From assembly GCA_965250085.1 (NCBI GenBank), contig OZ252287.1, forward strand, positions 1,184,001 to 1,248,000: a stretch of DNA of 64,000 nt, in the 5' to 3' direction. The notes beneath the pieces were generated by a model. It did not search any database. It saw only the letters and a program-made list of their open reading frames with translations, and was not told the DNA's origin. Source of the DNA: Candidatus Altimarinota bacterium. Its GTDB lineage: Bacteria > Patescibacteriota > Gracilibacteria > CAIRYL01. The translations under genes and the position numbers were made by a program. Shown here one piece after another: positions 1 through 64,000 of the stretch (position 1 is its first letter; each line of letters starts with the position of its first letter).

Positions 1-284
1 TCTTGAGGAACATCGCCAATACTTGCCCTTCCTCCACCACCGATCAAACTTCCATATCCTATAATTGCCACGGGAGCATCGAGGCCCAATTGCTCAAATC
101 TAAGATTTATTTCATCTTCAAATTCTCTATACAGAGCTTCCGCAGGATATTGTTGAGATATTTTAGCAGAATCATGATCAAAGGATAGAAATCCCACATT
201 TTTTCTAATACGCTCAAGAAAATCCTCCTTTTGCGCTTCTTCCGGAGTGAGAATTAGCCGTTCCTGAATAGATTCATTTTTCAT
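1..284 (-). CDS. Gamma-glutamylcyclotransferase (GGCT/ChaC)-like protein, N-terminal part (runs off window start)
   Basis: Not in the ORF track. Manual translation from ATG at 284 gives MKNESIQERL...APVAIIGYGSLIGGGGRASIGDVPQ, open to the edge. IGYGSL matches the GGCT/ChaC GYGSL motif. Confidence 0.6.
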   Translation of the reverse strand, partial: MKNESIQERLILTPEEAQKEDFLERIRKNVGFLSFDHDSAKISQQYPAEALYREFEDEINLRFEQLGLDAPVAIIGYGSLIGGGGRASIGDVPQ

Positions 285-362
285 GATTTTGTATTATAAC
301 ATAAAAAATTAAATTTAGAAAGGAACTTCCCCACTTTTTTCTCTTATGCTAGGATATCTGCC

Positions 363-1718
363 GTGAATTTTTCCAAGTCATTTTCGGATCGGGTCACCAG
401 TATAAATGAGCTGGTGCAGTTTTATGTCACTTCTGCAATAGGTCAAGAGGACCTTCTAATGGGAGTGGAATGGGAGCGATTTGGTGTATACAAAGATTCA
501 CATGAAGGAGTGCCATATCTTGGAGAAAAGGGATATCTGAAAGTTCTCAAATATCTTCACCAAGAAAAAGGATGGGAAATAGAAGATGCTGACGGAGAGT
601 ATATTTTTACCCTCAAGAGAGGGGATTCACGGACTACTGTGGAAGGTGATGGGAAGCCAGAAATAAGTGCATCACCACATCATTCACTTCATGATGTCGC
701 GGATGAAATTATGCAGCATTCGGGCGAAATAGAAGAGATTTCACAAAAACTCGATATTGAATGGATAGCAGTGGGGCTCCAGCCCTTTTTGCGTCATGAC
801 CAGATTCCACTCGTGCCCAAAAAGAGATATGAGATGTGGGATCGCATTTTTCCAGATCATCAGGACTGGATGCATACCTATATGAAGGCTCTTTCAGGCA
901 TACACTTGAATTTTGACTATGTCAGTGAGAAAGATTTGATCTGTAAGGCTCAGGCTCTCTTTCGCCTTGCTCCTATCCTCGCTGCCATGTTTGCCAATAG
1001 CCCATTTGTGGAAGGAAAACCAGGAAAATGCTTAGGAATGCGACGTGGAAAAATGTTTCAGGGTGGTTTTGGGCAGGAGAAGATGATGAATGGAATCCTT
1101 GATAAAGATTTTTCTTTGAAAAAATGGATAGACTGGTATGTGGACCTTCCGGTTGTCATCTTTCCCTTTGATCAAGAGAGAGCCGTCCCTAAAAATTTTA
1201 CTTTTCGAAAATGGATGACAGAGGGATATGAAGGAAAATTCCCCACTTTTTTTGATTTTGATCAGCATCTCAAGACCCGTTGGACAGATATTAGATTTCG
1301 GCCTTCGTATATGGAACTCAGAGTCATTGACACCCTCCCCTTCCCACTCTTGATGTCAGCAACGGCTTTTATAAAAGGACTGCTTTTTGTCCCAGATGGA
1401 TGTAAGGAGATTGCTGACATAACACAAGGCTGGACAGAGCAGACCATTACAAAGCTCCATAGAGAAGGGTGTGACAAAGGCATGAAAGCTGAGACACATG
1501 GCGTAAGTATTTTGGAGATAGCAAGGCACCTCTTTGAAATTTCTCAAAAAAATCTTGAGAGATTTCATATCATGAATACGAAAGGACAGGCAGAAGATAT
1601 CTACTTAGAACCATTACAAAGACTCCTCCAGAAAGGAATTTCTCCAGCAGAAGATCTTCTGGAGTTTTCGAAGGGTGATCCTCATAAAACTGTAGAGTGG
1701 ATGAAGAAAGAATTCTAA
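363..1718 (+). CDS. gshA: Glutamate--cysteine ligase (GCS2, plant/alphaproteobacterial type)
   Basis: Motifs MGVEWERF, PEISASP, VPKKRYEM, IHLNFD, AMFANSPF, HLKTRWTDIRFRPSYMELR; 451 aa. Confidence 0.8.
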   Translation: MNFSKSFSDRVTSINELVQFYVTSAIGQEDLLMGVEWERFGVYKDSHEGVPYLGEKGYLKVLKYLHQEKGWEIEDADGEYIFTLKRGDSRTTVEGDGKPEISASPHHSLHDVADEIMQHSGEIEEISQKLDIEWIAVGLQPFLRHDQIPLVPKKRYEMWDRIFPDHQDWMHTYMKALSGIHLNFDYVSEKDLICKAQALFRLAPILAAMFANSPFVEGKPGKCLGMRRGKMFQGGFGQEKMMNGILDKDFSLKKWIDWYVDLPVVIFPFDQERAVPKNFTFRKWMTEGYEGKFPTFFDFDQHLKTRWTDIRFRPSYMELRVIDTLPFPLLMSATAFIKGLLFVPDGCKEIADITQGWTEQTITKLHREGCDKGMKAETHGVSILEIARHLFEISQKNLERFHIMNTKGQAEDIYLEPLQRLLQKGISPAEDLLEFSKGDPHKTVEWMKKEF

Positions 1719-1740
1719 AAAGTGGTAAGCAGAACAAGGA

Positions 1741-1770
1741 AATTACAAATGACAAATTACGAATTACGAA
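1741..1770 (+). repeat. Heptamer tandem repeat (AATKACR)x4
   Basis: aattaca aatgaca aattacg aattacg just after the gshA stop. Confidence 0.8.
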
Positions 1771-1868
1771 ATGAAGAACTTTTGACTTTCTGTCACAAAA
1801 TTGTCCCTTCGTGGTTCCATAATTTCTGTTTCTTGAAAGAAAGTAGGCAGTAGGCATTAAATGCATTG

Positions 1869-1904
1869 AAATACCCCCTCCAGCTCCCCCTGCAAGGGGG
1901 AGGG
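1869..1904. repeat. Short C/G-run palindromic repeat (family A), possible bidirectional terminator
   Basis: accccctccagctccccctgcaagggggaggg between convergent genes. A related inverted copy lies at 24956-24990 and a similar core at 21901-21935. Confidence 0.65.
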
Positions 1905-1908
1905 TTTT

Positions 1909-2529
1909 TTAAGTAAAAAACACAAAAAGCTCTACAAATGTCGCTAGGTAATTTGCCATGGGGACCAATATTTTTTCAAAAATTCTGATACCAAATATAA
2001 ACTGAACCCCCAACAATCCAAAAAGAAGAAGAGGACCATACGGGTAAAACTCATTGTAGGTTCTCCGAAATTTTTGCGGAATAAAAAGCCTCAAAATCTT
2101 TTCTCCGTCCAGAGGAAAGATGGGGAGAAGATTAAAGACCGCTAAAAAAATATTGATCAGAAACATGACACTCATGAGCTCATTTACCCACAGTGACATA
2201 TCGACCGTAAAATGCCATATATACCGCGTGAGAATTGCGAGCAGTATATTAGAAAGTGGTCCTGCTGCTGCTACCAATGCCATATCCAGTCGAGGATGAG
2301 AAAAGTTTTTTGGATTTATTGGCACTGGCTTTGCCCAGCCAAAATGTACGATGAGGAGAAAGAGAAGACCGGATATGTCTAAGTGCTTCAGGGGATTCAG
2401 GCTAATGCGGCCTTCATATTTTGCCGTGGGATCTCCCAAGAGATACGCACTCAGGGCATGAGAGGCTTCATGCACCGAAACAGAAAGGGCAAAGGTAAGA
2501 ATCCAGAAGAATGTAAGCGTAATTTCCAT
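1909..2529 (-). CDS. Site-2 protease family (M50) membrane zinc metalloprotease
   Basis: HEASH, GWAKPVPIN, AGPLSN and FNLLPIFPLDG motifs. Confidence 0.93.
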   Translation of the reverse strand: MEITLTFFWILTFALSVSVHEASHALSAYLLGDPTAKYEGRISLNPLKHLDISGLLFLLIVHFGWAKPVPINPKNFSHPRLDMALVAAAGPLSNILLAILTRYIWHFTVDMSLWVNELMSVMFLINIFLAVFNLLPIFPLDGEKILRLFIPQKFRRTYNEFYPYGPLLLFGLLGVQFIFGIRIFEKILVPMANYLATFVELFVFFT

Positions 2530-2587
2530 TGACCAGGCACATAGAATATGAAAGAATCCTCCGGCATTATTTCACTCAAATTTGTAG

Positions 2588-2830
2588 ATGGCAAAAATAT
2601 GTCACATATCGGGCACAAAACCATCATCCGGACACAATGTATCGCATTCTGTGCGTCGTACAAAGCGAAGATTCCTTCCCAATCTCCAATGGAAGAAGAT
2701 CTGGGATCCGGTAAAGAAACAATTTGTTCGCGTACGCATTTCTGCCAAAGCCCTGAGAACCATCAATAAACCACTTACAAAAAGAGAACAAGCACGAATG
2801 GAACGGAAACTCGAAAGTAAAGCTCAATAA
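2588..2830 (+). CDS. rpmB: 50S ribosomal protein L28
   Basis: [34 protein letters not shown]. Confidence 0.96.
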
Positions 2831-2852
2831 TTTCCATCATAGAAAAAGCAAT

Positions 2853-2969
2853 TGTCATCCCGGACTTGATCCGGGATCTCTATTTACCTGATAAACTAAT
2901 TTGGGAGACAGAATCTATCCTTTTGTGTATTTCAGAATCTCGAGATTCTGAAACAAATTCAGCATAACA
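2853..2969. repeat. Pair of inverted REP-like elements (TGTCAT...ATCT family)
   Basis: tgtcatcccggacttgatccgggatctc at 2853-2880; inverted tgttatgctgaatttgtttcagaatctc at 2942-2969; perfect palindrome tttcagaatctcgagattctgaaa at 2930-2953. Confidence 0.65.
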
Positions 2970-3023
2970 AAATACGTTTTTGTATTTTCCTTAAAGCGAT
3001 GATCATATATCATTTCTTGGCGC

Positions 3024-3113
3024 GGAGAGGTGGCAGAGTGGTCGATCGCGCACGCTTGGAAAGCGTGTAAGGTAGCAATATCTTCACGGGTTCGAATCCC
3101 GTCCTCTCCGCCA
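3024..3113 (+). tRNA. tRNA-Ser(GGA)
   Basis: GGAGAGG/CCTCTCC acceptor stem, CACGC-TTGGAAA-GCGTG anticodon arm, long variable arm, GGTTCGAATCC T-loop, encoded CCA. Confidence 0.97.
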
Positions 3114-3236
3114 GTACGTGCACTAATGGCATGTTTGCATCCGTGATATCGCATATTCATGCGGCTTTTTCGTATTCTTAGGAAGTCTTTTTGGGACCTG
3201 CTCAATGCGTATTTTACAAATTCTTTGAATCCTTAG

Positions 3237-3767
3237 ATGGTGAAGAAGGGAGAAGGTGCATTGAATGAAATTGAAAATAAAGATACAAAAATCGGTATTT
3301 TAAAAATGCAACTCGGAGATGCAAAAAGCAATCTTGAGGCAGTTTTGCAATATCAAGATAATAGTGTTCAAGTATCACAAAAAGAGTTAAAAATACAAAA
3401 GCCATTTAATCTTTGCGTTTTGGGCGAAGTCGTAGATGAAAACTCAATTAAACAAGAATTGAATAATTATTTTTTGAAATATGGAGTTAATGCAACAGAT
3501 TGGAATATTGATTTTTTCAATAATGTAAAACTTCGCAATAGTGATATTGTGAGTAAGTTAAAAAAGGGGCAAAGTAAATACAGTTTAGTAATTACAGCTC
3601 AAATCCATCATCATTCTGGAAAAGGAAATACAAGTGCAAATCTTTTGACAGAATTAAAGAATGAAAAATATGTTGACCATATTGTTGGCTGTTCGCCAAA
3701 AAGTAAATTGACAGTTGATAATATTTTAACTGAACTTGATAAGTATTTATCTAAAGATAGTAATTAA
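3237..3767 (+). CDS. Hypothetical protein, probably a 5'-truncated fragment (coiled coil plus alpha/beta domain)
   Basis: 176-aa low-GC ORF at the island start; no recognised motif. Confidence 0.55.
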   Translation: MVKKGEGALNEIENKDTKIGILKMQLGDAKSNLEAVLQYQDNSVQVSQKELKIQKPFNLCVLGEVVDENSIKQELNNYFLKYGVNATDWNIDFFNNVKLRNSDIVSKLKKGQSKYSLVITAQIHHHSGKGNTSANLLTELKNEKYVDHIVGCSPKSKLTVDNILTELDKYLSKDSN

Positions 3768-3769
3768 AG

Positions 3770-3858
3770 GGAGTTTCGTTTGCGCGCGCATTGGGTGGGT
3801 TGGGGTAAGCGCAATATGATTTGCTTATGCCAAGCGTTAGTTTGGCATGATCCGCTTT
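3770..3858 (+). repeat. ~90-bp structured repeat, copy 1
   Basis: Roughly 80% identical by manual alignment to 8555-8642; both copies start within a few bases of a stop codon. Confidence 0.85.
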
Positions 3859-3956
3859 TATAGAGTTGCTACAAACTCGAACGAAGTCACTGAGCGAACA
3901 CACGAAAGCGCCGTAGTAGCCACAGGAACGAGGTAGCTCGTGAATGAGCAATACGC

Positions 3957-4100
3957 AGGCCATATACCATTACGAAGCTTCTGGCGAATACCCCTCCTTA
4001 TATTTTCCGAAAGATTATCAACATAGTATTTCGATTGTCCAAAAGTGATATTGAGCATGAACTTTCCTTGTGGAGTGGAATCAAACCAAAAAGTTGGGAA
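3957..4100 (-). pseudogene. Large serine recombinase fragment
   Basis: FPTFWFDSTPQGKFMLNITFGQSKYYVDNLSENIRRGIRQKLRNGIWP matches the resolvase helix-E region. The catalytic N-terminus and the recombinase/zinc-ribbon domains are missing. Confidence 0.8.
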
Positions 4101-4217
4101 TTTTATGGTTTTGTTTTCGTCGCTTCCTTTGAAAAATTCAAAAAATTCGGTATGATTAAGATACAAAGTTTTCATACTTTATATTATAATCTATGTATCA
4201 AATTATACAATACCACT

Positions 4218-4415
4218 ATGAGCATTGCGAATAATTTAAAAAAGATCCGTGCCGAAAAGGGCTATCCTCTTGAAAAGATCGCCCGTCTTGCTGATTTATC
4301 GCTTAGTACGGTTGTAAAAGTAGCAGACGGCACGAACCAAAATCCAACGATTGATACCCTAACTAAAATCGCCAAAGCTCTTGAGATTGGTGTTGATGAT
4401 TTAATACAGAAATAA
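4218..4415 (+). CDS. XRE-family HTH regulator (possible RM controller protein)
   Basis: MSIANNLKKIRAEKG...NPTIDTLTKIAKALEIGVDDLI; ends 11 bp before the RM gene. Confidence 0.9.
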   Translation: MSIANNLKKIRAEKGYPLEKIARLADLSLSTVVKVADGTNQNPTIDTLTKIAKALEIGVDDLIQK

Positions 4416-4426
4416 ATATTAAAACT

Positions 4427-6448
4427 ATGACAATACAAATTCAACAAAAAGACGGCAAAATTTACAGTCCAATTCGCGACAAGTGGCTTGTGGAAACGCC
4501 AGAAGAAAAAGTGCGACAAGAATTTGTCGTGGTATTGATGAGTCAATATGGATATGACACAGCGCAACTTGGTGAGGAAGAAAAAACGGAGCGAGGAAGA
4601 GGAAGTTCGCGCGCCGACATTACTATTTATAAATCAAAAGAATCCAAAGACAAGAAAGAACCTCCGTTTATCGTGATTGAGTGCAAATCGGACAATGTCA
4701 AAGTTTCCGAAAGAGATTATGCACAAGGCGAATCTTACGCACGAGCCATGCAAGCGCCGTTTTTTGTAACTCACAACAGCCACGAAACAAAGTATTGGAA
4801 AGTTTTGACCGACAAAATCCCTGGACATTTGCAAGAGATTGAGGATATTCCCAAAGCAAACGCCACCGAAAAGCAAATTCAAGAAATTCTCAAAAAACTG
4901 AAAGTTTTTAAAGAAAACGAATTTGCCGACCTCTTACATAGTTGCCACAACATCATCCGTGACCGCGAGGCAGCGAGTGCAGATCTAGCGTTCGATGAAA
5001 TTGCCAAAATTCTTTTTATGAAAGTGTATGCAGAAAGAAGTTTAAAGGCAGAAATGAAAGAAAATATTTTTACTCTTAAATGGGTTGAACAAGCGGAACA
5101 ATTTACATCAAACTTTTTAGATAAAACATTTGAAGATACTAAAAAAGATTTTGGCAAAGACAAAATTTTTCTACCTGATGAAAAATTAAAGCTAAAACCA
5201 GCAACAATAAAAGCAATCATTCAAAAACTTGAAGTTTATAATCTTTCTGCAACATCGGAAGACATCAAAGGAATTGCTTTTGAGCGATTTTTAGGCAAAA
5301 CATTTCGCGGTGATCTTGGTGGTTTTTTCACACCACGAAGCATTGTAGAATTTATGGTGCACATGGTTGAGCCAAAAGAGGGCGAAAAAGTTTGCGACCC
5401 TGCCAGTGGTTCGGGCGGTTTCTTGATTCGCTTTTTTGAAATGGTACGCGAGCAGATTCACGAAGATGAAAACAAAAAATATAAAAAAGAAGTAGCAAAA
5501 ATTGAGAAACAAAACATTTCAGAAGAAGAAAAAGCAAAGCTCCAAACAGAAGCGTTTGAAAAAATGCAAAACGCGCTTGATAAAGAAACGGAAGACTCTC
5601 GCATTTGGAAATTGTCGCACGATTATATTTTTGGCACGGACAAAAACGAGCGAATGGCACGCACTAGCAAAATGAATATGATTATGCACGGAGACGGACA
5701 TGGTGGCATACATCATCACGACGGCTTCAAAAATGTGAATGGAATTCAAAATGGCGAGTTTGATATTATTCTTGCTAATCCGCCGTTTGGTGCAACAGTG
5801 CGGGAAAAAGATGTTTTGGAATTGTATGACTTGCCAAAATCAAAATCTATCAAAACAGAAACGCTTTTCGTGGAGCGGTGTTTGAATTTACTCAAAGACG
5901 TCGGACGAATGGGAATTGTTTTGCCCGAGGGTATTTTTAACAATCCAAACGCACTTTTTGTTCGTCAATTTGCCGAAGACAGGGCATTTTTGCAAGCAGT
6001 TATTTCACTTCCACCAGAAACTTTTAATTCTGCGGGAGCAAGTGTAAAAACTAGTTTGCTTTTCTTGCAGAAATTTACTGAAAAAGAAAGTCAACAGTGG
6101 CAAGAACTATTGCAAACACGGAAAGATGAAGTTTTAACGGAGCAAGAAAAAGAGCGAGGGAAATTGGATAAAGTTATAAAAGATAAGAAGGCGGACAAGG
6201 ATGAAAAGAAAGAAGCACGAACAAAACTCAAAGAACTGGACAAACAAGTAGATGAAAAAAGTCGCAAGCGAGCACGGGTGGATTTTGATTATCCAATTTT
6301 TATGGCGGAAGCGGAAAAAGTCGGCATTACCGCCGCGGGAGAGACTGGCGACAACGTGCCAAACGAACTACCAAAAATTTTGGAGCAATTTAAAACATAC
6401 AAAAAAGATCCGCAAAAGTTTTCAGAAAATTTAAAAAATGAGAAATGA
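4427..6448 (+). CDS. Fused restriction endonuclease (HsdR_N-like) and N6-adenine methyltransferase, Type IIB/IIG-like
   Basis: N-terminal TPEEKVRQ...RADI...IECK nuclease motif; GGFFTPRSIV, DPASGSGGF and ANPPFG MTase motifs. Confidence 0.9.
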   Translation: MTIQIQQKDGKIYSPIRDKWLVETPEEKVRQEFVVVLMSQYGYDTAQLGEEEKTERGRGSSRADITIYKSKESKDKKEPPFIVIECKSDNVKVSERDYAQGESYARAMQAPFFVTHNSHETKYWKVLTDKIPGHLQEIEDIPKANATEKQIQEILKKLKVFKENEFADLLHSCHNIIRDREAASADLAFDEIAKILFMKVYAERSLKAEMKENIFTLKWVEQAEQFTSNFLDKTFEDTKKDFGKDKIFLPDEKLKLKPATIKAIIQKLEVYNLSATSEDIKGIAFERFLGKTFRGDLGGFFTPRSIVEFMVHMVEPKEGEKVCDPASGSGGFLIRFFEMVREQIHEDENKKYKKEVAKIEKQNISEEEKAKLQTEAFEKMQNALDKETEDSRIWKLSHDYIFGTDKNERMARTSKMNMIMHGDGHGGIHHHDGFKNVNGIQNGEFDIILANPPFGATVREKDVLELYDLPKSKSIKTETLFVERCLNLLKDVGRMGIVLPEGIFNNPNALFVRQFAEDRAFLQAVISLPPETFNSAGASVKTSLLFLQKFTEKESQQWQELLQTRKDEVLTEQEKERGKLDKVIKDKKADKDEKKEARTKLKELDKQVDEKSRKRARVDFDYPIFMAEAEKVGITAAGETGDNVPNELPKILEQFKTYKKDPQKFSENLKNEK

Positions 6449-7782
6449 AAACAGTAATTGCTAAGTACAAAGACCTTACACGCTGGGATGTTAAGAGCTT
6501 CCTTGCGAGTAGTTTTATATCGAGCAAAGAGGCTTTGCTTCCGATTTCTAGCTTTTTAGAACAAAGAAAGAAGGTATTTGATGATAATGAGCTTCCAATA
6601 ATGCTTTCTGTACATTTTGGTGGCACTATTTCGGAGAGAAAGCGAAAAGCAATTAGAGGTCGATTATTTGTTGCTCATGCAGAAGATTTTGTTTTTTCAA
6701 AAATTGACGCCCGTAATGGAGCTTTGTGCATGATCCCAGAACAATATGAACAGGTAGCATTTACCTCCGAATTTCCGATATATAAACTCAAGAGTGAGTG
6801 GAGAACCAAGGTATCACTACAATATTTGAAATTAGTCTTACTTTCTCCTTTATTTTTAGAGATTTTAAATTCTCTTGTCAGCGGAGCAAGTGGTAGAAAA
6901 AGAATTACACCAGATCAGTTTGAGAATATAAAAATCCCGATTCCTGACATTAAAACTCAGCAAAAAATTGTTGCTGATTTCCACAAAGCCAAAACGCAAG
7001 CTGAAAGATTACAAGTAAGGGCAGAGAAAAAAGAAAAGCAAATTGACGAATTTTTAATGCGCGAGCTTGGTATAGGAAAAATCGAACATAAAAAGAAAGA
7101 GGGTGCGTTTGTGGTGAATTTCAAAGATTTGGAGAGGTGGGGAGTAGGATTTGCTTCATGGGATTGGACATTAGATAATTTGTTATTTTCCAAAAAATTT
7201 GAACTTAAAAAGATTTCTCAAGTTGCTGTTGTTAATCCTGAATTTGTTTTTACTGCTGATGAAAAAAAACAAGATATATCATTTATTCCAATGGAATCTG
7301 TATCAAATAAGCATGGACAAATTGTAAAAACTGAAATTAAGAAATTTGAAAGTGTTTTTAGTGGATATACGAAATTTAGAGAAGGAAATATAATTTTTGC
7401 AAAGATTACTCCTTGTATGCAAAATGGAAAATGTGCAGTAGCAAAAAATCTTAAAAACAATATAGGCGTTGGCTCAACAGAATTTCATGTTATAAAGTTA
7501 AATGAAAACATTATTATTGCAGAATTTTTATGGAATATTTTAAGAAGTAATACTCTTAAGGAATCTGCACAAAGATTTTTTATTGGTTCTGCTGGACAGC
7601 AGCGTGTACCAGATTCTTTTTTGAAGGAATTAAAAATTCCTCTCCCTCCGCTATCCAAGCAAAAACAAATCGTCGAAAAGGTGGAAAAAATGCGTGAAGA
7701 AGTACAAAAACTCCGTACAGAATCTGCTGATATTTTGCAATCGGCAAAAAGCAGTCTACAAAGCGTAATTGTTGGAAAATAA
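6445..7782 (+). CDS. hsdS: Restriction-modification specificity (S) subunit with two TRDs
   Basis: Two repeats ending IKIPIPDIKTQQKIV and LKIPLPPLSKQKQIV; AKITPCMQNGK; ATGA overlap with the upstream gene. Confidence 0.9.
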   Translation: MKTVIAKYKDLTRWDVKSFLASSFISSKEALLPISSFLEQRKKVFDDNELPIMLSVHFGGTISERKRKAIRGRLFVAHAEDFVFSKIDARNGALCMIPEQYEQVAFTSEFPIYKLKSEWRTKVSLQYLKLVLLSPLFLEILNSLVSGASGRKRITPDQFENIKIPIPDIKTQQKIVADFHKAKTQAERLQVRAEKKEKQIDEFLMRELGIGKIEHKKKEGAFVVNFKDLERWGVGFASWDWTLDNLLFSKKFELKKISQVAVVNPEFVFTADEKKQDISFIPMESVSNKHGQIVKTEIKKFESVFSGYTKFREGNIIFAKITPCMQNGKCAVAKNLKNNIGVGSTEFHVIKLNENIIIAEFLWNILRSNTLKESAQRFFIGSAGQQRVPDSFLKELKIPLPPLSKQKQIVEKVEKMREEVQKLRTESADILQSAKSSLQSVIVGK

Positions 7783-7794
7783 CTTTTAAAAAAG

Positions 7795-8550
7795 ATGCTC
7801 TCAGATGAATTTATAAAAAATGAGATAAAATTATTTACTGACCTTGGAGATAGACTGGGCGGTGAAGTCTCATCTTGTAAAAAGTTCATCAAAGAGAGCA
7901 ATCACTCACAAATAGAGAAAGAATGGATGTCTGGTGTTATGAAATCATGTAATTACGGAGCCTTCCTTATTAAATTACTACTTGCATCTATTGACGAATA
8001 CAAACACCTCCCTGAAGAACAATTTGGGTTATATACAGGTAAAATTGCCATTCAACCTTTTTTGGAAATCATCAATTCCTTTGAACAAATACTTAATAAA
8101 CATACTGATGGAAATGATAGCCTAAAGAGTTTGTTGGAAGATCGAATAAACAAGAAAGTGGAAATACTAAATAAACAATTTACTGGAACAAGTGGAGAAA
8201 CGAAAAAATTCAAGGATAATCTCATTAAACAGCTCAAGATGAAAATTCATGAAATGGCTTTTGTTCGGGATACATTGCATAAGCATGAGATTATTGATGC
8301 GACTGATCGTGATATTTTAAATTTTGCATGGAACATTAGAAATTCAATGCACAATAATTTCTGTGCAATTAGAGATATTGATTTTACTTATCCAGACATC
8401 AAAACAAGGAGGGAATATCATTGGAAATTTTCTAAAGGCGAGGAATTATCTCATCCGACAGGTGATTTGATCGGATTTTATATTATTATAGAACAGATCA
8501 TTTTTATTCTACTGAAAGTTCTCCAAGGAGAGGATACTGAGACAGAATAG
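7795..8550 (+). CDS. Hypothetical all-helical protein, possible HEPN-like nuclease
   Basis: WNIRNSMHNN resembles a HEPN R-x-H motif (short spacing); operonic with the RM genes. Confidence 0.5.
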   Translation: MLSDEFIKNEIKLFTDLGDRLGGEVSSCKKFIKESNHSQIEKEWMSGVMKSCNYGAFLIKLLLASIDEYKHLPEEQFGLYTGKIAIQPFLEIINSFEQILNKHTDGNDSLKSLLEDRINKKVEILNKQFTGTSGETKKFKDNLIKQLKMKIHEMAFVRDTLHKHEIIDATDRDILNFAWNIRNSMHNNFCAIRDIDFTYPDIKTRREYHWKFSKGEELSHPTGDLIGFYIIIEQIIFILLKVLQGEDTETE

Positions 8551-8554
8551 TGAT

Positions 8555-8642
8555 GGAGCTTCGTTTGCACGCACATTAGGTGGGTGGGGCAAACGCAATA
8601 TGATGTGTTTGTGCCATCCGTTAGTTTGGCACAATCCGTTTT
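8555..8642 (+). repeat. ~90-bp structured repeat, copy 2
   Basis: See 3770-3858. Confidence 0.85.
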
Positions 8643-8953
8643 TCTTTCCGCACAATTACCACAAAACTCTCATTGAAGCCGATAAGCGAGTCACGAGAAC
8701 GCTGACGAGGCATACGAGCGATAGCGAGTGCCAATCGGAAGCGTTTCTCGTGAACGAGCGGACTATAAAGTTACCACAGAGTGTCGGGGGAGGCGCGCAG
8801 AGTTCTCATTACCATGAAAACCCGAATGCGTACGCAGAAGTACAAAGCCACCACGCGCTCGGCGCGTGCGAAGTTAATCAAAATCCTGCGGATTTTGTTC
8901 ATACAATGTTCGAACTTCGTCCAGAAAACACCGCCAGTACGTGCACTACTGGG

Positions 8954-8997
8954 GCTTTTTCGATTTGAGCGTAGGTGACATCGACTATGTTTGGCAT
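8954..8997 (+). repeat. ~45-bp direct repeat, left flank of the fic gene
   Basis: gctttttcgatttgagcgtaggtgacatcgactatgtttggcat versus gctttttccgatttgggagtaggtgacatccactatgtttggcat at 10230-10274. Confidence 0.85.
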
Positions 8998-9012
8998 ATG
9001 TTTTTAAAAGTA

Positions 9013-10068
9013 TTAGAGAAAGTAGTTATGAACCGCAAAAGCGTATTGGTCGATAAATATTTTTTTAAAATACGAAAGACTATTTTGCTCATAAAAAAGC
9101 AAGCTTGCTTTTTTATATTCCACTTCATCCACCGCACGATACGACATAGGAATGCTCTGAAAAGCGAACAAAATAGCATTTGAAGTCATTCGTGCGGTTC
9201 TTTTGTTGCCATCTTCAAACGCTTGAATATAGGAAATAAGAAGCAACAGTAAAAAGGATTTTTCAAAAAACGATTCTCGACTCTTTACCAGTGCGATCAT
9301 TTTTTCAAAGGCTTCTTCAATTTGGTGCACATTATCCAGCGGACGATAATTGGTCCCCGTTATTCCCACTGGGTGTGATCGAAAATTTGGAGATATCGAA
9401 AGCTCTTTCGTGAGCACTCGATGAACATGCTCTATTTTCCTTTTGGAAAGAGTGAGGAATTCTTCTCTGTTTTGGAGAATCTCATTAAACGCATCTTTAT
9501 GATTCAAAATCATTTGGGTTTCTTCCTTGGTTTTTCCTGCTTCAGGGATATTTTCTTTGATCAGTCTTTCGGTACTCAAAAGGGAATAGGTATTCCCTTC
9601 TATTTGTGATGACTTCCAAGAAAATTCAATCAAGATGCGCTCAAACTCTTTGTTGATGATGGTTTGGCTGTCGTATTTAGAAAAATTGTTTACAAAGTTT
9701 TGGTGTAAATTTTCAAGTTCTTTTTTTTCGGCAGAGGTAAATATGTCTGTTTTGAGGAGATCAAATACTTCAAAATTAAAGTGGTGTTGTACAATTCGAT
9801 CATCATAGGGAGCAGCAAAATAAGGCTCTACATCTATTTCTTTAAAGATTTTATTGGCTTCGGAAATAAAATACACCGTATTTCGTCCCTTCCCTTTTTG
9901 AGAGATTTTTTGTTCCGCCAGCAAATAGCTCAGGTCTCTTTGGAGTGTCTTTTGTGAAACTTCAATTTTATATTTTTTAAGATCTGATAAAAGCTCAGAT
10001 GTGGCAATCTGTTTTTTTGAGGAAAGGATTTCCAGTACCAATTTTTTTCTCTCAGAGTTTTTATTCAT
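9013..10068 (-). CDS. Fic-domain protein with N-terminal winged HTH
   Basis: KTLQRDL...GKGRNTVY (wHTH), SSQIEGN, and Fic motif variant IQAFEDGNKRTAR. Confidence 0.92.
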   Translation of the reverse strand: MNKNSERKKLVLEILSSKKQIATSELLSDLKKYKIEVSQKTLQRDLSYLLAEQKISQKGKGRNTVYFISEANKIFKEIDVEPYFAAPYDDRIVQHHFNFEVFDLLKTDIFTSAEKKELENLHQNFVNNFSKYDSQTIINKEFERILIEFSWKSSQIEGNTYSLLSTERLIKENIPEAGKTKEETQMILNHKDAFNEILQNREEFLTLSKRKIEHVHRVLTKELSISPNFRSHPVGITGTNYRPLDNVHQIEEAFEKMIALVKSRESFFEKSFLLLLLISYIQAFEDGNKRTARMTSNAILFAFQSIPMSYRAVDEVEYKKASLLFYEQNSLSYFKKIFIDQYAFAVHNYFL

Positions 10069-10100
10069 ATTTGGAGAAGTTTTTGTGCGAGCAGTGTATC

Positions 10101-10210
10101 ATTAATCGCGACATTTTGAATAGAGAATCGCGACATTTTTTGATAAAAAATTATAAAAAGCTTTTTATACAGTCATTTAATCGCGACATTTTGAACAGGG
10201 GATCGCGACA
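10101..10210. promoter_or_regulatory. Putative operator array, 4x ATCGCGACA
   Basis: Copies at 10105, 10127, 10180 and 10202 (two pairs, each with a 22-bp period) upstream of the wHTH-Fic gene. Confidence 0.65.
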
Positions 10211-10229
10211 GCAATTTTTTTGAATTGGT

Positions 10230-10274
10230 GCTTTTTCCGATTTGGGAGTAGGTGACATCCACTATGTTTGGCAT
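10230..10274 (+). repeat. ~45-bp direct repeat, right flank of the fic gene
   Basis: See 8954-8997. Confidence 0.85.
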
Positions 10275-10326
10275 GAATTATTGGCTATTGTTCCTCAATA
10301 CAGATCTATAGAGTAAGAATACTTTT

Positions 10327-12108
10327 TTAATCTCCAATAAACCCACCTGCTTGCATTTCATAGAGTTTTTTATAATGACCATTTGGTTTTTTTACAAGTT
10401 CTTCATGGCTGCCCTGTTCAATGATCTTTCCCTGATCAAAGACCAAAATTCGATCTGCGTGTTTGATAGTAGAAAGTCGATGTGCAATCACAATAGTTGT
10501 CTTGCTCTTCATGAGCACTTTGAGGGCATCCTGAATATAGCTTTCTGATTCAGAATCGAGAGAACTCGTCGCTTCATCCAGTACCAATATAGGCGTATCT
10601 GCCAAAATAGCCCTGGCAATAGCCACTCGCTGTCTTTCTCCTCCGCTGAGTTTTACGCCTCGTTCTCCTACCAGAGTCTCATATCCTTCTGGTAATTTTT
10701 TTATAAATTCATGAGCATGTGCTTTTTTAGAAGCATCGATGATGTCTGCACTGCTTTTTTCAAGAGAAGCATATGCAATGTTATCTGCCAGACTTCGATG
10801 AAAAAGAATAGGATCCTGAGGGACCAGAGAAATAGACTCCCGCAAACTCTTCTGAGTTACCTCTGTAATATTTTGCCCATCTATGTTGATGCGTCCGCCT
10901 TGGATTTCATAAAACCTTTGAATGAGCTTTATAAGCGTAGACTTTCCACTTCCACTATGACCCACAAGTGCTACTTTCTCTCCTGGTGCAATGCAAAGGG
11001 AAAAATTCTCGAATACTGAATTTCCTTGATTGGGGTATTCAAAGGTAAGATTATTGCATTGTATACGCCCCTCAGTTATTTGAAGACTTTTGGCATTTGG
11101 TGTGTCCTGAATTTGTATGGGGGTCAGGCTATACTCTACCATTTCCTCCATATCATTCGCCGCTCGTTGCACCTCCCGAATCTGGTCGCCAATGTGTCTC
11201 AAATATCCAGACAGAAGTGCATATATTCCTATAACAAACACAAAATCTCCCACACTTGCTCTTCCTTTTGACCAGAGCCAGACTACCAGGCTGAACAAAC
11301 TGATTTTGATAATCGTCATAAGCAGATTTTGCAATGTCCCAGTGATATTAAATCGGACATACAAACGAAACAGCCTCTCTATCCAAATCTGAATTGCATG
11401 TGAGAAATTTTTATCTTCATATTTTTCTTTGGCAAAAGATTTTACCGTCATATTTCCCGTTATTGCGTCAGCCAATTGAGCCCCCACATGTGTATCGGAT
11501 TCAGCAAGGCTTCGGGCATTCGGAACAATAAAACGATTGGCAACCCAAATACTAAAGCTGATATATAATGCACTTCCAAATGTAAACAGAAGCCCCATTT
11601 CCGGCCACTTGATAAAAAGAAAGATGATAATAGCTATCATCAGAATTGAAGTCCTCACAAAGTGATTATAAAAACTATCACTAAATCGTTCCAAAGAACT
11701 TACTCCTCGTTTTATTTTGGTAACGATGGCTCCTGCAAAGCTATTACTGTGCCAGTCCATGCTAAAACGCTGGACAGTTGCAAACACATCAATAGCACTA
11801 TCCCGCAGAGAAGGACATTTGAGATACCAGTCATAAAAACTATGAGTAGCTTTGTTCGTAACATGAAAACATATACCTACGGAGGCTATGATGATCAAAT
11901 ATCGCCCCACAATCCAAAAAGCCTGAGGATCGCTCACAGGAGTCTGAGCAATTGTGTCTGTCATCCTCCCCATAAAATAGGGGAAAGACAGCTCGAGCAT
12001 GGCTTGCACAATAAGCAATACAATTACTCCGAGTACGGCCCAGGGATGTCGGCGATAATATTTCCAGACAAAAGCTCCGATGGTAGAAAATGTGATGCGA
12101 GATTTCAT
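10327..12108 (-). CDS. ABC exporter, fused permease and ATPase
   Basis: N-terminal TM helices; GHSGSGKST, LSGGERQR, LDEATSSLD and AHRLST motifs. Confidence 0.95.
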   Translation of the reverse strand: MKSRITFSTIGAFVWKYYRRHPWAVLGVIVLLIVQAMLELSFPYFMGRMTDTIAQTPVSDPQAFWIVGRYLIIIASVGICFHVTNKATHSFYDWYLKCPSLRDSAIDVFATVQRFSMDWHSNSFAGAIVTKIKRGVSSLERFSDSFYNHFVRTSILMIAIIIFLFIKWPEMGLLFTFGSALYISFSIWVANRFIVPNARSLAESDTHVGAQLADAITGNMTVKSFAKEKYEDKNFSHAIQIWIERLFRLYVRFNITGTLQNLLMTIIKISLFSLVVWLWSKGRASVGDFVFVIGIYALLSGYLRHIGDQIREVQRAANDMEEMVEYSLTPIQIQDTPNAKSLQITEGRIQCNNLTFEYPNQGNSVFENFSLCIAPGEKVALVGHSGSGKSTLIKLIQRFYEIQGGRINIDGQNITEVTQKSLRESISLVPQDPILFHRSLADNIAYASLEKSSADIIDASKKAHAHEFIKKLPEGYETLVGERGVKLSGGERQRVAIARAILADTPILVLDEATSSLDSESESYIQDALKVLMKSKTTIVIAHRLSTIKHADRILVFDQGKIIEQGSHEELVKKPNGHYKKLYEMQAGGFIGD

Positions 12109-12202
12109 GATAATTCCGGTCTATAAGCAATTTTGACGGAGTCTGCATGATACACTCTTTTGACATATTTCCCACCATCTTTTCCTTTGGTATACTTACA
12201 GC

Positions 12203-12625
12203 ATGCCCTACGAACTCAAAACACAGAAAAGCGATGCGAGCGCTACCAAATTCATTGATTCCCTTGAAGATGAGCAGAGGCGTACAGATTGTCATACGCT
12301 GCTCAAGCTGATGCAAAAGATCACAAAGGATGAGGGCAAGAGGTGGGGAGCGAATATTGTAGGATTTGGGAGTTATGACTACACGTATGCCAGTGGTCAT
12401 TCCGGCACCTGGTTTCAGTGCGGGTTTTCTCCACGAAAGCAAGCCATCTCACTTCATATCTCATGCTGTGATGTGAAGGCGCATGGAGATCTGCTCAAAA
12501 AACTTGGAAAAATTAAGCACGGAAAATCGTGCATCTATGTCAAAAAACTGGAAGATATTGATCTTAAGGTGCTGGAAAAAATAATTCGGAAGTCAATCAT
12601 GAAAAAATCGCATAAAAACCAGTGA
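12203..12625 (+). CDS. DUF1801 (YdhG-like) protein
   Basis: WGANIVGFGSYDY, GFSPRKQAISL, GKSCIYVKKLEDID. Confidence 0.88.
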   Translation: MPYELKTQKSDASATKFIDSLEDEQRRTDCHTLLKLMQKITKDEGKRWGANIVGFGSYDYTYASGHSGTWFQCGFSPRKQAISLHISCCDVKAHGDLLKKLGKIKHGKSCIYVKKLEDIDLKVLEKIIRKSIMKKSHKNQ

Positions 12626-12662
12626 AACCGCCTTTTCTTTGTAATCTATCTCTCTTATTTTT

Positions 12663-12696
12663 AAGTGTGCGCATTCGACCACTCTACCACTTCTCC
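12663..12696 (-). pseudogene. 5' half of a tRNA-Ser-like gene (fragment)
   Basis: Minus strand reads ggagaagtggtagagtggtcgaatgcgcacactt, versus ggagaggtggcagagtggtcgatcgcgcacgctt in the intact tRNA; similarity stops at the anticodon. Confidence 0.75.
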
Positions 12697-12860
12697 GCAT
12701 AAAAAATAGCCGTCCAATCATGAATATTTAGAACAAGAGATATGAGATAAGTATTTTTTTGGTATACTCTTTCACACAATCAGGCACCAAAACTGTTGAA
12801 AAATATCTCAAAAAGCTTCTATTAGATTAGTATGGCTATCTATAATTATTACTTTTATTT

Positions 12861-14162
12861 ATGAAACATAACGTGACAATAAAACCTCGGCAATTAGAAT
12901 TATCAATACAGGACAGGAAAAAAGTGGCTGAGGGTACCACCGAAGTTATTTTTGATATAGAGAGTAAAAACTTTACATTCAAACCAGGACAATATTTCCG
13001 TTTCACTATTCCTTCATTATCATTAGATGTGCCAAAAGGAAATACAAGAGATTTTACAATTGCTTCTTCTCCAAACACAAAAAAAACTCTATCCATAGCA
13101 TTCCGTAATTCTGATAGTGCATTTAAGAAATATATTTTAGACGCGCCTGTTGGTGCAAAAGTAAAAGCTCAAGGGCCGCTTGGAGTTTTTACGCTTCCAG
13201 AAGACTCTACTATTCCCATTGTTTTTATAGCGGGTGGTATTGGAGCCACGCCAGTATTGAGTATGATGCGTTTTGTTTCTGAGAATAACACAGGACACAA
13301 CATTCATGTTATCTACGCGAATTCGGGTGAAGAGCGTGTAGCATATATAGATGAAATAAAAGCTCTGGCAGAAAAGAATTCTAATATTCGTCTCACAGAG
13401 AAAATTGGCAGGATTGATGCTGAATTTATTAAAAAAAATATAGAATATACCGACAAAACACTATGGTATCTCTGCGGGGCACCAGAGATGGTGAGTACAA
13501 TAAATCAAGAACTCCCTGATGTTCTCAACATTTCTGATCTTAATATTCGTATAGAAGAATATGTTGGGTATTATAATAAAAACAGAGTTGATTATAAAGT
13601 TTTTTCATCGACCAGTGATGAGATTGTGGAACGTACAAAAGATGAAATATATTCCGATACAAGTCTTATTGAACCATTGCTTGCTGCGATTGGAGAAAGC
13701 TCTCTTTTCTCTATAACCAACTTACAAGGAACGATAGAATATGCTAATGAAAAGTTTATACAAGTTGCGAAATACTCCAAAGACGAACTCATTGGACAAA
13801 ATCACCGAATTCTTAAATCAGGATTTCATCCGCCGGAGTACTATATAAAACTCTGGAAGGCGGTTTCTTCGGGGAAGCTGTGGAGAGGAGAAATTAAAAA
13901 TCGAGCGAAAGATGGATCCTTTTATTGGGTTGACACAAGTATTAGCCCAATAAAAGGAAGTGATGGGAAAATAGAGGGATATCTTGCGGTTCGTTTTTTA
14001 ATCAACGACAAGAAAAAACTAGAAAAAGCTCTTAGAGAACTAGAAAAAGCGAAAACTGAAGCTGATAAAATAAATAAATTCGTGGTGAATAGAGAGTTAA
14101 AGATGATTGAGTTGAAAAAAGAAATTGAAGAGCTCAAAAAGGAAAATTTGCCCAAATCATGA
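12861..14162 (+). CDS. FNR-like FAD/NAD(P)H oxidoreductase fused to a PAS domain and C-terminal coiled coil
   Basis: FKPGQY, RDFTIASSP, IAGGIGATP, YLCGAPEM; then YANEKF...LIGQNHRILKSG...WRGEIKNRAKDGSFYWV (PAS/PAC). Confidence 0.88.
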   Translation: MKHNVTIKPRQLELSIQDRKKVAEGTTEVIFDIESKNFTFKPGQYFRFTIPSLSLDVPKGNTRDFTIASSPNTKKTLSIAFRNSDSAFKKYILDAPVGAKVKAQGPLGVFTLPEDSTIPIVFIAGGIGATPVLSMMRFVSENNTGHNIHVIYANSGEERVAYIDEIKALAEKNSNIRLTEKIGRIDAEFIKKNIEYTDKTLWYLCGAPEMVSTINQELPDVLNISDLNIRIEEYVGYYNKNRVDYKVFSSTSDEIVERTKDEIYSDTSLIEPLLAAIGESSLFSITNLQGTIEYANEKFIQVAKYSKDELIGQNHRILKSGFHPPEYYIKLWKAVSSGKLWRGEIKNRAKDGSFYWVDTSISPIKGSDGKIEGYLAVRFLINDKKKLEKALRELEKAKTEADKINKFVVNRELKMIELKKEIEELKKENLPKS

Positions 14163-14520
14163 AATTCGAGAGCAGTGCTTACCAATTCATAATAAGAAAC
14201 TTACGTATAAGTGGGGAAGGAAGTAGCAAGTAGTCAGTACTCAGTTCCTCATTTGCAGTTCGCAATTTGTAATTGATCACATTGGACGTTACAAGTTTAA
14301 TCTTTTTTTTAACGTTTTCGTAACATTTTTATCGCGAAATGGTATCAGAGTGAAAATTATGAAAACGGTAATACTTGTGATGGAATCAATTTTTTAAGTA
14401 TGTATTTCCCTCGTGTAAGGGATATATGCTATAATTTCTCAGATGATAACTCATAACTTATTATGAACAGGAGTATCGCCATCACATTTTTCTTGCTCTT
14501 TCCTCTTTCCTTTTTTCTTT

Positions 14521-15627
14521 ATGACATCTTGTTCATTTACCCCTTCTGATACTCCAAAAGTTGACCCTGATACATATAATGGACCAAAAGAAGTATCCAC
14601 ATTTGCCGGAGGGTGCTTTTGGTGTGTGGAGTCTGCATTTGACGACGAAGAAGGAGTGATAACAGCCATTTCTGGATATATAGGAGGAAAAGAAAAAGAT
14701 CCGACATACAAACAAGTCTCTGCTGGAAAGACTGGCCATGTCGAGTCAGTTCAGGTGACATATGATCCTACTATAATTCCATATTCAGATATCCTCAGTA
14801 TTTTCTGGCGACAAATAGATCCTACTGACGATGGAGGACAATTTGCCGATAGAGGCGTTCAATATAAAACAGCTATTTTTTATCACAATGAAAATCAAAA
14901 ACGCATTGCAGAAGGATCAAAACAAGATCTCGAAAACTCTGGCAGATATCAAAAATCTATTGTCACGCCAATTTTACCAGCTTCGGATTTCTATCCAGCA
15001 GAAGCTTATCATCAAGATTATCATGAAAAAAATCCAATCCGTTATAACTTTTATAGAAAAGGATCAGGACGTGATCAATATTTGGAAGAAATATGGGGGA
15101 GTCAGGAGAATGAAGAAAGTGTGTTTGATCCATCCTCCTCAATACAATCTGCATCACCTAAAGATTTTTCTGGGGAAGAGAAAGAATATTTCCGACCTAC
15201 AGATGAAGAAATAGAAGCAATGCTCACTCCTTTGCAATATGACGTAACACAAGAAGAGGGTACGGAGTCCGCTTTTAAGAATGAGTATAATAACAATAAA
15301 AAAGAGGGGATATATGTAGATATTATTTCTGGAGAACCGCTTTTTAGCTCTTTAGATAAATTTGATTCTGGAACTGGCTGGCCCAGTTTTACCAAGCCAC
15401 TTGCAAAAAACTATGTTGTTGAAAAATCTGACTATCGCCTTTTTATGAAGCGTACAGAAGTGCGAAGTAAATATGCAGACTCACATTTGGGCCATGTATT
15501 CCCTGATGGACCTGATTCTACAGGCCTCAGATATTGTGTTAACTCTGCAGCAATGAGGTTTATCCCCAAAGAAAATATGGAACAAGAAGGATATGGGGAG
15601 TATGCGATTTTGTTTGAAGAATCTTAA
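14521..15627 (+). CDS. msrAB: Peptide methionine sulfoxide reductase MsrA/MsrB fusion
   Basis: FAGGCFWC and AEAYHQDY (MsrA); [14 protein letters not shown] and RYCVNS (MsrB). A signal-peptide-like start at 14463 is out of frame by 1 nt. Confidence 0.95.
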
Positions 15628-15670
15628 AAGAAGTTGACATTTATTGTTAAAATATTAAAGTGTGGGATAC

Positions 15671-15748
15671 ATGATATCTATCAGGATGAAAATTGACTTA
15701 CGAATCATAGGAGCTAATAATATATCTGTGGTGGTCTCTGTCACGTAG
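15671..15748 (+). promoter_or_regulatory. Putative Ile/Val-rich leader peptide of a transcriptional attenuator
   Basis: MISIRMKIDLRIIGANNISVVVSVT*, downstream of TTGACA (15634) and TAAAGT (15656); followed by an antiterminator strand and a terminator. Confidence 0.6.
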
Positions 15749-15782
15749 TCTGGCGGAATCACTTTTCTTAATTTTAAAATTT

Positions 15783-15815
15783 AAAAGCTCCGCCAGGTTC
15801 TGGCGGAGCTTTTTT
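15783..15815 (+). terminator. Intrinsic terminator
   Basis: aaaagctccgccag-gtt-ctggcggagctttttt. Confidence 0.9.
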
Positions 15816-15856
15816 ATATTAAAACTTTTCTTTTTTATTCTTTTACTATTTTTTAC

Positions 15857-16249
15857 ATGATGGACACACCAAAAAGTTCAACAACCACTCCTTTGCAGAG
15901 AAGGGGAAAAAGAATGGGGGAACTTTTAGAAAATGTTTCCCCAAGACCGGATATACATATCCAACATGTTCGCGCACTTTCACGAGATGCAATACGACTT
16001 ACTGGAGCTATTGATTGCAGGCCTGACCCATGGCTTTCTTTAAGGTTATTGGTTGATGAACTAGGCTCGGTTCAAACGGCTTTACTAGAAATAGATCGTT
16101 GCAAAACAAGTGAATTTCCACCATTTCTACTTATAAAAAATGGGAAAATCTCAGAGTCAAATAATGACACTCCCATTCCTAGAGATTGTCCGGATGAAAC
16201 ATTCATTCCAAGAGCACTTTTTAAGGCTGTATTACAAAAGGCTACTTAA
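15857..16249 (+). CDS. Hypothetical (orphan) protein
   Basis: 130-aa ORF filling the gap after the terminator. Confidence 0.55.
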   Translation: MMDTPKSSTTTPLQRRGKRMGELLENVSPRPDIHIQHVRALSRDAIRLTGAIDCRPDPWLSLRLLVDELGSVQTALLEIDRCKTSEFPPFLLIKNGKISESNNDTPIPRDCPDETFIPRALFKAVLQKAT

Positions 16250-16349
16250 AAAATCAAAATTCTTTTTGACGACGGAAGTCCTAAGGAGTCATAATAAATT
16301 TGCTCGACTTTGTGCGATACCTCCTCGATGTATCAATTTCTCTAAGTTT

Positions 16350-16500
16350 CTAAGGGGATCATAGGTTTTGTGACGTGCGTGAGAGCTGTCCTGACCTTTC
16401 CCACCTGTACTATATCAGGGAAACGATCATGAGGGCATGCACGGCAGATGTGGAGCGTACAAGTAAAAAGAAGTTTCTCGTCAGGAGTCATATCCTTCGT
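16350..16500. ncRNA. Candidate structured non-coding RNA (class unknown, possibly 6S-like)
   Basis: GC-richer intergenic tract after TTGACG...CATAAT, with nested pairings gtgac/gtcat, tcctgac/gtcagga and tgtac/gtaca. Confidence 0.3.
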
Positions 16501-16563
16501 CAATCAGACTCGACATTTTGGGCTCTTTTGGGGAGAATAGGGGCTGGATTTTCAAGCAGTTTT

Positions 16564-17367
16564 ATGTCTACAGAGGTTTTTGTTGTTCTCTTTCTGATTT
16601 CACTCTGCGCAATAGCAGGAATGTTTTGGTGGAAAAATGATGAACTCAGAAGAGACACCCAGCAGCGGATAAAAAAAGCTCTTACGAAAGAAAAAGAATC
16701 CTCAGAGGAAAAAAATGCTCTGCGGAGCACAGAGCAAAAAAAAGAGCCATTAGATGTTGAAGATGAAGAACAGACTGAAACATCAGAAAAAACACTCAGC
16801 GCAGCGGAGAAAAAACAGATACTCCGAAGAGCAGAAGTTCTTCTTGCACGAGAGCGCAATAAAGATGCAGAAAAGCTCTTTATTCGAATCCTTTCTTTTG
16901 AACCTGAGCATCAAGTTGCTCTCCAGCGCCTTGCATATCTTTATTTACAAACAGGTTCTCATGCCAAGTCAGAGAGTTTGTACCGCCAACTGATAGATAT
17001 CGCTTCCAAAAACCCAGCAGTACACACTAATTTAGGACTCACCCTTTTTCACCAGAAAAAATTTGATGAATCCCTTGAGGCCTATACAAGAGCTATAGAA
17101 TTAGAACCTCACCGAGGAGCACGATATGCAAACTTGGGACAGGTATATTTTGTCACTCAAGACCTTGAGTCTGCTATCAAGTGTTTTCGCAGTGCAGTAC
17201 AGAAAGAGCCACGCAAGATCGAATTTCTCTATCTGCTCGCTGATGCCTGTCTGGAGGGTAAAAAATTTACAGAAGCACGTAAATGGTATGAACGGATATT
17301 GGACCTCTCTCCTTATGATGATGAAGCCAAAGAAGAAATCAGAAGACTCAAAAAACTGGGATTTTAG
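16564..17367 (+). CDS. Membrane-anchored TPR-repeat protein
   Basis: N-terminal TM helix from ATG 16564; TPR repeats such as AVHTNLGLTLFHQKKFDESLEAYTRAIELEP. Confidence 0.88.
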   Translation: MSTEVFVVLFLISLCAIAGMFWWKNDELRRDTQQRIKKALTKEKESSEEKNALRSTEQKKEPLDVEDEEQTETSEKTLSAAEKKQILRRAEVLLARERNKDAEKLFIRILSFEPEHQVALQRLAYLYLQTGSHAKSESLYRQLIDIASKNPAVHTNLGLTLFHQKKFDESLEAYTRAIELEPHRGARYANLGQVYFVTQDLESAIKCFRSAVQKEPRKIEFLYLLADACLEGKKFTEARKWYERILDLSPYDDEAKEEIRRLKKLGF

Positions 17368-17406
17368 AAAAATCACTCCTTGAAATTCATCGAACGAACT
17401 TCATTC

Positions 17407-18657
17407 ATGAAAACTCTTTTTAAAAAAATCATTATTGCTTTGCTTTTAAGCAGAGCTCAAAAAGTTTTGGCATCCAAACCAAAGGTGATTGCCATTACTG
17501 GCTCTATGGGGAAGACCACATGCAAAAAAGCAGTGCAACACGTCGTCAGTCAAAAATATGTAACGCTTTCTTCTGCGGAAGGATTCAATACAGAAATTGG
17601 GACTCTTCTTACTCTTTTGGGAGAGAAAGAGTCAGGTTTTACCTCTCCCTTTAAATGGGGACATATCATTTGGCGGTGCTTTACGAAAAAATTGCCTGCC
17701 CCTCGCGTTATCGTTCTCGAATTTGGAGTAGACGCACCAGGAGACATGAAGGCACTCCTAAAAATCGTAACCCCTGACATCGCTGTAATCACAAACGTTG
17801 CACCAGTACACTTGTCTGAAGATCAGTTTACAACAATTGATGATATTGCTGATGAAAAGATGAAGCTTCTTCAGAATATTTCATCCTCTTCTGTCGCTAT
17901 ATATAATAGCGACAATCCCTTCATTGCCCAGAGAACAAAATTAATCCATGCAAAAAAAATCTCCTATGGATCTGATATCGCCAGTGCCTATTATGTTCAT
18001 GAAATGCACACCTCTCAAAAAGGAATTTCGTTTGAAGTTACCAATAAACAAAATTCTCAAAATTATACGATACCGCTTTTTGGAACATACCATTGGACAG
18101 CTCTGGTGCCAGCCATCATCATTGGAAGACTGCTGGGCATTAGTCTCAGTGAAAGCGTCCAGTCTCTTCAGAATTTTTCTCCTCCCTCAGGACGTGGAAG
18201 AATCTTGGAAGGAAAGAAAGGAAGTATTCTCTGGGATCACTCCTATAACTCAGCACCGGAAGCAACTACTGCAGCACTCAAAGAACTCAGGCATCTGCCA
18301 GGAAAGAGAAAAATAGCACTTCTGGGAAACATGAATGAACTCGGTAAAAAATCACCCGGATATCATCGAGATCTTGGAAAAATTGCCGCTGAATATGCTG
18401 ATGAAATCTTTTTTGTCGGGAAAGAGGCAAAGAGTTTTTTACAAGGGGTGCAAAAAAAAAGGCCTGTTACGGTGTTCCCTTCTGCTCAAGAAGCAGGAAA
18501 AGCACTTAAAAAAGTTCTTCAAAAGGGAGATTTTGTGCTGATAAAAGGTTCTCAAAATGGAGTCTTTCTTGAACGCGCAGTACGCCAGCTCCTTCTGCAT
18601 TCCAAAGATCAGGTACTGCTCTGTCGGCAGGGAGAATATTGGAAAAGCAAAATTTGA
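17407..18657 (+). CDS. murF: UDP-N-acetylmuramoyl-tripeptide--D-Ala-D-Ala ligase
   Basis: ITGSMGKTT, FNTEIG, DHSYNSAPE, LGNMNELG, LIKGSQ. Confidence 0.9.
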   Translation: MKTLFKKIIIALLLSRAQKVLASKPKVIAITGSMGKTTCKKAVQHVVSQKYVTLSSAEGFNTEIGTLLTLLGEKESGFTSPFKWGHIIWRCFTKKLPAPRVIVLEFGVDAPGDMKALLKIVTPDIAVITNVAPVHLSEDQFTTIDDIADEKMKLLQNISSSSVAIYNSDNPFIAQRTKLIHAKKISYGSDIASAYYVHEMHTSQKGISFEVTNKQNSQNYTIPLFGTYHWTALVPAIIIGRLLGISLSESVQSLQNFSPPSGRGRILEGKKGSILWDHSYNSAPEATTAALKELRHLPGKRKIALLGNMNELGKKSPGYHRDLGKIAAEYADEIFFVGKEAKSFLQGVQKKRPVTVFPSAQEAGKALKKVLQKGDFVLIKGSQNGVFLERAVRQLLLHSKDQVLLCRQGEYWKSKI

Positions 18658-18705
18658 CAAAAAAATATTGGTCTTCTATATTCAGTCTCTCTCTTATTGT
18701 TTTCT

Positions 18706-19122
18706 ATGAATCCTGCAGAAGCTATGCAAGAATCGCCACAAGACCAAGATCAGAAGATTAAAAATAATCTTATTCGGAGCGTAGTACAATCCTTCTTGGA
18801 ACAAGAGGGTTCAAGCGATCAAAAAAATATCATAGGGAAAGTTCTCAGTGAAAAACTATCTGATACAGATACGAGGAGCCCATTAAGACTTGCATTTCAT
18901 GCAGCTCTCTCAGCGGCAAAAATATTTCAACACGTGCAAGAGGGGGAAGAAGATGCAATTCCGCTTGAAAGAGGTGATGGAAGCCATCAAGGAGCTGAAG
19001 CACGTATTACAAAAGTGCGGTTTCAAGACGAAGCACTGAGGGTGCTAGAAGAGTACTTCACTACTTTGTCTCTGCAAACCGAAATTCACGATCAAATAGA
19101 AAATGAGATAGAGGCATCGTAA
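18706..19122 (+). CDS. Hypothetical (orphan) protein
   Basis: ORF with its own TTGACA-17-TATATT promoter (18654-18682). Confidence 0.65.
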   Translation: MNPAEAMQESPQDQDQKIKNNLIRSVVQSFLEQEGSSDQKNIIGKVLSEKLSDTDTRSPLRLAFHAALSAAKIFQHVQEGEEDAIPLERGDGSHQGAEARITKVRFQDEALRVLEEYFTTLSLQTEIHDQIENEIEAS

Positions 19123-19242
19123 AAATCTCAAGCTTTTCAGGAAAAAATCATATTTTGTTACAAAACGTATGTTTTTCGAGCTGTTTTGCTGTTTCTCACA
19201 AGGTGGCGTGATATACTGGGCGCACTTTTCTTCATTTTTATT

Positions 19243-19890
19243 ATGCAAATCTATTTGGACACCGCAAATCTTGAAGATATCAAAAAATATGCTTCATGGG
19301 GTATTGTAGATGGTGTTACCACCAATCCTTCACTCGTCGCTAAAGAGGAAGGGGTTGATTTTGAAACTCGAGTCAAAGAAATTGCCAAAGTAATTTCCGG
19401 GCCAGTAAGCGCAGAGGTGATTTCTGTTGATGCCGAAGGCATGGTAGAAGAAGGGCGACGAAATGCCAGTTGGGCAAAAAATGTATTTGTAAAACTTCCC
19501 ATGACAACAGAAGGACTGAAGGCCTGTAAAGTTTTAAGCAGTGAAGACGTCAAAATAAATATGACTCTTATTTTTAGCGCATCTCAGGCGCTTCTCGCCG
19601 CTAAGGCAGGAGCCACTCTTGTAAGCCCATTTGTCGGAAGGATTGATGATATCAATCACGACGGTATGGAAGTCATCTATGATATTGTGGATATTTTTGC
19701 CACTTATGGGATCGAAACAAAAGTTCTCGCGGCGAGTATTCGACATCAACAACATGTTTTGGAATCTATGAAGGCAGGAGCTGATATTGCCACCATGCCT
19801 CCTTCTATTCTTGAAAAAATGGCTGCGCATCCACTCACAGATAGTGGACTTGCCGCATTTTTATCTGACTGGGAAAAGCGAAAAAAATAG
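19243..19890 (+). CDS. tal: Transaldolase / fructose-6-phosphate aldolase (TalC/Fsa)
   Basis: [35 protein letters not shown]. Confidence 0.94.
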
Positions 19891-19968
19891 GAAAAATTGA
19901 TTTTAAATTCTAAATTTTGAGTTTTGAACAAAGATATTATGAAATTTATAATTTAACACTTACTCTGT

Positions 19969-20586
19969 ATGTCAAAAAGCAATATTTCATATATCTTGTT
20001 TTTAGCAGGTATCGGTGTTGTATTACTTGTCGGATTCTTTCTTAGGGATACTTCTTACACAGATAGACAACAGATCTCCTCTAAAAAAACTCCGAATGAT
20101 ATATTTGAACTACCGGTTTCTGATAATTATTATGGACCTCAAATAGTGGTAAGTCCTGAGGAATTTAATGATAAAGAATTGCTCAAATTTATTTCAGATC
20201 AGCATAAACAAGTTCATTATACAAGAGATGAAGAAAATGTTTACTTTCAAGGTAATAAAATTGAAGGAGCTGATGCGGACACTTTTCAAATTCTTGGAGA
20301 ATACGAGGCAAAAGATGCCAACTCAATTTATCTTCGTGGAAAAAAAATATTCCCAGAGGTAGACGTAGATACATTTGAAGTGCTTCTCGGTGGATGTCTT
20401 TACAGAGACAAAAACGGTGTGTATTCAGAAACATTTGTGAAGCAAGATGTTGCCAACCTCCTATCATTTAGAATATATGAAAAACAATATGCAGTGGATG
20501 ATCAGTTTTTATATGCAATTAAAAGAGGATTACAAAAAAACGGAACTTGCCATCTAGAAAAACAAGCATTACCACAATTTCTTTAG
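19969..20586 (+). CDS. DKNYY-repeat membrane-anchored protein
   Basis: N-terminal TM helix; repeats RDEENVYF..KIEGADADTF, KDANSIY, RDKNGVY. Confidence 0.8.
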   Translation: MSKSNISYILFLAGIGVVLLVGFFLRDTSYTDRQQISSKKTPNDIFELPVSDNYYGPQIVVSPEEFNDKELLKFISDQHKQVHYTRDEENVYFQGNKIEGADADTFQILGEYEAKDANSIYLRGKKIFPEVDVDTFEVLLGGCLYRDKNGVYSETFVKQDVANLLSFRIYEKQYAVDDQFLYAIKRGLQKNGTCHLEKQALPQFL

Positions 20587-20597
20587 TAAGAGTTTTT

Positions 20598-21890
20598 ATG
20601 ATCACCCTCGATACCTCAGCACTTCTCCAAATCTCATCTCAGCATGGGCTCTCTGAGGATGAATTGAGTGGCCAGGACGATAAAATTGCTAACTTTCTCA
20701 AAAAAATAAAAGCACGTGGTCAAGGATTTTATACCGATGAAGTGTTGAACGATGAAAAACTTATAACCGACATCGAATCGTATACCAAAAGTGTAGAAGG
20801 GAAATATGATCATGTGATTGTCTTGGGTATTGGAGGGTCATCGCTGGGTATGATCTGCCTAAAAGAAGCGTTTGGAAATTTGTTTACGGGGACATCTCCA
20901 CAAGTGCATGTTCTGGACAACATTGATCCTTCTTTTCTGAAAGAATGTGAAGATCATCTGGATGTCAAAAAAACTCTTTTTATTGTGATCAGTAAATCTG
21001 GAGGAACTCCGGAAATACTTTCTGAATATTTTTATTTTTCAGAAAAAGTGGCAAAAGCGGGTCTCAAAGTAAAAGATCATTTTGTCTGTATTACGGATCC
21101 AGAAAAAGGATTTTTGCGAGAAGAGGTCAACAAGAAGGACATAGAGTCTTTTTCCGTGCCAAACAATGTGGGAGGTCGATTCTCAGTCCTTACCGCTGTG
21201 GGCCTTGTGCCAGCAGCGCTTGCAGGCATTGATATTCGTGGGCTTTTACAAGGAGCACGAGCTATGCGTGATACATTTCTTTCGGAGAACGGCAGCAAAA
21301 ATATCAGCTTCCAACTCGCAACGGTGCAATATCTTTTGGCACAGAAAGGAAAGACTATGAATGTCATGATGCCATATTCACAGAAGCTCTATCGAATGGC
21401 TGACTGGTATCGTCAGCTTTTGGCAGAGTCGATTGGAAAAAAACAAAGTGAAACCGGGAAGGAGGTTCATGTCGGACTTACTCCAGTGAATGCTCTCGGA
21501 GCAACAGATCAGCATTCACAATCACAGCTGTATATGGAAGGTCCTTTTGATAAATTTTTTATTTTTCTGGAGCTGGAGGATTTTGGAACAGATATGGAGA
21601 TCCCTCTTCCACATCCAGATGATGAACGGGTCAATTTCTTAAAAAATACGAGTTTTCAAAAATTGATGCATACAGAAAAAGCTGGTACTGCTGGAGCCCT
21701 TACAGAAAACAATCGGCCGTATATTACGGTCAAAATTCCAAATATTTCAGAAGAACATATGGGACAACTTTTTCTGTTTTTTGAAGGAGCGATCGCTTTC
21801 TTGGGAGAATATTACTCGATTAACGCTTTTGACCAACCGGGAGTAGAGCTTTCCAAAAATTTGACGAAGAAGTTGCTTTTGAAATCGTGA
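20598..21890 (+). CDS. pgi: Glucose-6-phosphate isomerase
   Basis: GIGGSSLG, ISKSGGT, VGGRFSV, QLLAESIGK, TDQHSQ, FDQPGVE. Confidence 0.96.
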   Translation: MITLDTSALLQISSQHGLSEDELSGQDDKIANFLKKIKARGQGFYTDEVLNDEKLITDIESYTKSVEGKYDHVIVLGIGGSSLGMICLKEAFGNLFTGTSPQVHVLDNIDPSFLKECEDHLDVKKTLFIVISKSGGTPEILSEYFYFSEKVAKAGLKVKDHFVCITDPEKGFLREEVNKKDIESFSVPNNVGGRFSVLTAVGLVPAALAGIDIRGLLQGARAMRDTFLSENGSKNISFQLATVQYLLAQKGKTMNVMMPYSQKLYRMADWYRQLLAESIGKKQSETGKEVHVGLTPVNALGATDQHSQSQLYMEGPFDKFFIFLELEDFGTDMEIPLPHPDDERVNFLKNTSFQKLMHTEKAGTAGALTENNRPYITVKIPNISEEHMGQLFLFFEGAIAFLGEYYSINAFDQPGVELSKNLTKKLLLKS

Positions 21891-21897
21891 AGTGCTT

Positions 21898-21997
21898 GAT
21901 AAAATCCCCCTCAATCCCCCTTTTTCAAAGGGGGAAGTTCCCCTCTTTACAAAAGAGGGGTTCCCTAAAGGGATCACTTCGTAGCTAGGGGAGATTT
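21898..21997. repeat. 100-bp composite palindromic element (family A), intergenic copy
   Basis: Reverse complement matches 28523-28622 at 96 of 100 positions. Confidence 0.92.
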
Positions 21998-22054
21998 TTA
22001 TTGCACATTCAACTCTCAACATTGTACATTGAAGAACGATTTTCTTATTGACCT

Positions 22055-22753
22055 ATGGATCGAGCAGAACGAATTCAACTCTGGATATCCTATTTTATTC
22101 GTATCAATCTTCTGATTGCGCTGGTCGTTGCTGTCGTGACAGGTCAATGGCTCAACCTTTTTCTCATCGTTATTATTTTTGCTCTTACCTTTCTCCCCGC
22201 ACTCCTAGAGCGCAACTACAAGGTCTCCTTACCTATTGAGTTTGAATTTGCCATTATTGTTTTTGTGTATCTTTCCCTCTATCTGGGAGACTACCATTCG
22301 TTCTATTCTCGGTTCTGGTGGTGGGATATTTTTCTTCACGCTGGATCGGGGCTCATTCTTGGATTCATTGGGTTTCTTATTGTGTATATTCTCAATACTG
22401 AGCAAAAAATACGACTCCATATGGCACCAAAGTTTGCGGCGCTTTTTTCGTTCACGTTTTCCATCGCCCTAGGAGCGATGTGGGAGATGATAGAGTTTGT
22501 ACTTGATGTTATATTGGGATCCAATATGCAGAAATCAGGACTTCAGGATACTATGCTTGATCTTATGCTCGATACAGCAGGAGCTCTTGTTGTTTCCATA
22601 TTTGGATATCTGTACCTCAAAAGAGGAAAAGCATTCTTGTTTGATACAATCCTCAGAAATTTTATTGAAGAGAACCCCAAGCTTTTTGCAGGACATAAGT
22701 TTCTCCTCGGGAAAAAACTGAAGGAGAAGTGGAAGGAAAGAAAGAAGTTGTAA
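22055..22753 (+). CDS. Integral membrane protein, DUF2238/VanZ-like
   Basis: WWDIFLH, LGAMWEMIEF and DTMLDL motifs in TM helices. Confidence 0.75.
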   Translation: MDRAERIQLWISYFIRINLLIALVVAVVTGQWLNLFLIVIIFALTFLPALLERNYKVSLPIEFEFAIIVFVYLSLYLGDYHSFYSRFWWWDIFLHAGSGLILGFIGFLIVYILNTEQKIRLHMAPKFAALFSFTFSIALGAMWEMIEFVLDVILGSNMQKSGLQDTMLDLMLDTAGALVVSIFGYLYLKRGKAFLFDTILRNFIEENPKLFAGHKFLLGKKLKEKWKERKKL

Positions 22754-22914
22754 GAAGTTTAAAAAAATCGTTACTGATATGTGCTTATAAATCGCATCTC
22801 TCATAGTTCTACAATTTTTGCGCGAGTTGTAAACGCACACGAGTAAGAACATAGCGAAATATATTGACACTTCTTTATTATAAGCCTATATTCATACTAA
22901 ATTTTTCGTTCAAA

Positions 22915-23400
22915 ATGGACAAACTTATGTCTGAAACACCCGAAGTTGAATCAAATAGAGAAGAGATACCTCAATCATCTCCAGATATAACGCTCATAAA
23001 AAAAAAGATGACTTTCGCGGTGACAGCCTGCATTGGTTTATTCTTTGGCACTGGAGTTTTGTTGGAAAATGCTCGGAGAACACAAGAGCTCACTAAAGTT
23101 GTTACTGGTCTTTCTTTGTATGATCCCACCTTGTCAAAAACTCCAATTGCTATTCGTTGTACTCCTGATCCAACATCCACTCCTCAAGGATTTGTTGACT
23201 CAAATGGGATTTTAAAAGAAACAAATTGCCATCTTGATGCCGGACGCTTACGAGAATGGATGTTATCAGAAGAGCGAAAGGCCCAAGAATTTCGAGAATG
23301 GCTGAATGGTCAGGAATTTGTGACAGCAGAAGATGGATCCAAAGAAAAGGAAGTCACTTTGAGTGAATATATTGAAGCCGTGACAGCAGAGGAAGAATAA
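22915..23400 (+). CDS. Hypothetical single-TM orphan protein
   Basis: TTGACA-17-TATATT promoter at 22864-22892; acidic Pro-rich N-terminus followed by a TM helix. Confidence 0.65.
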   Translation: MDKLMSETPEVESNREEIPQSSPDITLIKKKMTFAVTACIGLFFGTGVLLENARRTQELTKVVTGLSLYDPTLSKTPIAIRCTPDPTSTPQGFVDSNGILKETNCHLDAGRLREWMLSEERKAQEFREWLNGQEFVTAEDGSKEKEVTLSEYIEAVTAEEE

Positions 23401-23404
23401 ATGC

Positions 23405-23890
23405 TTACTCTCTCTCTCCGAGTTCCTTATCGAGTATATAGAGACTTGATCCCGAGGATCCGATCATCTTTATTTTTTCGATCACTGCTGAGACAGAAGA
23501 TTCTTCTTCAACCTGTTCGTCTATAAACCACTGCAGGAATGACTGAAATGGATAGTCTTTTTCTTTCACTGCCAAGTCGTACAAGCTGTGTATCATTTTT
23601 GTTACGTTTTGTTCCTGCTTCAATGATGCTTCAAAGACATTGAGCAATGATGAATAGCTTGCTTTGGGAGCACTGAGGCTTTTGAGTTCAATATTTCCTC
23701 CGCGTTCGAGAAGAAAATTATAAAATTTCATGGCATGGGTCACTTCTTCCTGAGACTGTGCCTGCATCCAGGCGGCTGCACCAGAGAGATTTTGAGAACT
23801 GAGATATGCGGACATTGCCAGATATGTATATGCGGATACAAGCTCTGCATTGATCTGGGCATTGATAGCATCCACTATATTTTTTTTCAT
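23405..23890 (-). CDS. ftnA: Non-heme ferritin
   Basis: INAELVSAYTYLAMS, EEVTHAMKF, FLQWFIDEQVEEE. Confidence 0.95.
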   Translation of the reverse strand: MKKNIVDAINAQINAELVSAYTYLAMSAYLSSQNLSGAAAWMQAQSQEEVTHAMKFYNFLLERGGNIELKSLSAPKASYSSLLNVFEASLKQEQNVTKMIHSLYDLAVKEKDYPFQSFLQWFIDEQVEEESSVSAVIEKIKMIGSSGSSLYILDKELGERE

Positions 23891-24036
23891 GTTTTCAAAA
23901 AAAAGGTGAAGAAATTGTACGGCTTTTTCTACAGAAAATCCAAGACAAACCGTGCTTATGATCACAAAAAATATCAATACCGATTTGTGATTTTTGACGG
24001 AGAGAACTAAGATCAAGCACACATGTTTTTATTCGA

Positions 24037-24948
24037 ATAAACCTCAAACAACATCTTGCCGGCACCAAAGCTCCTACAGATGTACAAAAGGTTATTCTCG
24101 CTATTTCTCAAGCAGGAAAGAAGATCTATGAAGCTTTGAAAACACAAAAAATAGAGTATTCCACCACTCAAAACACTTCTGGAGAAGTGCAACTTTCACA
24201 TGATCTTCTTGCTGACGAAATCCTCAAAGAAGCACTCGAAGAATCTGGTGTCGTCTCCTGCTTTGTTTCTGAAGAGAGAGCAACGGAACTGTGCTTTGTT
24301 GAGCATGCTCCGCAAAAACTTCTCATTGCCTTTGATCCTATTGATGGATCATCTGTTGCCAGTTCTGGACTGGCGGTAGGAACCTCTGTTGGTATTTACA
24401 GAGGGGTAAACAGTTTTCTTGAGGCAACGGGTAGAGATCAAGTCGCCTCGATGTTTCTGCTGTATGGTCCGCGTGTCATTTTGGTCTACACGGTGTGCGA
24501 AGGAGTAGATGTATTTGCCCTTGATGAAAAAACAGGAGAGTTTGAGCACGAACAGGAAGATGTGAAACTTGCAGAGAATATTAAAATTTGTGGACTGGGA
24601 GCGATGCAAAAACTTCATCAGGTATCAGGATATGACAAACTCATTGATTTTTGGCAAAAAGAACACTATTCCGTTCGATATTCTGGCAGTATGGCAGGAG
24701 ATATGAATGCGCTGCTCAAGAAAGGAGGTGGAGTGTTTGCATATCCGGCGCCAAAACTTCGCCTCTTATACGAGTGTAATCCTTTTTCCCTCCTTGTAGA
24801 ACAAGCGGGAGGCAAAGCTTGTAATTTAAAAGGAGAAGATATCTTGGATCAAAATATTACGGAAATCGAAAGTCCTTCCCCGATCATTATTGGAGCACAG
24901 AAAGAAGTGAATGATGCCTTGAGGTTTTTTATGAAAGGTGAAATATGA
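24037..24948 (+). CDS. fbp: Fructose-1,6-bisphosphatase class I (start codon uncertain)
   Basis: NTSGEVQ..D, SEE, FDPIDGSS, RYSGSMAGD, KLRLLYECNP. The frame stays open upstream of TTG 24136 to ATA 24037. Confidence 0.88.
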   Translation: MNLKQHLAGTKAPTDVQKVILAISQAGKKIYEALKTQKIEYSTTQNTSGEVQLSHDLLADEILKEALEESGVVSCFVSEERATELCFVEHAPQKLLIAFDPIDGSSVASSGLAVGTSVGIYRGVNSFLEATGRDQVASMFLLYGPRVILVYTVCEGVDVFALDEKTGEFEHEQEDVKLAENIKICGLGAMQKLHQVSGYDKLIDFWQKEHYSVRYSGSMAGDMNALLKKGGGVFAYPAPKLRLLYECNPFSLLVEQAGGKACNLKGEDILDQNITEIESPSPIIIGAQKEVNDALRFFMKGEI

Positions 24949-26060
24949 AAAAATACTCTCCTCCTTATTGAGGGGGAGCTACGAGAGGGTGGACATCGCA
25001 CCAAAAGATTAGAAGAGGGATAGAAAACACTGTACAGTTGTACTGTTTTTACTTTTGGAATCATGAAACGAAACATAATTCTCATTATTTACTTACTTCT
25101 GTTTTTTGGATCAAACCATGAATTTGTTTCAGGACAATATTATTCTCCTCGTACCTTACGGTGTTCTGAAATTGAAGGAGCGGATTGTCGGTCATTTGTT
25201 CTTTTTGGATATGGATATTCAAAAGATAAAAACTTTGCGTATTTTGAAGACAAGATCGTAGAAGAAGCCGATGTTACTTCTTTTGATGTCGATGAAGATA
25301 GTGGAATTGCAAAAGACAAAAAATTTGTTTATTGAGCAGACAAATCCATTCCAGGTGCAGATGTTCTATCTTACCAGAAATTATATATGCCAAGTGGAGA
25401 AATTCATACATATCCCTATGCGAAAGATGATAACTTTGGCTACTACGATTGCATAAAAATAGAAAACAGCGATGGAGCTTCTCTCGAAGTAATCAATTAT
25501 TACTACGCGAAAGATAAGGATTTTATGTATTACCAAGAAAAACCTATATCAAAAGCAGATATTGCATCTTTTGAAGTTCTCGGGTTTGGCTATGCGAAAG
25601 ATAGGAATTTTGTGTATTACGAAGAAAATCTTATACCAGGAGCAGATGTATCATCTTTTGAGAATCTTGACAAAGATTATTATGCGAAAGACAAAAACTT
25701 TACATACTACCAGGGAGAAAAAGTGGAACTTCTCGAATTATCGTCCTTTATTGTACTTGATTCCGAGTATAAAAAACTTGAAAACTCAATATACTATGAA
25801 GATAGAAAAATAGAAGGAGTTGATATTACCTCTTTTGAAGTTCTCGAATCTGGCTATGCTAAAGATAAAAACGCGGCATATTTCAAAGGAAAAAAGATTC
25901 ATAACAGTGATGTCGATTCTTTTGAATATGTTGGCTATTCTTTTAAGCATTTGAATGGCATTTCCTATCATTGCCACTATGCAAAAGATAAAAGCTTGGT
26001 GTATTGTAATGGTCTCATTGACATGCAGTATGACAGTGCTTCATTTGAGGTATTAACTTA

Positions 26061-26770
26061 GGCTCTTGAGTAGAATAATTACTTCAATTATTCTCTTAAC
26101 ATGCTTAAACATAGTAAAATATCGAATTATAAGATCAAAAAAATATTGAAGTGTTTTTGTGAAGATCTCAATGCATCAAAAACAGCAAATATTCTAGATC
26201 TCAATCGGAGAACGGTTGATCGATATTTTAATATTTTTAGAGAAAAGATTGCAAAGTTCTCTTTAGCACAGTCAAAGAGTTTTGGAGAATTTGAACTTGA
26301 TGAAAGTTACTTTGGAGCAAAGAGAGTGAGAGGAAAGAGAGGAAGAGGAGCCGCAGGAAAGACTCCTGTCTTTGGAATCCTTCAAAGAGAAGGAAGGGTA
26401 TTTGTTTCTATTGTAAAAGATTGCTCCAGAAAAGAGCTCCTACCTATTATTCAAGGAAAAATACTAGAAGGATCAACTATTCATACTGATGGATGGAGAG
26501 CTTATGATGGACTCATTCTCAATGGATATGATCACTATCGTATTCATCACTCAGAAAATGAATTTGCACGAGGAAAATGTCATGTAAATGGTATTGAATC
26601 CTTTTGGTCTTTTGCGAAAAGAAGACTCTCTAAGTTTAACGGAATTGCTTCTCACAAGTTTAACTTTCACCTCAAAGAATGTGAGTGGCGATGGAACTAT
26701 AAAGATCAAGATATTTTTGTTATAATGTCCAAAATTATCAGAGATTTTTAAAATCTCCTACTCTAGAGCC
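26061..26770 (+). mobile_element. IS1595-family insertion sequence (710 bp)
   Basis: Terminal IRs ggctcttgagtag / ctactctagagcc (12/13 match); 7-bp target duplication taactta at 26054-26060 and 26771-26777. Confidence 0.95.
26101..26751 (+). CDS. IS1595-family (ISXO2-like) DDE transposase
   Basis: ELDESYFG, RGRGAAGKTPVFG, IHTDGWRAY, HVNGIESFWS, LKECEWRWN. Confidence 0.95.
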   Translation: MLKHSKISNYKIKKILKCFCEDLNASKTANILDLNRRTVDRYFNIFREKIAKFSLAQSKSFGEFELDESYFGAKRVRGKRGRGAAGKTPVFGILQREGRVFVSIVKDCSRKELLPIIQGKILEGSTIHTDGWRAYDGLILNGYDHYRIHHSENEFARGKCHVNGIESFWSFAKRRLSKFNGIASHKFNFHLKECEWRWNYKDQDIFVIMSKIIRDF

Positions 26771-27609
26771 TAACTTATTACTATACAAAGGATAAAGCAT
26801 CAGGATATCTCCAGGGGAAAGAGATAGAAGGGAGTGATGGAACCTCTTTTGAAGGTTTGGACAGTAATTATGCGAGAGACAAAAATACTGTGTATTATTG
26901 GGATAAAAAAATAGAAGCAAGTGATCCTGCTTCGTTTGAAATCATTGACTCTATATATACGAAGGATAATAACTATAGGTATGCGTGGGGGGAAAAGTTT
27001 GTATGGAAAATTAAAGAGGATTCCCCATATTGGGAGGAAGTATATTTTTTGTCGCAACAGTATATATACAGCAACTATGCGGAAAGGGGATTCGATCTTA
27101 AGGAATTCGTGGATAGAGTACAGTTTATAGAATTCATTGTTGCAATTAATTATGATCAATCTCATGCTGAGGAATGTATCCAAAAACAGAGTGATGCTCT
27201 TTTTCCAGATGTTTCATCTGAAGAATGGTTTGCTCCGTATGTATGTGTTGCTCGGCAGGAAGAATTAGTGCAAGGCTATCAAGATGGACTTTTTTATCCC
27301 ACAAAAAATATTACCTTTGCCGAAGCCGCCAAAATTATATCTCTTATAAAAAATAAGGAAATTAAACCTGGTACAAGTTTTGAGTGGCACATCCCATATG
27401 TTGAGTTTCTGAAGCAAAAAAATGTCGTACCGGACACGAATCCAAGTCCTTCTCAACAACTTACCTGGGGAGAAGCTGCTCAGATGCTTTATCGAATGTC
27501 TCAGCAAGAATAGAAATTATTTGTTACCTTCCTTCCAAAAATTTTCTGGAAAATTAGCCGTTCCTGAGTTCTTTCGCTATACTTGAGGCGATCTCTTGAG
27601 AAACGAAAA

Positions 27610-29106
27610 ATGTCAGAAAAATATGATATTGGACTTATCGGACTCGCAGTTATGGGGGCAAATCTTGCTCGAAATCTTGCTAATAATGATCACAAAACCC
27701 TTGTTTTTAACCGTACCACTAAAAAAACTACTGAATTTGTAAAAGAATTTGGTGGAGAAAATTTGCAAGGAGCAGAGTCTCTCGAAGAGTTTGTTGCTTC
27801 GCTCTCTGCGCCACGAAAAATTATTATCATGATTAAAGCAGGGAATCCAGTAGACATGCAAATAGAAGCCCTCGTTCCGCTCTTAGAGAAAGGCGATATT
27901 GTGATTGACTGTGGCAATTCCCATTGGTCGGACACCGTGCGCCGAGAAGAACACTTGAAGAAAAAAGGGATTTTGTTTTTTGGAACCGGGGTCAGTGGCG
28001 GAGAAGAAGGAGCTCTCAATGGACCAAGTATTATGCCGGGCGGGAATAAAGCGGCGTATCAAAAATATCTGGCGCCAATATTTGAATCTATTGCGGCTAA
28101 AGATTTTTCTGAAGGGAAATGTGTTACTTGGATTGGGGAAAATGGAGCTGGGCATTATGTAAAAATGGTACATAATGGAATTGAGTATGCGGTTATGCAG
28201 ATGCTCGCAGAAGTATATGACATGCTTCGAAAGTTGTATTCACTGAAGCCTCCTCAAATGGCGGAGATTTTTCAAAATCTTCATTCTGGAAAACTTCAAT
28301 CATTTCTTACGGAAATTTCTATCGAAATTCTAAAAAAAGAAGACGATCTTAAAAAGGGATATCTCATCGATACAATACTTGATGCAGCAGGTCAAAAAGG
28401 GACTGGAAAGTGGACAGTATTTGATGCCGTAGAAAGAGGAGTTGCAGCATCGAGTATTTCTGAAGCCGTTAACGCTCGTGTTATTTCCAGTCAAAAGGAT
28501 CTGAGGGTTCAACTGTCACAACAAATCTCCCCTAGCTACGAAGTGATCCCTTTAGGGAACCCCTCTTTGCAAAAGAGGGGGACTTCCCCCTTTGAAAAAG
28601 GGGGATTGAGGGGGATTTTATCTCAAAAAGATTTTATATCCCTCCTAGAAGATGCAATTTCTGCAGGAATGCTGAGTGCATATGCTCAGGGATATGCACT
28701 GATTTCTCAGGCAGCTCAAGAACAGAACTGGGATATAAATCTCGCGGAAATCTCACGTATTTGGCAGGGAGGATGCATTATTCGCGCCAGAATACTCGAA
28801 TTCCTCAACGATACATTTCGAAAGTCAGGAAGTAAAACCTCTCAGCTCTTGAGTCTGCCGGAAATAGCTCAAGAAATCTCTGCTTCACTTCCATCAATGA
28901 GAATGGCGGTTTCTACTGGGATTATGGGAGGAGTGCCACTTCCGGCTCTTTCAAGTGCACTTTCCTATCTTGAAAACATAAGAAACCAAGAAGGAAGTGC
29001 TAATTTTATTCAGGCACTCAGGGATAATTTTGGTGCTCATACATTTGAGCGCAACGATCAGGAAGGAATATTTCATGCAGACTGGAATGATTCAGATAAT
29101 TCCTAA
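27610..29106 (+). CDS. gnd: NADP-dependent 6-phosphogluconate dehydrogenase with an in-frame repeat insertion
   Basis: GLAVMGANLA, GVSGGEEGA, VKMVHNGIEY, QKGTGKW, WQGGCIIRA, QALRDNFGAHTF. Confidence 0.96.
   Translation: MSEKYDIGLIGLAVMGANLARNLANNDHKTLVFNRTTKKTTEFVKEFGGENLQGAESLEEFVASLSAPRKIIIMIKAGNPVDMQIEALVPLLEKGDIVIDCGNSHWSDTVRREEHLKKKGILFFGTGVSGGEEGALNGPSIMPGGNKAAYQKYLAPIFESIAAKDFSEGKCVTWIGENGAGHYVKMVHNGIEYAVMQMLAEVYDMLRKLYSLKPPQMAEIFQNLHSGKLQSFLTEISIEILKKEDDLKKGYLIDTILDAAGQKGTGKWTVFDAVERGVAASSISEAVNARVISSQKDLRVQLSQQISPSYEVIPLGNPSLQKRGTSPFEKGGLRGILSQKDFISLLEDAISAGMLSAYAQGYALISQAAQEQNWDINLAEISRIWQGGCIIRARILEFLNDTFRKSGSKTSQLLSLPEIAQEISASLPSMRMAVSTGIMGGVPLPALSSALSYLENIRNQEGSANFIQALRDNFGAHTFERNDQEGIFHADWNDSDNS
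28523..28622. repeat. 100-bp composite palindromic element (family A), copy inside gnd
   Basis: Encodes ISPSYEVIPLGNPSLQKRGTSPFEKGGLRGILS; inverted near-identical copy at 21898-21997. Confidence 0.92.
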
Positions 29107-29137
29107 TATCTAATACCTAATTTCTAATCAAAATTAA

Positions 29138-29512
29138 ATGTCTAATGATCTCAAATATGATTTAGAGGAGAGAACTGCTAAGTTTGGAGAAGGAATCATC
29201 GTGTTTTGTAAAAAAATACCAGAAAATACAATTATACGACCAATTATTTCTCAGTTGATAAGATCAGCTACTAGCGTTGGAGCAAATTACTCAGAAGCAG
29301 ATAATGCGGAATCTAAAAGAGATTTTAAACACAAGATCGGCACTTGTAAGAAAGAATCAAAAGAAACAAAACATTGGCTTCGAATGCTTATATCAGCTAT
29401 TCCTGAATTTACAGAGGAAGCAAAAAAATATATGCAAGAAGAGAAGGAATTAAACTTAATCTTCAATGCTATAATGTATTCTGCAAATAAGAAACAGTCA
29501 TTTTGTCATTAG
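29138..29512 (+). CDS. Four-helix-bundle protein (23S rRNA IVS protein / Avd-like family)
   Basis: DLEERT, QLIRSATSVGANYSEA, ESKRDFKHK, KESKETKHWL. Confidence 0.92.
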   Translation: MSNDLKYDLEERTAKFGEGIIVFCKKIPENTIIRPIISQLIRSATSVGANYSEADNAESKRDFKHKIGTCKKESKETKHWLRMLISAIPEFTEEAKKYMQEEKELNLIFNAIMYSANKKQSFCH

Positions 29513-29565
29513 ACATTCATTAGTTATTCGAGCAATTAGACATTAGAAATTTCCCCAACCTTCTT

Positions 29566-30987
29566 ATGAAAACTCTTCAAAAGCCCTTCATTCTCACTAT
29601 CTTCGGTGCTTCTGGAGATTTGGCAAAGCTCAAGATATTTCCATCAATTTTTTCTCTTGCTGAGAAAAAACTTCTCCCAAAAAATTTTTATATTGTGGGA
29701 TACGCGAGGAGTAAAAAAGATCGTGAGAATTTTCAAAGAGAGTTTCTCTACAGTATTATCGAAGCCCATGGAAAGAAAAAAGGATTTTCTGCTGCACTCG
29801 TAGAACAGCTTATTTCCCATGTGTACTACTTTTCCGGACAATATGATCAGAAAGAGGATTTTGTAGCATACCGAAAGTATCTTTCGGATATTACCAAAGG
29901 GAAAGTGGGATCTATGCCTCATATTGCCTATTTTTCCGTTCCACCATTTGTATTTCATCCGATTATTGAAAATTTGGCATTGGCGCGAAAATCCAAATCA
30001 GAAGATATTCGAATTGTTTTGGAAAAACCGTTTGGAGATGACGAAGAATCTGCTCAAAAACTTTTTCATTTTATTTCTCAGTATTTTCAGGACAAACAAA
30101 TCTACCTCCTGGATCACTATTTGGGGAAACCAGGAGTACAGAGTATCTTGTCTTTAAGACATGCTAACAGCATTCTCAATATGCTCCTGAAGGGGAGAGA
30201 GATCGCTACTATTCAGATGAGTGCACTCGAAGATTTTGGAGTCGAAGAGCGCATTGGATATTTTGATGAAGTGGGAATCATGAAAGATATGTTTCAGTCA
30301 CACCTGACACAAATACTCGCCATGATTACGATGTCTATTCCACTGACAGAGACTGCAGAGAGTTTTCAACGGGAAAAATATGCCATTCTTTCGGCGCTCA
30401 AATTTTCTCCAAAAAAAGACCATATCTATTTAGGACAATACAAAGGATATCGCGATCTTGAAGGAGTCAAAAAAGGATCCAATACAGAAACATTTATGAG
30501 CGTAAAAATTAAAATAGATAGGGAGAGCTGGTATGGAGTCCCTATTTTTATTCGTACTGGGAAAAAGATTGATCGGAAAATAACGTATGTGGTCATAGAG
30601 TTTAAAAAGATGAAATTTCAGAAACACCTTGAGCCCAACAGGCTTATTATTGAATTACAGCCGGATCAAAAAATCCATTTCAAACTCCTCAACAAACATG
30701 GACACTCTATTGACCATCATGAAGTCAGTCCGTCGGAATCTATCGCATGTGGCGAGGACAAATGTCTCCCAGAACATGCCACACTTCTTCTGGATGTTCT
30801 CAATAAAGACAAACTTCATTTTCTGAGCTTCCTTGAAGTTCTTGCTGCATGGCGCATTACCGATTCAATTCTCGGTTTTATCAAAAGATCAAAAATGACA
30901 CCTGAATCATATGAGCATGGCACTCCTTCTCCTCAAAAGAGTGAACAGATCTTTCATAAACAAGGAGAAGGATGGTTTGAAATATAA
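29566..30987 (+). CDS. zwf: Glucose-6-phosphate 1-dehydrogenase
   Basis: IFGASGDLA, LEKPFG, DHYLGK, WYGVPIFIRTGK. Confidence 0.95.
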   Translation: MKTLQKPFILTIFGASGDLAKLKIFPSIFSLAEKKLLPKNFYIVGYARSKKDRENFQREFLYSIIEAHGKKKGFSAALVEQLISHVYYFSGQYDQKEDFVAYRKYLSDITKGKVGSMPHIAYFSVPPFVFHPIIENLALARKSKSEDIRIVLEKPFGDDEESAQKLFHFISQYFQDKQIYLLDHYLGKPGVQSILSLRHANSILNMLLKGREIATIQMSALEDFGVEERIGYFDEVGIMKDMFQSHLTQILAMITMSIPLTETAESFQREKYAILSALKFSPKKDHIYLGQYKGYRDLEGVKKGSNTETFMSVKIKIDRESWYGVPIFIRTGKKIDRKITYVVIEFKKMKFQKHLEPNRLIIELQPDQKIHFKLLNKHGHSIDHHEVSPSESIACGEDKCLPEHATLLLDVLNKDKLHFLSFLEVLAAWRITDSILGFIKRSKMTPESYEHGTPSPQKSEQIFHKQGEGWFEI

Positions 30988-31003
30988 AATTCCTTTCTCA
31001 ATT

Positions 31004-31675
31004 ATGAAAATTCATACCTTTGAAGACAAAAACGAATGGATGAATGCTTCGATTCAGGAGATTATATCCGATCTTTCTGAGAATACTTTTTCTTTGGCAT
31101 TAAGTGGAGGAAGCACACCATCTCCTGTCTATGAAAAACTGGCAAAACGAGATCTTCACTGGTCAAAGGCAGATATTTTTCAAGTAGATGAAAGATTTAT
31201 TTCTCCGGAGAGAGATGAATCCAATCGAAGACTTATCGAGAAAAGCTTTATCGGACATCTTACATCACCGATTCGAAGCTTTCATTATTTTAAAACAGAA
31301 GAAGATATCACCTGGGAGACATCTGCCGAGAAATACGACAGCTTTTTGCGAAAATATGACAGAGGGTTTGATGTCTGTATTTTGGGGATTGGCCCCGACG
31401 GACATACGGCATCACTTTTTCCAGGAGAACCCGCAAGTTCTGAAACTGACAAACTCGCTATGACTTCTGAGACAAATCAATTTCCAGTATGGAAGCGCAT
31501 GACGATCACCTTCCCACAAATTCTTAAAAGTAAAAAACTCATTGTTCTTCTGAGGGGAAAGGACAAAAAAGAAATCCTTGAAGAATTGCTTCACGGAAAA
31601 AAAACATGGGAAAAATTTCCAAGCAAAAAATTATTGGAGCATAACAATCTCCATATTCTTTTCCTAGAGGAGTAA
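31004..31675 (+). CDS. pgl: 6-phosphogluconolactonase
   Basis: LSGGSTP, VDERF, LGIGPDGHTASLFP, RMTIT. Confidence 0.94.
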   Translation: MKIHTFEDKNEWMNASIQEIISDLSENTFSLALSGGSTPSPVYEKLAKRDLHWSKADIFQVDERFISPERDESNRRLIEKSFIGHLTSPIRSFHYFKTEEDITWETSAEKYDSFLRKYDRGFDVCILGIGPDGHTASLFPGEPASSETDKLAMTSETNQFPVWKRMTITFPQILKSKKLIVLLRGKDKKEILEELLHGKKTWEKFPSKKLLEHNNLHILFLEE

Positions 31676-31687
31676 ACGACTATGGTT

Positions 31688-31975
31688 TTATTTCGAAATG
31701 AGATCAGGTCTTTTATCGATCATGGCATGTACATACATATTCCATTTCTCGATATGTCTTGTGAATCGTACCTGCCTCTTCCAAATATCTTTATTTCTTT
31801 TGCCAACAATAAGCATGTAGAAAAAATGAAAAAACGAGAGAAAGGCAATCCATATACCCCAAACCCATAAAACCCAACATTCTATAAAAAACCATAAGAA
31901 TCGAAAAACAAAAAGACGTGATATTCTGGTCCTAAAGTCTACTTTTAAACTCATTTCTGAAGGCTTTTTTTTCAT
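31688..31975 (-). CDS. Small hypothetical membrane protein
   Basis: 95-aa ORF with a central hydrophobic segment; fills the intergenic gap. Confidence 0.55.
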   Translation of the reverse strand: MKKKPSEMSLKVDFRTRISRLFVFRFLWFFIECWVLWVWGIWIAFLSFFHFFYMLIVGKRNKDIWKRQVRFTRHIEKWNMYVHAMIDKRPDLISK

Positions 31976-32103
31976 AGAGAGGACAGAAATGGCAAAAATA
32001 CGGGAACATTATATCCAGAATCAAAGATTTATCTATGACTCTTTTATAGAGCCTTGTAATACACTAAAAATTTGTCATACTTGAGTTCGATATATTATTT
32101 GTC

Positions 32104-33597
32104 ATGTCACAACCGTTTTATATCATTACCTCGATTGCCTATGTGAATGCCGCGCCTCATGTGGGGTTTGCCATGGAGGCGATTGAAGCCGATGTAATCG
32201 CCAGATGGATGCGACTTCAGGGTCGTGAAGCCTATTTTGTGACGGGGACTGATGAACACGGAGTCAAAATCGCGAAAACAGCTAAAGAACAAGGAATATC
32301 TGCAAAAGAACTCTGTGATCTCAATGCAGAAAAATTCCAGGAACTCACAGAAAAACTGAATCTCTCAAATAATGACTTTATCCGCACATCAGATCAACAA
32401 AGGCATTGGCCCGGTCCTCAAAAGATCTGGGAACTGATGAAGGAAAAAGGGGATATAGAAAAACGTAAATACACAGCGCTGTATTGCTCTGGATGTGAAG
32501 CATTTTATACGGAAAAAGATTTAAATGAAGAAGGAGAATGTCCTTATCATAAAAAAAAACCAGAGACGATTTCGGAAGAAAATTACTTTTTTTGTCTTTC
32601 TAAGTACTCAGATCAAATCGCAGAGTTTATAGAATCTGACACTCTCAAAATCACGCCTTCATTCCGCAAAAAAGAGATCCTGAATATGGTCAAAGAAGGG
32701 CTTCATGATGTTTCTTTCTCTCGTCCAGTGTCCAAACTGCCCTGGGGAGTTCCAGTGCCCGGAGATGATTCTCAGACAATGTACGTGTGGTGTGATGCTC
32801 TGACCAATTATATTTCCGTACTGGGCTTTGGGCGAGATAATGAGAGTTTATTTGAAAAATTCTGGAGTGGAGGAGAAGTGATGCACGTGATTGGGAAAGA
32901 TATTGTGCGATTTCATGCAGGAATTTGGATTGGCATGCTGCTTTCTGCAGGCATCAAAATTCCAGAAAATATTTTGGTACATGGATTCCTCACCAGTGAA
33001 GGGCACAAAATGTCCAAAAGCCTGGGCAATGTGGTGGATCCCTTTCTGGAAATAGAAACGTACTCAGCAGACGCCCTGAGATATTTTCTTATTCGCGAAG
33101 TCCCTATAGGACGTGATGCTGATTTTTCTCGTGAACGATTTGAGACGAACTATCAGGCACATCTTGCCAATGGACTGGGAAATCTCTGTTCACGTGTGCA
33201 TAAGCTCTGCGCAGATAATGATGTCCTCACTCCTTCTGAAGAAGAAATATATGCTGATTTTGCAGAAATCCTGCAACAAGGAGAGAAGAATTTACAAGAA
33301 TCAATGGAAGAATTTGCTCTCCATGACGCCCTATCAGCTCTTTTTGATGTTGTGAGCGCTCTGGACAAGAAAATGAACGAACTGGCTCCTTGGGAGCTGA
33401 TCAAGAATGACCCAGAAGAAGGGAAAAAAATTCTCTCTAGCTTTCTTCTTTCTGTGCTCTGGATAGCGCAATATATCGCTCCATTTCTTCCCGAAACATC
33501 AGAAAAAATGAAACAGATGTTTGGAGAAGGAAAAGGAACATTTGGCGAGAGAGTCATGCTGTTTCCTCGACTGGAAAAACTAAAAGAAGAGAATTAA
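32104..33597 (+). CDS. metG: Methionine--tRNA ligase
   Basis: YVNAAPHVG, GTDEHG, YVWCDAL, GKDIVRFH, KMSKS. Confidence 0.97.
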   Translation: MSQPFYIITSIAYVNAAPHVGFAMEAIEADVIARWMRLQGREAYFVTGTDEHGVKIAKTAKEQGISAKELCDLNAEKFQELTEKLNLSNNDFIRTSDQQRHWPGPQKIWELMKEKGDIEKRKYTALYCSGCEAFYTEKDLNEEGECPYHKKKPETISEENYFFCLSKYSDQIAEFIESDTLKITPSFRKKEILNMVKEGLHDVSFSRPVSKLPWGVPVPGDDSQTMYVWCDALTNYISVLGFGRDNESLFEKFWSGGEVMHVIGKDIVRFHAGIWIGMLLSAGIKIPENILVHGFLTSEGHKMSKSLGNVVDPFLEIETYSADALRYFLIREVPIGRDADFSRERFETNYQAHLANGLGNLCSRVHKLCADNDVLTPSEEEIYADFAEILQQGEKNLQESMEEFALHDALSALFDVVSALDKKMNELAPWELIKNDPEEGKKILSSFLLSVLWIAQYIAPFLPETSEKMKQMFGEGKGTFGERVMLFPRLEKLKEEN

Positions 33598-33733
33598 CTC
33601 TCCAAAACACCAAATCACTTTTTAATATCTTGTCAAGAATTGTTTCCATTATAATTTTTTGCTTGAAAAAGGTTCTATTTCCCAAATGGGTTTCTCTCTT
33701 CTATACTCTGCTTCGTCTTTAGTAACAAATGGT

Positions 33734-34513
33734 ATGCACACGCCCCCTAAATCTCCGTTTTTTGGGTTTCTCGGTGTCGCTCGTATGAATTTTGAGCGCA
33801 TACTCCGCATTTGGACGCAGACAATATTCCCCCCTATTATTACCACTCTTCTTTATATTTTGGTCTTTGGCTACTCCATTGGTCATGATATTTCTCAAAT
33901 GCACGGAGTACCATACTTGAGTTTCATTCTCCCGGGTCTTATGATGATGTCGGTGATTACGAGTTCATATATGAATACGGCTTTTTCATTTTTTATTGCC
34001 CGTATTCAACAATGGATAGAAGAAATACTGGTGGCTCCGGTTTCGAATGCAGAGCTTATTCTTGGGTTTCTGGTAGGAGGAGTGTTTCGTGGATGTCTTG
34101 TGGGAATCTTGATTTTTGCAGTTGGATTTTTCATGGCAGATATTTCGGTTCAAAACTGGCCACTGGTGATTGCTCTTCTTGTCCTTACGTCTACCATGTT
34201 TGCTTTGGCAGGATTCCTCAATGCGCTTTTTGCCAAGACGTTTGATGGGGTCAATTTTGTGCCTACGTTTATTCTGACGCCTCTTACTTTTCTCGGAGGA
34301 GTGTTTTATTCCCTTGATCGATTACCCGAATTTTGGCAACAAGTTACTGTGCTCAATCCCATTTTCTGGATTATTTCCGGGTTTCGAGAAGGGTTTTACG
34401 GCATTTCTGAAATTCCAATCATTCTCCCTCTGGGGTTTTTGATAATCATGACCATCATTCTTTTTTGGGCATGTTTACATTTTGTGGGAAAGGGAAAGAA
34501 TATCAGAAGTTAG
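33734..34513 (+). CDS. ABC-2 type permease (YadH-like)
   Basis: RIWTQTIFPP, ILPGLMMMSVI, LTPLTFLGGVFYS. Confidence 0.9.
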   Translation: MHTPPKSPFFGFLGVARMNFERILRIWTQTIFPPIITTLLYILVFGYSIGHDISQMHGVPYLSFILPGLMMMSVITSSYMNTAFSFFIARIQQWIEEILVAPVSNAELILGFLVGGVFRGCLVGILIFAVGFFMADISVQNWPLVIALLVLTSTMFALAGFLNALFAKTFDGVNFVPTFILTPLTFLGGVFYSLDRLPEFWQQVTVLNPIFWIISGFREGFYGISEIPIILPLGFLIIMTIILFWACLHFVGKGKNIRS

Positions 34514-34919
34514 CTAGTTTTTTCACCGAGAGCACAATTGCACCGATGGCAGTCGCAACACTTCCAGCAACAGCGGTGGAAATTGTGGCAACTACTGTGG
34601 AAGGTGCTGCCAGTTCTTTGGGAGGGAGATCATTGTAGAGGGAACTGGGATCAATAAAATCTGGAATATTAGGATATAAATTCATCTCAAAGATATTGTG
34701 CAGAACTCTTTGAAGAGCTTCTCCTTCTAATATTTCAGGGTGACGCGATAAGACTTCAGAAACTTGCTCGGCGATAGAGTGAGCCATCTTGCTGTTGTTG
34801 AGCAGACCATCTATAAATACAATCGAGCATGCGGTTATTCCTGTTATCACCAAAGGAATTACTATTTCTTTGCTTTTGTATGCCAATGAGTTTTCAAAAC
34901 CTTCTGGAGCTTCAATCAT
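34503..34919 (-). CDS. Hypothetical two-TM orphan protein
   Basis: 138-aa ORF with an upstream TTGACT...AATAAT promoter-like sequence on the minus strand. Confidence 0.6.
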   Translation of the reverse strand: MIEAPEGFENSLAYKSKEIVIPLVITGITACSIVFIDGLLNNSKMAHSIAEQVSEVLSRHPEILEGEALQRVLHNIFEMNLYPNIPDFIDPSSLYNDLPPKELAAPSTVVATISTAVAGSVATAIGAIVLSVKKLANF

Positions 34920-35043
34920 TGTGAGGAGATTAATAGGAACTGATTATTGTCTTTTTATAGAAAAAGTCAAGTCGTGATCTTTGTGCTCAGAAGAGAGATT
35001 ATGAGAAAATCTCCCGGCATTTATTTTTTAACCCCTCAAGCAC

Positions 35044-35349
35044 ATGAGTATGTTTGGACAAGCAAAGGATATGTACAAAATGCAGAAGCAGGCAAAGGAG
35101 ATTAAGAAAAAACTCAAAAATATTCATATCGAAGCCGAATCAAATGGGATAACGGTTGTGATGAGTGCGGAACAAGAAATTGTTTCTGTTGATATTCCAG
35201 AAGAACTTCTTGCAGCGGAAAAAAAGTCTCTGGTGCAGTCGTCTCTCATAGAGGCTCTGAAAAAAGCGACCAAAAAGGCACAAGAGGTATCCGCCTTGGA
35301 AATGCGGTCTATTATGGGAGATATGGGGTTTCCCGGAGTGGGGCAATAG
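35044..35349 (+). CDS. ybaB: YbaB/EbfC nucleoid-associated protein
   Basis: MFGQAKDMYKMQKQAKEI..., typical length and pattern. Confidence 0.85.
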   Translation: MSMFGQAKDMYKMQKQAKEIKKKLKNIHIEAESNGITVVMSAEQEIVSVDIPEELLAAEKKSLVQSSLIEALKKATKKAQEVSALEMRSIMGDMGFPGVGQ

Positions 35350-35351
35350 GC

Positions 35352-35404
35352 AATTACCCGTTCGACAAGCTCAGGGCAAGCGAATTACAAATTACGAATT
35401 ACAA
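35352..35404 (+). repeat. AATTACR heptamers interrupted by a short REP-like unit
   Basis: aattac-ccgttcgacaagctcagggcaagcg-aattaca aattacg aattaca, ending at the mltG ATG. Confidence 0.7.
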
Positions 35405-36406
35405 ATGAAACTACTACAAATTCATAAGATTTTTATTGTATGTCTGTGCGTGGCACTCGTGTTATTTGGAGGTATGTGGTATCAGTTTCAAAACATAGTA
35501 AAAACACCCAATAGTGGAACAGAAGAGGCAGAATTGCTGAATATAGAAAAGGGAAGTACGGTGCGTGATATTGCTCATGCACTGCACAGGCAAGATTTTA
35601 TTCCTTCTCAGTGGGCATTTCTCTGGCACGCAAAAAGAGAAGGTATTGAAGAGAAATTTCAAGCAGGTCGATTTTATCTTCCCAAAAATCTTACAATTCC
35701 AGAAGTAGCCAATAAACTCCTGAATGGCAAAGGAAGGGAAGAGTTTTTTACCATTCCTGAAGGGCTCACATTGCAAGAAATTGATGAACGCATTGCAAAA
35801 AAGGGATATGCAGAGAAGGGAAGTCTTTTGGAATGTATACAAGAGGTATGTGATTTTTCTGAATTTTTATTTCTCCCGAAAGAAAGAACAGCTTGGGAAG
35901 GATATTTTTTTCCCGAAACATATGCGGTGCAGCCAGTAAATTTTTCTGCGGAATTGCTGGCAAAAAAAATGCTGAGTGAATTTGAAAAACGTGCTCGAAA
36001 ACTTAAAATTTTTGATGCAGAAAATCTGGAAGAAATCATCATTATGGCTTCTCTCATAGAGGAAGAAAGTCGTAAGGATGAAGAGCGACCCATTATTTCC
36101 GGTATTCTCTGGAAACGATTGGAAGAGGGGATACCTCTGGGAGTAGATGCGACGGTCAGATATTTTACTGGCAAAAAGACCGAACCTCTTACGATTCAAG
36201 ATTTGGAAGCAGACAATCCCTACAATACCCGCAAAAATCTGGACCTCCCCCCCACGGCTATTGCTGGTCCTGGAGAAGCCTCCCTCGATGCTGCGGCGAA
36301 TCCTGAAGAGTCGGAAAATTACTACTATCTTCATGATGAAGATGGGCAGATTCATTATGCTCGTACCAATGCAGAGCATAATAAAAATAAGCGGAAGTAT
36401 TTATAG
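35405..36406 (+). CDS. mltG: Endolytic transglycosylase MltG
   Basis: TIPEG, EGYFFPETY, MASLIEEE, DATVRY, NPYNTR..LPPTAI. Confidence 0.94.
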   Translation: MKLLQIHKIFIVCLCVALVLFGGMWYQFQNIVKTPNSGTEEAELLNIEKGSTVRDIAHALHRQDFIPSQWAFLWHAKREGIEEKFQAGRFYLPKNLTIPEVANKLLNGKGREEFFTIPEGLTLQEIDERIAKKGYAEKGSLLECIQEVCDFSEFLFLPKERTAWEGYFFPETYAVQPVNFSAELLAKKMLSEFEKRARKLKIFDAENLEEIIIMASLIEEESRKDEERPIISGILWKRLEEGIPLGVDATVRYFTGKKTEPLTIQDLEADNPYNTRKNLDLPPTAIAGPGEASLDAAANPEESENYYYLHDEDGQIHYARTNAEHNKNKRKYL

Positions 36407-36416
36407 ATACAGTATC

Positions 36417-38774
36417 CTAGTTACTCAACACGTGCTCAATCTTTGTAGTTGATTCGTCTGCTTCACCCAAATCAATCCATTGGATATTTACACCATCTTC
36501 TCCATCATCAGTGCCGGCATCGCGCCAAATAATGCCATCAACTCCTGGGAATGATCCATTAATATCAATACTGGTGACCACTTGGGCATCACCTCCAGTG
36601 AGAGCAATATCGGCACGGATAGAATAGGTTTCTGAAGGATTTTTGATGCCGTCATACAAATCTCCACTGCTGGTAGGAAGTTCTGCGAGAGAGCTGGTAT
36701 TGAAGAGAAGACCATTGGCACCAGCTGATCCGGCATCGTTTGCACCGTCTCCATTGCTGTCTTCTATGCCCGCAGTCAAGATGTATGTATTACCAGATGT
36801 CGGCACTTTGCTGTAGGAGATGAGCTCATTACTGCTGTTATAGAGACCCACATTATCAATGGTAACACCTCCGGAAATAGAGACATCTGCCTCCACGGCA
36901 TGTAAAAATGCATCGGAAGAATTTGCTTTGGTCAGGGTCAATCTCAAAAGATCATCTTGCGAAGCAGGAACGAGATTTGTTGAATCATCCACTTTTTCTG
37001 CTATGACGTTATTGGCAAATACATACATGGTGTTTCCTTTTGTATTTCCACTGAGAGTAGCAAGAGAGATTTCATTGCCAGAATCCACTCCGCGCACAGT
37101 ACTTTCTCCAGTGGTATCTATTTCTAGAGCAAATGCCATGCCCGATCGAGCACTGGTATTGTCTGAAACTTCTTTGAGCTGTACCGCCACCATAAAGAGC
37201 AAGTCATCGTCTTCATCCGCAATAAGGTTCAAATCTTCAAAAAAAGCACTCCCGCTCGAAATACTGACAGTTCTTGCCGCTGATCCATTTTTGGTCAACA
37301 CTGGCGCACCAGTAGATCCATCATAAAGAGCTACTTCTGCAATAGCATTGTGATCATTAGCAATATCAATTCCCAACTCACTAGTAGTGTCGGCATTTAC
37401 AATTTTAAGAGTGATGTCTTCTATATGAGCCGATTCGTTCTGAGCTTCAAACTCAAATATGGCAACCGGCACATCTTCCTCGCCAGAAACAATGGCTTCA
37501 TCAGGGGTATTGGACCCACTTACGGCTCCTCCCAAACTTCCCACTTCAGTGAGGGTAAACACCGGTCCTGTGCTTATGCCGGAGTTGGAAATAGTTACGG
37601 AATTTCCAATACTGTCTTCTATCTCAAGCTCGCTCATATCCAGTTCCATTTGAAGAGTTGCTCCATCTGCAGAAAGAGAAGAGGCAATATTCACCTGGAG
37701 AGATATGATGACTTCTGCACCACTGGGGATATGAATTCCTGAGGACCCATTGAGCAGAGTCAATGTGCCGCCTTGCAGAGTATCTGACGTATTTACCAGG
37801 AGGGTATTACTTCCGCTTTCCGCTGCTTTGAGATGAAACTGCAAAGTATCTCCGTCCAGTGCAGTGCCGATACTCTGAAATACCATTTTTCGAATGGTGA
37901 TATCACGAACACTATTGGCTCGAAATATACTCGTCCAGACAGGAGCATTTTTGGTGCCAGCAACATAGGTATTGGATACCAAAGTGCTTGAAAGAGCTTC
38001 TCCACTGGTGTCATCGGTTTCTTTTTCTGAAGGACTTTCTTCATTTGGTTCTGGTGAAGTCTCATCAGATTGGGCGCCATTCTTTTCTTTAAGGAGCCTA
38101 TAGAGAGCCACAGCTACTTCGTTTCTCGTGAGATCTTGATGAGGAAGCAAGAGATCAGATCTCTTTGGAAAGAGCGTATATTTTTCGGAAGCACCTGAAT
38201 ATGGTGCAAACCAGTCACTGGACGAGACATCTTCGTATAAGTAGCTCAAATTTTCTTCCAGTTCAAAGGTCTTCACAATCATTTTGAGAAATTGAGATGT
38301 TGTCACTGGATCGGCCGGACCAAAGGTGCCATCTCCGTACCCATTGACGATAAAAAGCTCCAATCCTTTGAGGACATATCGTTCATACCATGCTCCTGAA
38401 GGAACATCAGTAAAAAAATTACTACTTCGAAAATCAGTTATTTCTCCATATTTTGCAAGCAATATCATCTTGAGTGCTTCTGCACGATTCACCAGTCGCA
38501 ATCCTTCAAAATTTCCGTTTTCTGCTCCATTTACCACACTCCGTCTCCAAAGTTCTGCAGCAGATCCCCCCTCCAGAGACTCCAAATTTGTGTCTGGAAA
38601 AGGATTTTGGTATGAAGAAAATATCACCAGCACTTCATCATCTAGTTCTGCCGTAGGAAGAGTTTGAGACTCTTGAGCCACTACGTCTATTGAAAAGAAA
38701 GACAGAGCGCTGATGAGAAAAAAAGTACAGAGTTTTAGAGATTGTATACGCCAAGAGGCAACAATAGATTTCAT
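36417..38774 (-). CDS. SLH-domain surface protein with beta-rich C-terminal domains
   Basis: Signal peptide; SLH repeats NPFPD..VNRAEALK, FTDVPSGAWY..GYGDGTFGP, YEDVSSSDWFAPY..LTRNEVA. Confidence 0.88.
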   Translation of the reverse strand: MKSIVASWRIQSLKLCTFFLISALSFFSIDVVAQESQTLPTAELDDEVLVIFSSYQNPFPDTNLESLEGGSAAELWRRSVVNGAENGNFEGLRLVNRAEALKMILLAKYGEITDFRSSNFFTDVPSGAWYERYVLKGLELFIVNGYGDGTFGPADPVTTSQFLKMIVKTFELEENLSYLYEDVSSSDWFAPYSGASEKYTLFPKRSDLLLPHQDLTRNEVAVALYRLLKEKNGAQSDETSPEPNEESPSEKETDDTSGEALSSTLVSNTYVAGTKNAPVWTSIFRANSVRDITIRKMVFQSIGTALDGDTLQFHLKAAESGSNTLLVNTSDTLQGGTLTLLNGSSGIHIPSGAEVIISLQVNIASSLSADGATLQMELDMSELEIEDSIGNSVTISNSGISTGPVFTLTEVGSLGGAVSGSNTPDEAIVSGEEDVPVAIFEFEAQNESAHIEDITLKIVNADTTSELGIDIANDHNAIAEVALYDGSTGAPVLTKNGSAARTVSISSGSAFFEDLNLIADEDDDLLFMVAVQLKEVSDNTSARSGMAFALEIDTTGESTVRGVDSGNEISLATLSGNTKGNTMYVFANNVIAEKVDDSTNLVPASQDDLLRLTLTKANSSDAFLHAVEADVSISGGVTIDNVGLYNSSNELISYSKVPTSGNTYILTAGIEDSNGDGANDAGSAGANGLLFNTSSLAELPTSSGDLYDGIKNPSETYSIRADIALTGGDAQVVTSIDINGSFPGVDGIIWRDAGTDDGEDGVNIQWIDLGEADESTTKIEHVLSN

Positions 38775-38903
38775 AAACATACAAAGTAAAATATATTGCA
38801 AGGGTCTGGAGTATATCACATGGCGTCAAGACCCCAGCAAAATATATCGACTTTTTGTGGTAGAATGCGCCAAAATGCCTGTGAAATTGATTTGGTATAC
38901 ATC

Positions 38904-39833
38904 ATGAAAAAAAAGAAGGTTCTCTTTTGGGGCACTCCGGCGATTGCAGCGCATATTCTGCAAATGCTTGCTCAGAGCAACATTTTTGAAATTTCTGCGG
39001 TTGTTACAAATCCAGATGCACCCCAGGGAAGAGGGCAACAAATGATGCCGTCTCCCGTAAAAGAAACAGCAGGAAAAATCAATGTTCCAGTGCTCACTCC
39101 TCATAAACTCGATAATGATTTTTTTCAGGCACTTGATGAGATATCTGCAGATCTGTTTTTGGTCGTGGCATACGGGAAAATCCTTCCACAAAAATTTCTT
39201 GATCTCCCTTCGCTGGGAGCATATAACCTGCACTTTTCTCTGCTTCCGAAATACAGAGGAGCGTCTCCAGTGCAAAGTACACTTCTGACGGGTGAAAAGA
39301 TGTCGGGATTTAGTATATTTCGCCTGACAAAAGAAATGGATGCAGGAGATATTTTTGTTCAAGAGGAGATGAATATTTTTCACAAAAATTCACAAGAGGT
39401 TTTTGATAATATGGTGCAGAAGGGAGGAAAAGCACTTGTACAATTTACGGAGAATATGTGTGAAGGAAAGCAAGGATTCTCATTCACTCAAGATGACAGG
39501 AATGCCACATATTGCCAAAAACTTAAGAAATCTGATGGGCAAATTTTTCCAGAAAAAGAAACCACCGAAGAAATTCTGAGAAAATATAGAGCGTTTTACC
39601 TCTGGCCTGGAACGTATTATGTTGATCCAAAGACAAATACGCGTATCAAACTTCTAAAAATAGCCCCTTTCAAAAGGGAGAACACTCTTCATACAGATTC
39701 TCGATTTAGTGAAGTGGCTGGAGAATGTGTTTTTAAAACTGTGGACGGGGTTTTAGCTATTCTCAATGTTCAAGTGGAAGGAAAAAAACCAATGAGCGGC
39801 ATGGAGTTTTGGAACTTCTGGAAACAGGACTAA
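38904..39833 (+). CDS. fmt: Methionyl-tRNA formyltransferase
   Basis: FWGTP, VTNPDAPQGRG, VVAYGKILP, NLHFSLLPKYRGASP, MDAGDI. Confidence 0.95.
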   Translation: MKKKKVLFWGTPAIAAHILQMLAQSNIFEISAVVTNPDAPQGRGQQMMPSPVKETAGKINVPVLTPHKLDNDFFQALDEISADLFLVVAYGKILPQKFLDLPSLGAYNLHFSLLPKYRGASPVQSTLLTGEKMSGFSIFRLTKEMDAGDIFVQEEMNIFHKNSQEVFDNMVQKGGKALVQFTENMCEGKQGFSFTQDDRNATYCQKLKKSDGQIFPEKETTEEILRKYRAFYLWPGTYYVDPKTNTRIKLLKIAPFKRENTLHTDSRFSEVAGECVFKTVDGVLAILNVQVEGKKPMSGMEFWNFWKQD

Positions 39834-39892
39834 AACATTTGACAAAAATACATAAAAGTACGTAATATACTACTATAAGTAGCATAAACAAT

Positions 39893-40729
39893 ATGGCAGA
39901 ATCACCTTCTCAAAAATCATTCGTAGTGCATAGGCCGAATCCTACGGAACAGATTTGTAAAACACTCACCTCCGCTCCTGATATAGATACTGTACAGAGA
40001 GAGCTCATTCATATTTTCAGAGGATTGGGAATTGTAGAAGAAGACATTGGAAATATGGTAGAAAATTCCATAGGAAATAAAAACTTGAAAGAAATTCAGG
40101 CAGCAATTCATGCAAAAGTAGTAGATCAAGATTTACGAAATGCTTCCATAGTCTCCAGAATAAGACTCGCTCCCCTTCGAAGGCATTATGAATCTCTCAC
40201 TGAGTTAGATCGCAAGTATAACGAAAAATTTCGGAAATGGAATGAAGTGGAAAGAGCAATTCCTCATATGTCTGATTTCTTGTCAGGAATAGATTCCTTA
40301 GAGCAAGCTCAAGTGTATTATATTGATGATAATGGTCACCTTATAGTAGGTGATGGATGGCCAGAAGTCGAAACAGAAACTTTAGGACTTGATTATTATA
40401 CATCCCGACTGCAAGCAACAAGACTGTCATATGTGAATGGTGATGGAGAAATTGAAGTCGTAAATGGCGAGGAAACAAAAACGCCTCCTGAAGCAAAAAT
40501 TATCTCAAAAAAAGGCCTCATAACTCTGAAAGAATATAAACATGTGAATAGATCCAGATTTGAGGCACAAGCGACAACAACATGGATTGAAAGTGGCGAA
40601 AATCCTGAGTTTGCCAGGATTGCTTTTTGGGATATAAATAATCGAGTTACTTCGTATGAATGTGACTCCAATACTACAAAAAAAATGCGCGGGTCGCGTC
40701 GTGTGTTGAGGGTCAAATTGGATCTTTAA
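39893..40729 (+). CDS. Hypothetical protein with a DUF4256/CLec-like C-terminal domain
   Basis: Ends TWIESG...ARIAFW...RGSRRVLRV, resembling DUF4256 C-termini (RGFRGSLRV). Confidence 0.55.
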   Translation: MAESPSQKSFVVHRPNPTEQICKTLTSAPDIDTVQRELIHIFRGLGIVEEDIGNMVENSIGNKNLKEIQAAIHAKVVDQDLRNASIVSRIRLAPLRRHYESLTELDRKYNEKFRKWNEVERAIPHMSDFLSGIDSLEQAQVYYIDDNGHLIVGDGWPEVETETLGLDYYTSRLQATRLSYVNGDGEIEVVNGEETKTPPEAKIISKKGLITLKEYKHVNRSRFEAQATTTWIESGENPEFARIAFWDINNRVTSYECDSNTTKKMRGSRRVLRVKLDL

Positions 40730-40850
40730 TCTTAAGTTTTTCTCCTTGGAATATGTCGTATGTCAGCTTGGTGTTATATATATCAAAATGAGACAAAGAT
40801 ATAAATCTTGATCTTGACGAATAGTCAATGATGGGTGACAACAGAAAAAA

Positions 40851-42170
40851 TCACGAGTGTAAAAACCTTTCTCCCACTTCATGTACCGGTCCAGCTCCAA
40901 TAGTGAGGACAACATCTCCAGATTTTGTTTCGTTTCGTAAAATCTGCACTGCGCCTTCAAAATTTTCTGTATATCGTACCTGCTGAGAAGCAGAAATATT
41001 TTTTTGTATTTCTTCCACAAGTTTCTGAGGAGACACTTTTTGTACATCTTCATCAGAGTCTCGTACGCGATAGATATTAGGGATGAGTACTTCATCAGCA
41101 TTCGCAAAGCTTTTCCCAAATGCTTCCAAAAATTCATATGTGCGCGAATATTGATGGGGCTGAAACACGACCCATTTCTTTCGATCGGGATATGTTTGAC
41201 TCAGTGCCTCAAGTGTCACCTTGAGCTCTGTGGGATGATGACCATAGTCATCAATGACGGTGACGCTATTTTTTTCTCCTTTGTACTCAAAGCGACGCCA
41301 TGAACCCTTGAAATCTTTTAAAGCACCTTTGGCGGTTTCTATATCTAATTTTCCCTGAAAGGGTGCGAGGTTCTCAGCTCCTATAAAGAACCCCAGGACT
41401 TTAGCTGCATTTTGACGATGATACTCACCCTTGAGTTGAAGCTGCGGAACTTCAGAGACAAGATCATGAGTAAATATCTCTTTGCCCGTAAACTTGTGTG
41501 CAACACGCTGAACAATTTCATCTGTAAAGTCTGCAACCAGCATTCCTTTGGCAATACCAAGTTTTCCAATAAATTTTTCAAATCCTCGAAAATACTTTTC
41601 AGCAGAGCCATAGTAATCCAAGTGTTCCGGTTCTACATTGGTCAGAAGAATACTGTCTGGATCAAGATACAAAAACGATTCTCGATATTCACAGGCTTCT
41701 ATCACCAGTACGTCACTCTTGCCATCTCTAAAATTTTTGTTTCCCCACTCAAAAACCTTGGTGCCCACCAAAACGGTAGGATCTATTCCAGCTTTTTCTA
41801 AAGCAAGCGCAATCATAACAGTAGTACTGCTTTTTCCGTGTGTACCAGCAATAGCAATTGTATATGTATTTCGTGAAATATCTCCTAAAGCCTCAAAATA
41901 ACTTGCCTCAGGTATGCCATTTTTACGCGCAAAGAGTCTTTCTGAATGGTTCTCCGGGATGGCTTCGCTGTATATAAATCTCTCAATATATTGGGGAATA
42001 TTTTGCGCACTCTGTTTACGAAACACAGTGATTCCTTCATTCTCAAGTTCAGAAAGAAGATCAGAATCAGTGTTATCGCTCCCAAAGACAGTGTATTCAT
42101 GTGCCTTGTAATATCGTGCGAGTGCACTCATTCCAATACCGCCAATACCGCAAAGAAAAACTGTATTCAT
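40851..42170 (-). CDS. murC: UDP-N-acetylmuramate--L-alanine ligase
   Basis: GIGGIGMSALA, AGTHGKSSTT, EACEY, DDYGHHPTE, FQPHQYSRT. Confidence 0.96.
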   Translation of the reverse strand: MNTVFLCGIGGIGMSALARYYKAHEYTVFGSDNTDSDLLSELENEGITVFRKQSAQNIPQYIERFIYSEAIPENHSERLFARKNGIPEASYFEALGDISRNTYTIAIAGTHGKSSTTVMIALALEKAGIDPTVLVGTKVFEWGNKNFRDGKSDVLVIEACEYRESFLYLDPDSILLTNVEPEHLDYYGSAEKYFRGFEKFIGKLGIAKGMLVADFTDEIVQRVAHKFTGKEIFTHDLVSEVPQLQLKGEYHRQNAAKVLGFFIGAENLAPFQGKLDIETAKGALKDFKGSWRRFEYKGEKNSVTVIDDYGHHPTELKVTLEALSQTYPDRKKWVVFQPHQYSRTYEFLEAFGKSFANADEVLIPNIYRVRDSDEDVQKVSPQKLVEEIQKNISASQQVRYTENFEGAVQILRNETKSGDVVLTIGAGPVHEVGERFLHS

Positions 42171-42305
42171 AGACTACAGGATTTTCTCATGCAATATGCT
42201 ATCAGGTAAAGATATATCATGTTGTAAACCTGCTTTTATTGCCTTCTCCGGTTAAATTTTTTTACAATGATGTTACCAAAATCTTATTCTTTTAAAACAT
42301 AACTC

Positions 42306-43757
42306 ATGCTAACACTTTCATTTTCTCCAAAAGTAGATCCAAAGAAACAAAATATTTTGATTCCTCTTTTTTTTGATACTGCAAAAAAACTGGATCCAAA
42401 AGTGCTCAAGCGACTTTCTAATTCCCAAAAAGAGATAATTTTAGAAATTCTCAAAGCGGGTAACTTCCCTGAGAAAGGGATCTTTCCAGTGATGTGTGAG
42501 GAAAGTACTGTATACTTTTATTTTTTGGGAACAAAAAAAGACTATTCTTCACATGAAGCGCGTGAAGCTGGAGAAAATGTATTTTCCTTGGCGAATACGT
42601 ATCGACTTAAGGAGCTTGCAATATTTCCCGGAGAATTGGAAAAAGAGTGTGTGAGTGCATTTCAAGAGGGAGTGGTACTGGGGGCGTATGAATTTGAAGA
42701 ATGGAAAGGGGTCAAGTATCAGGAAAAAACAAAAAAGAAAACAAAATTATCTCATGTACAGTTTGTCCAATCGGAAAATGCGGAATATAAAAAGCGCTTG
42801 GAAATTATTTTTGAAGCAGTAAAATATGCGAAAGATATTATAAATACTCCTTCTCAGGAAGCGACGCCTGGTTATTTGGCAAAACTGGCAGAAAAATTTG
42901 CGAAGAGTTTAAAAAAGGTTTCGGTGAAGATATTTGGTGAGAAAGATTTGAAGAAACTTGGATGCGAGGGAATTCTGAGTGTTGGAAAGGGGAGTGAAGA
43001 AGAATCAAAGCTTATCATTCTTGCATATTCTGCAGGAGGGAAAGAAGCTCCTATTGCTCTTGTGGGCAAAGGAGTTACATTTGATACTGGTGGACTCAGT
43101 ATCAAGCCGGCTCGATATATGGCAACGATGAAGCAAGATCTGGGAGGAGCCGCAACAGTGTTAGGAGCGTTTTATGCTATTGCCTCTTCTGGTGTGAAGA
43201 AAAATGTACTTGCCGTCATTCCAACAGTGGAAAATGCCGTGAGTGCATGCTCTTACAAGCCAGATGATGTTCTAAAAATGTACAATGGAGTCACCGTTGA
43301 AGTGACCAATACAGACGCAGAAGGGAGGCTTATCCTCGCAGATGCACTCGCGTATACAGAAAAGAAGCTCAGTCCACGCGCAATGATTGATCTGGCAACA
43401 CTTACAGGGGCATGTGCGTATGCAGTGGGAAATGACTTTACTGCAGCACTCACCAATAATCGCAAACTTATAACAGCTCTTAAAAAAGCTGCTGATGAAA
43501 CAGACGAGCTTGTATGGGAACTTCCGCTTCATAAAAGATATATCAAACAAATGAAATCTCCAGTAGCGGATATTGTAAATTCTGCTGACAAACTCAAACC
43601 CGGCACAATTGAAGGGGCTCTTTTTTTGAGTCATTTTGTGGCAGAAAAAACGCCATGGTGCCATCTGGATATTGCTTCCGTTGCCTTTGATGATGCAAAA
43701 GGAATGGCGACTGGACAAAATGTCCGACTTTTATTGGAATTAGTAAAAAATTTATAA
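42306..43757 (+). CDS. pepA: Leucyl aminopeptidase (M17)
   Basis: VGKGVTFDTGG, MKQDLGG, NTDAEGRLILAD, ATLTGA, HLDIA. Confidence 0.95.
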   Translation: MLTLSFSPKVDPKKQNILIPLFFDTAKKLDPKVLKRLSNSQKEIILEILKAGNFPEKGIFPVMCEESTVYFYFLGTKKDYSSHEAREAGENVFSLANTYRLKELAIFPGELEKECVSAFQEGVVLGAYEFEEWKGVKYQEKTKKKTKLSHVQFVQSENAEYKKRLEIIFEAVKYAKDIINTPSQEATPGYLAKLAEKFAKSLKKVSVKIFGEKDLKKLGCEGILSVGKGSEEESKLIILAYSAGGKEAPIALVGKGVTFDTGGLSIKPARYMATMKQDLGGAATVLGAFYAIASSGVKKNVLAVIPTVENAVSACSYKPDDVLKMYNGVTVEVTNTDAEGRLILADALAYTEKKLSPRAMIDLATLTGACAYAVGNDFTAALTNNRKLITALKKAADETDELVWELPLHKRYIKQMKSPVADIVNSADKLKPGTIEGALFLSHFVAEKTPWCHLDIASVAFDDAKGMATGQNVRLLLELVKNL

Positions 43758-43830
43758 GCAAAAGAATTGTGAATAAGAAATTCCTTTGCTTTCTTGCGTT
43801 TTCTTTTGTTTTTGGTGAAAATAAGGACAT

Positions 43831-44193
43831 ATGGATCTAGGGAATATCCTTGCTTCCGGCGTACAAATAGACCTTTTGTCACAGGTCAGTTTGATTCCTG
43901 GGGCTGAAATCCCTGGATTTGGTGATGTGGGGAGAGCATTTGTTGATGGAAAATTTACATGGAATCATATTCTTCTCTATGGACTCTATCTGATCAAATT
44001 TATTCTTGGTGCCGCCGGAATCACTGCCATCATAGGCATTATGGAGGGAGGATATGCGTATATATTTGGTACCTTTACTGAATCCAAGGAAAAAGGAAAG
44101 GATAGGATCAAACACACACTTATAGGGTTTGTTCTTGTTATTCTTGCATGGGCTATTGTGGATATTGTGGTAGTGCTGGTAACATCTGGATAG
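43831..44193 (+). CDS. TrbC/VirB2-like pilin (CPR type)
   Basis: AGITAIIGIMEGGYAYI...EKGKDRIKHTLIGFVLVILAWAIV two-helix pilin pattern. Confidence 0.78.
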   Translation: MDLGNILASGVQIDLLSQVSLIPGAEIPGFGDVGRAFVDGKFTWNHILLYGLYLIKFILGAAGITAIIGIMEGGYAYIFGTFTESKEKGKDRIKHTLIGFVLVILAWAIVDIVVVLVTSG

Positions 44194-44239
44194 GTTTTTG
44201 AAGTCGGATTCTTCACCATTTATAATTTTAAATTTTCTC

Positions 44240-45496
44240 ATGCCCATAAAACATGTTTCTCAGGCCTTTTCTCGACTCCAAAAGAAAATAAGAAATCTCC
44301 AAAATCGTCTACAGGAAGATGAGAAAAATATAATTCCACAAGCAGAGCTTCCGAAAGCAGAAGATTCTCAGCGAATGGTAGTAGAAGTGTCACTGTGGGG
44401 AGTTACAAAGACACTTTTCCTTGTAGCAGCGTTTTATCTTGCCTTCTCTTTTTTGGGACGTATTACGAGTATTCTAGTCCTTCTGTTTATATCCTTGTTT
44501 TTTGCAATGACGCTCAGTCCAGGAGTGAATACGTTAGAAAAGAGATTCAAGATGCCGAGAGGCGTTGCCACCATTATATTAATGGTATTTGTTCTTTCAG
44601 CATTTCTCTTGATACTGGGTGGAGTTATTCCTATTTTTGCTGTGGAATTTGCCAAGATATGGGCAGCACTTACTGAATTTGTTACCAAGCTTAGTCAGGA
44701 AGATTTTTCATCACTTCCGATATGGATGAGAGAGATTATAGAAGAAGCAGTGCCAGTGATTCAGGATTATTTTCGCCGCATTAGCCCTGAAGAGCTCCAG
44801 TCAACCATTGCAAATTTTGCCAAAGATAATCTAGGGGAATACCTGAGCCAAGTTGGCAATATTGTAGGAGGTGGTATTTCACTTCTTTTCACACTTTTTG
44901 GAGGAGTGTTTCAGGCGATATTAGTACTCGTGCTCACTTTCTTTCTGGTACTTGAAAAAGGGCAAATGTCAAAATTTTTTGTGGGATTATTTCCTAAAAA
45001 ATACCACACATATCTCATTCATAAAGGCAATGAAGTAGAAACAAAAATCACCGAATGGGTTCATGGACAGGTCATGCTCTTTCTTATTGTTGGAGGAATT
45101 GCATATGTAGGTCTCACTATTTTAGGAATAGAGTATGCCCTTACACTTGCACTTATTGCAGGACTCGCAGAGTTTATTCCATATGTAGGACCTGCTATTG
45201 CATTCGCTTCTGCGGCGCCAGTAGCATTTAATGTCTCATTTTCTATTGGAGTTGCGACCATGATATTCTATGCATTTCTACAGGCCCTTGAAGGGAATAT
45301 AATCATTCCTCTGGTAATGAAAAAAGCAGTAGGAATTCCTCCTGTGGTGACTATCATTGCGATGCTTATTGGATGGGAATTTTTGGGGATCATCGGAATG
45401 ATCCTGGCGATACCAATTGCTTCTGTGCTTTCGCTTTTTGTGGATGATTATTCGGTATATGTAGAGGGCAATAGAAAAAAGAAAACAAAGAAGTAG
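44240..45496 (+). CDS. AI-2E family transporter
   Basis: WVHGQ, EFIPYVGP, QALEGNIIIPLVM, GMILAIP. Confidence 0.93.
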   Translation: MPIKHVSQAFSRLQKKIRNLQNRLQEDEKNIIPQAELPKAEDSQRMVVEVSLWGVTKTLFLVAAFYLAFSFLGRITSILVLLFISLFFAMTLSPGVNTLEKRFKMPRGVATIILMVFVLSAFLLILGGVIPIFAVEFAKIWAALTEFVTKLSQEDFSSLPIWMREIIEEAVPVIQDYFRRISPEELQSTIANFAKDNLGEYLSQVGNIVGGGISLLFTLFGGVFQAILVLVLTFFLVLEKGQMSKFFVGLFPKKYHTYLIHKGNEVETKITEWVHGQVMLFLIVGGIAYVGLTILGIEYALTLALIAGLAEFIPYVGPAIAFASAAPVAFNVSFSIGVATMIFYAFLQALEGNIIIPLVMKKAVGIPPVVTIIAMLIGWEFLGIIGMILAIPIASVLSLFVDDYSVYVEGNRKKKTKK

Positions 45497-45549
45497 TAAG
45501 TAGTAAGTAGTAAGTAGTAAGTAGTAAGTAGTAAGTAGTAAGTAGTAAG
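45491..45549 (+). repeat. Perfect heptamer tandem repeat (AAGTAGT)x8
   Basis: Directly visible; the first unit contains the AI-2E stop codon. Confidence 0.97.
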
Positions 45550-45848
45550 GCATTTTCTTTTTTGATAACGTGTTAACACGTTGATACATAATTGTTTGAT
45601 GCAAACCTTCTTTTTCTAAAGTCCGTATTGAGATTCAAACCTGAAAAAATTTCATTAAGGACTCTCATTGCAATCGTCAGGAATTTGGTTTTCAGTACTG
45701 CTTCAACTCAAAAGTTTTGAGATACTAAAACATTTCGATGAAGATTTTTTAAAAAGGATTCAAAATTTTGAATCCCTACGGGACACAGAACACACCAATC
45801 CAGGGGGAGAGGAAAAAGTAAAGCGGTCACTATTTATACTTCACACTT

Positions 45849-48800
45849 TTATCGTGTGCTCTGTGATGTACTAGTGGCTTCAATAGGAATCAAAAATCCA
45901 ATAGGGAGATCATCCAGGAGTCCGGGATCATATTCAAGGATTACTGCTGAGAGGAATTGAGTTTCTGCCAGATCATTATTTCCAGAGAAACTTCCGTTGT
46001 CGTCATATGAGGCAACACTACTCCAGTCCTGACCATCAAATCTTCGGGCTTCTTTCGAAGCGGTGTCTGCTGTCATCCAAATTTTCGGACCATTTGGATT
46101 GGGCACACAATTTACCAGTTCACAATCTTCACTCTCCATACCGTCAATAATGCCATCACCATTGATGTCATCTTCAAGTACCAGAAGGCGTTCAAACTTT
46201 CTTATTTTTTGAAGATCAAACCGAGTTGCTACCTTGAGAGCGGTTTCATCTCCGCTTGCGATATAATTGCTGATATATGTTGAATATTGATCAAATGAGG
46301 TAGTTGATGGCATAAGGAGATGTTCATAGTTCGGAAGACCTACGAGAGTCGAAGGTGCTGAAGCTAAGTTTTTGACTTGAGTAACTCCACCAGCGGTGTT
46401 TTGACTTGAGAACGCACCTAAAAAGTACAACTGATGGATCAGGGCATTATCCCATGCCACTTGGTTCTGAATACCATCATAGATACCCAACGTATCATCC
46501 ATAGTAAGAAGGGATCCTTCTACAAACGCAGCGGCTTTTATATTGGTTGGATTGGGTGAGATGAGCAGGTTCCCATATTGCTGGAATATACTTGTACCAA
46601 CTCCAGAAGATCTATTTTTGAGAATAATAATTCCCAAGTTTCCTGCACCAGTAATATTGTTTTTGAGATACACATTTCCTCCTTCTACAATAAGAGTACG
46701 AGGAGATTCTTCAGAATTGGAGCTCAAAACAGAATCACCATCGATTATGAGAGTAAATCCTTTATTCTGAGTGCCAGAAGTGATCCAAAGGACTTTGTTT
46801 TCTTCAAGAAGTCGACCAACACCCTTGGCGTTCGTTTGAGGATTACCAGAACTAGGAGTAAAGAGCTCGTCGATATTGGCAAAAATCATGTCAGAATCAA
46901 TCCCACTGATAAGATGTGTCGTAGTATCAACGGATTCATCAGCGGTTATTTTGCCGCTGATGAATGGATTTTGTGGCTCATTTGCATCAGCGTCATATGC
47001 ACGAGTAATTTCAGCAACGCTGCGGCGGATACCTTCTTGCATGGCGCTGTAGGGAAGATATCCAGAATCAAAGCTAACAGCTTCTGTGTTATCAATCGCG
47101 TCTGGTTCAACGCCTTCTCCATGAGTAGCTCCAGAGACAGAGAAGTACAAAATACCAACTCCTCCCGGATCTACGCACAATTCTGGATATCCCAAATCAC
47201 AGCATTGCTGATTGGTCAGTCCATCACATTCATGAGGAGGAAGAGGGCATCCAGGAGCATTCAATGGAGGAGCCGCGCAAAAGTCGGGATCTTTGGAGGC
47301 CATTTCATACTTAGCGGTTATCCCATTAATTTCGTAAGTAATGTACGCTAGATATTTGAGTTTATGACTCGGTTCCCAGCTTCCAATTACTTCGGGCACA
47401 AACTGCATGGTAAATGTTTCATTTGCGTCCAAGAGAGTAGAAAGAGCATCGTGTATGGAGCCGCTCCGCATACTGCCAAAGAGAGTAGTTCCTGCCACCT
47501 TTGCGAGTTCAAAGAGATTAAGAGGAGTCGCTGAAAATGGAGGGGTGAGACTCGTTGGATAAAAATTTTCAAAATTGATAAGCCGAGTTGGGTGTTGATT
47601 TCCATCTACGTCCTGAGTGTTCAGTTCCTGTAGCCAGGAGACATTCGTGACCTCTGTGGTGCTAGCTTTCTCAAGCGTGATATCAAAAAATCCGGTTTCT
47701 TCCTCTGGATAAGAAGTCGCAAACGTAGGGGTAGCCCGTATCATAGGAGCAAATTGAAGTGAATTTTCTGATCCGAAGAGATTTGCTGTTCCAGAAAAAA
47801 TCGGTTTTCCAGAGGCAGGAAGAGCTGTATCATCAAATCTCTGTGTTACATTCATAGCAGTTTTGATAGCGGCAGGGGAGAGAGCTCTGTCATAGATTTT
47901 TACATCGTCTAGCGTGCCATCAAAGTACGAGGCATTTTGATATGAAGTTCCAAGGCGAACATTCGCAAGATTGATATTAAGCGTATCGGTTTCATCCGAA
48001 TCTTTGAGTTCTCCATTAAGATATAATTTGCTTCCTCCAGTATCGCTGGTTGTCACGGCGACATGATACCAAGTATCGTTTTGGAGTTCAGAAGGAAGGA
48101 TTCTGAGAGTACTTCGGAAGCAAAGATTTCCATCGGCATTACTCGCATCTCCACCACTGGCGATATCAGTGCTGCACACACCAGTAGCTGGAGAGTGGTC
48201 CTGTATAAGCCACCAAGCGGCACCACTGGTGACTCCATCGCGACCATCTACTAAGAACTGGGTCCCTGAGTTTGTGTTTAGTTTTTTAAACCACATCATA
48301 AGGGTTGCCTCATTTGGATCCCCAAGAGAGCCAATATTTATCCAGTCATTATTGCCATCAAAGGATAGACCATTACTATGTTTGGCTTCTCCCCAGACAG
48401 CACCACCGTCTCCTCCGTCATTCACCGTTCCATCATTGGCATTGGCACTTTCATCATTTGCAACAGAACCACTCGTTTCATCAAGTGGAAGAGACATGAG
48501 AAGATCTGTATGAACAGGAGAGAGTCTTCTGGAGAAAGAAAAGTCATCGACCCATAAGCGATTGTCTTCTGTGTTGCCTCCGTCACCATAGTTGGTCGGA
48601 GCCATGGAAAAAATACGGAAACCCATCTGATTAGAGGGGACATCAAGAGTGCTTACTGTTTTGAGACTTGTTCCAGAAGCAGGGTTTACAATGAGGGATG
48701 TTGGAATATCTGTATTTGTTACGTCTTGGTATCTGGTGGCATCACCAAGTGTTCCGGCTCCAGGTTCTCCCAAGATTTGGACGAGTGAAATGCGATCATC

Positions 48801-51800
48801 AAATTGTAGAGAAATCTCGCCATCAAAAGCATTATTCTCCAAAAGAGTCACATCGTCCCAATACACATCGGTATTCAGAATATTAGAATAGGTCGCCAGT
48901 CGTATTTGGATCGTATCATCTGCTCCAGATACTGGTGTGAGCACAGGTGTCTCAAGGTACATCCATTCCCCAGTGCCGGTGACGACGTTACTGATGGCAT
49001 GAGCATTGCCCCATGGATTCGAGTGGGCAGAGAGTCGCACATCAATCCCTACAGGAGCTTTGACCCAAGCAGATGCAAAGAAGTCTCTTCCAAGAGCGCT
49101 GTTTGTCAGAGTTATGGTTTGTCTCAGTCCGTGACAATGCGGATGATTTTCACTGGCATAACAATCTCCGGGGGTTGTGCCAGTAACAGTGGATTTGACC
49201 GAATATGTTCCAGAATGTGCTTCTGCAGAGGTCCATTCTTCAGAGAGGGACGCGCTGTCTATTACAGCCCAATCAGAAGCATCAGTTCCACTTCCAGCTT
49301 CCATACCGGCATTTTGAACGTGAGAGCTAAACCACAGTGGCTCTGAGAAAGAAGTAGCATTTCCATATTGATCGTACAGTTCCACATTAAAGTCATAGCT
49401 ATCGGTCAGGTCAGCCACTGGATAGGCATTAGCGGTAACAGCAGATACCTCCCTTTGGACACTTGCATTATCCACATAGAATCGAGCTTCTACTGTCCCA
49501 TAGTGACCATATATATAAAACCGAGCAAAGCTGTCCATATCTACGTTGCTGTTGAGGGTAAAGACATGCTCAATCGTCTGCCACTGGTCAGCGATGGAAA
49601 CATATTTTTCTATTAATCCCATTCCTTCAGACTCTGTGCCCCATGAAGGCGTTCCTCCTTCTTCATGATGAATGCCAAATTTCACGGGCTTATTAACATC
49701 TGTTACTTTGACATCCAGAGAAACTTTGAGCTTTTCTCCCTGCACAAATCCACTCGCCCCCAAATCAGTAGCAATTGTTTGCCAGTCTCCCATCCATCGG
49801 TGAGTAAGGCCATAAGTGCCATTTTCATCAATGAATTCCAAGCATCCTCCACTTCCACCAGTACATTCAGTCCCCGTGGTGATATGTGAAAAATAACCAA
49901 TACTTGGAGAAGCAGCGCCAGCATTATATCCACCATTCCATCCCCCTGATCCTCTTGTCGTTCCGTTGAGAGCGGTATCCCATCCGGGAGTATATGCTTC
50001 GGACGAAGAAAAATCTCCATTTGTGAGGACACTATCTCCCCAATCGGTTACATTGGCGTCTATTTCTGCTTTCGAGTTAGTGCCATCGCACCCGCTCCAG
50101 CACGGATCTCCAGAAGTAATCTGATACACAATCGGGTCACCCGCAATTATTCCCGGGAGACGAATATTATTGATCGTGCTCTGAATATCCTTGTCATAGA
50201 GCCTTCCCGTGAGCCAATACAGACCGGGTGTTTTGGAAATACTTCCCATCATATTGAGATGGATGGTTTTTCCATCTGCACTACAGCTCAGGGTATAATC
50301 AGACCCTTTGCTGAGAGGCACACTATCCAGATATCCAGACATCCCAGAGGTTAATGTACCATTTTGCATCACGGTTCCAATTTCTGAGGTCGTCAAAGCT
50401 CGATCATAGATACGAATATCGTCTATAACACCATTAAAATAAACACTGCTTGCTCCGTCTAGATTTCGCCCTATATTCAGGGCAGTATTGTCAGATATAG
50501 GAGCCCCTCCAGCAGAGCCATTGGCCTGTTCTATTCCATTGATATATGTCTTTGCTGTAGTGCCATCATTTGTGATTACCACATGGTTCCACTGATCTCC
50601 AGTGATTGAGCCGATAGGTGTGTTAGGAGCTCCATCGTTAGTGGAGGTACTGTTATGAAATCGATGGTGGATAAATCCATCCGAGTGGAGCCATATATTA
50701 AAATTTCTTCCTGGCTTTCCCACAATCCCTGCCCATTCTGTTGGAGCGCCATTTCCGTTTGGCTTAATCCATACTGCAACTGTGTAATTCGTTATATTCA
50801 GGTCTGGATTTGCTGATACGGTTGCATAATCACCAGTTCCATCAAAATCAAGTCCATTGCCATATCGTCCGCTTGTCCAACCCGCGCCAGAAATGCTTCC
50901 TTGCAAAAGATTGGGTCCAGAATCAGAGGCAGTAATTCCTGTTCCATCATCCAGACGATAATGAGCTATTGGTTGTACCTCAGTATAGGTAGTACCAAAA
51001 TCGGTATACACGGTGCCATCAACAATGCGATGAATTTCTGCATCCAGAAGAGAACAGTTCCCCAAACTCATATTTGAAGTTCCGAGCTCTATACCGTCAA
51101 TACTATCATCTGCTGTAAAAATATCGCTGCTCGCGGTGAGGGTAATGGATATATTGGGGATCCAAAATGTTGTTGTCTGATAGGTCGCATTGGAGTCAAT
51201 GTTGGTGTCATCAAAAACCGGAGAATTGCCGATAGTTCCTAAGAGCACAATATTATCAGAAAAAGAGAGCCATCCATATGTACTGCTCCACGCATATCCA
51301 TACATAAATCCGGATCCGCGCTCGATACACACTCCATAATTACTCGCACTCGGAGGATCAAAGCTTGTTTTATAAGACTCACACGGAGGAGTCCCATTTG
51401 AAAGAGTAAGCGTGCTTCCAGTAGAAAGGAAACTCGCGTCACCGTTCAAAATACCCCAGTCTCCATCTAAGGTACCATATGTCCCGCTAAAATCGAGAAG
51501 TCCCAGAGAAGAACTATAGGCATTTCCAGAGAGGGGATAGTGGTTATTTTCATCCGCAATGGTTGCAATAGAAACGCCTTGATATACACCGGCATATGAT
51601 GTGCCATCCGGATCTCCAAACATCACCCATCCCATATCCTGTCCGTAAGCACTGTTGTGAATATTTCCAAACCATGGTGTTCCCGAAACCTGGATATCTA
51701 CCCCAGCACCGCCAGGACACATCTCGCCAAACCATTCGACCCCTTCTTCCACCATCTGCCACTGCATCGTGTAATTACCGGGAATAGCAGGAGCGGTGAC

Positions 51801-53963
51801 ATTAAAACTAAAGACTTTATTATTTGGCTTCGTGATATTATCCCCTCCACTGAGATTTACTCGATTGAGTCCCCAAGTAGTGTTGTCTGCGGGATTTTGA
51901 GATCCCAGCTTATAATTCGCTGCCGCTGTCCAGTTATTAGAACCATCATTTTGCATGGTTACGGTGACCGGATAACTCTGCCCTACCAACATCGTTGTGG
52001 GAATACTAGTACTAGTGTCCACACAAATCGCTTCGTTTGCTCCGGCGACGGTAGCGGTACAGGATGCATCTGTTGCGCTAGCACCAATACCAGCACACGT
52101 CCAGTTGACGGAATTTCCCTGGGAGGGAAATGTGGGATCCGGTGAAGGAGCTGTCCCCTTATCACAAAAAGAGCCACCACCCCATCCCGTTGCACCCGAT
52201 GGATAATCAGTTGCACGACTCCCACACGCTCCATTTTCCACAATATTGATATTGACACTTGGAGTCAGTGGCGCGGTTTTGGTAGTGCCATACCATGAGA
52301 CCCTGAGCCGTGGAGTTTTGGACCCCAGAGCACTATAGGAATGCTGATTGGTAAAGCTATTATTCGTGGTACTAATAGGACCCAAATCATATGACGCTCC
52401 ATTATTTTCCCAGTCCCATTCATATGTTTTGCTCCCGACACAGTTGGCGGCATTGGTCACATTTCCGGAAAAGGCGATATTTTCATTAATTTGCGCAGTT
52501 GAGGGATCTGCAATGGCGGTGAGCGTAAATGTACACGCCGGCTCATGATCTGCCTGACAGCTCGCATTGGTTCCACTATTGAGACCGAGACAGGTCCAGG
52601 TGACATCAGTGCCATTCGCCGGAAAAGCTGGACTTGTTGGACTCGCCGTTCCCGCAGAACAGAACACATCTCCTGGCGCCCAGTCGGTTTCTGGCGCGAT
52701 AATCGTTCTGTGAGCAGATCCACATGCTCCATCTACCGGAAAAGGAGGAATAGCTACTGATGCTGTACAATTACCGGACTGTGATCCCCCGTTGAGACCA
52801 TTACACTTCCAAGATACACTCTGACCTTGATTGGGAAATGTCGCGTTCCAAGTAGGATTTCCCGCGCTACAATAGGTAGATCCACCATCCCACGTGCTCT
52901 GATTGTACGGATGGCTTTTGGCGCGGGTAGAGCTACACTGGCCACTAATAATCTCTACACAACTACTTCCGTTCCACGTGTATGCACTGGCACATTTATA
53001 TCGGCACTGAGTAGTACTTCCAGTGACAAAATATGATGTAGTGGTGTCGTTATCTGGATTCCAGTTTGTACACTGACTCCCATTAGAAGCAGCACATGTT
53101 TGTGAAAAAGAACTCACGGTATTCCAGACAGTCGAGCTCCCTCCGGGCTTTGCCGGACATGTATTTGTTTTGTTTTCCCACTGGCACGTAGAGCTACACC
53201 CATCCCCATTTTGAGTATCTCCATCATCACATTCTTCACTGGGCTGGTTGTTTGATCCATCACCACAGGCTGCTGGAAGGACACAGGCTCCTCCACTACG
53301 CACATATCCAGATGCACATTTGTATCGGCATGAAGTAGAACTGCCATTGGTATTATAATCCGTAGTATTATCATCTGCAGGACTCCAGCTCGTACAAGTA
53401 GGACCATTAAATGCAGTACACGTTTGCGTAAAAGAAGACACCGAATTCCAGACCGTGGTATTCCCTCCCGATTTAGCAGGACACGTATTGGTCTTAGAGG
53501 TAGGGCGGTTGTCGATGGTGAAAGAACCGGTTTTTGTGTCAGAAGGACCATAATTGCCAACAGCTTTAAAAGTTACATTATACGTACCATTGTCAAGACC
53601 GCTGATATCAAAATCATGAATATCGGTCTCTAGTGATGGAACGGATCCACCAGAGTATGTAGATCCGAAATAATTTCCAACGGGACTAACAAGCGAAGAG
53701 TTTCCTTCAGAGTATTGAGGGGCCCCTATGGCATCACAAGATGCTTCTGGATAAAAACTTATTGTCATCCTAAGGGTAGTTTGTTGACTAGTTAACAACT
53801 CAGCATAGTTAACAAAAATGGAAGTATTTTGCATTGATCCTATGCTAAAACATTGTACGGCAAATGCTGTATTTCCACCCAAAAAAATATCATATCCAAA
53901 GAGCAATACGCAGCAAATCCCCAAAAGGCAGACGCGCCGAAGTGTTGGTATCAAGGAAGTCAT
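45849..53963 (-). CDS. Giant (2704 aa) secreted multidomain surface protein/adhesin
   Basis: Signal peptide; two Cys-rich repeats; a CGDG..EECDDG..GDGCS motif; three GxCGS..FC..G..WxC repeats; PKD-like and NBR1-Ig-like domains; GYAW..GW repeats; two LamG-like domains (FNGVIDDIRIYDRAL, FDGTLDDVKIYDRAL); two CBM-like domains. Confidence 0.9.
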   Translation of the reverse strand: MTSLIPTLRRVCLLGICCVLLFGYDIFLGGNTAFAVQCFSIGSMQNTSIFVNYAELLTSQQTTLRMTISFYPEASCDAIGAPQYSEGNSSLVSPVGNYFGSTYSGGSVPSLETDIHDFDISGLDNGTYNVTFKAVGNYGPSDTKTGSFTIDNRPTSKTNTCPAKSGGNTTVWNSVSSFTQTCTAFNGPTCTSWSPADDNTTDYNTNGSSTSCRYKCASGYVRSGGACVLPAACGDGSNNQPSEECDDGDTQNGDGCSSTCQWENKTNTCPAKPGGSSTVWNTVSSFSQTCAASNGSQCTNWNPDNDTTTSYFVTGSTTQCRYKCASAYTWNGSSCVEIISGQCSSTRAKSHPYNQSTWDGGSTYCSAGNPTWNATFPNQGQSVSWKCNGLNGGSQSGNCTASVAIPPFPVDGACGSAHRTIIAPETDWAPGDVFCSAGTASPTSPAFPANGTDVTWTCLGLNSGTNASCQADHEPACTFTLTAIADPSTAQINENIAFSGNVTNAANCVGSKTYEWDWENNGASYDLGPISTTNNSFTNQHSYSALGSKTPRLRVSWYGTTKTAPLTPSVNINIVENGACGSRATDYPSGATGWGGGSFCDKGTAPSPDPTFPSQGNSVNWTCAGIGASATDASCTATVAGANEAICVDTSTSIPTTMLVGQSYPVTVTMQNDGSNNWTAAANYKLGSQNPADNTTWGLNRVNLSGGDNITKPNNKVFSFNVTAPAIPGNYTMQWQMVEEGVEWFGEMCPGGAGVDIQVSGTPWFGNIHNSAYGQDMGWVMFGDPDGTSYAGVYQGVSIATIADENNHYPLSGNAYSSSLGLLDFSGTYGTLDGDWGILNGDASFLSTGSTLTLSNGTPPCESYKTSFDPPSASNYGVCIERGSGFMYGYAWSSTYGWLSFSDNIVLLGTIGNSPVFDDTNIDSNATYQTTTFWIPNISITLTASSDIFTADDSIDGIELGTSNMSLGNCSLLDAEIHRIVDGTVYTDFGTTYTEVQPIAHYRLDDGTGITASDSGPNLLQGSISGAGWTSGRYGNGLDFDGTGDYATVSANPDLNITNYTVAVWIKPNGNGAPTEWAGIVGKPGRNFNIWLHSDGFIHHRFHNSTSTNDGAPNTPIGSITGDQWNHVVITNDGTTAKTYINGIEQANGSAGGAPISDNTALNIGRNLDGASSVYFNGVIDDIRIYDRALTTSEIGTVMQNGTLTSGMSGYLDSVPLSKGSDYTLSCSADGKTIHLNMMGSISKTPGLYWLTGRLYDKDIQSTINNIRLPGIIAGDPIVYQITSGDPCWSGCDGTNSKAEIDANVTDWGDSVLTNGDFSSSEAYTPGWDTALNGTTRGSGGWNGGYNAGAASPSIGYFSHITTGTECTGGSGGCLEFIDENGTYGLTHRWMGDWQTIATDLGASGFVQGEKLKVSLDVKVTDVNKPVKFGIHHEEGGTPSWGTESEGMGLIEKYVSIADQWQTIEHVFTLNSNVDMDSFARFYIYGHYGTVEARFYVDNASVQREVSAVTANAYPVADLTDSYDFNVELYDQYGNATSFSEPLWFSSHVQNAGMEAGSGTDASDWAVIDSASLSEEWTSAEAHSGTYSVKSTVTGTTPGDCYASENHPHCHGLRQTITLTNSALGRDFFASAWVKAPVGIDVRLSAHSNPWGNAHAISNVVTGTGEWMYLETPVLTPVSGADDTIQIRLATYSNILNTDVYWDDVTLLENNAFDGEISLQFDDRISLVQILGEPGAGTLGDATRYQDVTNTDIPTSLIVNPASGTSLKTVSTLDVPSNQMGFRIFSMAPTNYGDGGNTEDNRLWVDDFSFSRRLSPVHTDLLMSLPLDETSGSVANDESANANDGTVNDGGDGGAVWGEAKHSNGLSFDGNNDWINIGSLGDPNEATLMMWFKKLNTNSGTQFLVDGRDGVTSGAAWWLIQDHSPATGVCSTDIASGGDASNADGNLCFRSTLRILPSELQNDTWYHVAVTTSDTGGSKLYLNGELKDSDETDTLNINLANVRLGTSYQNASYFDGTLDDVKIYDRALSPAAIKTAMNVTQRFDDTALPASGKPIFSGTANLFGSENSLQFAPMIRATPTFATSYPEEETGFFDITLEKASTTEVTNVSWLQELNTQDVDGNQHPTRLINFENFYPTSLTPPFSATPLNLFELAKVAGTTLFGSMRSGSIHDALSTLLDANETFTMQFVPEVIGSWEPSHKLKYLAYITYEINGITAKYEMASKDPDFCAAPPLNAPGCPLPPHECDGLTNQQCCDLGYPELCVDPGGVGILYFSVSGATHGEGVEPDAIDNTEAVSFDSGYLPYSAMQEGIRRSVAEITRAYDADANEPQNPFISGKITADESVDTTTHLISGIDSDMIFANIDELFTPSSGNPQTNAKGVGRLLEENKVLWITSGTQNKGFTLIIDGDSVLSSNSEESPRTLIVEGGNVYLKNNITGAGNLGIIILKNRSSGVGTSIFQQYGNLLISPNPTNIKAAAFVEGSLLTMDDTLGIYDGIQNQVAWDNALIHQLYFLGAFSSQNTAGGVTQVKNLASAPSTLVGLPNYEHLLMPSTTSFDQYSTYISNYIASGDETALKVATRFDLQKIRKFERLLVLEDDINGDGIIDGMESEDCELVNCVPNPNGPKIWMTADTASKEARRFDGQDWSSVASYDDNGSFSGNNDLAETQFLSAVILEYDPGLLDDLPIGFLIPIEATSTSQSTR

Positions 53964-53988
53964 GGAATCAATGACGAATTATAAATCT

Positions 53989-54697
53989 GCTGGCTCCATA
54001 GTTCCACCTTTGGTGGACTGTGGAGCCCTTCTTCGTATATAGCAGCGGCAGTTCTTAGTTGGTTCAAGTTTGCAACTTGAACCATGTGTTTCCTTGATAT
54101 TTCATATTGCTTTCTCCAAAGATACCATTCTCTTCTCCACAGAGGGAGAATGTTTCCAAGTGAGGAGAGAAGGGCTTTGAGTGGGGAGACTGGCATAATG
54201 TCAGAGCTGTCTAATATTTTTATTATTCCAAGTATACGTGAGAGGAATTAAAAAACAACGGTATTCCGTCTGTCTTCCTGATCCCGAGCTCGTCGAGGGA
54301 ATGGAGCGACGAAGGATCTCTCTCGGATATTCGTGAAGATTTTTACAGATTCTTCGGCTTATGTTTCTTGGAGAGATCTAAACTTTGGAATACTCATCGT
54401 GAAGTATCTGAAGCCTCAGAATGACCAGGGTAGATAACTGCTATGACTTTTTTGGTCCCCCCGTTGGTTTTAGTCTTTTCCTCTCGCAGGAGTCTCTTGC
54501 AAAAGGACTCCAGCGTATTTTCCTCAATAGATCGTCGGAGTCCCAGAGTGGAGACTCCGCTGGGAAGAAGGTTGCGGGGAAACCATTTCTGACTTCCTGA
54601 GAAGTCCCAGCTGGCTCCATAGTTCCACCTTTGGTGGACTGTGGAGCCCTTTGTTGGTTCAAGTTTCCTCCTTCGGCGGACAAGTGCAACTTGAACC
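53989..54697. repeat. Dense REP/hairpin cluster upstream of the RAYT gene
   Basis: 42-bp identical hairpins at 53989-54030 and 54610-54651; GTTG-footed REPs at 54058-54083 and 54653-54697; a GTCxT..AGGATCT / AGATTCTTCG..CAGAATGAC pair at about 54272-54425. Confidence 0.85.
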
Positions 54698-54736
54698 GCA
54701 TGTTTCTATACTCTCCAATACATTTACAATAGAGTA

Positions 54737-55237
54737 ATGCCCTCTATACGCATCAAAAAAGATATGAATAAGGGAATATACTTCCTTACATTCACGGTAC
54801 TCAGGTGGTACTACCTGTTTGATCGGCATAACAGGTGGGATATCCTGTTAGAATCTCTGCGATATTGCCAAAAACAGAAAGGTCTGAAGGTATATGGATG
54901 GGTATTTATGCTCAATCATCTTCATCTCATTGCGCGGAGTGATGATGTAATTGGATTTGTACGAGATTTTAAGAAATTTACCTCCAAAGAACTCAAAAAG
55001 AACATACAGGCAACAGAGCCAACTGTTTTGGATCTTTTCGAAGAAGGAGAGAAGTATGAATTTTGGCAGAAAACCAATATGCCGGAGATGATAGAGAGTG
55101 AAGCTTTCTTTCTGCAAAAATTGCAATATATTGAAAATAATCCTGTGAAGAAGAAATATGTAAAAAAACCAGAGGATTGGATATATTCATCTGCCAATCC
55201 TGATTGTCTTCTTGAGTTAGAAGTGATGGAAACCTAA
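54737..55237 (+). CDS. REP-associated tyrosine transposase (RAYT, Y1 HUH family)
   Basis: YFLTFT, VFMLNHLHLI (HUH), RDFKKFTS, FWQ, YIENNPVK, WIYSSA. Confidence 0.93.
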   Translation: MPSIRIKKDMNKGIYFLTFTVLRWYYLFDRHNRWDILLESLRYCQKQKGLKVYGWVFMLNHLHLIARSDDVIGFVRDFKKFTSKELKKNIQATEPTVLDLFEEGEKYEFWQKTNMPEMIESEAFFLQKLQYIENNPVKKKYVKKPEDWIYSSANPDCLLELEVMET

Positions 55238-55238
55238 G

Positions 55239-55264
55239 GGTTCAGGTTACAAACCTGAACCAAC
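55239..55264 (-). repeat. REP immediately downstream of RAYT, inverted relative to the upstream REP
   Basis: Minus strand reads gttggttcaggtttgtaacctgaacc, versus gttggttcaagtttgcaacttgaacc. Confidence 0.85.
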
Positions 55265-55350
55265 GGAGGGATATCCCCATTGTTCCTGCTGAAGACGCAT
55301 GAGAGGGTCACCCGAAGGCGGATGACTCCCACTTAACGCGGGGGGATGCT

Positions 55351-55890
55351 TTAGAAACCTGCCGAAATTGCTGAGGCAACAGTTTGAGCAGAGTTTAATA
55401 CAAATGTATTAGGGGAACTACCTGGCGCATCCCTATTCACAGATCCAGTTCTTACTGCTCCGCTAGAATTTGTGATAGTTATATCGTACTGATCGTTGTT
55501 TGAATCGTACGTCAGGCTATTTACTGTGTAGCCATCGTTTTCGAGAATATCTCTTATTGCGGGTAATAGATTGGTCGCATAGACATCAGATTGACTTTCG
55601 GTGCATCCGCTTTGATTCACTGTGCTCATAGCAGGGGTTCCATCACAAAGATCGTTTGCATTACTCACGCCATCACCGTCAACATCATCGGGGTTACCAC
55701 CGCCTCCGGGTGCTGTGGGACTGTCGCTGCTACATCCTTCCGTAACAGCTCCCAAAGCCATGATGGCTGTGAGGGGGAGTGCCAGTCGATGCTTACGAAG
55801 ATACTGCTGCAAGCGGGCAAGGGCTCCATTCGGAGTAGCAGGTGCCTCACTGGCAAGAGGAAGAGAATCAATTTGAGTATTATTATTCAT
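55351..55890 (-). CDS. Putative lipoprotein with a thrombospondin type-3 Ca-binding repeat
   Basis: Hydrophobic stretch ending AVTEGC; DVDGDGVSNANDLCDGTP; TTGACA-16-TATAGT promoter at 55953-55926. Confidence 0.75.
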   Translation of the reverse strand: MNNNTQIDSLPLASEAPATPNGALARLQQYLRKHRLALPLTAIMALGAVTEGCSSDSPTAPGGGGNPDDVDGDGVSNANDLCDGTPAMSTVNQSGCTESQSDVYATNLLPAIRDILENDGYTVNSLTYDSNNDQYDITITNSSGAVRTGSVNRDAPGSSPNTFVLNSAQTVASAISAGF

Positions 55891-56127
55891 GGTTTATGAA
55901 GAGTTATAAAATAAAAGAGTAACGCACTATAATACTAAAAAAAATCTTGTCAATACTTTTTTTATCTTTTCTTTTTTCCTCTTTTCTTTTTTCCTCTTTA
56001 ATACGGGACTGATTGCAGACAATTATTTTTTGAAATTACATATGATCGCGTAACGTTGTACTCCCTCCTTCTCTTCTTGTCAAATATTTTCCATCAATTT
56101 TTTAAGAGAACAATAATACTGACAACC

Positions 56128-56223
56128 CCTTCCGCCATGGCGGACAGGCTTTTGTCTCTGTTAGTTCGAGTCCCCCCGTTGGTTTTAGTCTCCCTGCTGG
56201 TTCAATCGTCCTTCGATTGAACC
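56128..56223. repeat. Second REP cluster
   Basis: gtccccccgttggttttagtct (also at about 54455); gctggttcaatcgtccttcgattgaacc; tccgccatggcgga. Confidence 0.7.
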
Positions 56224-56358
56224 TCTGGTTTGAAAACACTGATTTTTGCAGGAACCGTACTCATTGACGACCGTCATCATGGAGCATTTCGCATCCAAAC
56301 ATTTTGGAGCAATAAGCATAATTGCTCCAGCGAGGGAAAGCGGGACCCTCACTTAATT

Positions 56359-59121
56359 TTAATACACATCTGCGCAGCATCGAACATACACTCCAGTAGC
56401 GGCTGACGCCAGTGTACATTCTGGCGGCCAGGTTTCTAAAAATTGATAATTCGGCAAGAGTTCGCTTCCACTACGAGTCCAATAGCTGTTGGTGCCACAA
56501 GAAGTTGATGACCATATCCTTGTATTATCATACCCGCACCCGGTTCCGGCAGGATCCATATCCGCAATCTCGGCGATAGTACACAGTCTGGCACCAGCGT
56601 TTTCACAGAATGCTTTTGCGGCACTGTAGGTCATTTCTCCGGAACATCCAGTCAGTGGTGCTGCATCAGATTCTCCACACACATTGGGGTTCCCGGTCGC
56701 GGCATTTGTCCAGCCCAAAGTGGCGCACGATGATTCGCTGACGCAGGCGTTCAAACTCAGAGGCGGAGTATCCAGACTATAATCTTGAGAAAGCTGAGAA
56801 ACATCATAGCTGTGTTCTGTTAAAGAGCAGAGATCATTCTCTACCTGGTTCTTAAATTGTGATATGAGAGATCCCTCTGGATCGAGAGCATCATCGGAAA
56901 GCCCCAATTGATTTGGCAAAGAAAATGAACTATAGATCGCATCTATATCATCTGCCTGTATTGCTGTGAGCGTGCTATTGCTTGTTACCTCTCCTGTCCC
57001 CAAAAGAAAATTGGCAAAATCTACTCCACAAGTAGTAAGCCACTCGACGAGTTGCCCTCCCTGCAAAGTACTGACTCCATTATAGGTAAAACTGCAGGGC
57101 GTAGCTGCTGTTATGGACTGACTGGTAAAATTAAAATCAGTATTACCCCATGGTGCCGAATTGTTCAGAACTTGGTCAAAAGAGAGTGCGGAAATATCAT
57201 TGAGCTTCTCAAAGCTCCCAAAAGTAGTTTCTGGACGAACCGTAAATCGTATCATTCGCTGATTGCCATTTACGTACATTTCACATCCCACCAGAGTGGT
57301 GTGTTCTTTTCCGTATCCGGAGGGAGTGCCAGCAGTTCCATTATATTTATTGGCATACCCACCGCCTGCACAGGCAACATTGTCAGTACCGTTAGAACCT
57401 CCCCAAATATACGCATCTTCATCCCAGCCGAAATAACCAAATTTATTGGCATTATTGGTCCCTTGCAAATTAATTATTGTCAGTATACGATCTATACTTG
57501 TGGTTGCATCAGAAGCTTTGACGGTAAAGCTATATGTATTACTGCCATTTACTACCCAGTCTGGATTTTGAAGCGTTACCGCATCAAGCACAGGCGGGGT
57601 GCCATCGCTCGTAAAATTGAGGTCATAGTTCGTCCAGCCATTGAGCTGAAAAAATGCATCTCGTGTCCACAGAGAAATGTCATTCAATTGGAAAAAATCT
57701 CCAAATGTTGCTCCTGGTTGAACGGTCCAGGTGACCGTACGCTGTTTTCCAGAAAGAGAGGTCGTACATCCCGTCAAAGTAATATGATCATATCCATAGT
57801 TTGTATTATGTTTACTCGCGTATCCCCCACCAGTACAGGCAATCTGGTCTGTACCAGCCCCTGACCACGTATAGGTATTATTGCGCCAGCTAAAATATCC
57901 ACGCTTATTGGCATTATTGGATCCTTGATAGTTGATAAGACTTCGTATATCAGTTGCTCCCTCACTCATTCCAACTCCATTATCTGTCACCACTGCTATA
58001 ATATTATATGATGTGGTGCCATTCGTTTTCCACCCCTCTGTACCATATTGAGTAATGGTGAGACTGTTCTTTACAGGTGCACTGGTATCCATGCGCACAT
58101 ATACTCCTGACGAAGGAGAGCTTTGCAAGCCGGCGTTATCAACGGCATACCAATAGTAGTATCGATATGTTCCATCAGATGGAAGATGTGTCCCACTTAC
58201 TGTGTGAGTGGTACTCAGACCATTATTTGTGGTGACCCATGCCGTGCATCCCGAAGCATTGTTGGCGCTTCTGCAAAGCTTATAATACGCAACACCAGAT
58301 CCATTGTCTGTCGATCCAGTTGTAGCGGCTACAAAATCCGTATTCACATAGTGATCTCCTTTCCATGTGGTAGTCATGGCTCCCGGCTGAGTGGGTGTAT
58401 CTTCCATCTTCGCAATGGAGCTGGAGAGATACCACGATGACCACAATCCATCACCATTTTGAGCTCTATATTGAAATTGATATGCGGTATTTACTACACC
58501 GGTAAATGTGTAATTGGTACAATTATTCTGGACGGTTGACCATCCGCCAAAGGATCCAGTAGATCCATTGGTTATAGTGGCTTGTCTTCGCTGGAGCTGA
58601 CAGGTACTGACTCCTGATTGAGGATCAGACTCCGTAGTAGTAACGGTCAGTGAAAGATTTGTCACCCATCCATTTGTATACGAAATGGAACGAGTGGGAG
58701 CGGTATCATCACTAATAGTAACACTCACGGTGTCATAGCCATTGATACCACCATTGGCAGAATTTCTCAGACGACACCGAGCTGTAGTACTCCCTCCTGA
58801 TGGATACGTTGTCCAGGCATGATTTATTGTTCGACTGGTGACATTATTAGCATTACTCTGATAATCCCAACTCCCATCATTTGTCCAGTCCCAATAGTGT
58901 ATCCATGAACTGGTACAGTCTCCAGAAGCGTTTAATGCTTTCGACTGCATCGCAACATTTTCTCCTACATCTGCTGGATTGGGACCGTTATTAAAACACT
59001 GAGTATCAAAAGTACAAGCGGCAGAAGCACTCTGCGTGTCTAGAAACAGGAACAGCCCCATTCCCAAAAAGGCGAGAAAGATGAGTTTGATATGACGAAA
59101 GGAAAAAGGGAAAGAGGACAT
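56359..59121 (-). CDS. Secreted multidomain surface protein (PKD/Ig-like domains, duplicated ~165-aa repeat, C-type-lectin-like C-terminus)
   Basis: Signal peptide; two copies of INxQGxNNANKxGYFxW...ACxGGGYA...LNDIS; C-terminal FCENAGARLCT...VRCCAD. Confidence 0.88.
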   Translation of the reverse strand: MSSFPFSFRHIKLIFLAFLGMGLFLFLDTQSASAACTFDTQCFNNGPNPADVGENVAMQSKALNASGDCTSSWIHYWDWTNDGSWDYQSNANNVTSRTINHAWTTYPSGGSTTARCRLRNSANGGINGYDTVSVTISDDTAPTRSISYTNGWVTNLSLTVTTTESDPQSGVSTCQLQRRQATITNGSTGSFGGWSTVQNNCTNYTFTGVVNTAYQFQYRAQNGDGLWSSWYLSSSIAKMEDTPTQPGAMTTTWKGDHYVNTDFVAATTGSTDNGSGVAYYKLCRSANNASGCTAWVTTNNGLSTTHTVSGTHLPSDGTYRYYYWYAVDNAGLQSSPSSGVYVRMDTSAPVKNSLTITQYGTEGWKTNGTTSYNIIAVVTDNGVGMSEGATDIRSLINYQGSNNANKRGYFSWRNNTYTWSGAGTDQIACTGGGYASKHNTNYGYDHITLTGCTTSLSGKQRTVTWTVQPGATFGDFFQLNDISLWTRDAFFQLNGWTNYDLNFTSDGTPPVLDAVTLQNPDWVVNGSNTYSFTVKASDATTSIDRILTIINLQGTNNANKFGYFGWDEDAYIWGGSNGTDNVACAGGGYANKYNGTAGTPSGYGKEHTTLVGCEMYVNGNQRMIRFTVRPETTFGSFEKLNDISALSFDQVLNNSAPWGNTDFNFTSQSITAATPCSFTYNGVSTLQGGQLVEWLTTCGVDFANFLLGTGEVTSNSTLTAIQADDIDAIYSSFSLPNQLGLSDDALDPEGSLISQFKNQVENDLCSLTEHSYDVSQLSQDYSLDTPPLSLNACVSESSCATLGWTNAATGNPNVCGESDAAPLTGCSGEMTYSAAKAFCENAGARLCTIAEIADMDPAGTGCGYDNTRIWSSTSCGTNSYWTRSGSELLPNYQFLETWPPECTLASAATGVYVRCCADVY

Positions 59122-59154
59122 AAGGAAAGGGAATATAAAAGGATAGGCTTTTGT

Positions 59155-60222
59155 CTATGAAACACTCTTGCAATATTCTTGCCCAGCTTCTGAAGAAAGA
59201 TTATCACAATATTCTTTTTTCTGCTCCTCCTGAGCTTTGGAGAGCCAGTATTCATCATTTTGAGCCGTGAGATCGTTCACACACCGGACTTGAAATGTTT
59301 CACTTTGTATTTTAGTGCAATAGGCAGTATCACGATGAATCTTAGCCGCATAATAATTCGCTTCATTTTCACACTGTACCCGAAGTTCTCCATCCAAAAA
59401 GTCAGCACAGTGCGCACTCTCCCCCTCCAGAAGACTAACAGAATCTTCTTCTCTTTTGATCAAAACCTTCATAGATTCTTCACATTCTTGCTGTGACCCT
59501 CTATCGGAAATGTTCAAACAAATGGTGGGATCTTTTTGTTCTGTGGCCTCTCTACTCCAAAAGTAATCATGACATGTCTCGATTGCACCTTGAGTCTTTA
59601 AACTACTACAAAAATCACGCGAATCAGCCAAAAGCAACCCTCTGAGCTGCAACGTATCAAAACAGGTTCTCTGATGAGAAGCGCTGGTGATCTCTTGGCA
59701 ATCCTGCTCAGTATCCGCGATCGATACCAGTGCATTCCCAGAAGATTGCAGACATTTCTCTTTCAGAGAAGCTCTAGTGATTTGAAGACATAAATCTGGC
59801 TTCTTTTGAGAGACAGCCGTTTCGTACAGGACCTGATCATTACAAAAAGCCTTGATTTGTAAATTTGCAATCTCTTTACAAAGCTCAAGATCCCTGTTTT
59901 TGAGGGCTGTATCCATGCGAATGCGATCAAAACATTCGCTTCTGAGATTCTTGTTTTCTATGTCATGACACTGAGATTCATCATTCGCCGCAATAGCTTT
60001 TTGAAATATTTGAATATCTGCTTGTTTTTCGAGTAATTCTGTACGCGACAATGACTCATCACTCTCAGATGGTTGTTGTGGCACTTCTGCAATTTCCGAT
60101 TCTGTAGAATCAAAATCATCATCTTGCATAGGAATTGCCAGTTTTTTAAGAGCAAATACCCCCCCTCCTATCAGGAGAATAATTCCGCAAACAGAGAGGA
60201 ATATTTTGAAAGAAGAAGACAT
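59155..60222 (-). CDS. Membrane-anchored Cys-pair repeat protein
   Basis: N-terminal TM helix; repeated D..xC..I.....x..C helical units. Confidence 0.82.
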   Translation of the reverse strand: MSSSFKIFLSVCGIILLIGGGVFALKKLAIPMQDDDFDSTESEIAEVPQQPSESDESLSRTELLEKQADIQIFQKAIAANDESQCHDIENKNLRSECFDRIRMDTALKNRDLELCKEIANLQIKAFCNDQVLYETAVSQKKPDLCLQITRASLKEKCLQSSGNALVSIADTEQDCQEITSASHQRTCFDTLQLRGLLLADSRDFCSSLKTQGAIETCHDYFWSREATEQKDPTICLNISDRGSQQECEESMKVLIKREEDSVSLLEGESAHCADFLDGELRVQCENEANYYAAKIHRDTAYCTKIQSETFQVRCVNDLTAQNDEYWLSKAQEEQKKEYCDNLSSEAGQEYCKSVS

Positions 60223-60523
60223 TCTATGAGTGATGCGACAATCTTTTCGTGAATTGTACGACAAAAATATTACAAAAACAACGGAGCTATGAAACAGAAG
60301 CCATCTGCCAGCAAGAGAAAAGTCAATAATCACTGACGAATAAAGAATTCAAACCTAAGGATATAATTCCTCATTATTTTTTCGAAATATACATCCTCAT
60401 TAAGGATTCAAAATTCTTTGTTCCTGTTTTCTAAATCATTTCTTAAAAATTTACGCAATTTTCTTGCTTTACAAGAGAGGGTTTCATTCATAATTGATTC
60501 CCATTTTATATGTTTGGAGAATC

Positions 60524-63500
60524 ATGCGTCATATATTTTTTCTAATGGTCACCAGCTTGTTCCTCACTTTGCCTTTTTCAAATTCGATTGCAGAAACAGA
60601 AAATACACAAGTGGTGATTCAAGATTTTTCGGCGATCCTTCTCAATGAAGTAGATCTCACTGCAGAGTTTTTGGAAATCCGGAACTCCGGAGAAGAAGCA
60701 ATTGATGTAAACACTTTTCAGTTTTCAGAACTTTCTGCTGGCAACGAAAAGCGCCACAATTTTTCAGATTCTACAGATGAGCTTATTCTCGAACCTGAAG
60801 AGTTTTTGCTTCTGAATATGTCACGTCTTCTTAACAATACCGGAGAGACTATTCGTATATACTCCAGTGTGGAGAATGATAACCCGCTTCAGGAAGTCGA
60901 AGTTTTAGATCCAGAAACTGGAAAAAGTTTTTCTCGAGATACAAATGGTATTTTTCACTGGGGGGTCCCAACTCCAGGAGCAGAAAACATTTTTGACATG
61001 CCGGAATTGCCACCTGATCCAGAAGAACCGCCTAATCCTGCAAATGAAGAGTATATTCACATTCTTCTGAATGAAGTGGATTTACATGCAGAGTTCCTTG
61101 AAATTTTTAACTCTGGAGAAACAGCAATCGATCTTAGTGCCTTTGAATTCTCAGAACTTTCCGGTACTACTGAAAAAAGGCACTTGTTTCAAAACTTTGC
61201 CAGTGATCTTGTCCTGAATCCAGGAGAGTTTTTGCTTCTGGAAATGAGCTCCAAGCTCAACAACACTGGAGAAGAAGTCCAAATATATACCCACTCCAAT
61301 AGTACGATACCTCTTCAGACTGTGTTGGTGCCCAAACTTGATGAAGGCACTTCGTACGCACGTAATACTGCTGGTGAGTTTCAAAGCACTCTGGGTCCAA
61401 CACCTGGAGATAAAAATAGTATTCAAGTGCCTCCCACCAGTTCAGGAGGATCAAAAAAACCTTCCTCCAGGGGCAAGACAGCTCAGGATTTTTTTAAAAT
61501 TGTATCAGAGGCAAAATCCCTTTCCCATGAGAGAGTTGTTCTTCAGATTTCAGAGGTGGCATTCAAAGATTCCCGACATGACACTATAGAGATTTTTTGT
61601 GCTGGATGTGGAAAAAATGAAGAAACTATCGATCTCAAGGGATTTCGAATATTTGATGACAAAGTTTTTTTTGAGTTCCCTCCAGAGACGTTTGTGACGA
61701 CTGGAGATTATTTGATTCTGGAACTGAAAGCAGGAGAAGAACGTGTGCAAAAGATGCCATATGGATGGAAATTTTTTCTCACCAAAAGCGGACTCACTGG
61801 CACAGATGAAAATTTGATGATCATAGATTCCGCCGGATTTGTAGAAGATGGACTTTGCTGGACAGATCACAATGGAAAATTTTCTCCCGGCGAGAAAGAA
61901 GATATCGGATATATGCGTGCACGACGAGAATGGCTGCAAGGTCAGCAGAATCGTGAGAATGAATGTTTCCCTTCTCAGAGTATAGCGAGTGGAATTTCTG
62001 TTGCGCGAAGAAACGCTCAAGATACCAATACCTCTCATGACTTCTTTCCTACAAATACTTCAACATTTGGAGAGCCGAATTCAGATCCACTTCCGAACTC
62101 TGAGGAGACAGACATAGTGTTTTCTTCTGTTCTTTTTCTCCCAGAGCACAATATGACCTTGCTCAAAATTCAAAACAGAGGCGATCAGGAAACTTCCCTG
62201 GAGGGGTTCTACCTGTATAGAACTGGGAAGAAAAAAGAAAGTTTTTCAGATATATCCTTGAATCCACACCAGGAAACAACAGTGATGCTCAAAAATATTT
62301 CAGCATCTCTTTTGCTTGAACTTCAAGATGCTTGGGGAAATACAGAAGATTTTGTTTGTTTCCATTCACTAAAAACTCCTTTTGACATAGAAGAAATAGA
62401 TATTTTGCGGACGCAGTATATCAAAGAGCAGTGGTCATCCCTCAAAACAGAGGATTGTATTTTATCAGACTTTGCCGATGGAATTCTCAAAAGAGGTCAA
62501 CAGGATACAAACAGTGCAGCAGATTTTCTATTTTCACCTTTTACAAAACTGGAGATGAAAAACTTTTCCCCAATACAAATCACTGGAGTAGAGCCCAATC
62601 CTAAAGGAGAAGATAGCCAGAATGAATGGCTGGAAATTACAACTATTGAAGATATTTTGCAGTTGAATGATTGGATCCTTCTGATAGGAGATGATACCTT
62701 TTTTCTCCCCGATATGTCTCTTGCATCAGGTCAGACGCTTCGCTTCACTGCTGAGGACGGCTTGCCGGTATTGCGCAATACAGATGGGCAGATTCATCTC
62801 CTTTCACCAGAGGGCGTATTACATGAGATACACTGGAAATCAGCCAAGGAAGGAGCGGTGCTCAGAGCAAATGCGGGAGAGCTTTTTTGGGATGAAGTCA
62901 CCTCTCAAGACACGGTCTGGAAAGCTCCGATTTTTGAAATCACTTCTACGCCGATTACGGAACTCGAGATTGTCTCTGTCTTGCCCAATCCGAAAGGAAA
63001 GGATGTCGGCAATGAAACCATTAGTATCAAAAATATCTCAGGAGAGTCCGGAATAATAGAAAATCTTCAATTTTCGAATGGAAAGACCTCAAAAGAGATC
63101 CTTCGTATATTTTTGGAGAAAGATGAAATCAGAACTTTTGTAGGGAAAAAAATGGTTCCAACTCTCAAAAACACCGCAGGAGAAATTTTCCTCACAGATG
63201 TTTCTCAAAATGTGATGGACTCTCTTTCTTGGGTCAAAGCTCGCGACGGAGAGATATTTGGAAAAAGTGGATCTCTTCGACCACCCACCATTAAAAAGAA
63301 AAAAACATCTCTCAAAAAATCTTCCTCCAAGAGATCTTCATCACCCAAAGAAGATATTATTATTACTGGAATATTAAAATCTTTTTCAGAGACATCACTC
63401 TTTATCACACCCTCAGATGGGAGTATTCAAGAATTTTTCTTTGATGCAAAAAATCCTCAGCATATTTTTCTACTTTCTCAAGTGCTGCAAATAGGAGAAC

Positions 63501-63721
63501 CGATAGAACTTTGGCTTTCAGATACATATACCATATTGGATGTAAACACTACGTGGCAGACTCCATTCTTATTGGCCTCTTTATCACCCGCTCTATCGAG
63601 ATCGCCAAAACTTCTGAATAATTCTCTGTTTTTATTCCTCATGCTTTGCAGTGGTATAGGAGCGACTCTCAGCATGATTTTTATTTTTCTCAGGCGTCAG
63701 GAAAGCATAGAGGGGAAGTGA
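60524..63721 (+). CDS. Multi-lamin-tail-domain surface protein with C-terminal TM anchor
   Basis: Repeated LNEVD..EFLEI.N...LNNTGE..TPG..N and PNPKG.D...E.I motifs; N-terminal signal and C-terminal TM helix. Confidence 0.85.
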   Translation: MRHIFFLMVTSLFLTLPFSNSIAETENTQVVIQDFSAILLNEVDLTAEFLEIRNSGEEAIDVNTFQFSELSAGNEKRHNFSDSTDELILEPEEFLLLNMSRLLNNTGETIRIYSSVENDNPLQEVEVLDPETGKSFSRDTNGIFHWGVPTPGAENIFDMPELPPDPEEPPNPANEEYIHILLNEVDLHAEFLEIFNSGETAIDLSAFEFSELSGTTEKRHLFQNFASDLVLNPGEFLLLEMSSKLNNTGEEVQIYTHSNSTIPLQTVLVPKLDEGTSYARNTAGEFQSTLGPTPGDKNSIQVPPTSSGGSKKPSSRGKTAQDFFKIVSEAKSLSHERVVLQISEVAFKDSRHDTIEIFCAGCGKNEETIDLKGFRIFDDKVFFEFPPETFVTTGDYLILELKAGEERVQKMPYGWKFFLTKSGLTGTDENLMIIDSAGFVEDGLCWTDHNGKFSPGEKEDIGYMRARREWLQGQQNRENECFPSQSIASGISVARRNAQDTNTSHDFFPTNTSTFGEPNSDPLPNSEETDIVFSSVLFLPEHNMTLLKIQNRGDQETSLEGFYLYRTGKKKESFSDISLNPHQETTVMLKNISASLLLELQDAWGNTEDFVCFHSLKTPFDIEEIDILRTQYIKEQWSSLKTEDCILSDFADGILKRGQQDTNSAADFLFSPFTKLEMKNFSPIQITGVEPNPKGEDSQNEWLEITTIEDILQLNDWILLIGDDTFFLPDMSLASGQTLRFTAEDGLPVLRNTDGQIHLLSPEGVLHEIHWKSAKEGAVLRANAGELFWDEVTSQDTVWKAPIFEITSTPITELEIVSVLPNPKGKDVGNETISIKNISGESGIIENLQFSNGKTSKEILRIFLEKDEIRTFVGKKMVPTLKNTAGEIFLTDVSQNVMDSLSWVKARDGEIFGKSGSLRPPTIKKKKTSLKKSSSKRSSSPKEDIIITGILKSFSETSLFITPSDGSIQEFFFDAKNPQHIFLLSQVLQIGEPIELWLSDTYTILDVNTTWQTPFLLASLSPALSRSPKLLNNSLFLFLMLCSGIGATLSMIFIFLRRQESIEGK

Positions 63722-63769
63722 CACTATTTTTATTCGGTATGTTATACTCATCCTACTTTTTTGCTGGAT

Positions 63770-64000
63770 ATGAAAGTTATTTCGTGGAATGTAAATGGAC
63801 TTAGAGCAGTAGAACGGAAGGAAGAACTGGAAAAATTTTTGCATAAATACGATCCAGATATTTTTCTCCTTCAGGAGACGAAATCAAAAGAGGAACAGGT
63901 GGAACCCATTACAAAAAAATATTCTGCATATCAGCAATTTTATCACTCTGCGGAAAAACCTGGCTACTCAGGAACAGGTATTTGGATAAAAAAAGAGAGT
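63770..64000 (+). CDS. xth: Exodeoxyribonuclease III (partial, runs off window end)
   Basis: Manual translation gives MKVISWNVNGLRA...PDIFLLQETK...KPGYSGTGIW. Confidence 0.93.
   Translation, partial: MKVISWNVNGLRAVERKEELEKFLHKYDPDIFLLQETKSKEEQVEPITKKYSAYQQFYHSAEKPGYSGTGIWIKKES

Follow-up and report, generated by a model that had tools for sequence, protein, structure and literature searches.

A composite palindromic repeat of the intrastrand triplex motif class translated in frame within gnd of a CPR-type genome

How does a core metabolic enzyme come to carry a palindromic DNA repeat in its reading frame, and what kind of repeat is it? The question is raised by a 100-nt composite palindromic element that occurs twice in the 64-kb stretch of DNA analysed here (the window). 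Copy A (28523–28622, + strand) lies inside gnd and encodes residues 306–338 of the product, counted from the ATG at 27610. Copy B (21898–21997, − strand) is intergenic, 8 nt 3′ of the pgi stop codon and upstream of an ORF at 22055. The initial annotation had described an intergenic repeat with an inverted, 96/100 identical copy within gnd, and alignment of copy A with the reverse complement of copy B confirmed this; the differences are at positions 47, 48 and 49, which form the loop of hairpin 2, and at position 59. The A/B pair ranked best in an inverted-repeat search of the window, with arms of 121 nt that are 89% complementary. When up to three mismatches were allowed, the 21-mer of hairpin 2 gave four matches in the window, corresponding to two sites on two strands, against 0 of 100 shuffles. 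As the 96/100 identity extends across arms, loops and linkers, the copies share a recent common ancestor. The element had also been called recently active; this is partly supported, by the two copies at 96% identity.

Besides the two composite copies, the window contains one single unit of the triplex-motif type described below (1873–1902, + strand). Its sequence is a different variant (ACCCCCTC / CTCCCCCT / AGGGGGAG, with a T run behind it), and it lies between convergent ORFs at 363–1718 (+ strand) and 1909–2529 (− strand). The positions of copy B behind pgi and of the single unit between convergent genes appear to be usual for such repeats. The 21 nt to the left of copy A (28502–28522, + strand), which are native gnd codons for LRVQLSQ, share 12 of 21 positions with the flank of copy B at 21998–22018, a level of agreement with the copy A flank that only 0.18% of the 21-mers in the window reach.

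The host gene, gnd (27610–29106, + strand), encodes a 6-phosphogluconate dehydrogenase (decarboxylating) of 498 amino acids from the ATG, and its frame is open from a TTG at 27583. The product matches the Pfam domains 6PGD (E = 1.8e-101) and NAD_binding_2 (E = 3.4e-49), and HMMER aligned it with 2iyp_A in a single stretch from residue 6 to 495 (E = 1.4e-130), as a full-length enzyme; both domains, the conserved active-site residues and the fold of a long-chain Gnd are present. The gene sits in a pentose-phosphate cluster with tal, pgi and zwf, all with strong Pfam matches (for PGI, to part of the profile). Its closest named relatives are from Peregrinibacteria, at no more than 60% identity, and the contig measures 1.37 Mb, both in agreement with the initial description of the genome as CPR-like.

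The peptide encoded by the element, ISPSYEVIPLGNPSLQKRGTSPFEKGGLRGILS, is 33 residues long and lies between RVQLSQQ and QKDFI, exactly as annotated. The length shared by copies A and B, 100 nt, is not a multiple of three. Only one of the six frames of the element is free of stop codons, and gnd reads that one; with a chance of 1 in 6, this hints only weakly at selection. The segment from K296 to A352 has 57 amino acids here, compared with 31–45 in 78 homologues, of which 47 have the modal length of 35, so that a loop of variable length does exist at this site, as had been proposed. None of the 78 homologues contains the element peptide. Comparison of 57 with the mode of 35 indicates that approximately 11 native loop residues were replaced. 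The claim that the element adds about 33 residues is therefore correct for what the element encodes, but the net gain is about 22. The ends of the insert (ISP.. and ..G[IV]LSQ) were also considered as native loop residues, on the basis that homologue P0003 has ISP and homologue P0002 has GVLSQ; this was rejected, since elements of other genomes share AAATCTCCCCT as their conserved 5′ end.

Ten residues of Gnd (S129, K185, H188, N189, E192, Y193, K263, R290, R471 and H477) are invariant in the 79 sequences, and from the sheep enzyme we take these to be catalytic or substrate-binding. The AlphaFold model had a mean pLDDT of 93.9 and a pTM of 0.92, with low confidence only at approximately 306–338, between helices 296–305 and 339–372. 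Foldseek matched it to 2iyo with a TM-score of 0.95 (target-normalised) and an rmsd of 1.8 Å. The expectation that the catalytic motifs are intact was thus borne out, and the insert is modelled as a loop between two helices with the remaining fold unaffected. Gnd is probably still functional, with an extra loop that is predicted to be disordered, and the inserted peptide is likely to have no function of its own.

A different explanation would be that the gnd copy is an assembly error, or that gnd has been inactivated and its frame is still open because the event is recent. The sequence comes from a single assembly, repeats are classic sites of mis-joining, and copies that are 96% identical have had little time to decay; with only 4% between them, the insertion may be too young for decay of an inactivated gnd to show. 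However, both flanks continue gnd in the same frame with normal conservation, and a mis-join would not resume gnd after exactly 33 codons. The use of the sole open frame of six, the position of gnd in its pentose-phosphate cluster and the intact predicted fold also argue against artefact or inactivation, which we regard as unlikely.

The element combines two inverted GC-rich units, each consisting of a hairpin and a flanking arm, with one extra hairpin. Each unit has three blocks (arm, hairpin strand and purine strand) that obey triplex rules. The arm of a unit mirrors the hairpin strand next to it, and it is this layout by which an intrastrand triplex motif is defined. The 5′ arm, AAATCTCCCCT (28523–28533, + strand), forms an outer stem with the 3′ arm in both RNA and DNA folds, and through this mutual pairing of the arms the whole element folds as a closed palindrome. 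The same arm mirrors the pyrimidine strand of hairpin 2, which makes it a candidate Hoogsteen strand in a triplex of the pyrimidine-motif type (class IV). Hairpin 2, which belongs to the 5′ unit (28560–28580, + strand), was defined from the folds and the 21-mer search and consists of CCCCTCTTT, the loop GCA and AAAGAGGGG. The extra hairpin, hairpin 1 (TCCC TTTA GGGA; 28547–28558, + strand), lies in a lineage-specific stretch of 24 nt after the 5′ arm, which is missing from related elements of other genomes. The 3′ unit (28585–28618, + strand) consists of pyrimidine block CCCCCTTT, loop GAA, purine block AAAGGGGG, loop ATTGA and third block GGGGGATT(T). Its triads, read by inspection, assign it, on the coding strand, to the purine-type intrastrand triplex motifs of class II.

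A 120-nt stretch folded as an outer stem around three hairpins. The RNA fold had an energy of −44.8 kcal/mol (z = −2.66), which none of 200 shuffles equalled, and the DNA fold −24.7 kcal/mol (z = −3.70), equalled by 1 of 200. An Rfam scan of positions 21700–28900 with E up to 10 gave five weak matches, all with E of 0.57 or worse and far under the gathering scores, and none of the described RNA families fits. A terminator scan flagged neither copy as a whole, and gave only one 5-bp sub-hairpin, on the minus strand of copy A.

Outside the window, a 20-mer of the element was found at 123 loci or more under many bacterial group names, compared with approximately 1 expected by our own arithmetic; the 16-mer of hairpin 1, GATCCCTTTAGGGAAC, was present at none of the 123 loci, and Peregrinibacteria are named in none of their record titles. 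Records titled Acinetobacter, Deltaproteobacteria and Nitrospiraceae contain near-identical shorter doublets, and one titled Parcubacteria contains a doublet that is more divergent. Among the matches listed (n = 126), 57 units were single, 41 had a partner downstream, 26 had one upstream and 2 had both. At least four copies lie in frame inside conserved genes, encoding MnmE, an aminotransferase, a heptosyltransferase and an ABC exporter. The intrastrand triplex motif class is not lineage-specific. BLAST of the element against 5,426 E. coli genomes gave zero matches. Five plasmid records (Acinetobacter and Pseudanabaena) cover just 35–37% of the element, and two records of one Haemophilus phage cover 34%, inside a portal gene; the phage match is taken as chance.

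The peptide was also searched for directly. A word-based search with 42 residues against approximately 5.8 billion non-redundant proteins, at the longer lengths, gave three candidates, of which only Gnd contained it. HMMER with the 33-residue peptide against 1.84 billion representatives gave three matches with E of 0.001 or less, for a peptide that is too short for significance; the two that were inspected are both long tandem-repeat proteins unrelated to the element. The proposal that the element adds peptides to housekeeping proteins is thus upheld for Gnd, but for no other protein in this genome. A string search of the literature with the DNA and peptide motifs of the element found no relevant report, and among the titles and abstracts listed for CPR or Peregrinibacteria together with MITE, REP or REPIN, no such repeats were described in CPR genomes.

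In the ITxF definition of an intrastrand triplex motif, three blocks follow one another, stems are 6–15 nt long with at most one mismatch if longer than 7 nt, and loops are 1–6 nt long, as described in PMC4666352. An ITxF-style re-implementation, in which the hairpin loop could be up to 8 nt, found three motifs in the window, whereas 30 Markov shuffles yielded none. The 3′ units of both copies, at 28585–28616 (complementary strand) and 21904–21935, were found with a stem of 8, one mismatch and loops of 3 and 5; their blocks and loops, and those of the single unit at 1873–1902, conform to the definition. The 5′ unit lies outside it, as its second loop is 27 nt long and the class limit is 1–6 nt.

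According to the same description (PMC4666352), the third block of a triplex mirrors the paired block, in G.G-C, A.A-T and T.A-T triads or in C+.G-C and T.A-T triads. The arm T mirrored the hairpin T-A pair in 28 of 29 units from the loci and the window, which are related sequences of about four independent variant classes (15/15, 4/4, 6/6 and 3/4) and not 29 events. The units counted were those parsed by regular expression as arm plus hairpin, with an internal T in both, and as the loci were picked by the exact 20-mer, conservation inside the 20-mer is by construction. Mirror repeats cannot arise through templated copying. From these sequence rules, and by analogy with a different subfamily, the element is predicted to form a triplex. 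Against this prediction, neutral pH disfavours consecutive C+.G-C triads. In addition, RNA is described as unable to adopt purine-motif triplexes (PMC4666352, introduction).

No target-site duplication was seen at copy A or copy B when the flanks were compared, and no gene family recurs beside the element: in 1092 ORFs of at least 90 amino acids at the loci, the largest cross-locus group spans three loci. If the element were a conventional MITE, it would be an internally deleted IS with terminal inverted repeats, and its DDE transposase would be elsewhere in the genome. It does have imperfect terminal inverted repeats (AAATC(T)CCCCT / AGGGGGATTT), it measures 100 nt and lacks any coding capacity of its own, and intragenic MITEs that give in-frame fusions are described as not unusual in PMC10969869. 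Despite the terminal repeats, however, neither copy is flanked by a direct duplication, and no transposase recurs next to the copies. Native gnd codons were removed by the event, which is therefore no simple insertion, and the singles and doublets of both orientations found elsewhere fit REP/BoxC-like units and not a fixed two-ended transposon. We consider a MITE very unlikely.

The missing duplications are what would be expected if the element were a REPIN, moved as single-stranded DNA by a RAYT-like Y1 transposase through cut-and-paste without target duplication. HUH/Y1 enzymes (IS200/IS605, RAYTs) make no target-site duplication, the element has the form of an inverted doublet and folds into a hairpin, and a RAYT-like ORF is present in the window at 54737–55237 (Y1_Tnp, E = 2.7e-4), although its score of 21.5 bits is below the Pfam cut-off of 23. 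This ORF is, however, bracketed by hairpins of its own, GGTTCARGTT..AACYTGAACC, at 54061, 54656 and 55239, which are the only three in the window, and a 42-nt perfect direct repeat also lies near it; neither the hairpins nor the direct repeat resembles the element. No homologue of this RAYT was found at the 123 loci with the 20-mer, of which 80 have flanks extending up to 2 kb; tblastn gave an E of 0.43 at best. The suggestion that the RAYT at 54.7 kb was the possible mover finds no support in these results, and movement of the element as a REPIN by this gene appears very unlikely.

The explanation that we prefer, with a probability of roughly 0.7, is that a structure-forming non-coding DNA repeat was copied within the genome, and that one of the copies came to lie within the coding sequence of gnd, where it is tolerated. 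The element has taken the place of approximately 11 codons of an inter-helix loop whose length varies among relatives, and supplies 33, with the rest of the enzyme unchanged. Templated copying or recombination, promoted by non-B structure and with a nearby copy as donor, would be the preferred route, and a trans-acting single-strand transposase the second choice.

More tentatively, and as a possibility that we hold to be doubtful, the gnd copy might be one instance of a process across many bacterial groups, in which very small triplex palindromic units spread without a linked transposase and land repeatedly in frame in the loops of core proteins. On this reading, the units, common almost base for base to records titled Proteobacteria, Cyanobacteria, Nitrospiraceae, Chloroflexota and CPR, would have spread both between and within genomes, as a counterpart of the Rickettsia palindromic elements (RPEs) over a much broader taxonomic range. 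The triplex fold, and not an enzyme encoded by the element, would be what the copying machinery recognises, and a CPR cell that scavenges the DNA of its neighbours could have gained the element horizontally.

Each half of the observation has precedents, in-frame repeats in Rickettsia and in some MITEs, and triplex repeats, known since 2000 and the subject of a survey in 2015. What is new is that the two coincide: a core enzyme of the pentose-phosphate pathway in a small CPR-type genome contains a triplex-motif repeat, with the same family translated inside conserved genes in records of other bacterial classes and phyla. If upheld, this would provide a simple model for the remodelling of protein loops by non-B DNA repeats, for the extra loop length that a conserved enzyme can tolerate, and for the question of whether phylum boundaries are crossed by such repeats. 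For annotation, motifs such as SPFxKGGLRGI, IPLNPPLxKGG and NPPQSPFxKGG in proteins should be read as repeat insertions and not as domains.

Among the known systems, the RPEs resemble the element in behaviour. They are palindromic repeats in frame in unrelated metabolic genes, whose peptide is compatible with the fold of the host protein, as described in PMC10969869. Copy A is likewise palindromic, in the range of approximately 100–150 bp, and in frame in a metabolic gene with the fold kept, and the analogy drawn in the initial annotation holds at this level. RPEs, however, are reported within Rickettsia with many insertions per genome, whereas one intragenic copy is present in 64 kb here, and unlike the Rickettsia-bound RPEs the units of the element are triplex motifs common to many bacterial groups.

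REPINs and REP/BIME sequences with RAYTs (Bertels and Rainey 2011, PMC3116915) are also inverted doublets whose short palindromic units are separated by a spacer, and a hairpin is predicted for them in single-stranded DNA or RNA, but REPINs are described as extragenic and copy A is intragenic. The element has the two inverted, hairpin-forming units and the spacer of a REPIN; singlets coexist with doublets and target duplications are absent in both, but a cognate RAYT is missing, the RAYT-like ORF of the window having unrelated hairpins and no homologue at the 123 loci. REPIN sequences are lineage-specific and mostly inherited vertically, whereas the family of the element shares one 20-mer across many bacterial groups.

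The intrastrand triplex motifs comprise BoxC, the potential intrastrand triplex (PIT) elements (Hoyne and Maher 2000) and TM/TM_ECO (Holder et al. 2015, PMC4666352). According to the latter, CD and NMR show triplex formation by TM_ECO in vitro, and the class is tied to local rearrangement. The element shares with these motifs a succession of pyrimidine, purine and second purine blocks, short loops, a GC-rich composition, and class II on one strand with the pyrimidine-motif class on the other. In both, loops vary and stems are kept, single units occur alongside inverted pairs, no transposase is linked, and many bacteria including Cyanobacteria carry them. The extra hairpin that gives the 5′ unit its 27-nt loop is found in the element only. 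The blocks themselves differ, CCCCCTTT..AAAGGGGG ATTGA GGGGGATTT in the element compared with CCCTCNCCC..GGGNGAGGG N3 GGGNGAGGG in TM_ECO, so that the element departs from the TM_ECO/BoxC consensus of CCCTCNCCC N3-6 GGGNGAGGG N3 GGGNGAGGG at an intergenic site. TM_ECO is described as always intergenic in E. coli MG1655, and the main text of PMC4666352 does not use the terms 'in-frame', 'open reading' or 'within genes'; copy A, by contrast, is translated in frame, as are at least four copies from other genomes. Judged by their sequence, the units of the element belong to the intrastrand triplex motif class of BoxC, PIT and TM, and not to its E. coli subfamily.

Copy A of the element lies within gnd at 28523-28622 on the plus strand, and copy B, in inverted orientation, at 21898-21997, starting 8 nt past the pgi stop. 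The initial annotation had described the two as a near-identical pair, and the comparison bears this out: copy A and the reverse complement of copy B differ at 4 of 100 positions, and the copies form the top inverted repeat within the window. Three of the four differences fall in the loop of hairpin 2 (GCA at 28569-28571 versus TGT at 21949-21951). Inversion of this loop plus one substitution needs fewer events than three substitutions and would explain the loop differences; loop flipping, if true, would imply hairpin extrusion in DNA. The hairpin-2 21-mer was confined to these two sites in 64 kb, with none in 100 shuffles. The predicted fold of the element sequence, three hairpins enclosed by an outer stem, beat 200 of 200 shuffles as RNA and 199 of 200 as DNA.

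Besides gnd, the pentose-phosphate cluster contains tal (19186-19890), pgi (20547-21890) and zwf (29566-30987). The gap between gnd and zwf holds a 124-aa ORF of the 23S rRNA-intervening-sequence protein family (29138-29512; PF05635, E 1.7e-12), an odd passenger for such a cluster. At 25215-26009 a 33-nt coding repeat occurs seven times, with approximately 67-79% identity to the reference copy and a spacing of mostly 87-201 nt, and probably belongs to a repeat protein with the motif YAKDKNF.YY; an SLH domain is also present in the ORF at 26857-27513.

The single open frame holding copy A (507 codons, 498 from the ATG at 27610) is predicted to encode a complete decarboxylating 6-phosphogluconate dehydrogenase. 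The element is stop-free in one of six frames, and gnd uses exactly that frame. Gnd was aligned with 78 homologues out of 120 listed, from a protein search that had scored 8000 candidates. Alignment with relatives had been suggested in the initial annotation; the element-encoded residues are 306-338. The segment K296-A352 is 57 residues long in Gnd versus 31-45 in the 78 homologues (mode 35, in 47 of 78), and 39 and 35 residues in the closest relatives among the matches listed (67% and 65% identity). As the element supplies 33 residues and leaves only 24 of the segment, compared with the typical length, a native loop of approximately 11 residues was replaced, for a net gain of approximately 22. 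The proposed in-frame addition of about 33 residues thus holds for the frame and the length of the encoded stretch, but not as a pure addition. The event in gnd went beyond simple insertion; the length shared by the two copies, 100 bases, is not divisible by three.

Ten residues (S129, K185, H188, N189, E192, Y193, K263, R290, R471 and H477), which we take to be the catalytic and substrate-binding set by correspondence to the sheep enzyme, are invariant in the 79 aligned Gnd sequences. An AlphaFold2 model, with the homologue alignment as input, had a mean pLDDT of 93.9 and a pTM of 0.92, and matched the Lactococcus enzyme (2iyo) with a target-normalised TM of 0.95 and an rmsd of 1.8 Å. Model confidence drops only at approximately 306-338, falling below 50 at 323-331, and this stretch is placed by the model between helices 296-305 and 339-372. 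Outside Gnd, a word-based search of approximately 5.8 billion non-redundant sequences, covering proteins of 75-2000 residues, did not find the insert peptide; a blank from such a search is weak evidence. On the sequence evidence, the in-frame, loop-replacing insertion in gnd is real, and it is probably tolerated.

A 20-mer taken from the element's 3′ portion, AAAGGGGGATTGAGGGGGAT, was searched against species-representative genomes and occurred at at least 123 loci, where approximately one is expected by chance (2 x 596 Gb / 4^20). Conservation within the 20-mer is by construction, because the exact 20-mer selected all the loci; partner units lay outside the search pattern. Record titles include Gamma-, Beta-, Alpha- and Deltaproteobacteria, Thermodesulfobacteriota, Cyanobacteria (Lyngbya, Pseudanabaena, Synechococcales), Chloroflexota, Acidobacteriota, Nitrospiraceae, Thermodesulfovibrionia, Omnitrophota, Poribacteria, Calditrichota, Zixiibacteriota, Elusimicrobia, Pirellulales, Trueperaceae, Rhodohalobacter, Deferribacterales, Binatota and Parcubacteria, with the isolates Thiothrix caldifontis DSM 21228, Lysobacter sp. 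Root916, Luteimonas sp. R10 and Methylotuvimicrobium buryatense 5G. Each locus has different flanks, which excludes a single contaminating sequence.

The common unit has the order arm, short linker, pyrimidine strand, loop, purine strand, as in AAATCCCCCCT-AG-CCCCCCTTT-TTC-AAAGGGGGG. Among the matches listed, 57 of 126 distinct occurrences were single units, 41 were followed 10-52 nt downstream by an inverted partner, 26 had an upstream partner giving a closed doublet of 43-115 nt, and two had partners on both sides. The window's element is a closed doublet of this kind. Without the 24-nt stretch just past its 5′ arm, which contains hairpin 1, it resembles the doublets at L046 and L109 (Acinetobacter titles), L094 (Deltaproteobacteria) and L077 (Nitrospiraceae), with few non-loop differences; the doublet at L118 (Parcubacteria title) is of a different variant class and has diverged further. 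Hairpin 1 was found in none of the 123 loci among the matches listed. Tandem arrays of units are present at L015, L038 and L073, with periods of 137, 177 and 237 nt (Pseudoxanthomonas, Thiothrix, Lysobacter). At seven loci titled Anaerolineales, Desulfobacteraceae (three), Zixiibacteriota, Thermodesulfobacteriota and Pirellulales (L021, L031, L051, L080, L099, L105, L120), a larger conserved palindrome, TCTCAATAAG.CC.GGCA ... CAGCCCGGA.TTATTGAGA, carries the triplex unit in its loop; this is a second composite element common to several bacterial groups.

In partner units the arm mirrors the neighbouring hairpin strand, which makes the arm the parallel complement of the purine strand. The variant classes are TCTCCCC / CCCCTCT / AGAGGGG, which takes in the window's 5′ unit, TCCTCCCCC / CCCCCTCCT, TCCCTCCC / CCTCCCT, and TCCCCTC / CTCCCCT. 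Where both arm and hairpin had an internal T, as parsed by regular expressions, the mirror position was kept in 28 of 29 units (by class 15/15, 4/4, 6/6 and 3/4), a count that stands for approximately four independent triple changes because the units are related sequences. Replication and recombination yield direct or inverted repeats rather than mirror repeats, so the rule suggests that a three-stranded fold is under selection. On the C-rich strand such a fold would rely on T.A-T and C+.G-C triads, and on the G-rich strand on G.G-C, A.A-T and T.A-T triads; by inspection, GGGGGATT and AAAGGGGG match antiparallel with 0 mismatches. Our own script, modelled on published criteria, detected three triplex motifs in the window (1873-1902, 21904-21935 and 28585-28616) and none in 30 Markov shuffles. 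The unit at 1873-1902 is a lone one of a different variant, ACCCCCTC / CTCCCCCT / AGGGGGAG, followed by TTTTTT, between convergent ORFs in a terminator-like position; the relevant passages of PMC4666352 report no terminator activity in E. coli for this motif class.

In-frame copies in other genomes were screened for as a stop-free frame running through the 20-mer, for at least 60 codons ahead of it and at least 40 beyond; 43 loci had only approximately 300 nt of flank. At least 18 candidates were obtained, and 17 of 18 were run through Pfam. Four of these 17 had conserved domains through, or on both sides of, the repeat, and alignment to solved structures showed residues added or replaced precisely where the repeat lies: MnmE of a Nitrospiraceae MAG (approximately 50 residues versus approximately 10 in TrmE), an aminotransferase of a Methylobacter MAG (13 added), a heptosyltransferase of a Hydrogenophilales MAG (38 versus 10) and an ABC exporter of a Geobacteraceae MAG (linker replaced, net gain 3). 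A doublet is also present close to the C-terminus of a Thiothrix caldifontis TPR protein and of the homologous protein from a second gammaproteobacterium. The remaining candidates, with the repeat before or past the domain or with no Pfam match, were not scored as insertions. In-frame copies are read in four different frames, giving peptides that include IPLNPPLKKGG, NPPQSPFxKGG, SPFxKGGLRGI and LPLCKRGIEGD.

The RAYT-like ORF (54737-55237, 166 aa; Y1_Tnp 21.5 bits versus the Pfam cut-off of 23), initially proposed as a possible mover, is surrounded by three hairpins of its own, GGTTCARGTT..AACYTGAACC at 54061, 54656 and 55239. Nearby, a 42-nt direct repeat with two perfectly matching copies (53989-54030 and 54610-54651) encloses approximately 580 nt that contain no convincing ORF. 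Neither the hairpins nor the direct repeat are related to the element. Homologues of the ORF were found at none of the 123 loci among the matches listed (80 with flanks up to 2 kb), and the proposed link is not supported. The region 53989-55262 has the appearance of a RAYT locus that combines its own type of REP with a duplication of the segment upstream. Two very large minus-strand ORFs (45849-53963, 2704 aa; 56359-59121, 920 aa) with a high content of Cys, Thr, Ser and Asn flank it and resemble surface proteins. Movement by a trans-acting single-strand transposase is possible; no recurring gene family was found beside copies among the matches listed, and no target duplication at either window copy. 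The left flanks, 28502-28522 and 21998-22018, match at 12 of 21 positions, a value equalled by only 0.18% of window 21-mers, and a longer element does not account for this, since the gnd-side flank consists of native codons (LRVQLSQ). Together with the loss of native gnd codons and the link of the class to local rearrangement, the flank match makes structure-promoted templated copying or recombination our preferred reading; a nearby copy would have been the donor.

Intrastrand triplex motifs, formerly BoxC or PIT elements, are described in the relevant passages of Holder et al. (2015, PMC4666352) as conserved and abundant in prokaryotes, with GC-rich motifs very frequent in Cyanobacteria. The architecture is already in print, and the window's units fit the class as defined there, apart from the 27-nt second loop of the element's 5′ unit (limit 1-6 nt). 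Their sequence departs from the consensus of the GC-rich E. coli subfamily, CCCTCNCCC N3-6 GGGNGAGGG N3 GGGNGAGGG, and a search of E. coli genomes gave no match. For that subfamily the same passages report triplex formation in vitro, an always intergenic location in MG1655, where inverted pairs are also present, association with local rearrangement and no link to transposons, phages or plasmids; the main text does not use the terms 'in-frame', 'open reading' or 'within genes'. REPINs, which need a cognate RAYT according to the relevant part of PMC3116915, share the doublet-hairpin form, but a cognate RAYT was not found for the element in the window or at the 123 loci listed. In-frame fusion by intragenic MITEs is called not unusual in the pertinent section of a 2024 review (PMC10969869), with Rickettsia palindromic elements as the extreme case. 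Interest would grow should the family prove to have spread in frame through many groups of bacteria. Intrastrand triplex repeats and the in-frame insertion of palindromes are both already known; the element represents them with a new sequence and in a new setting, intragenic and in a CPR-type genome.
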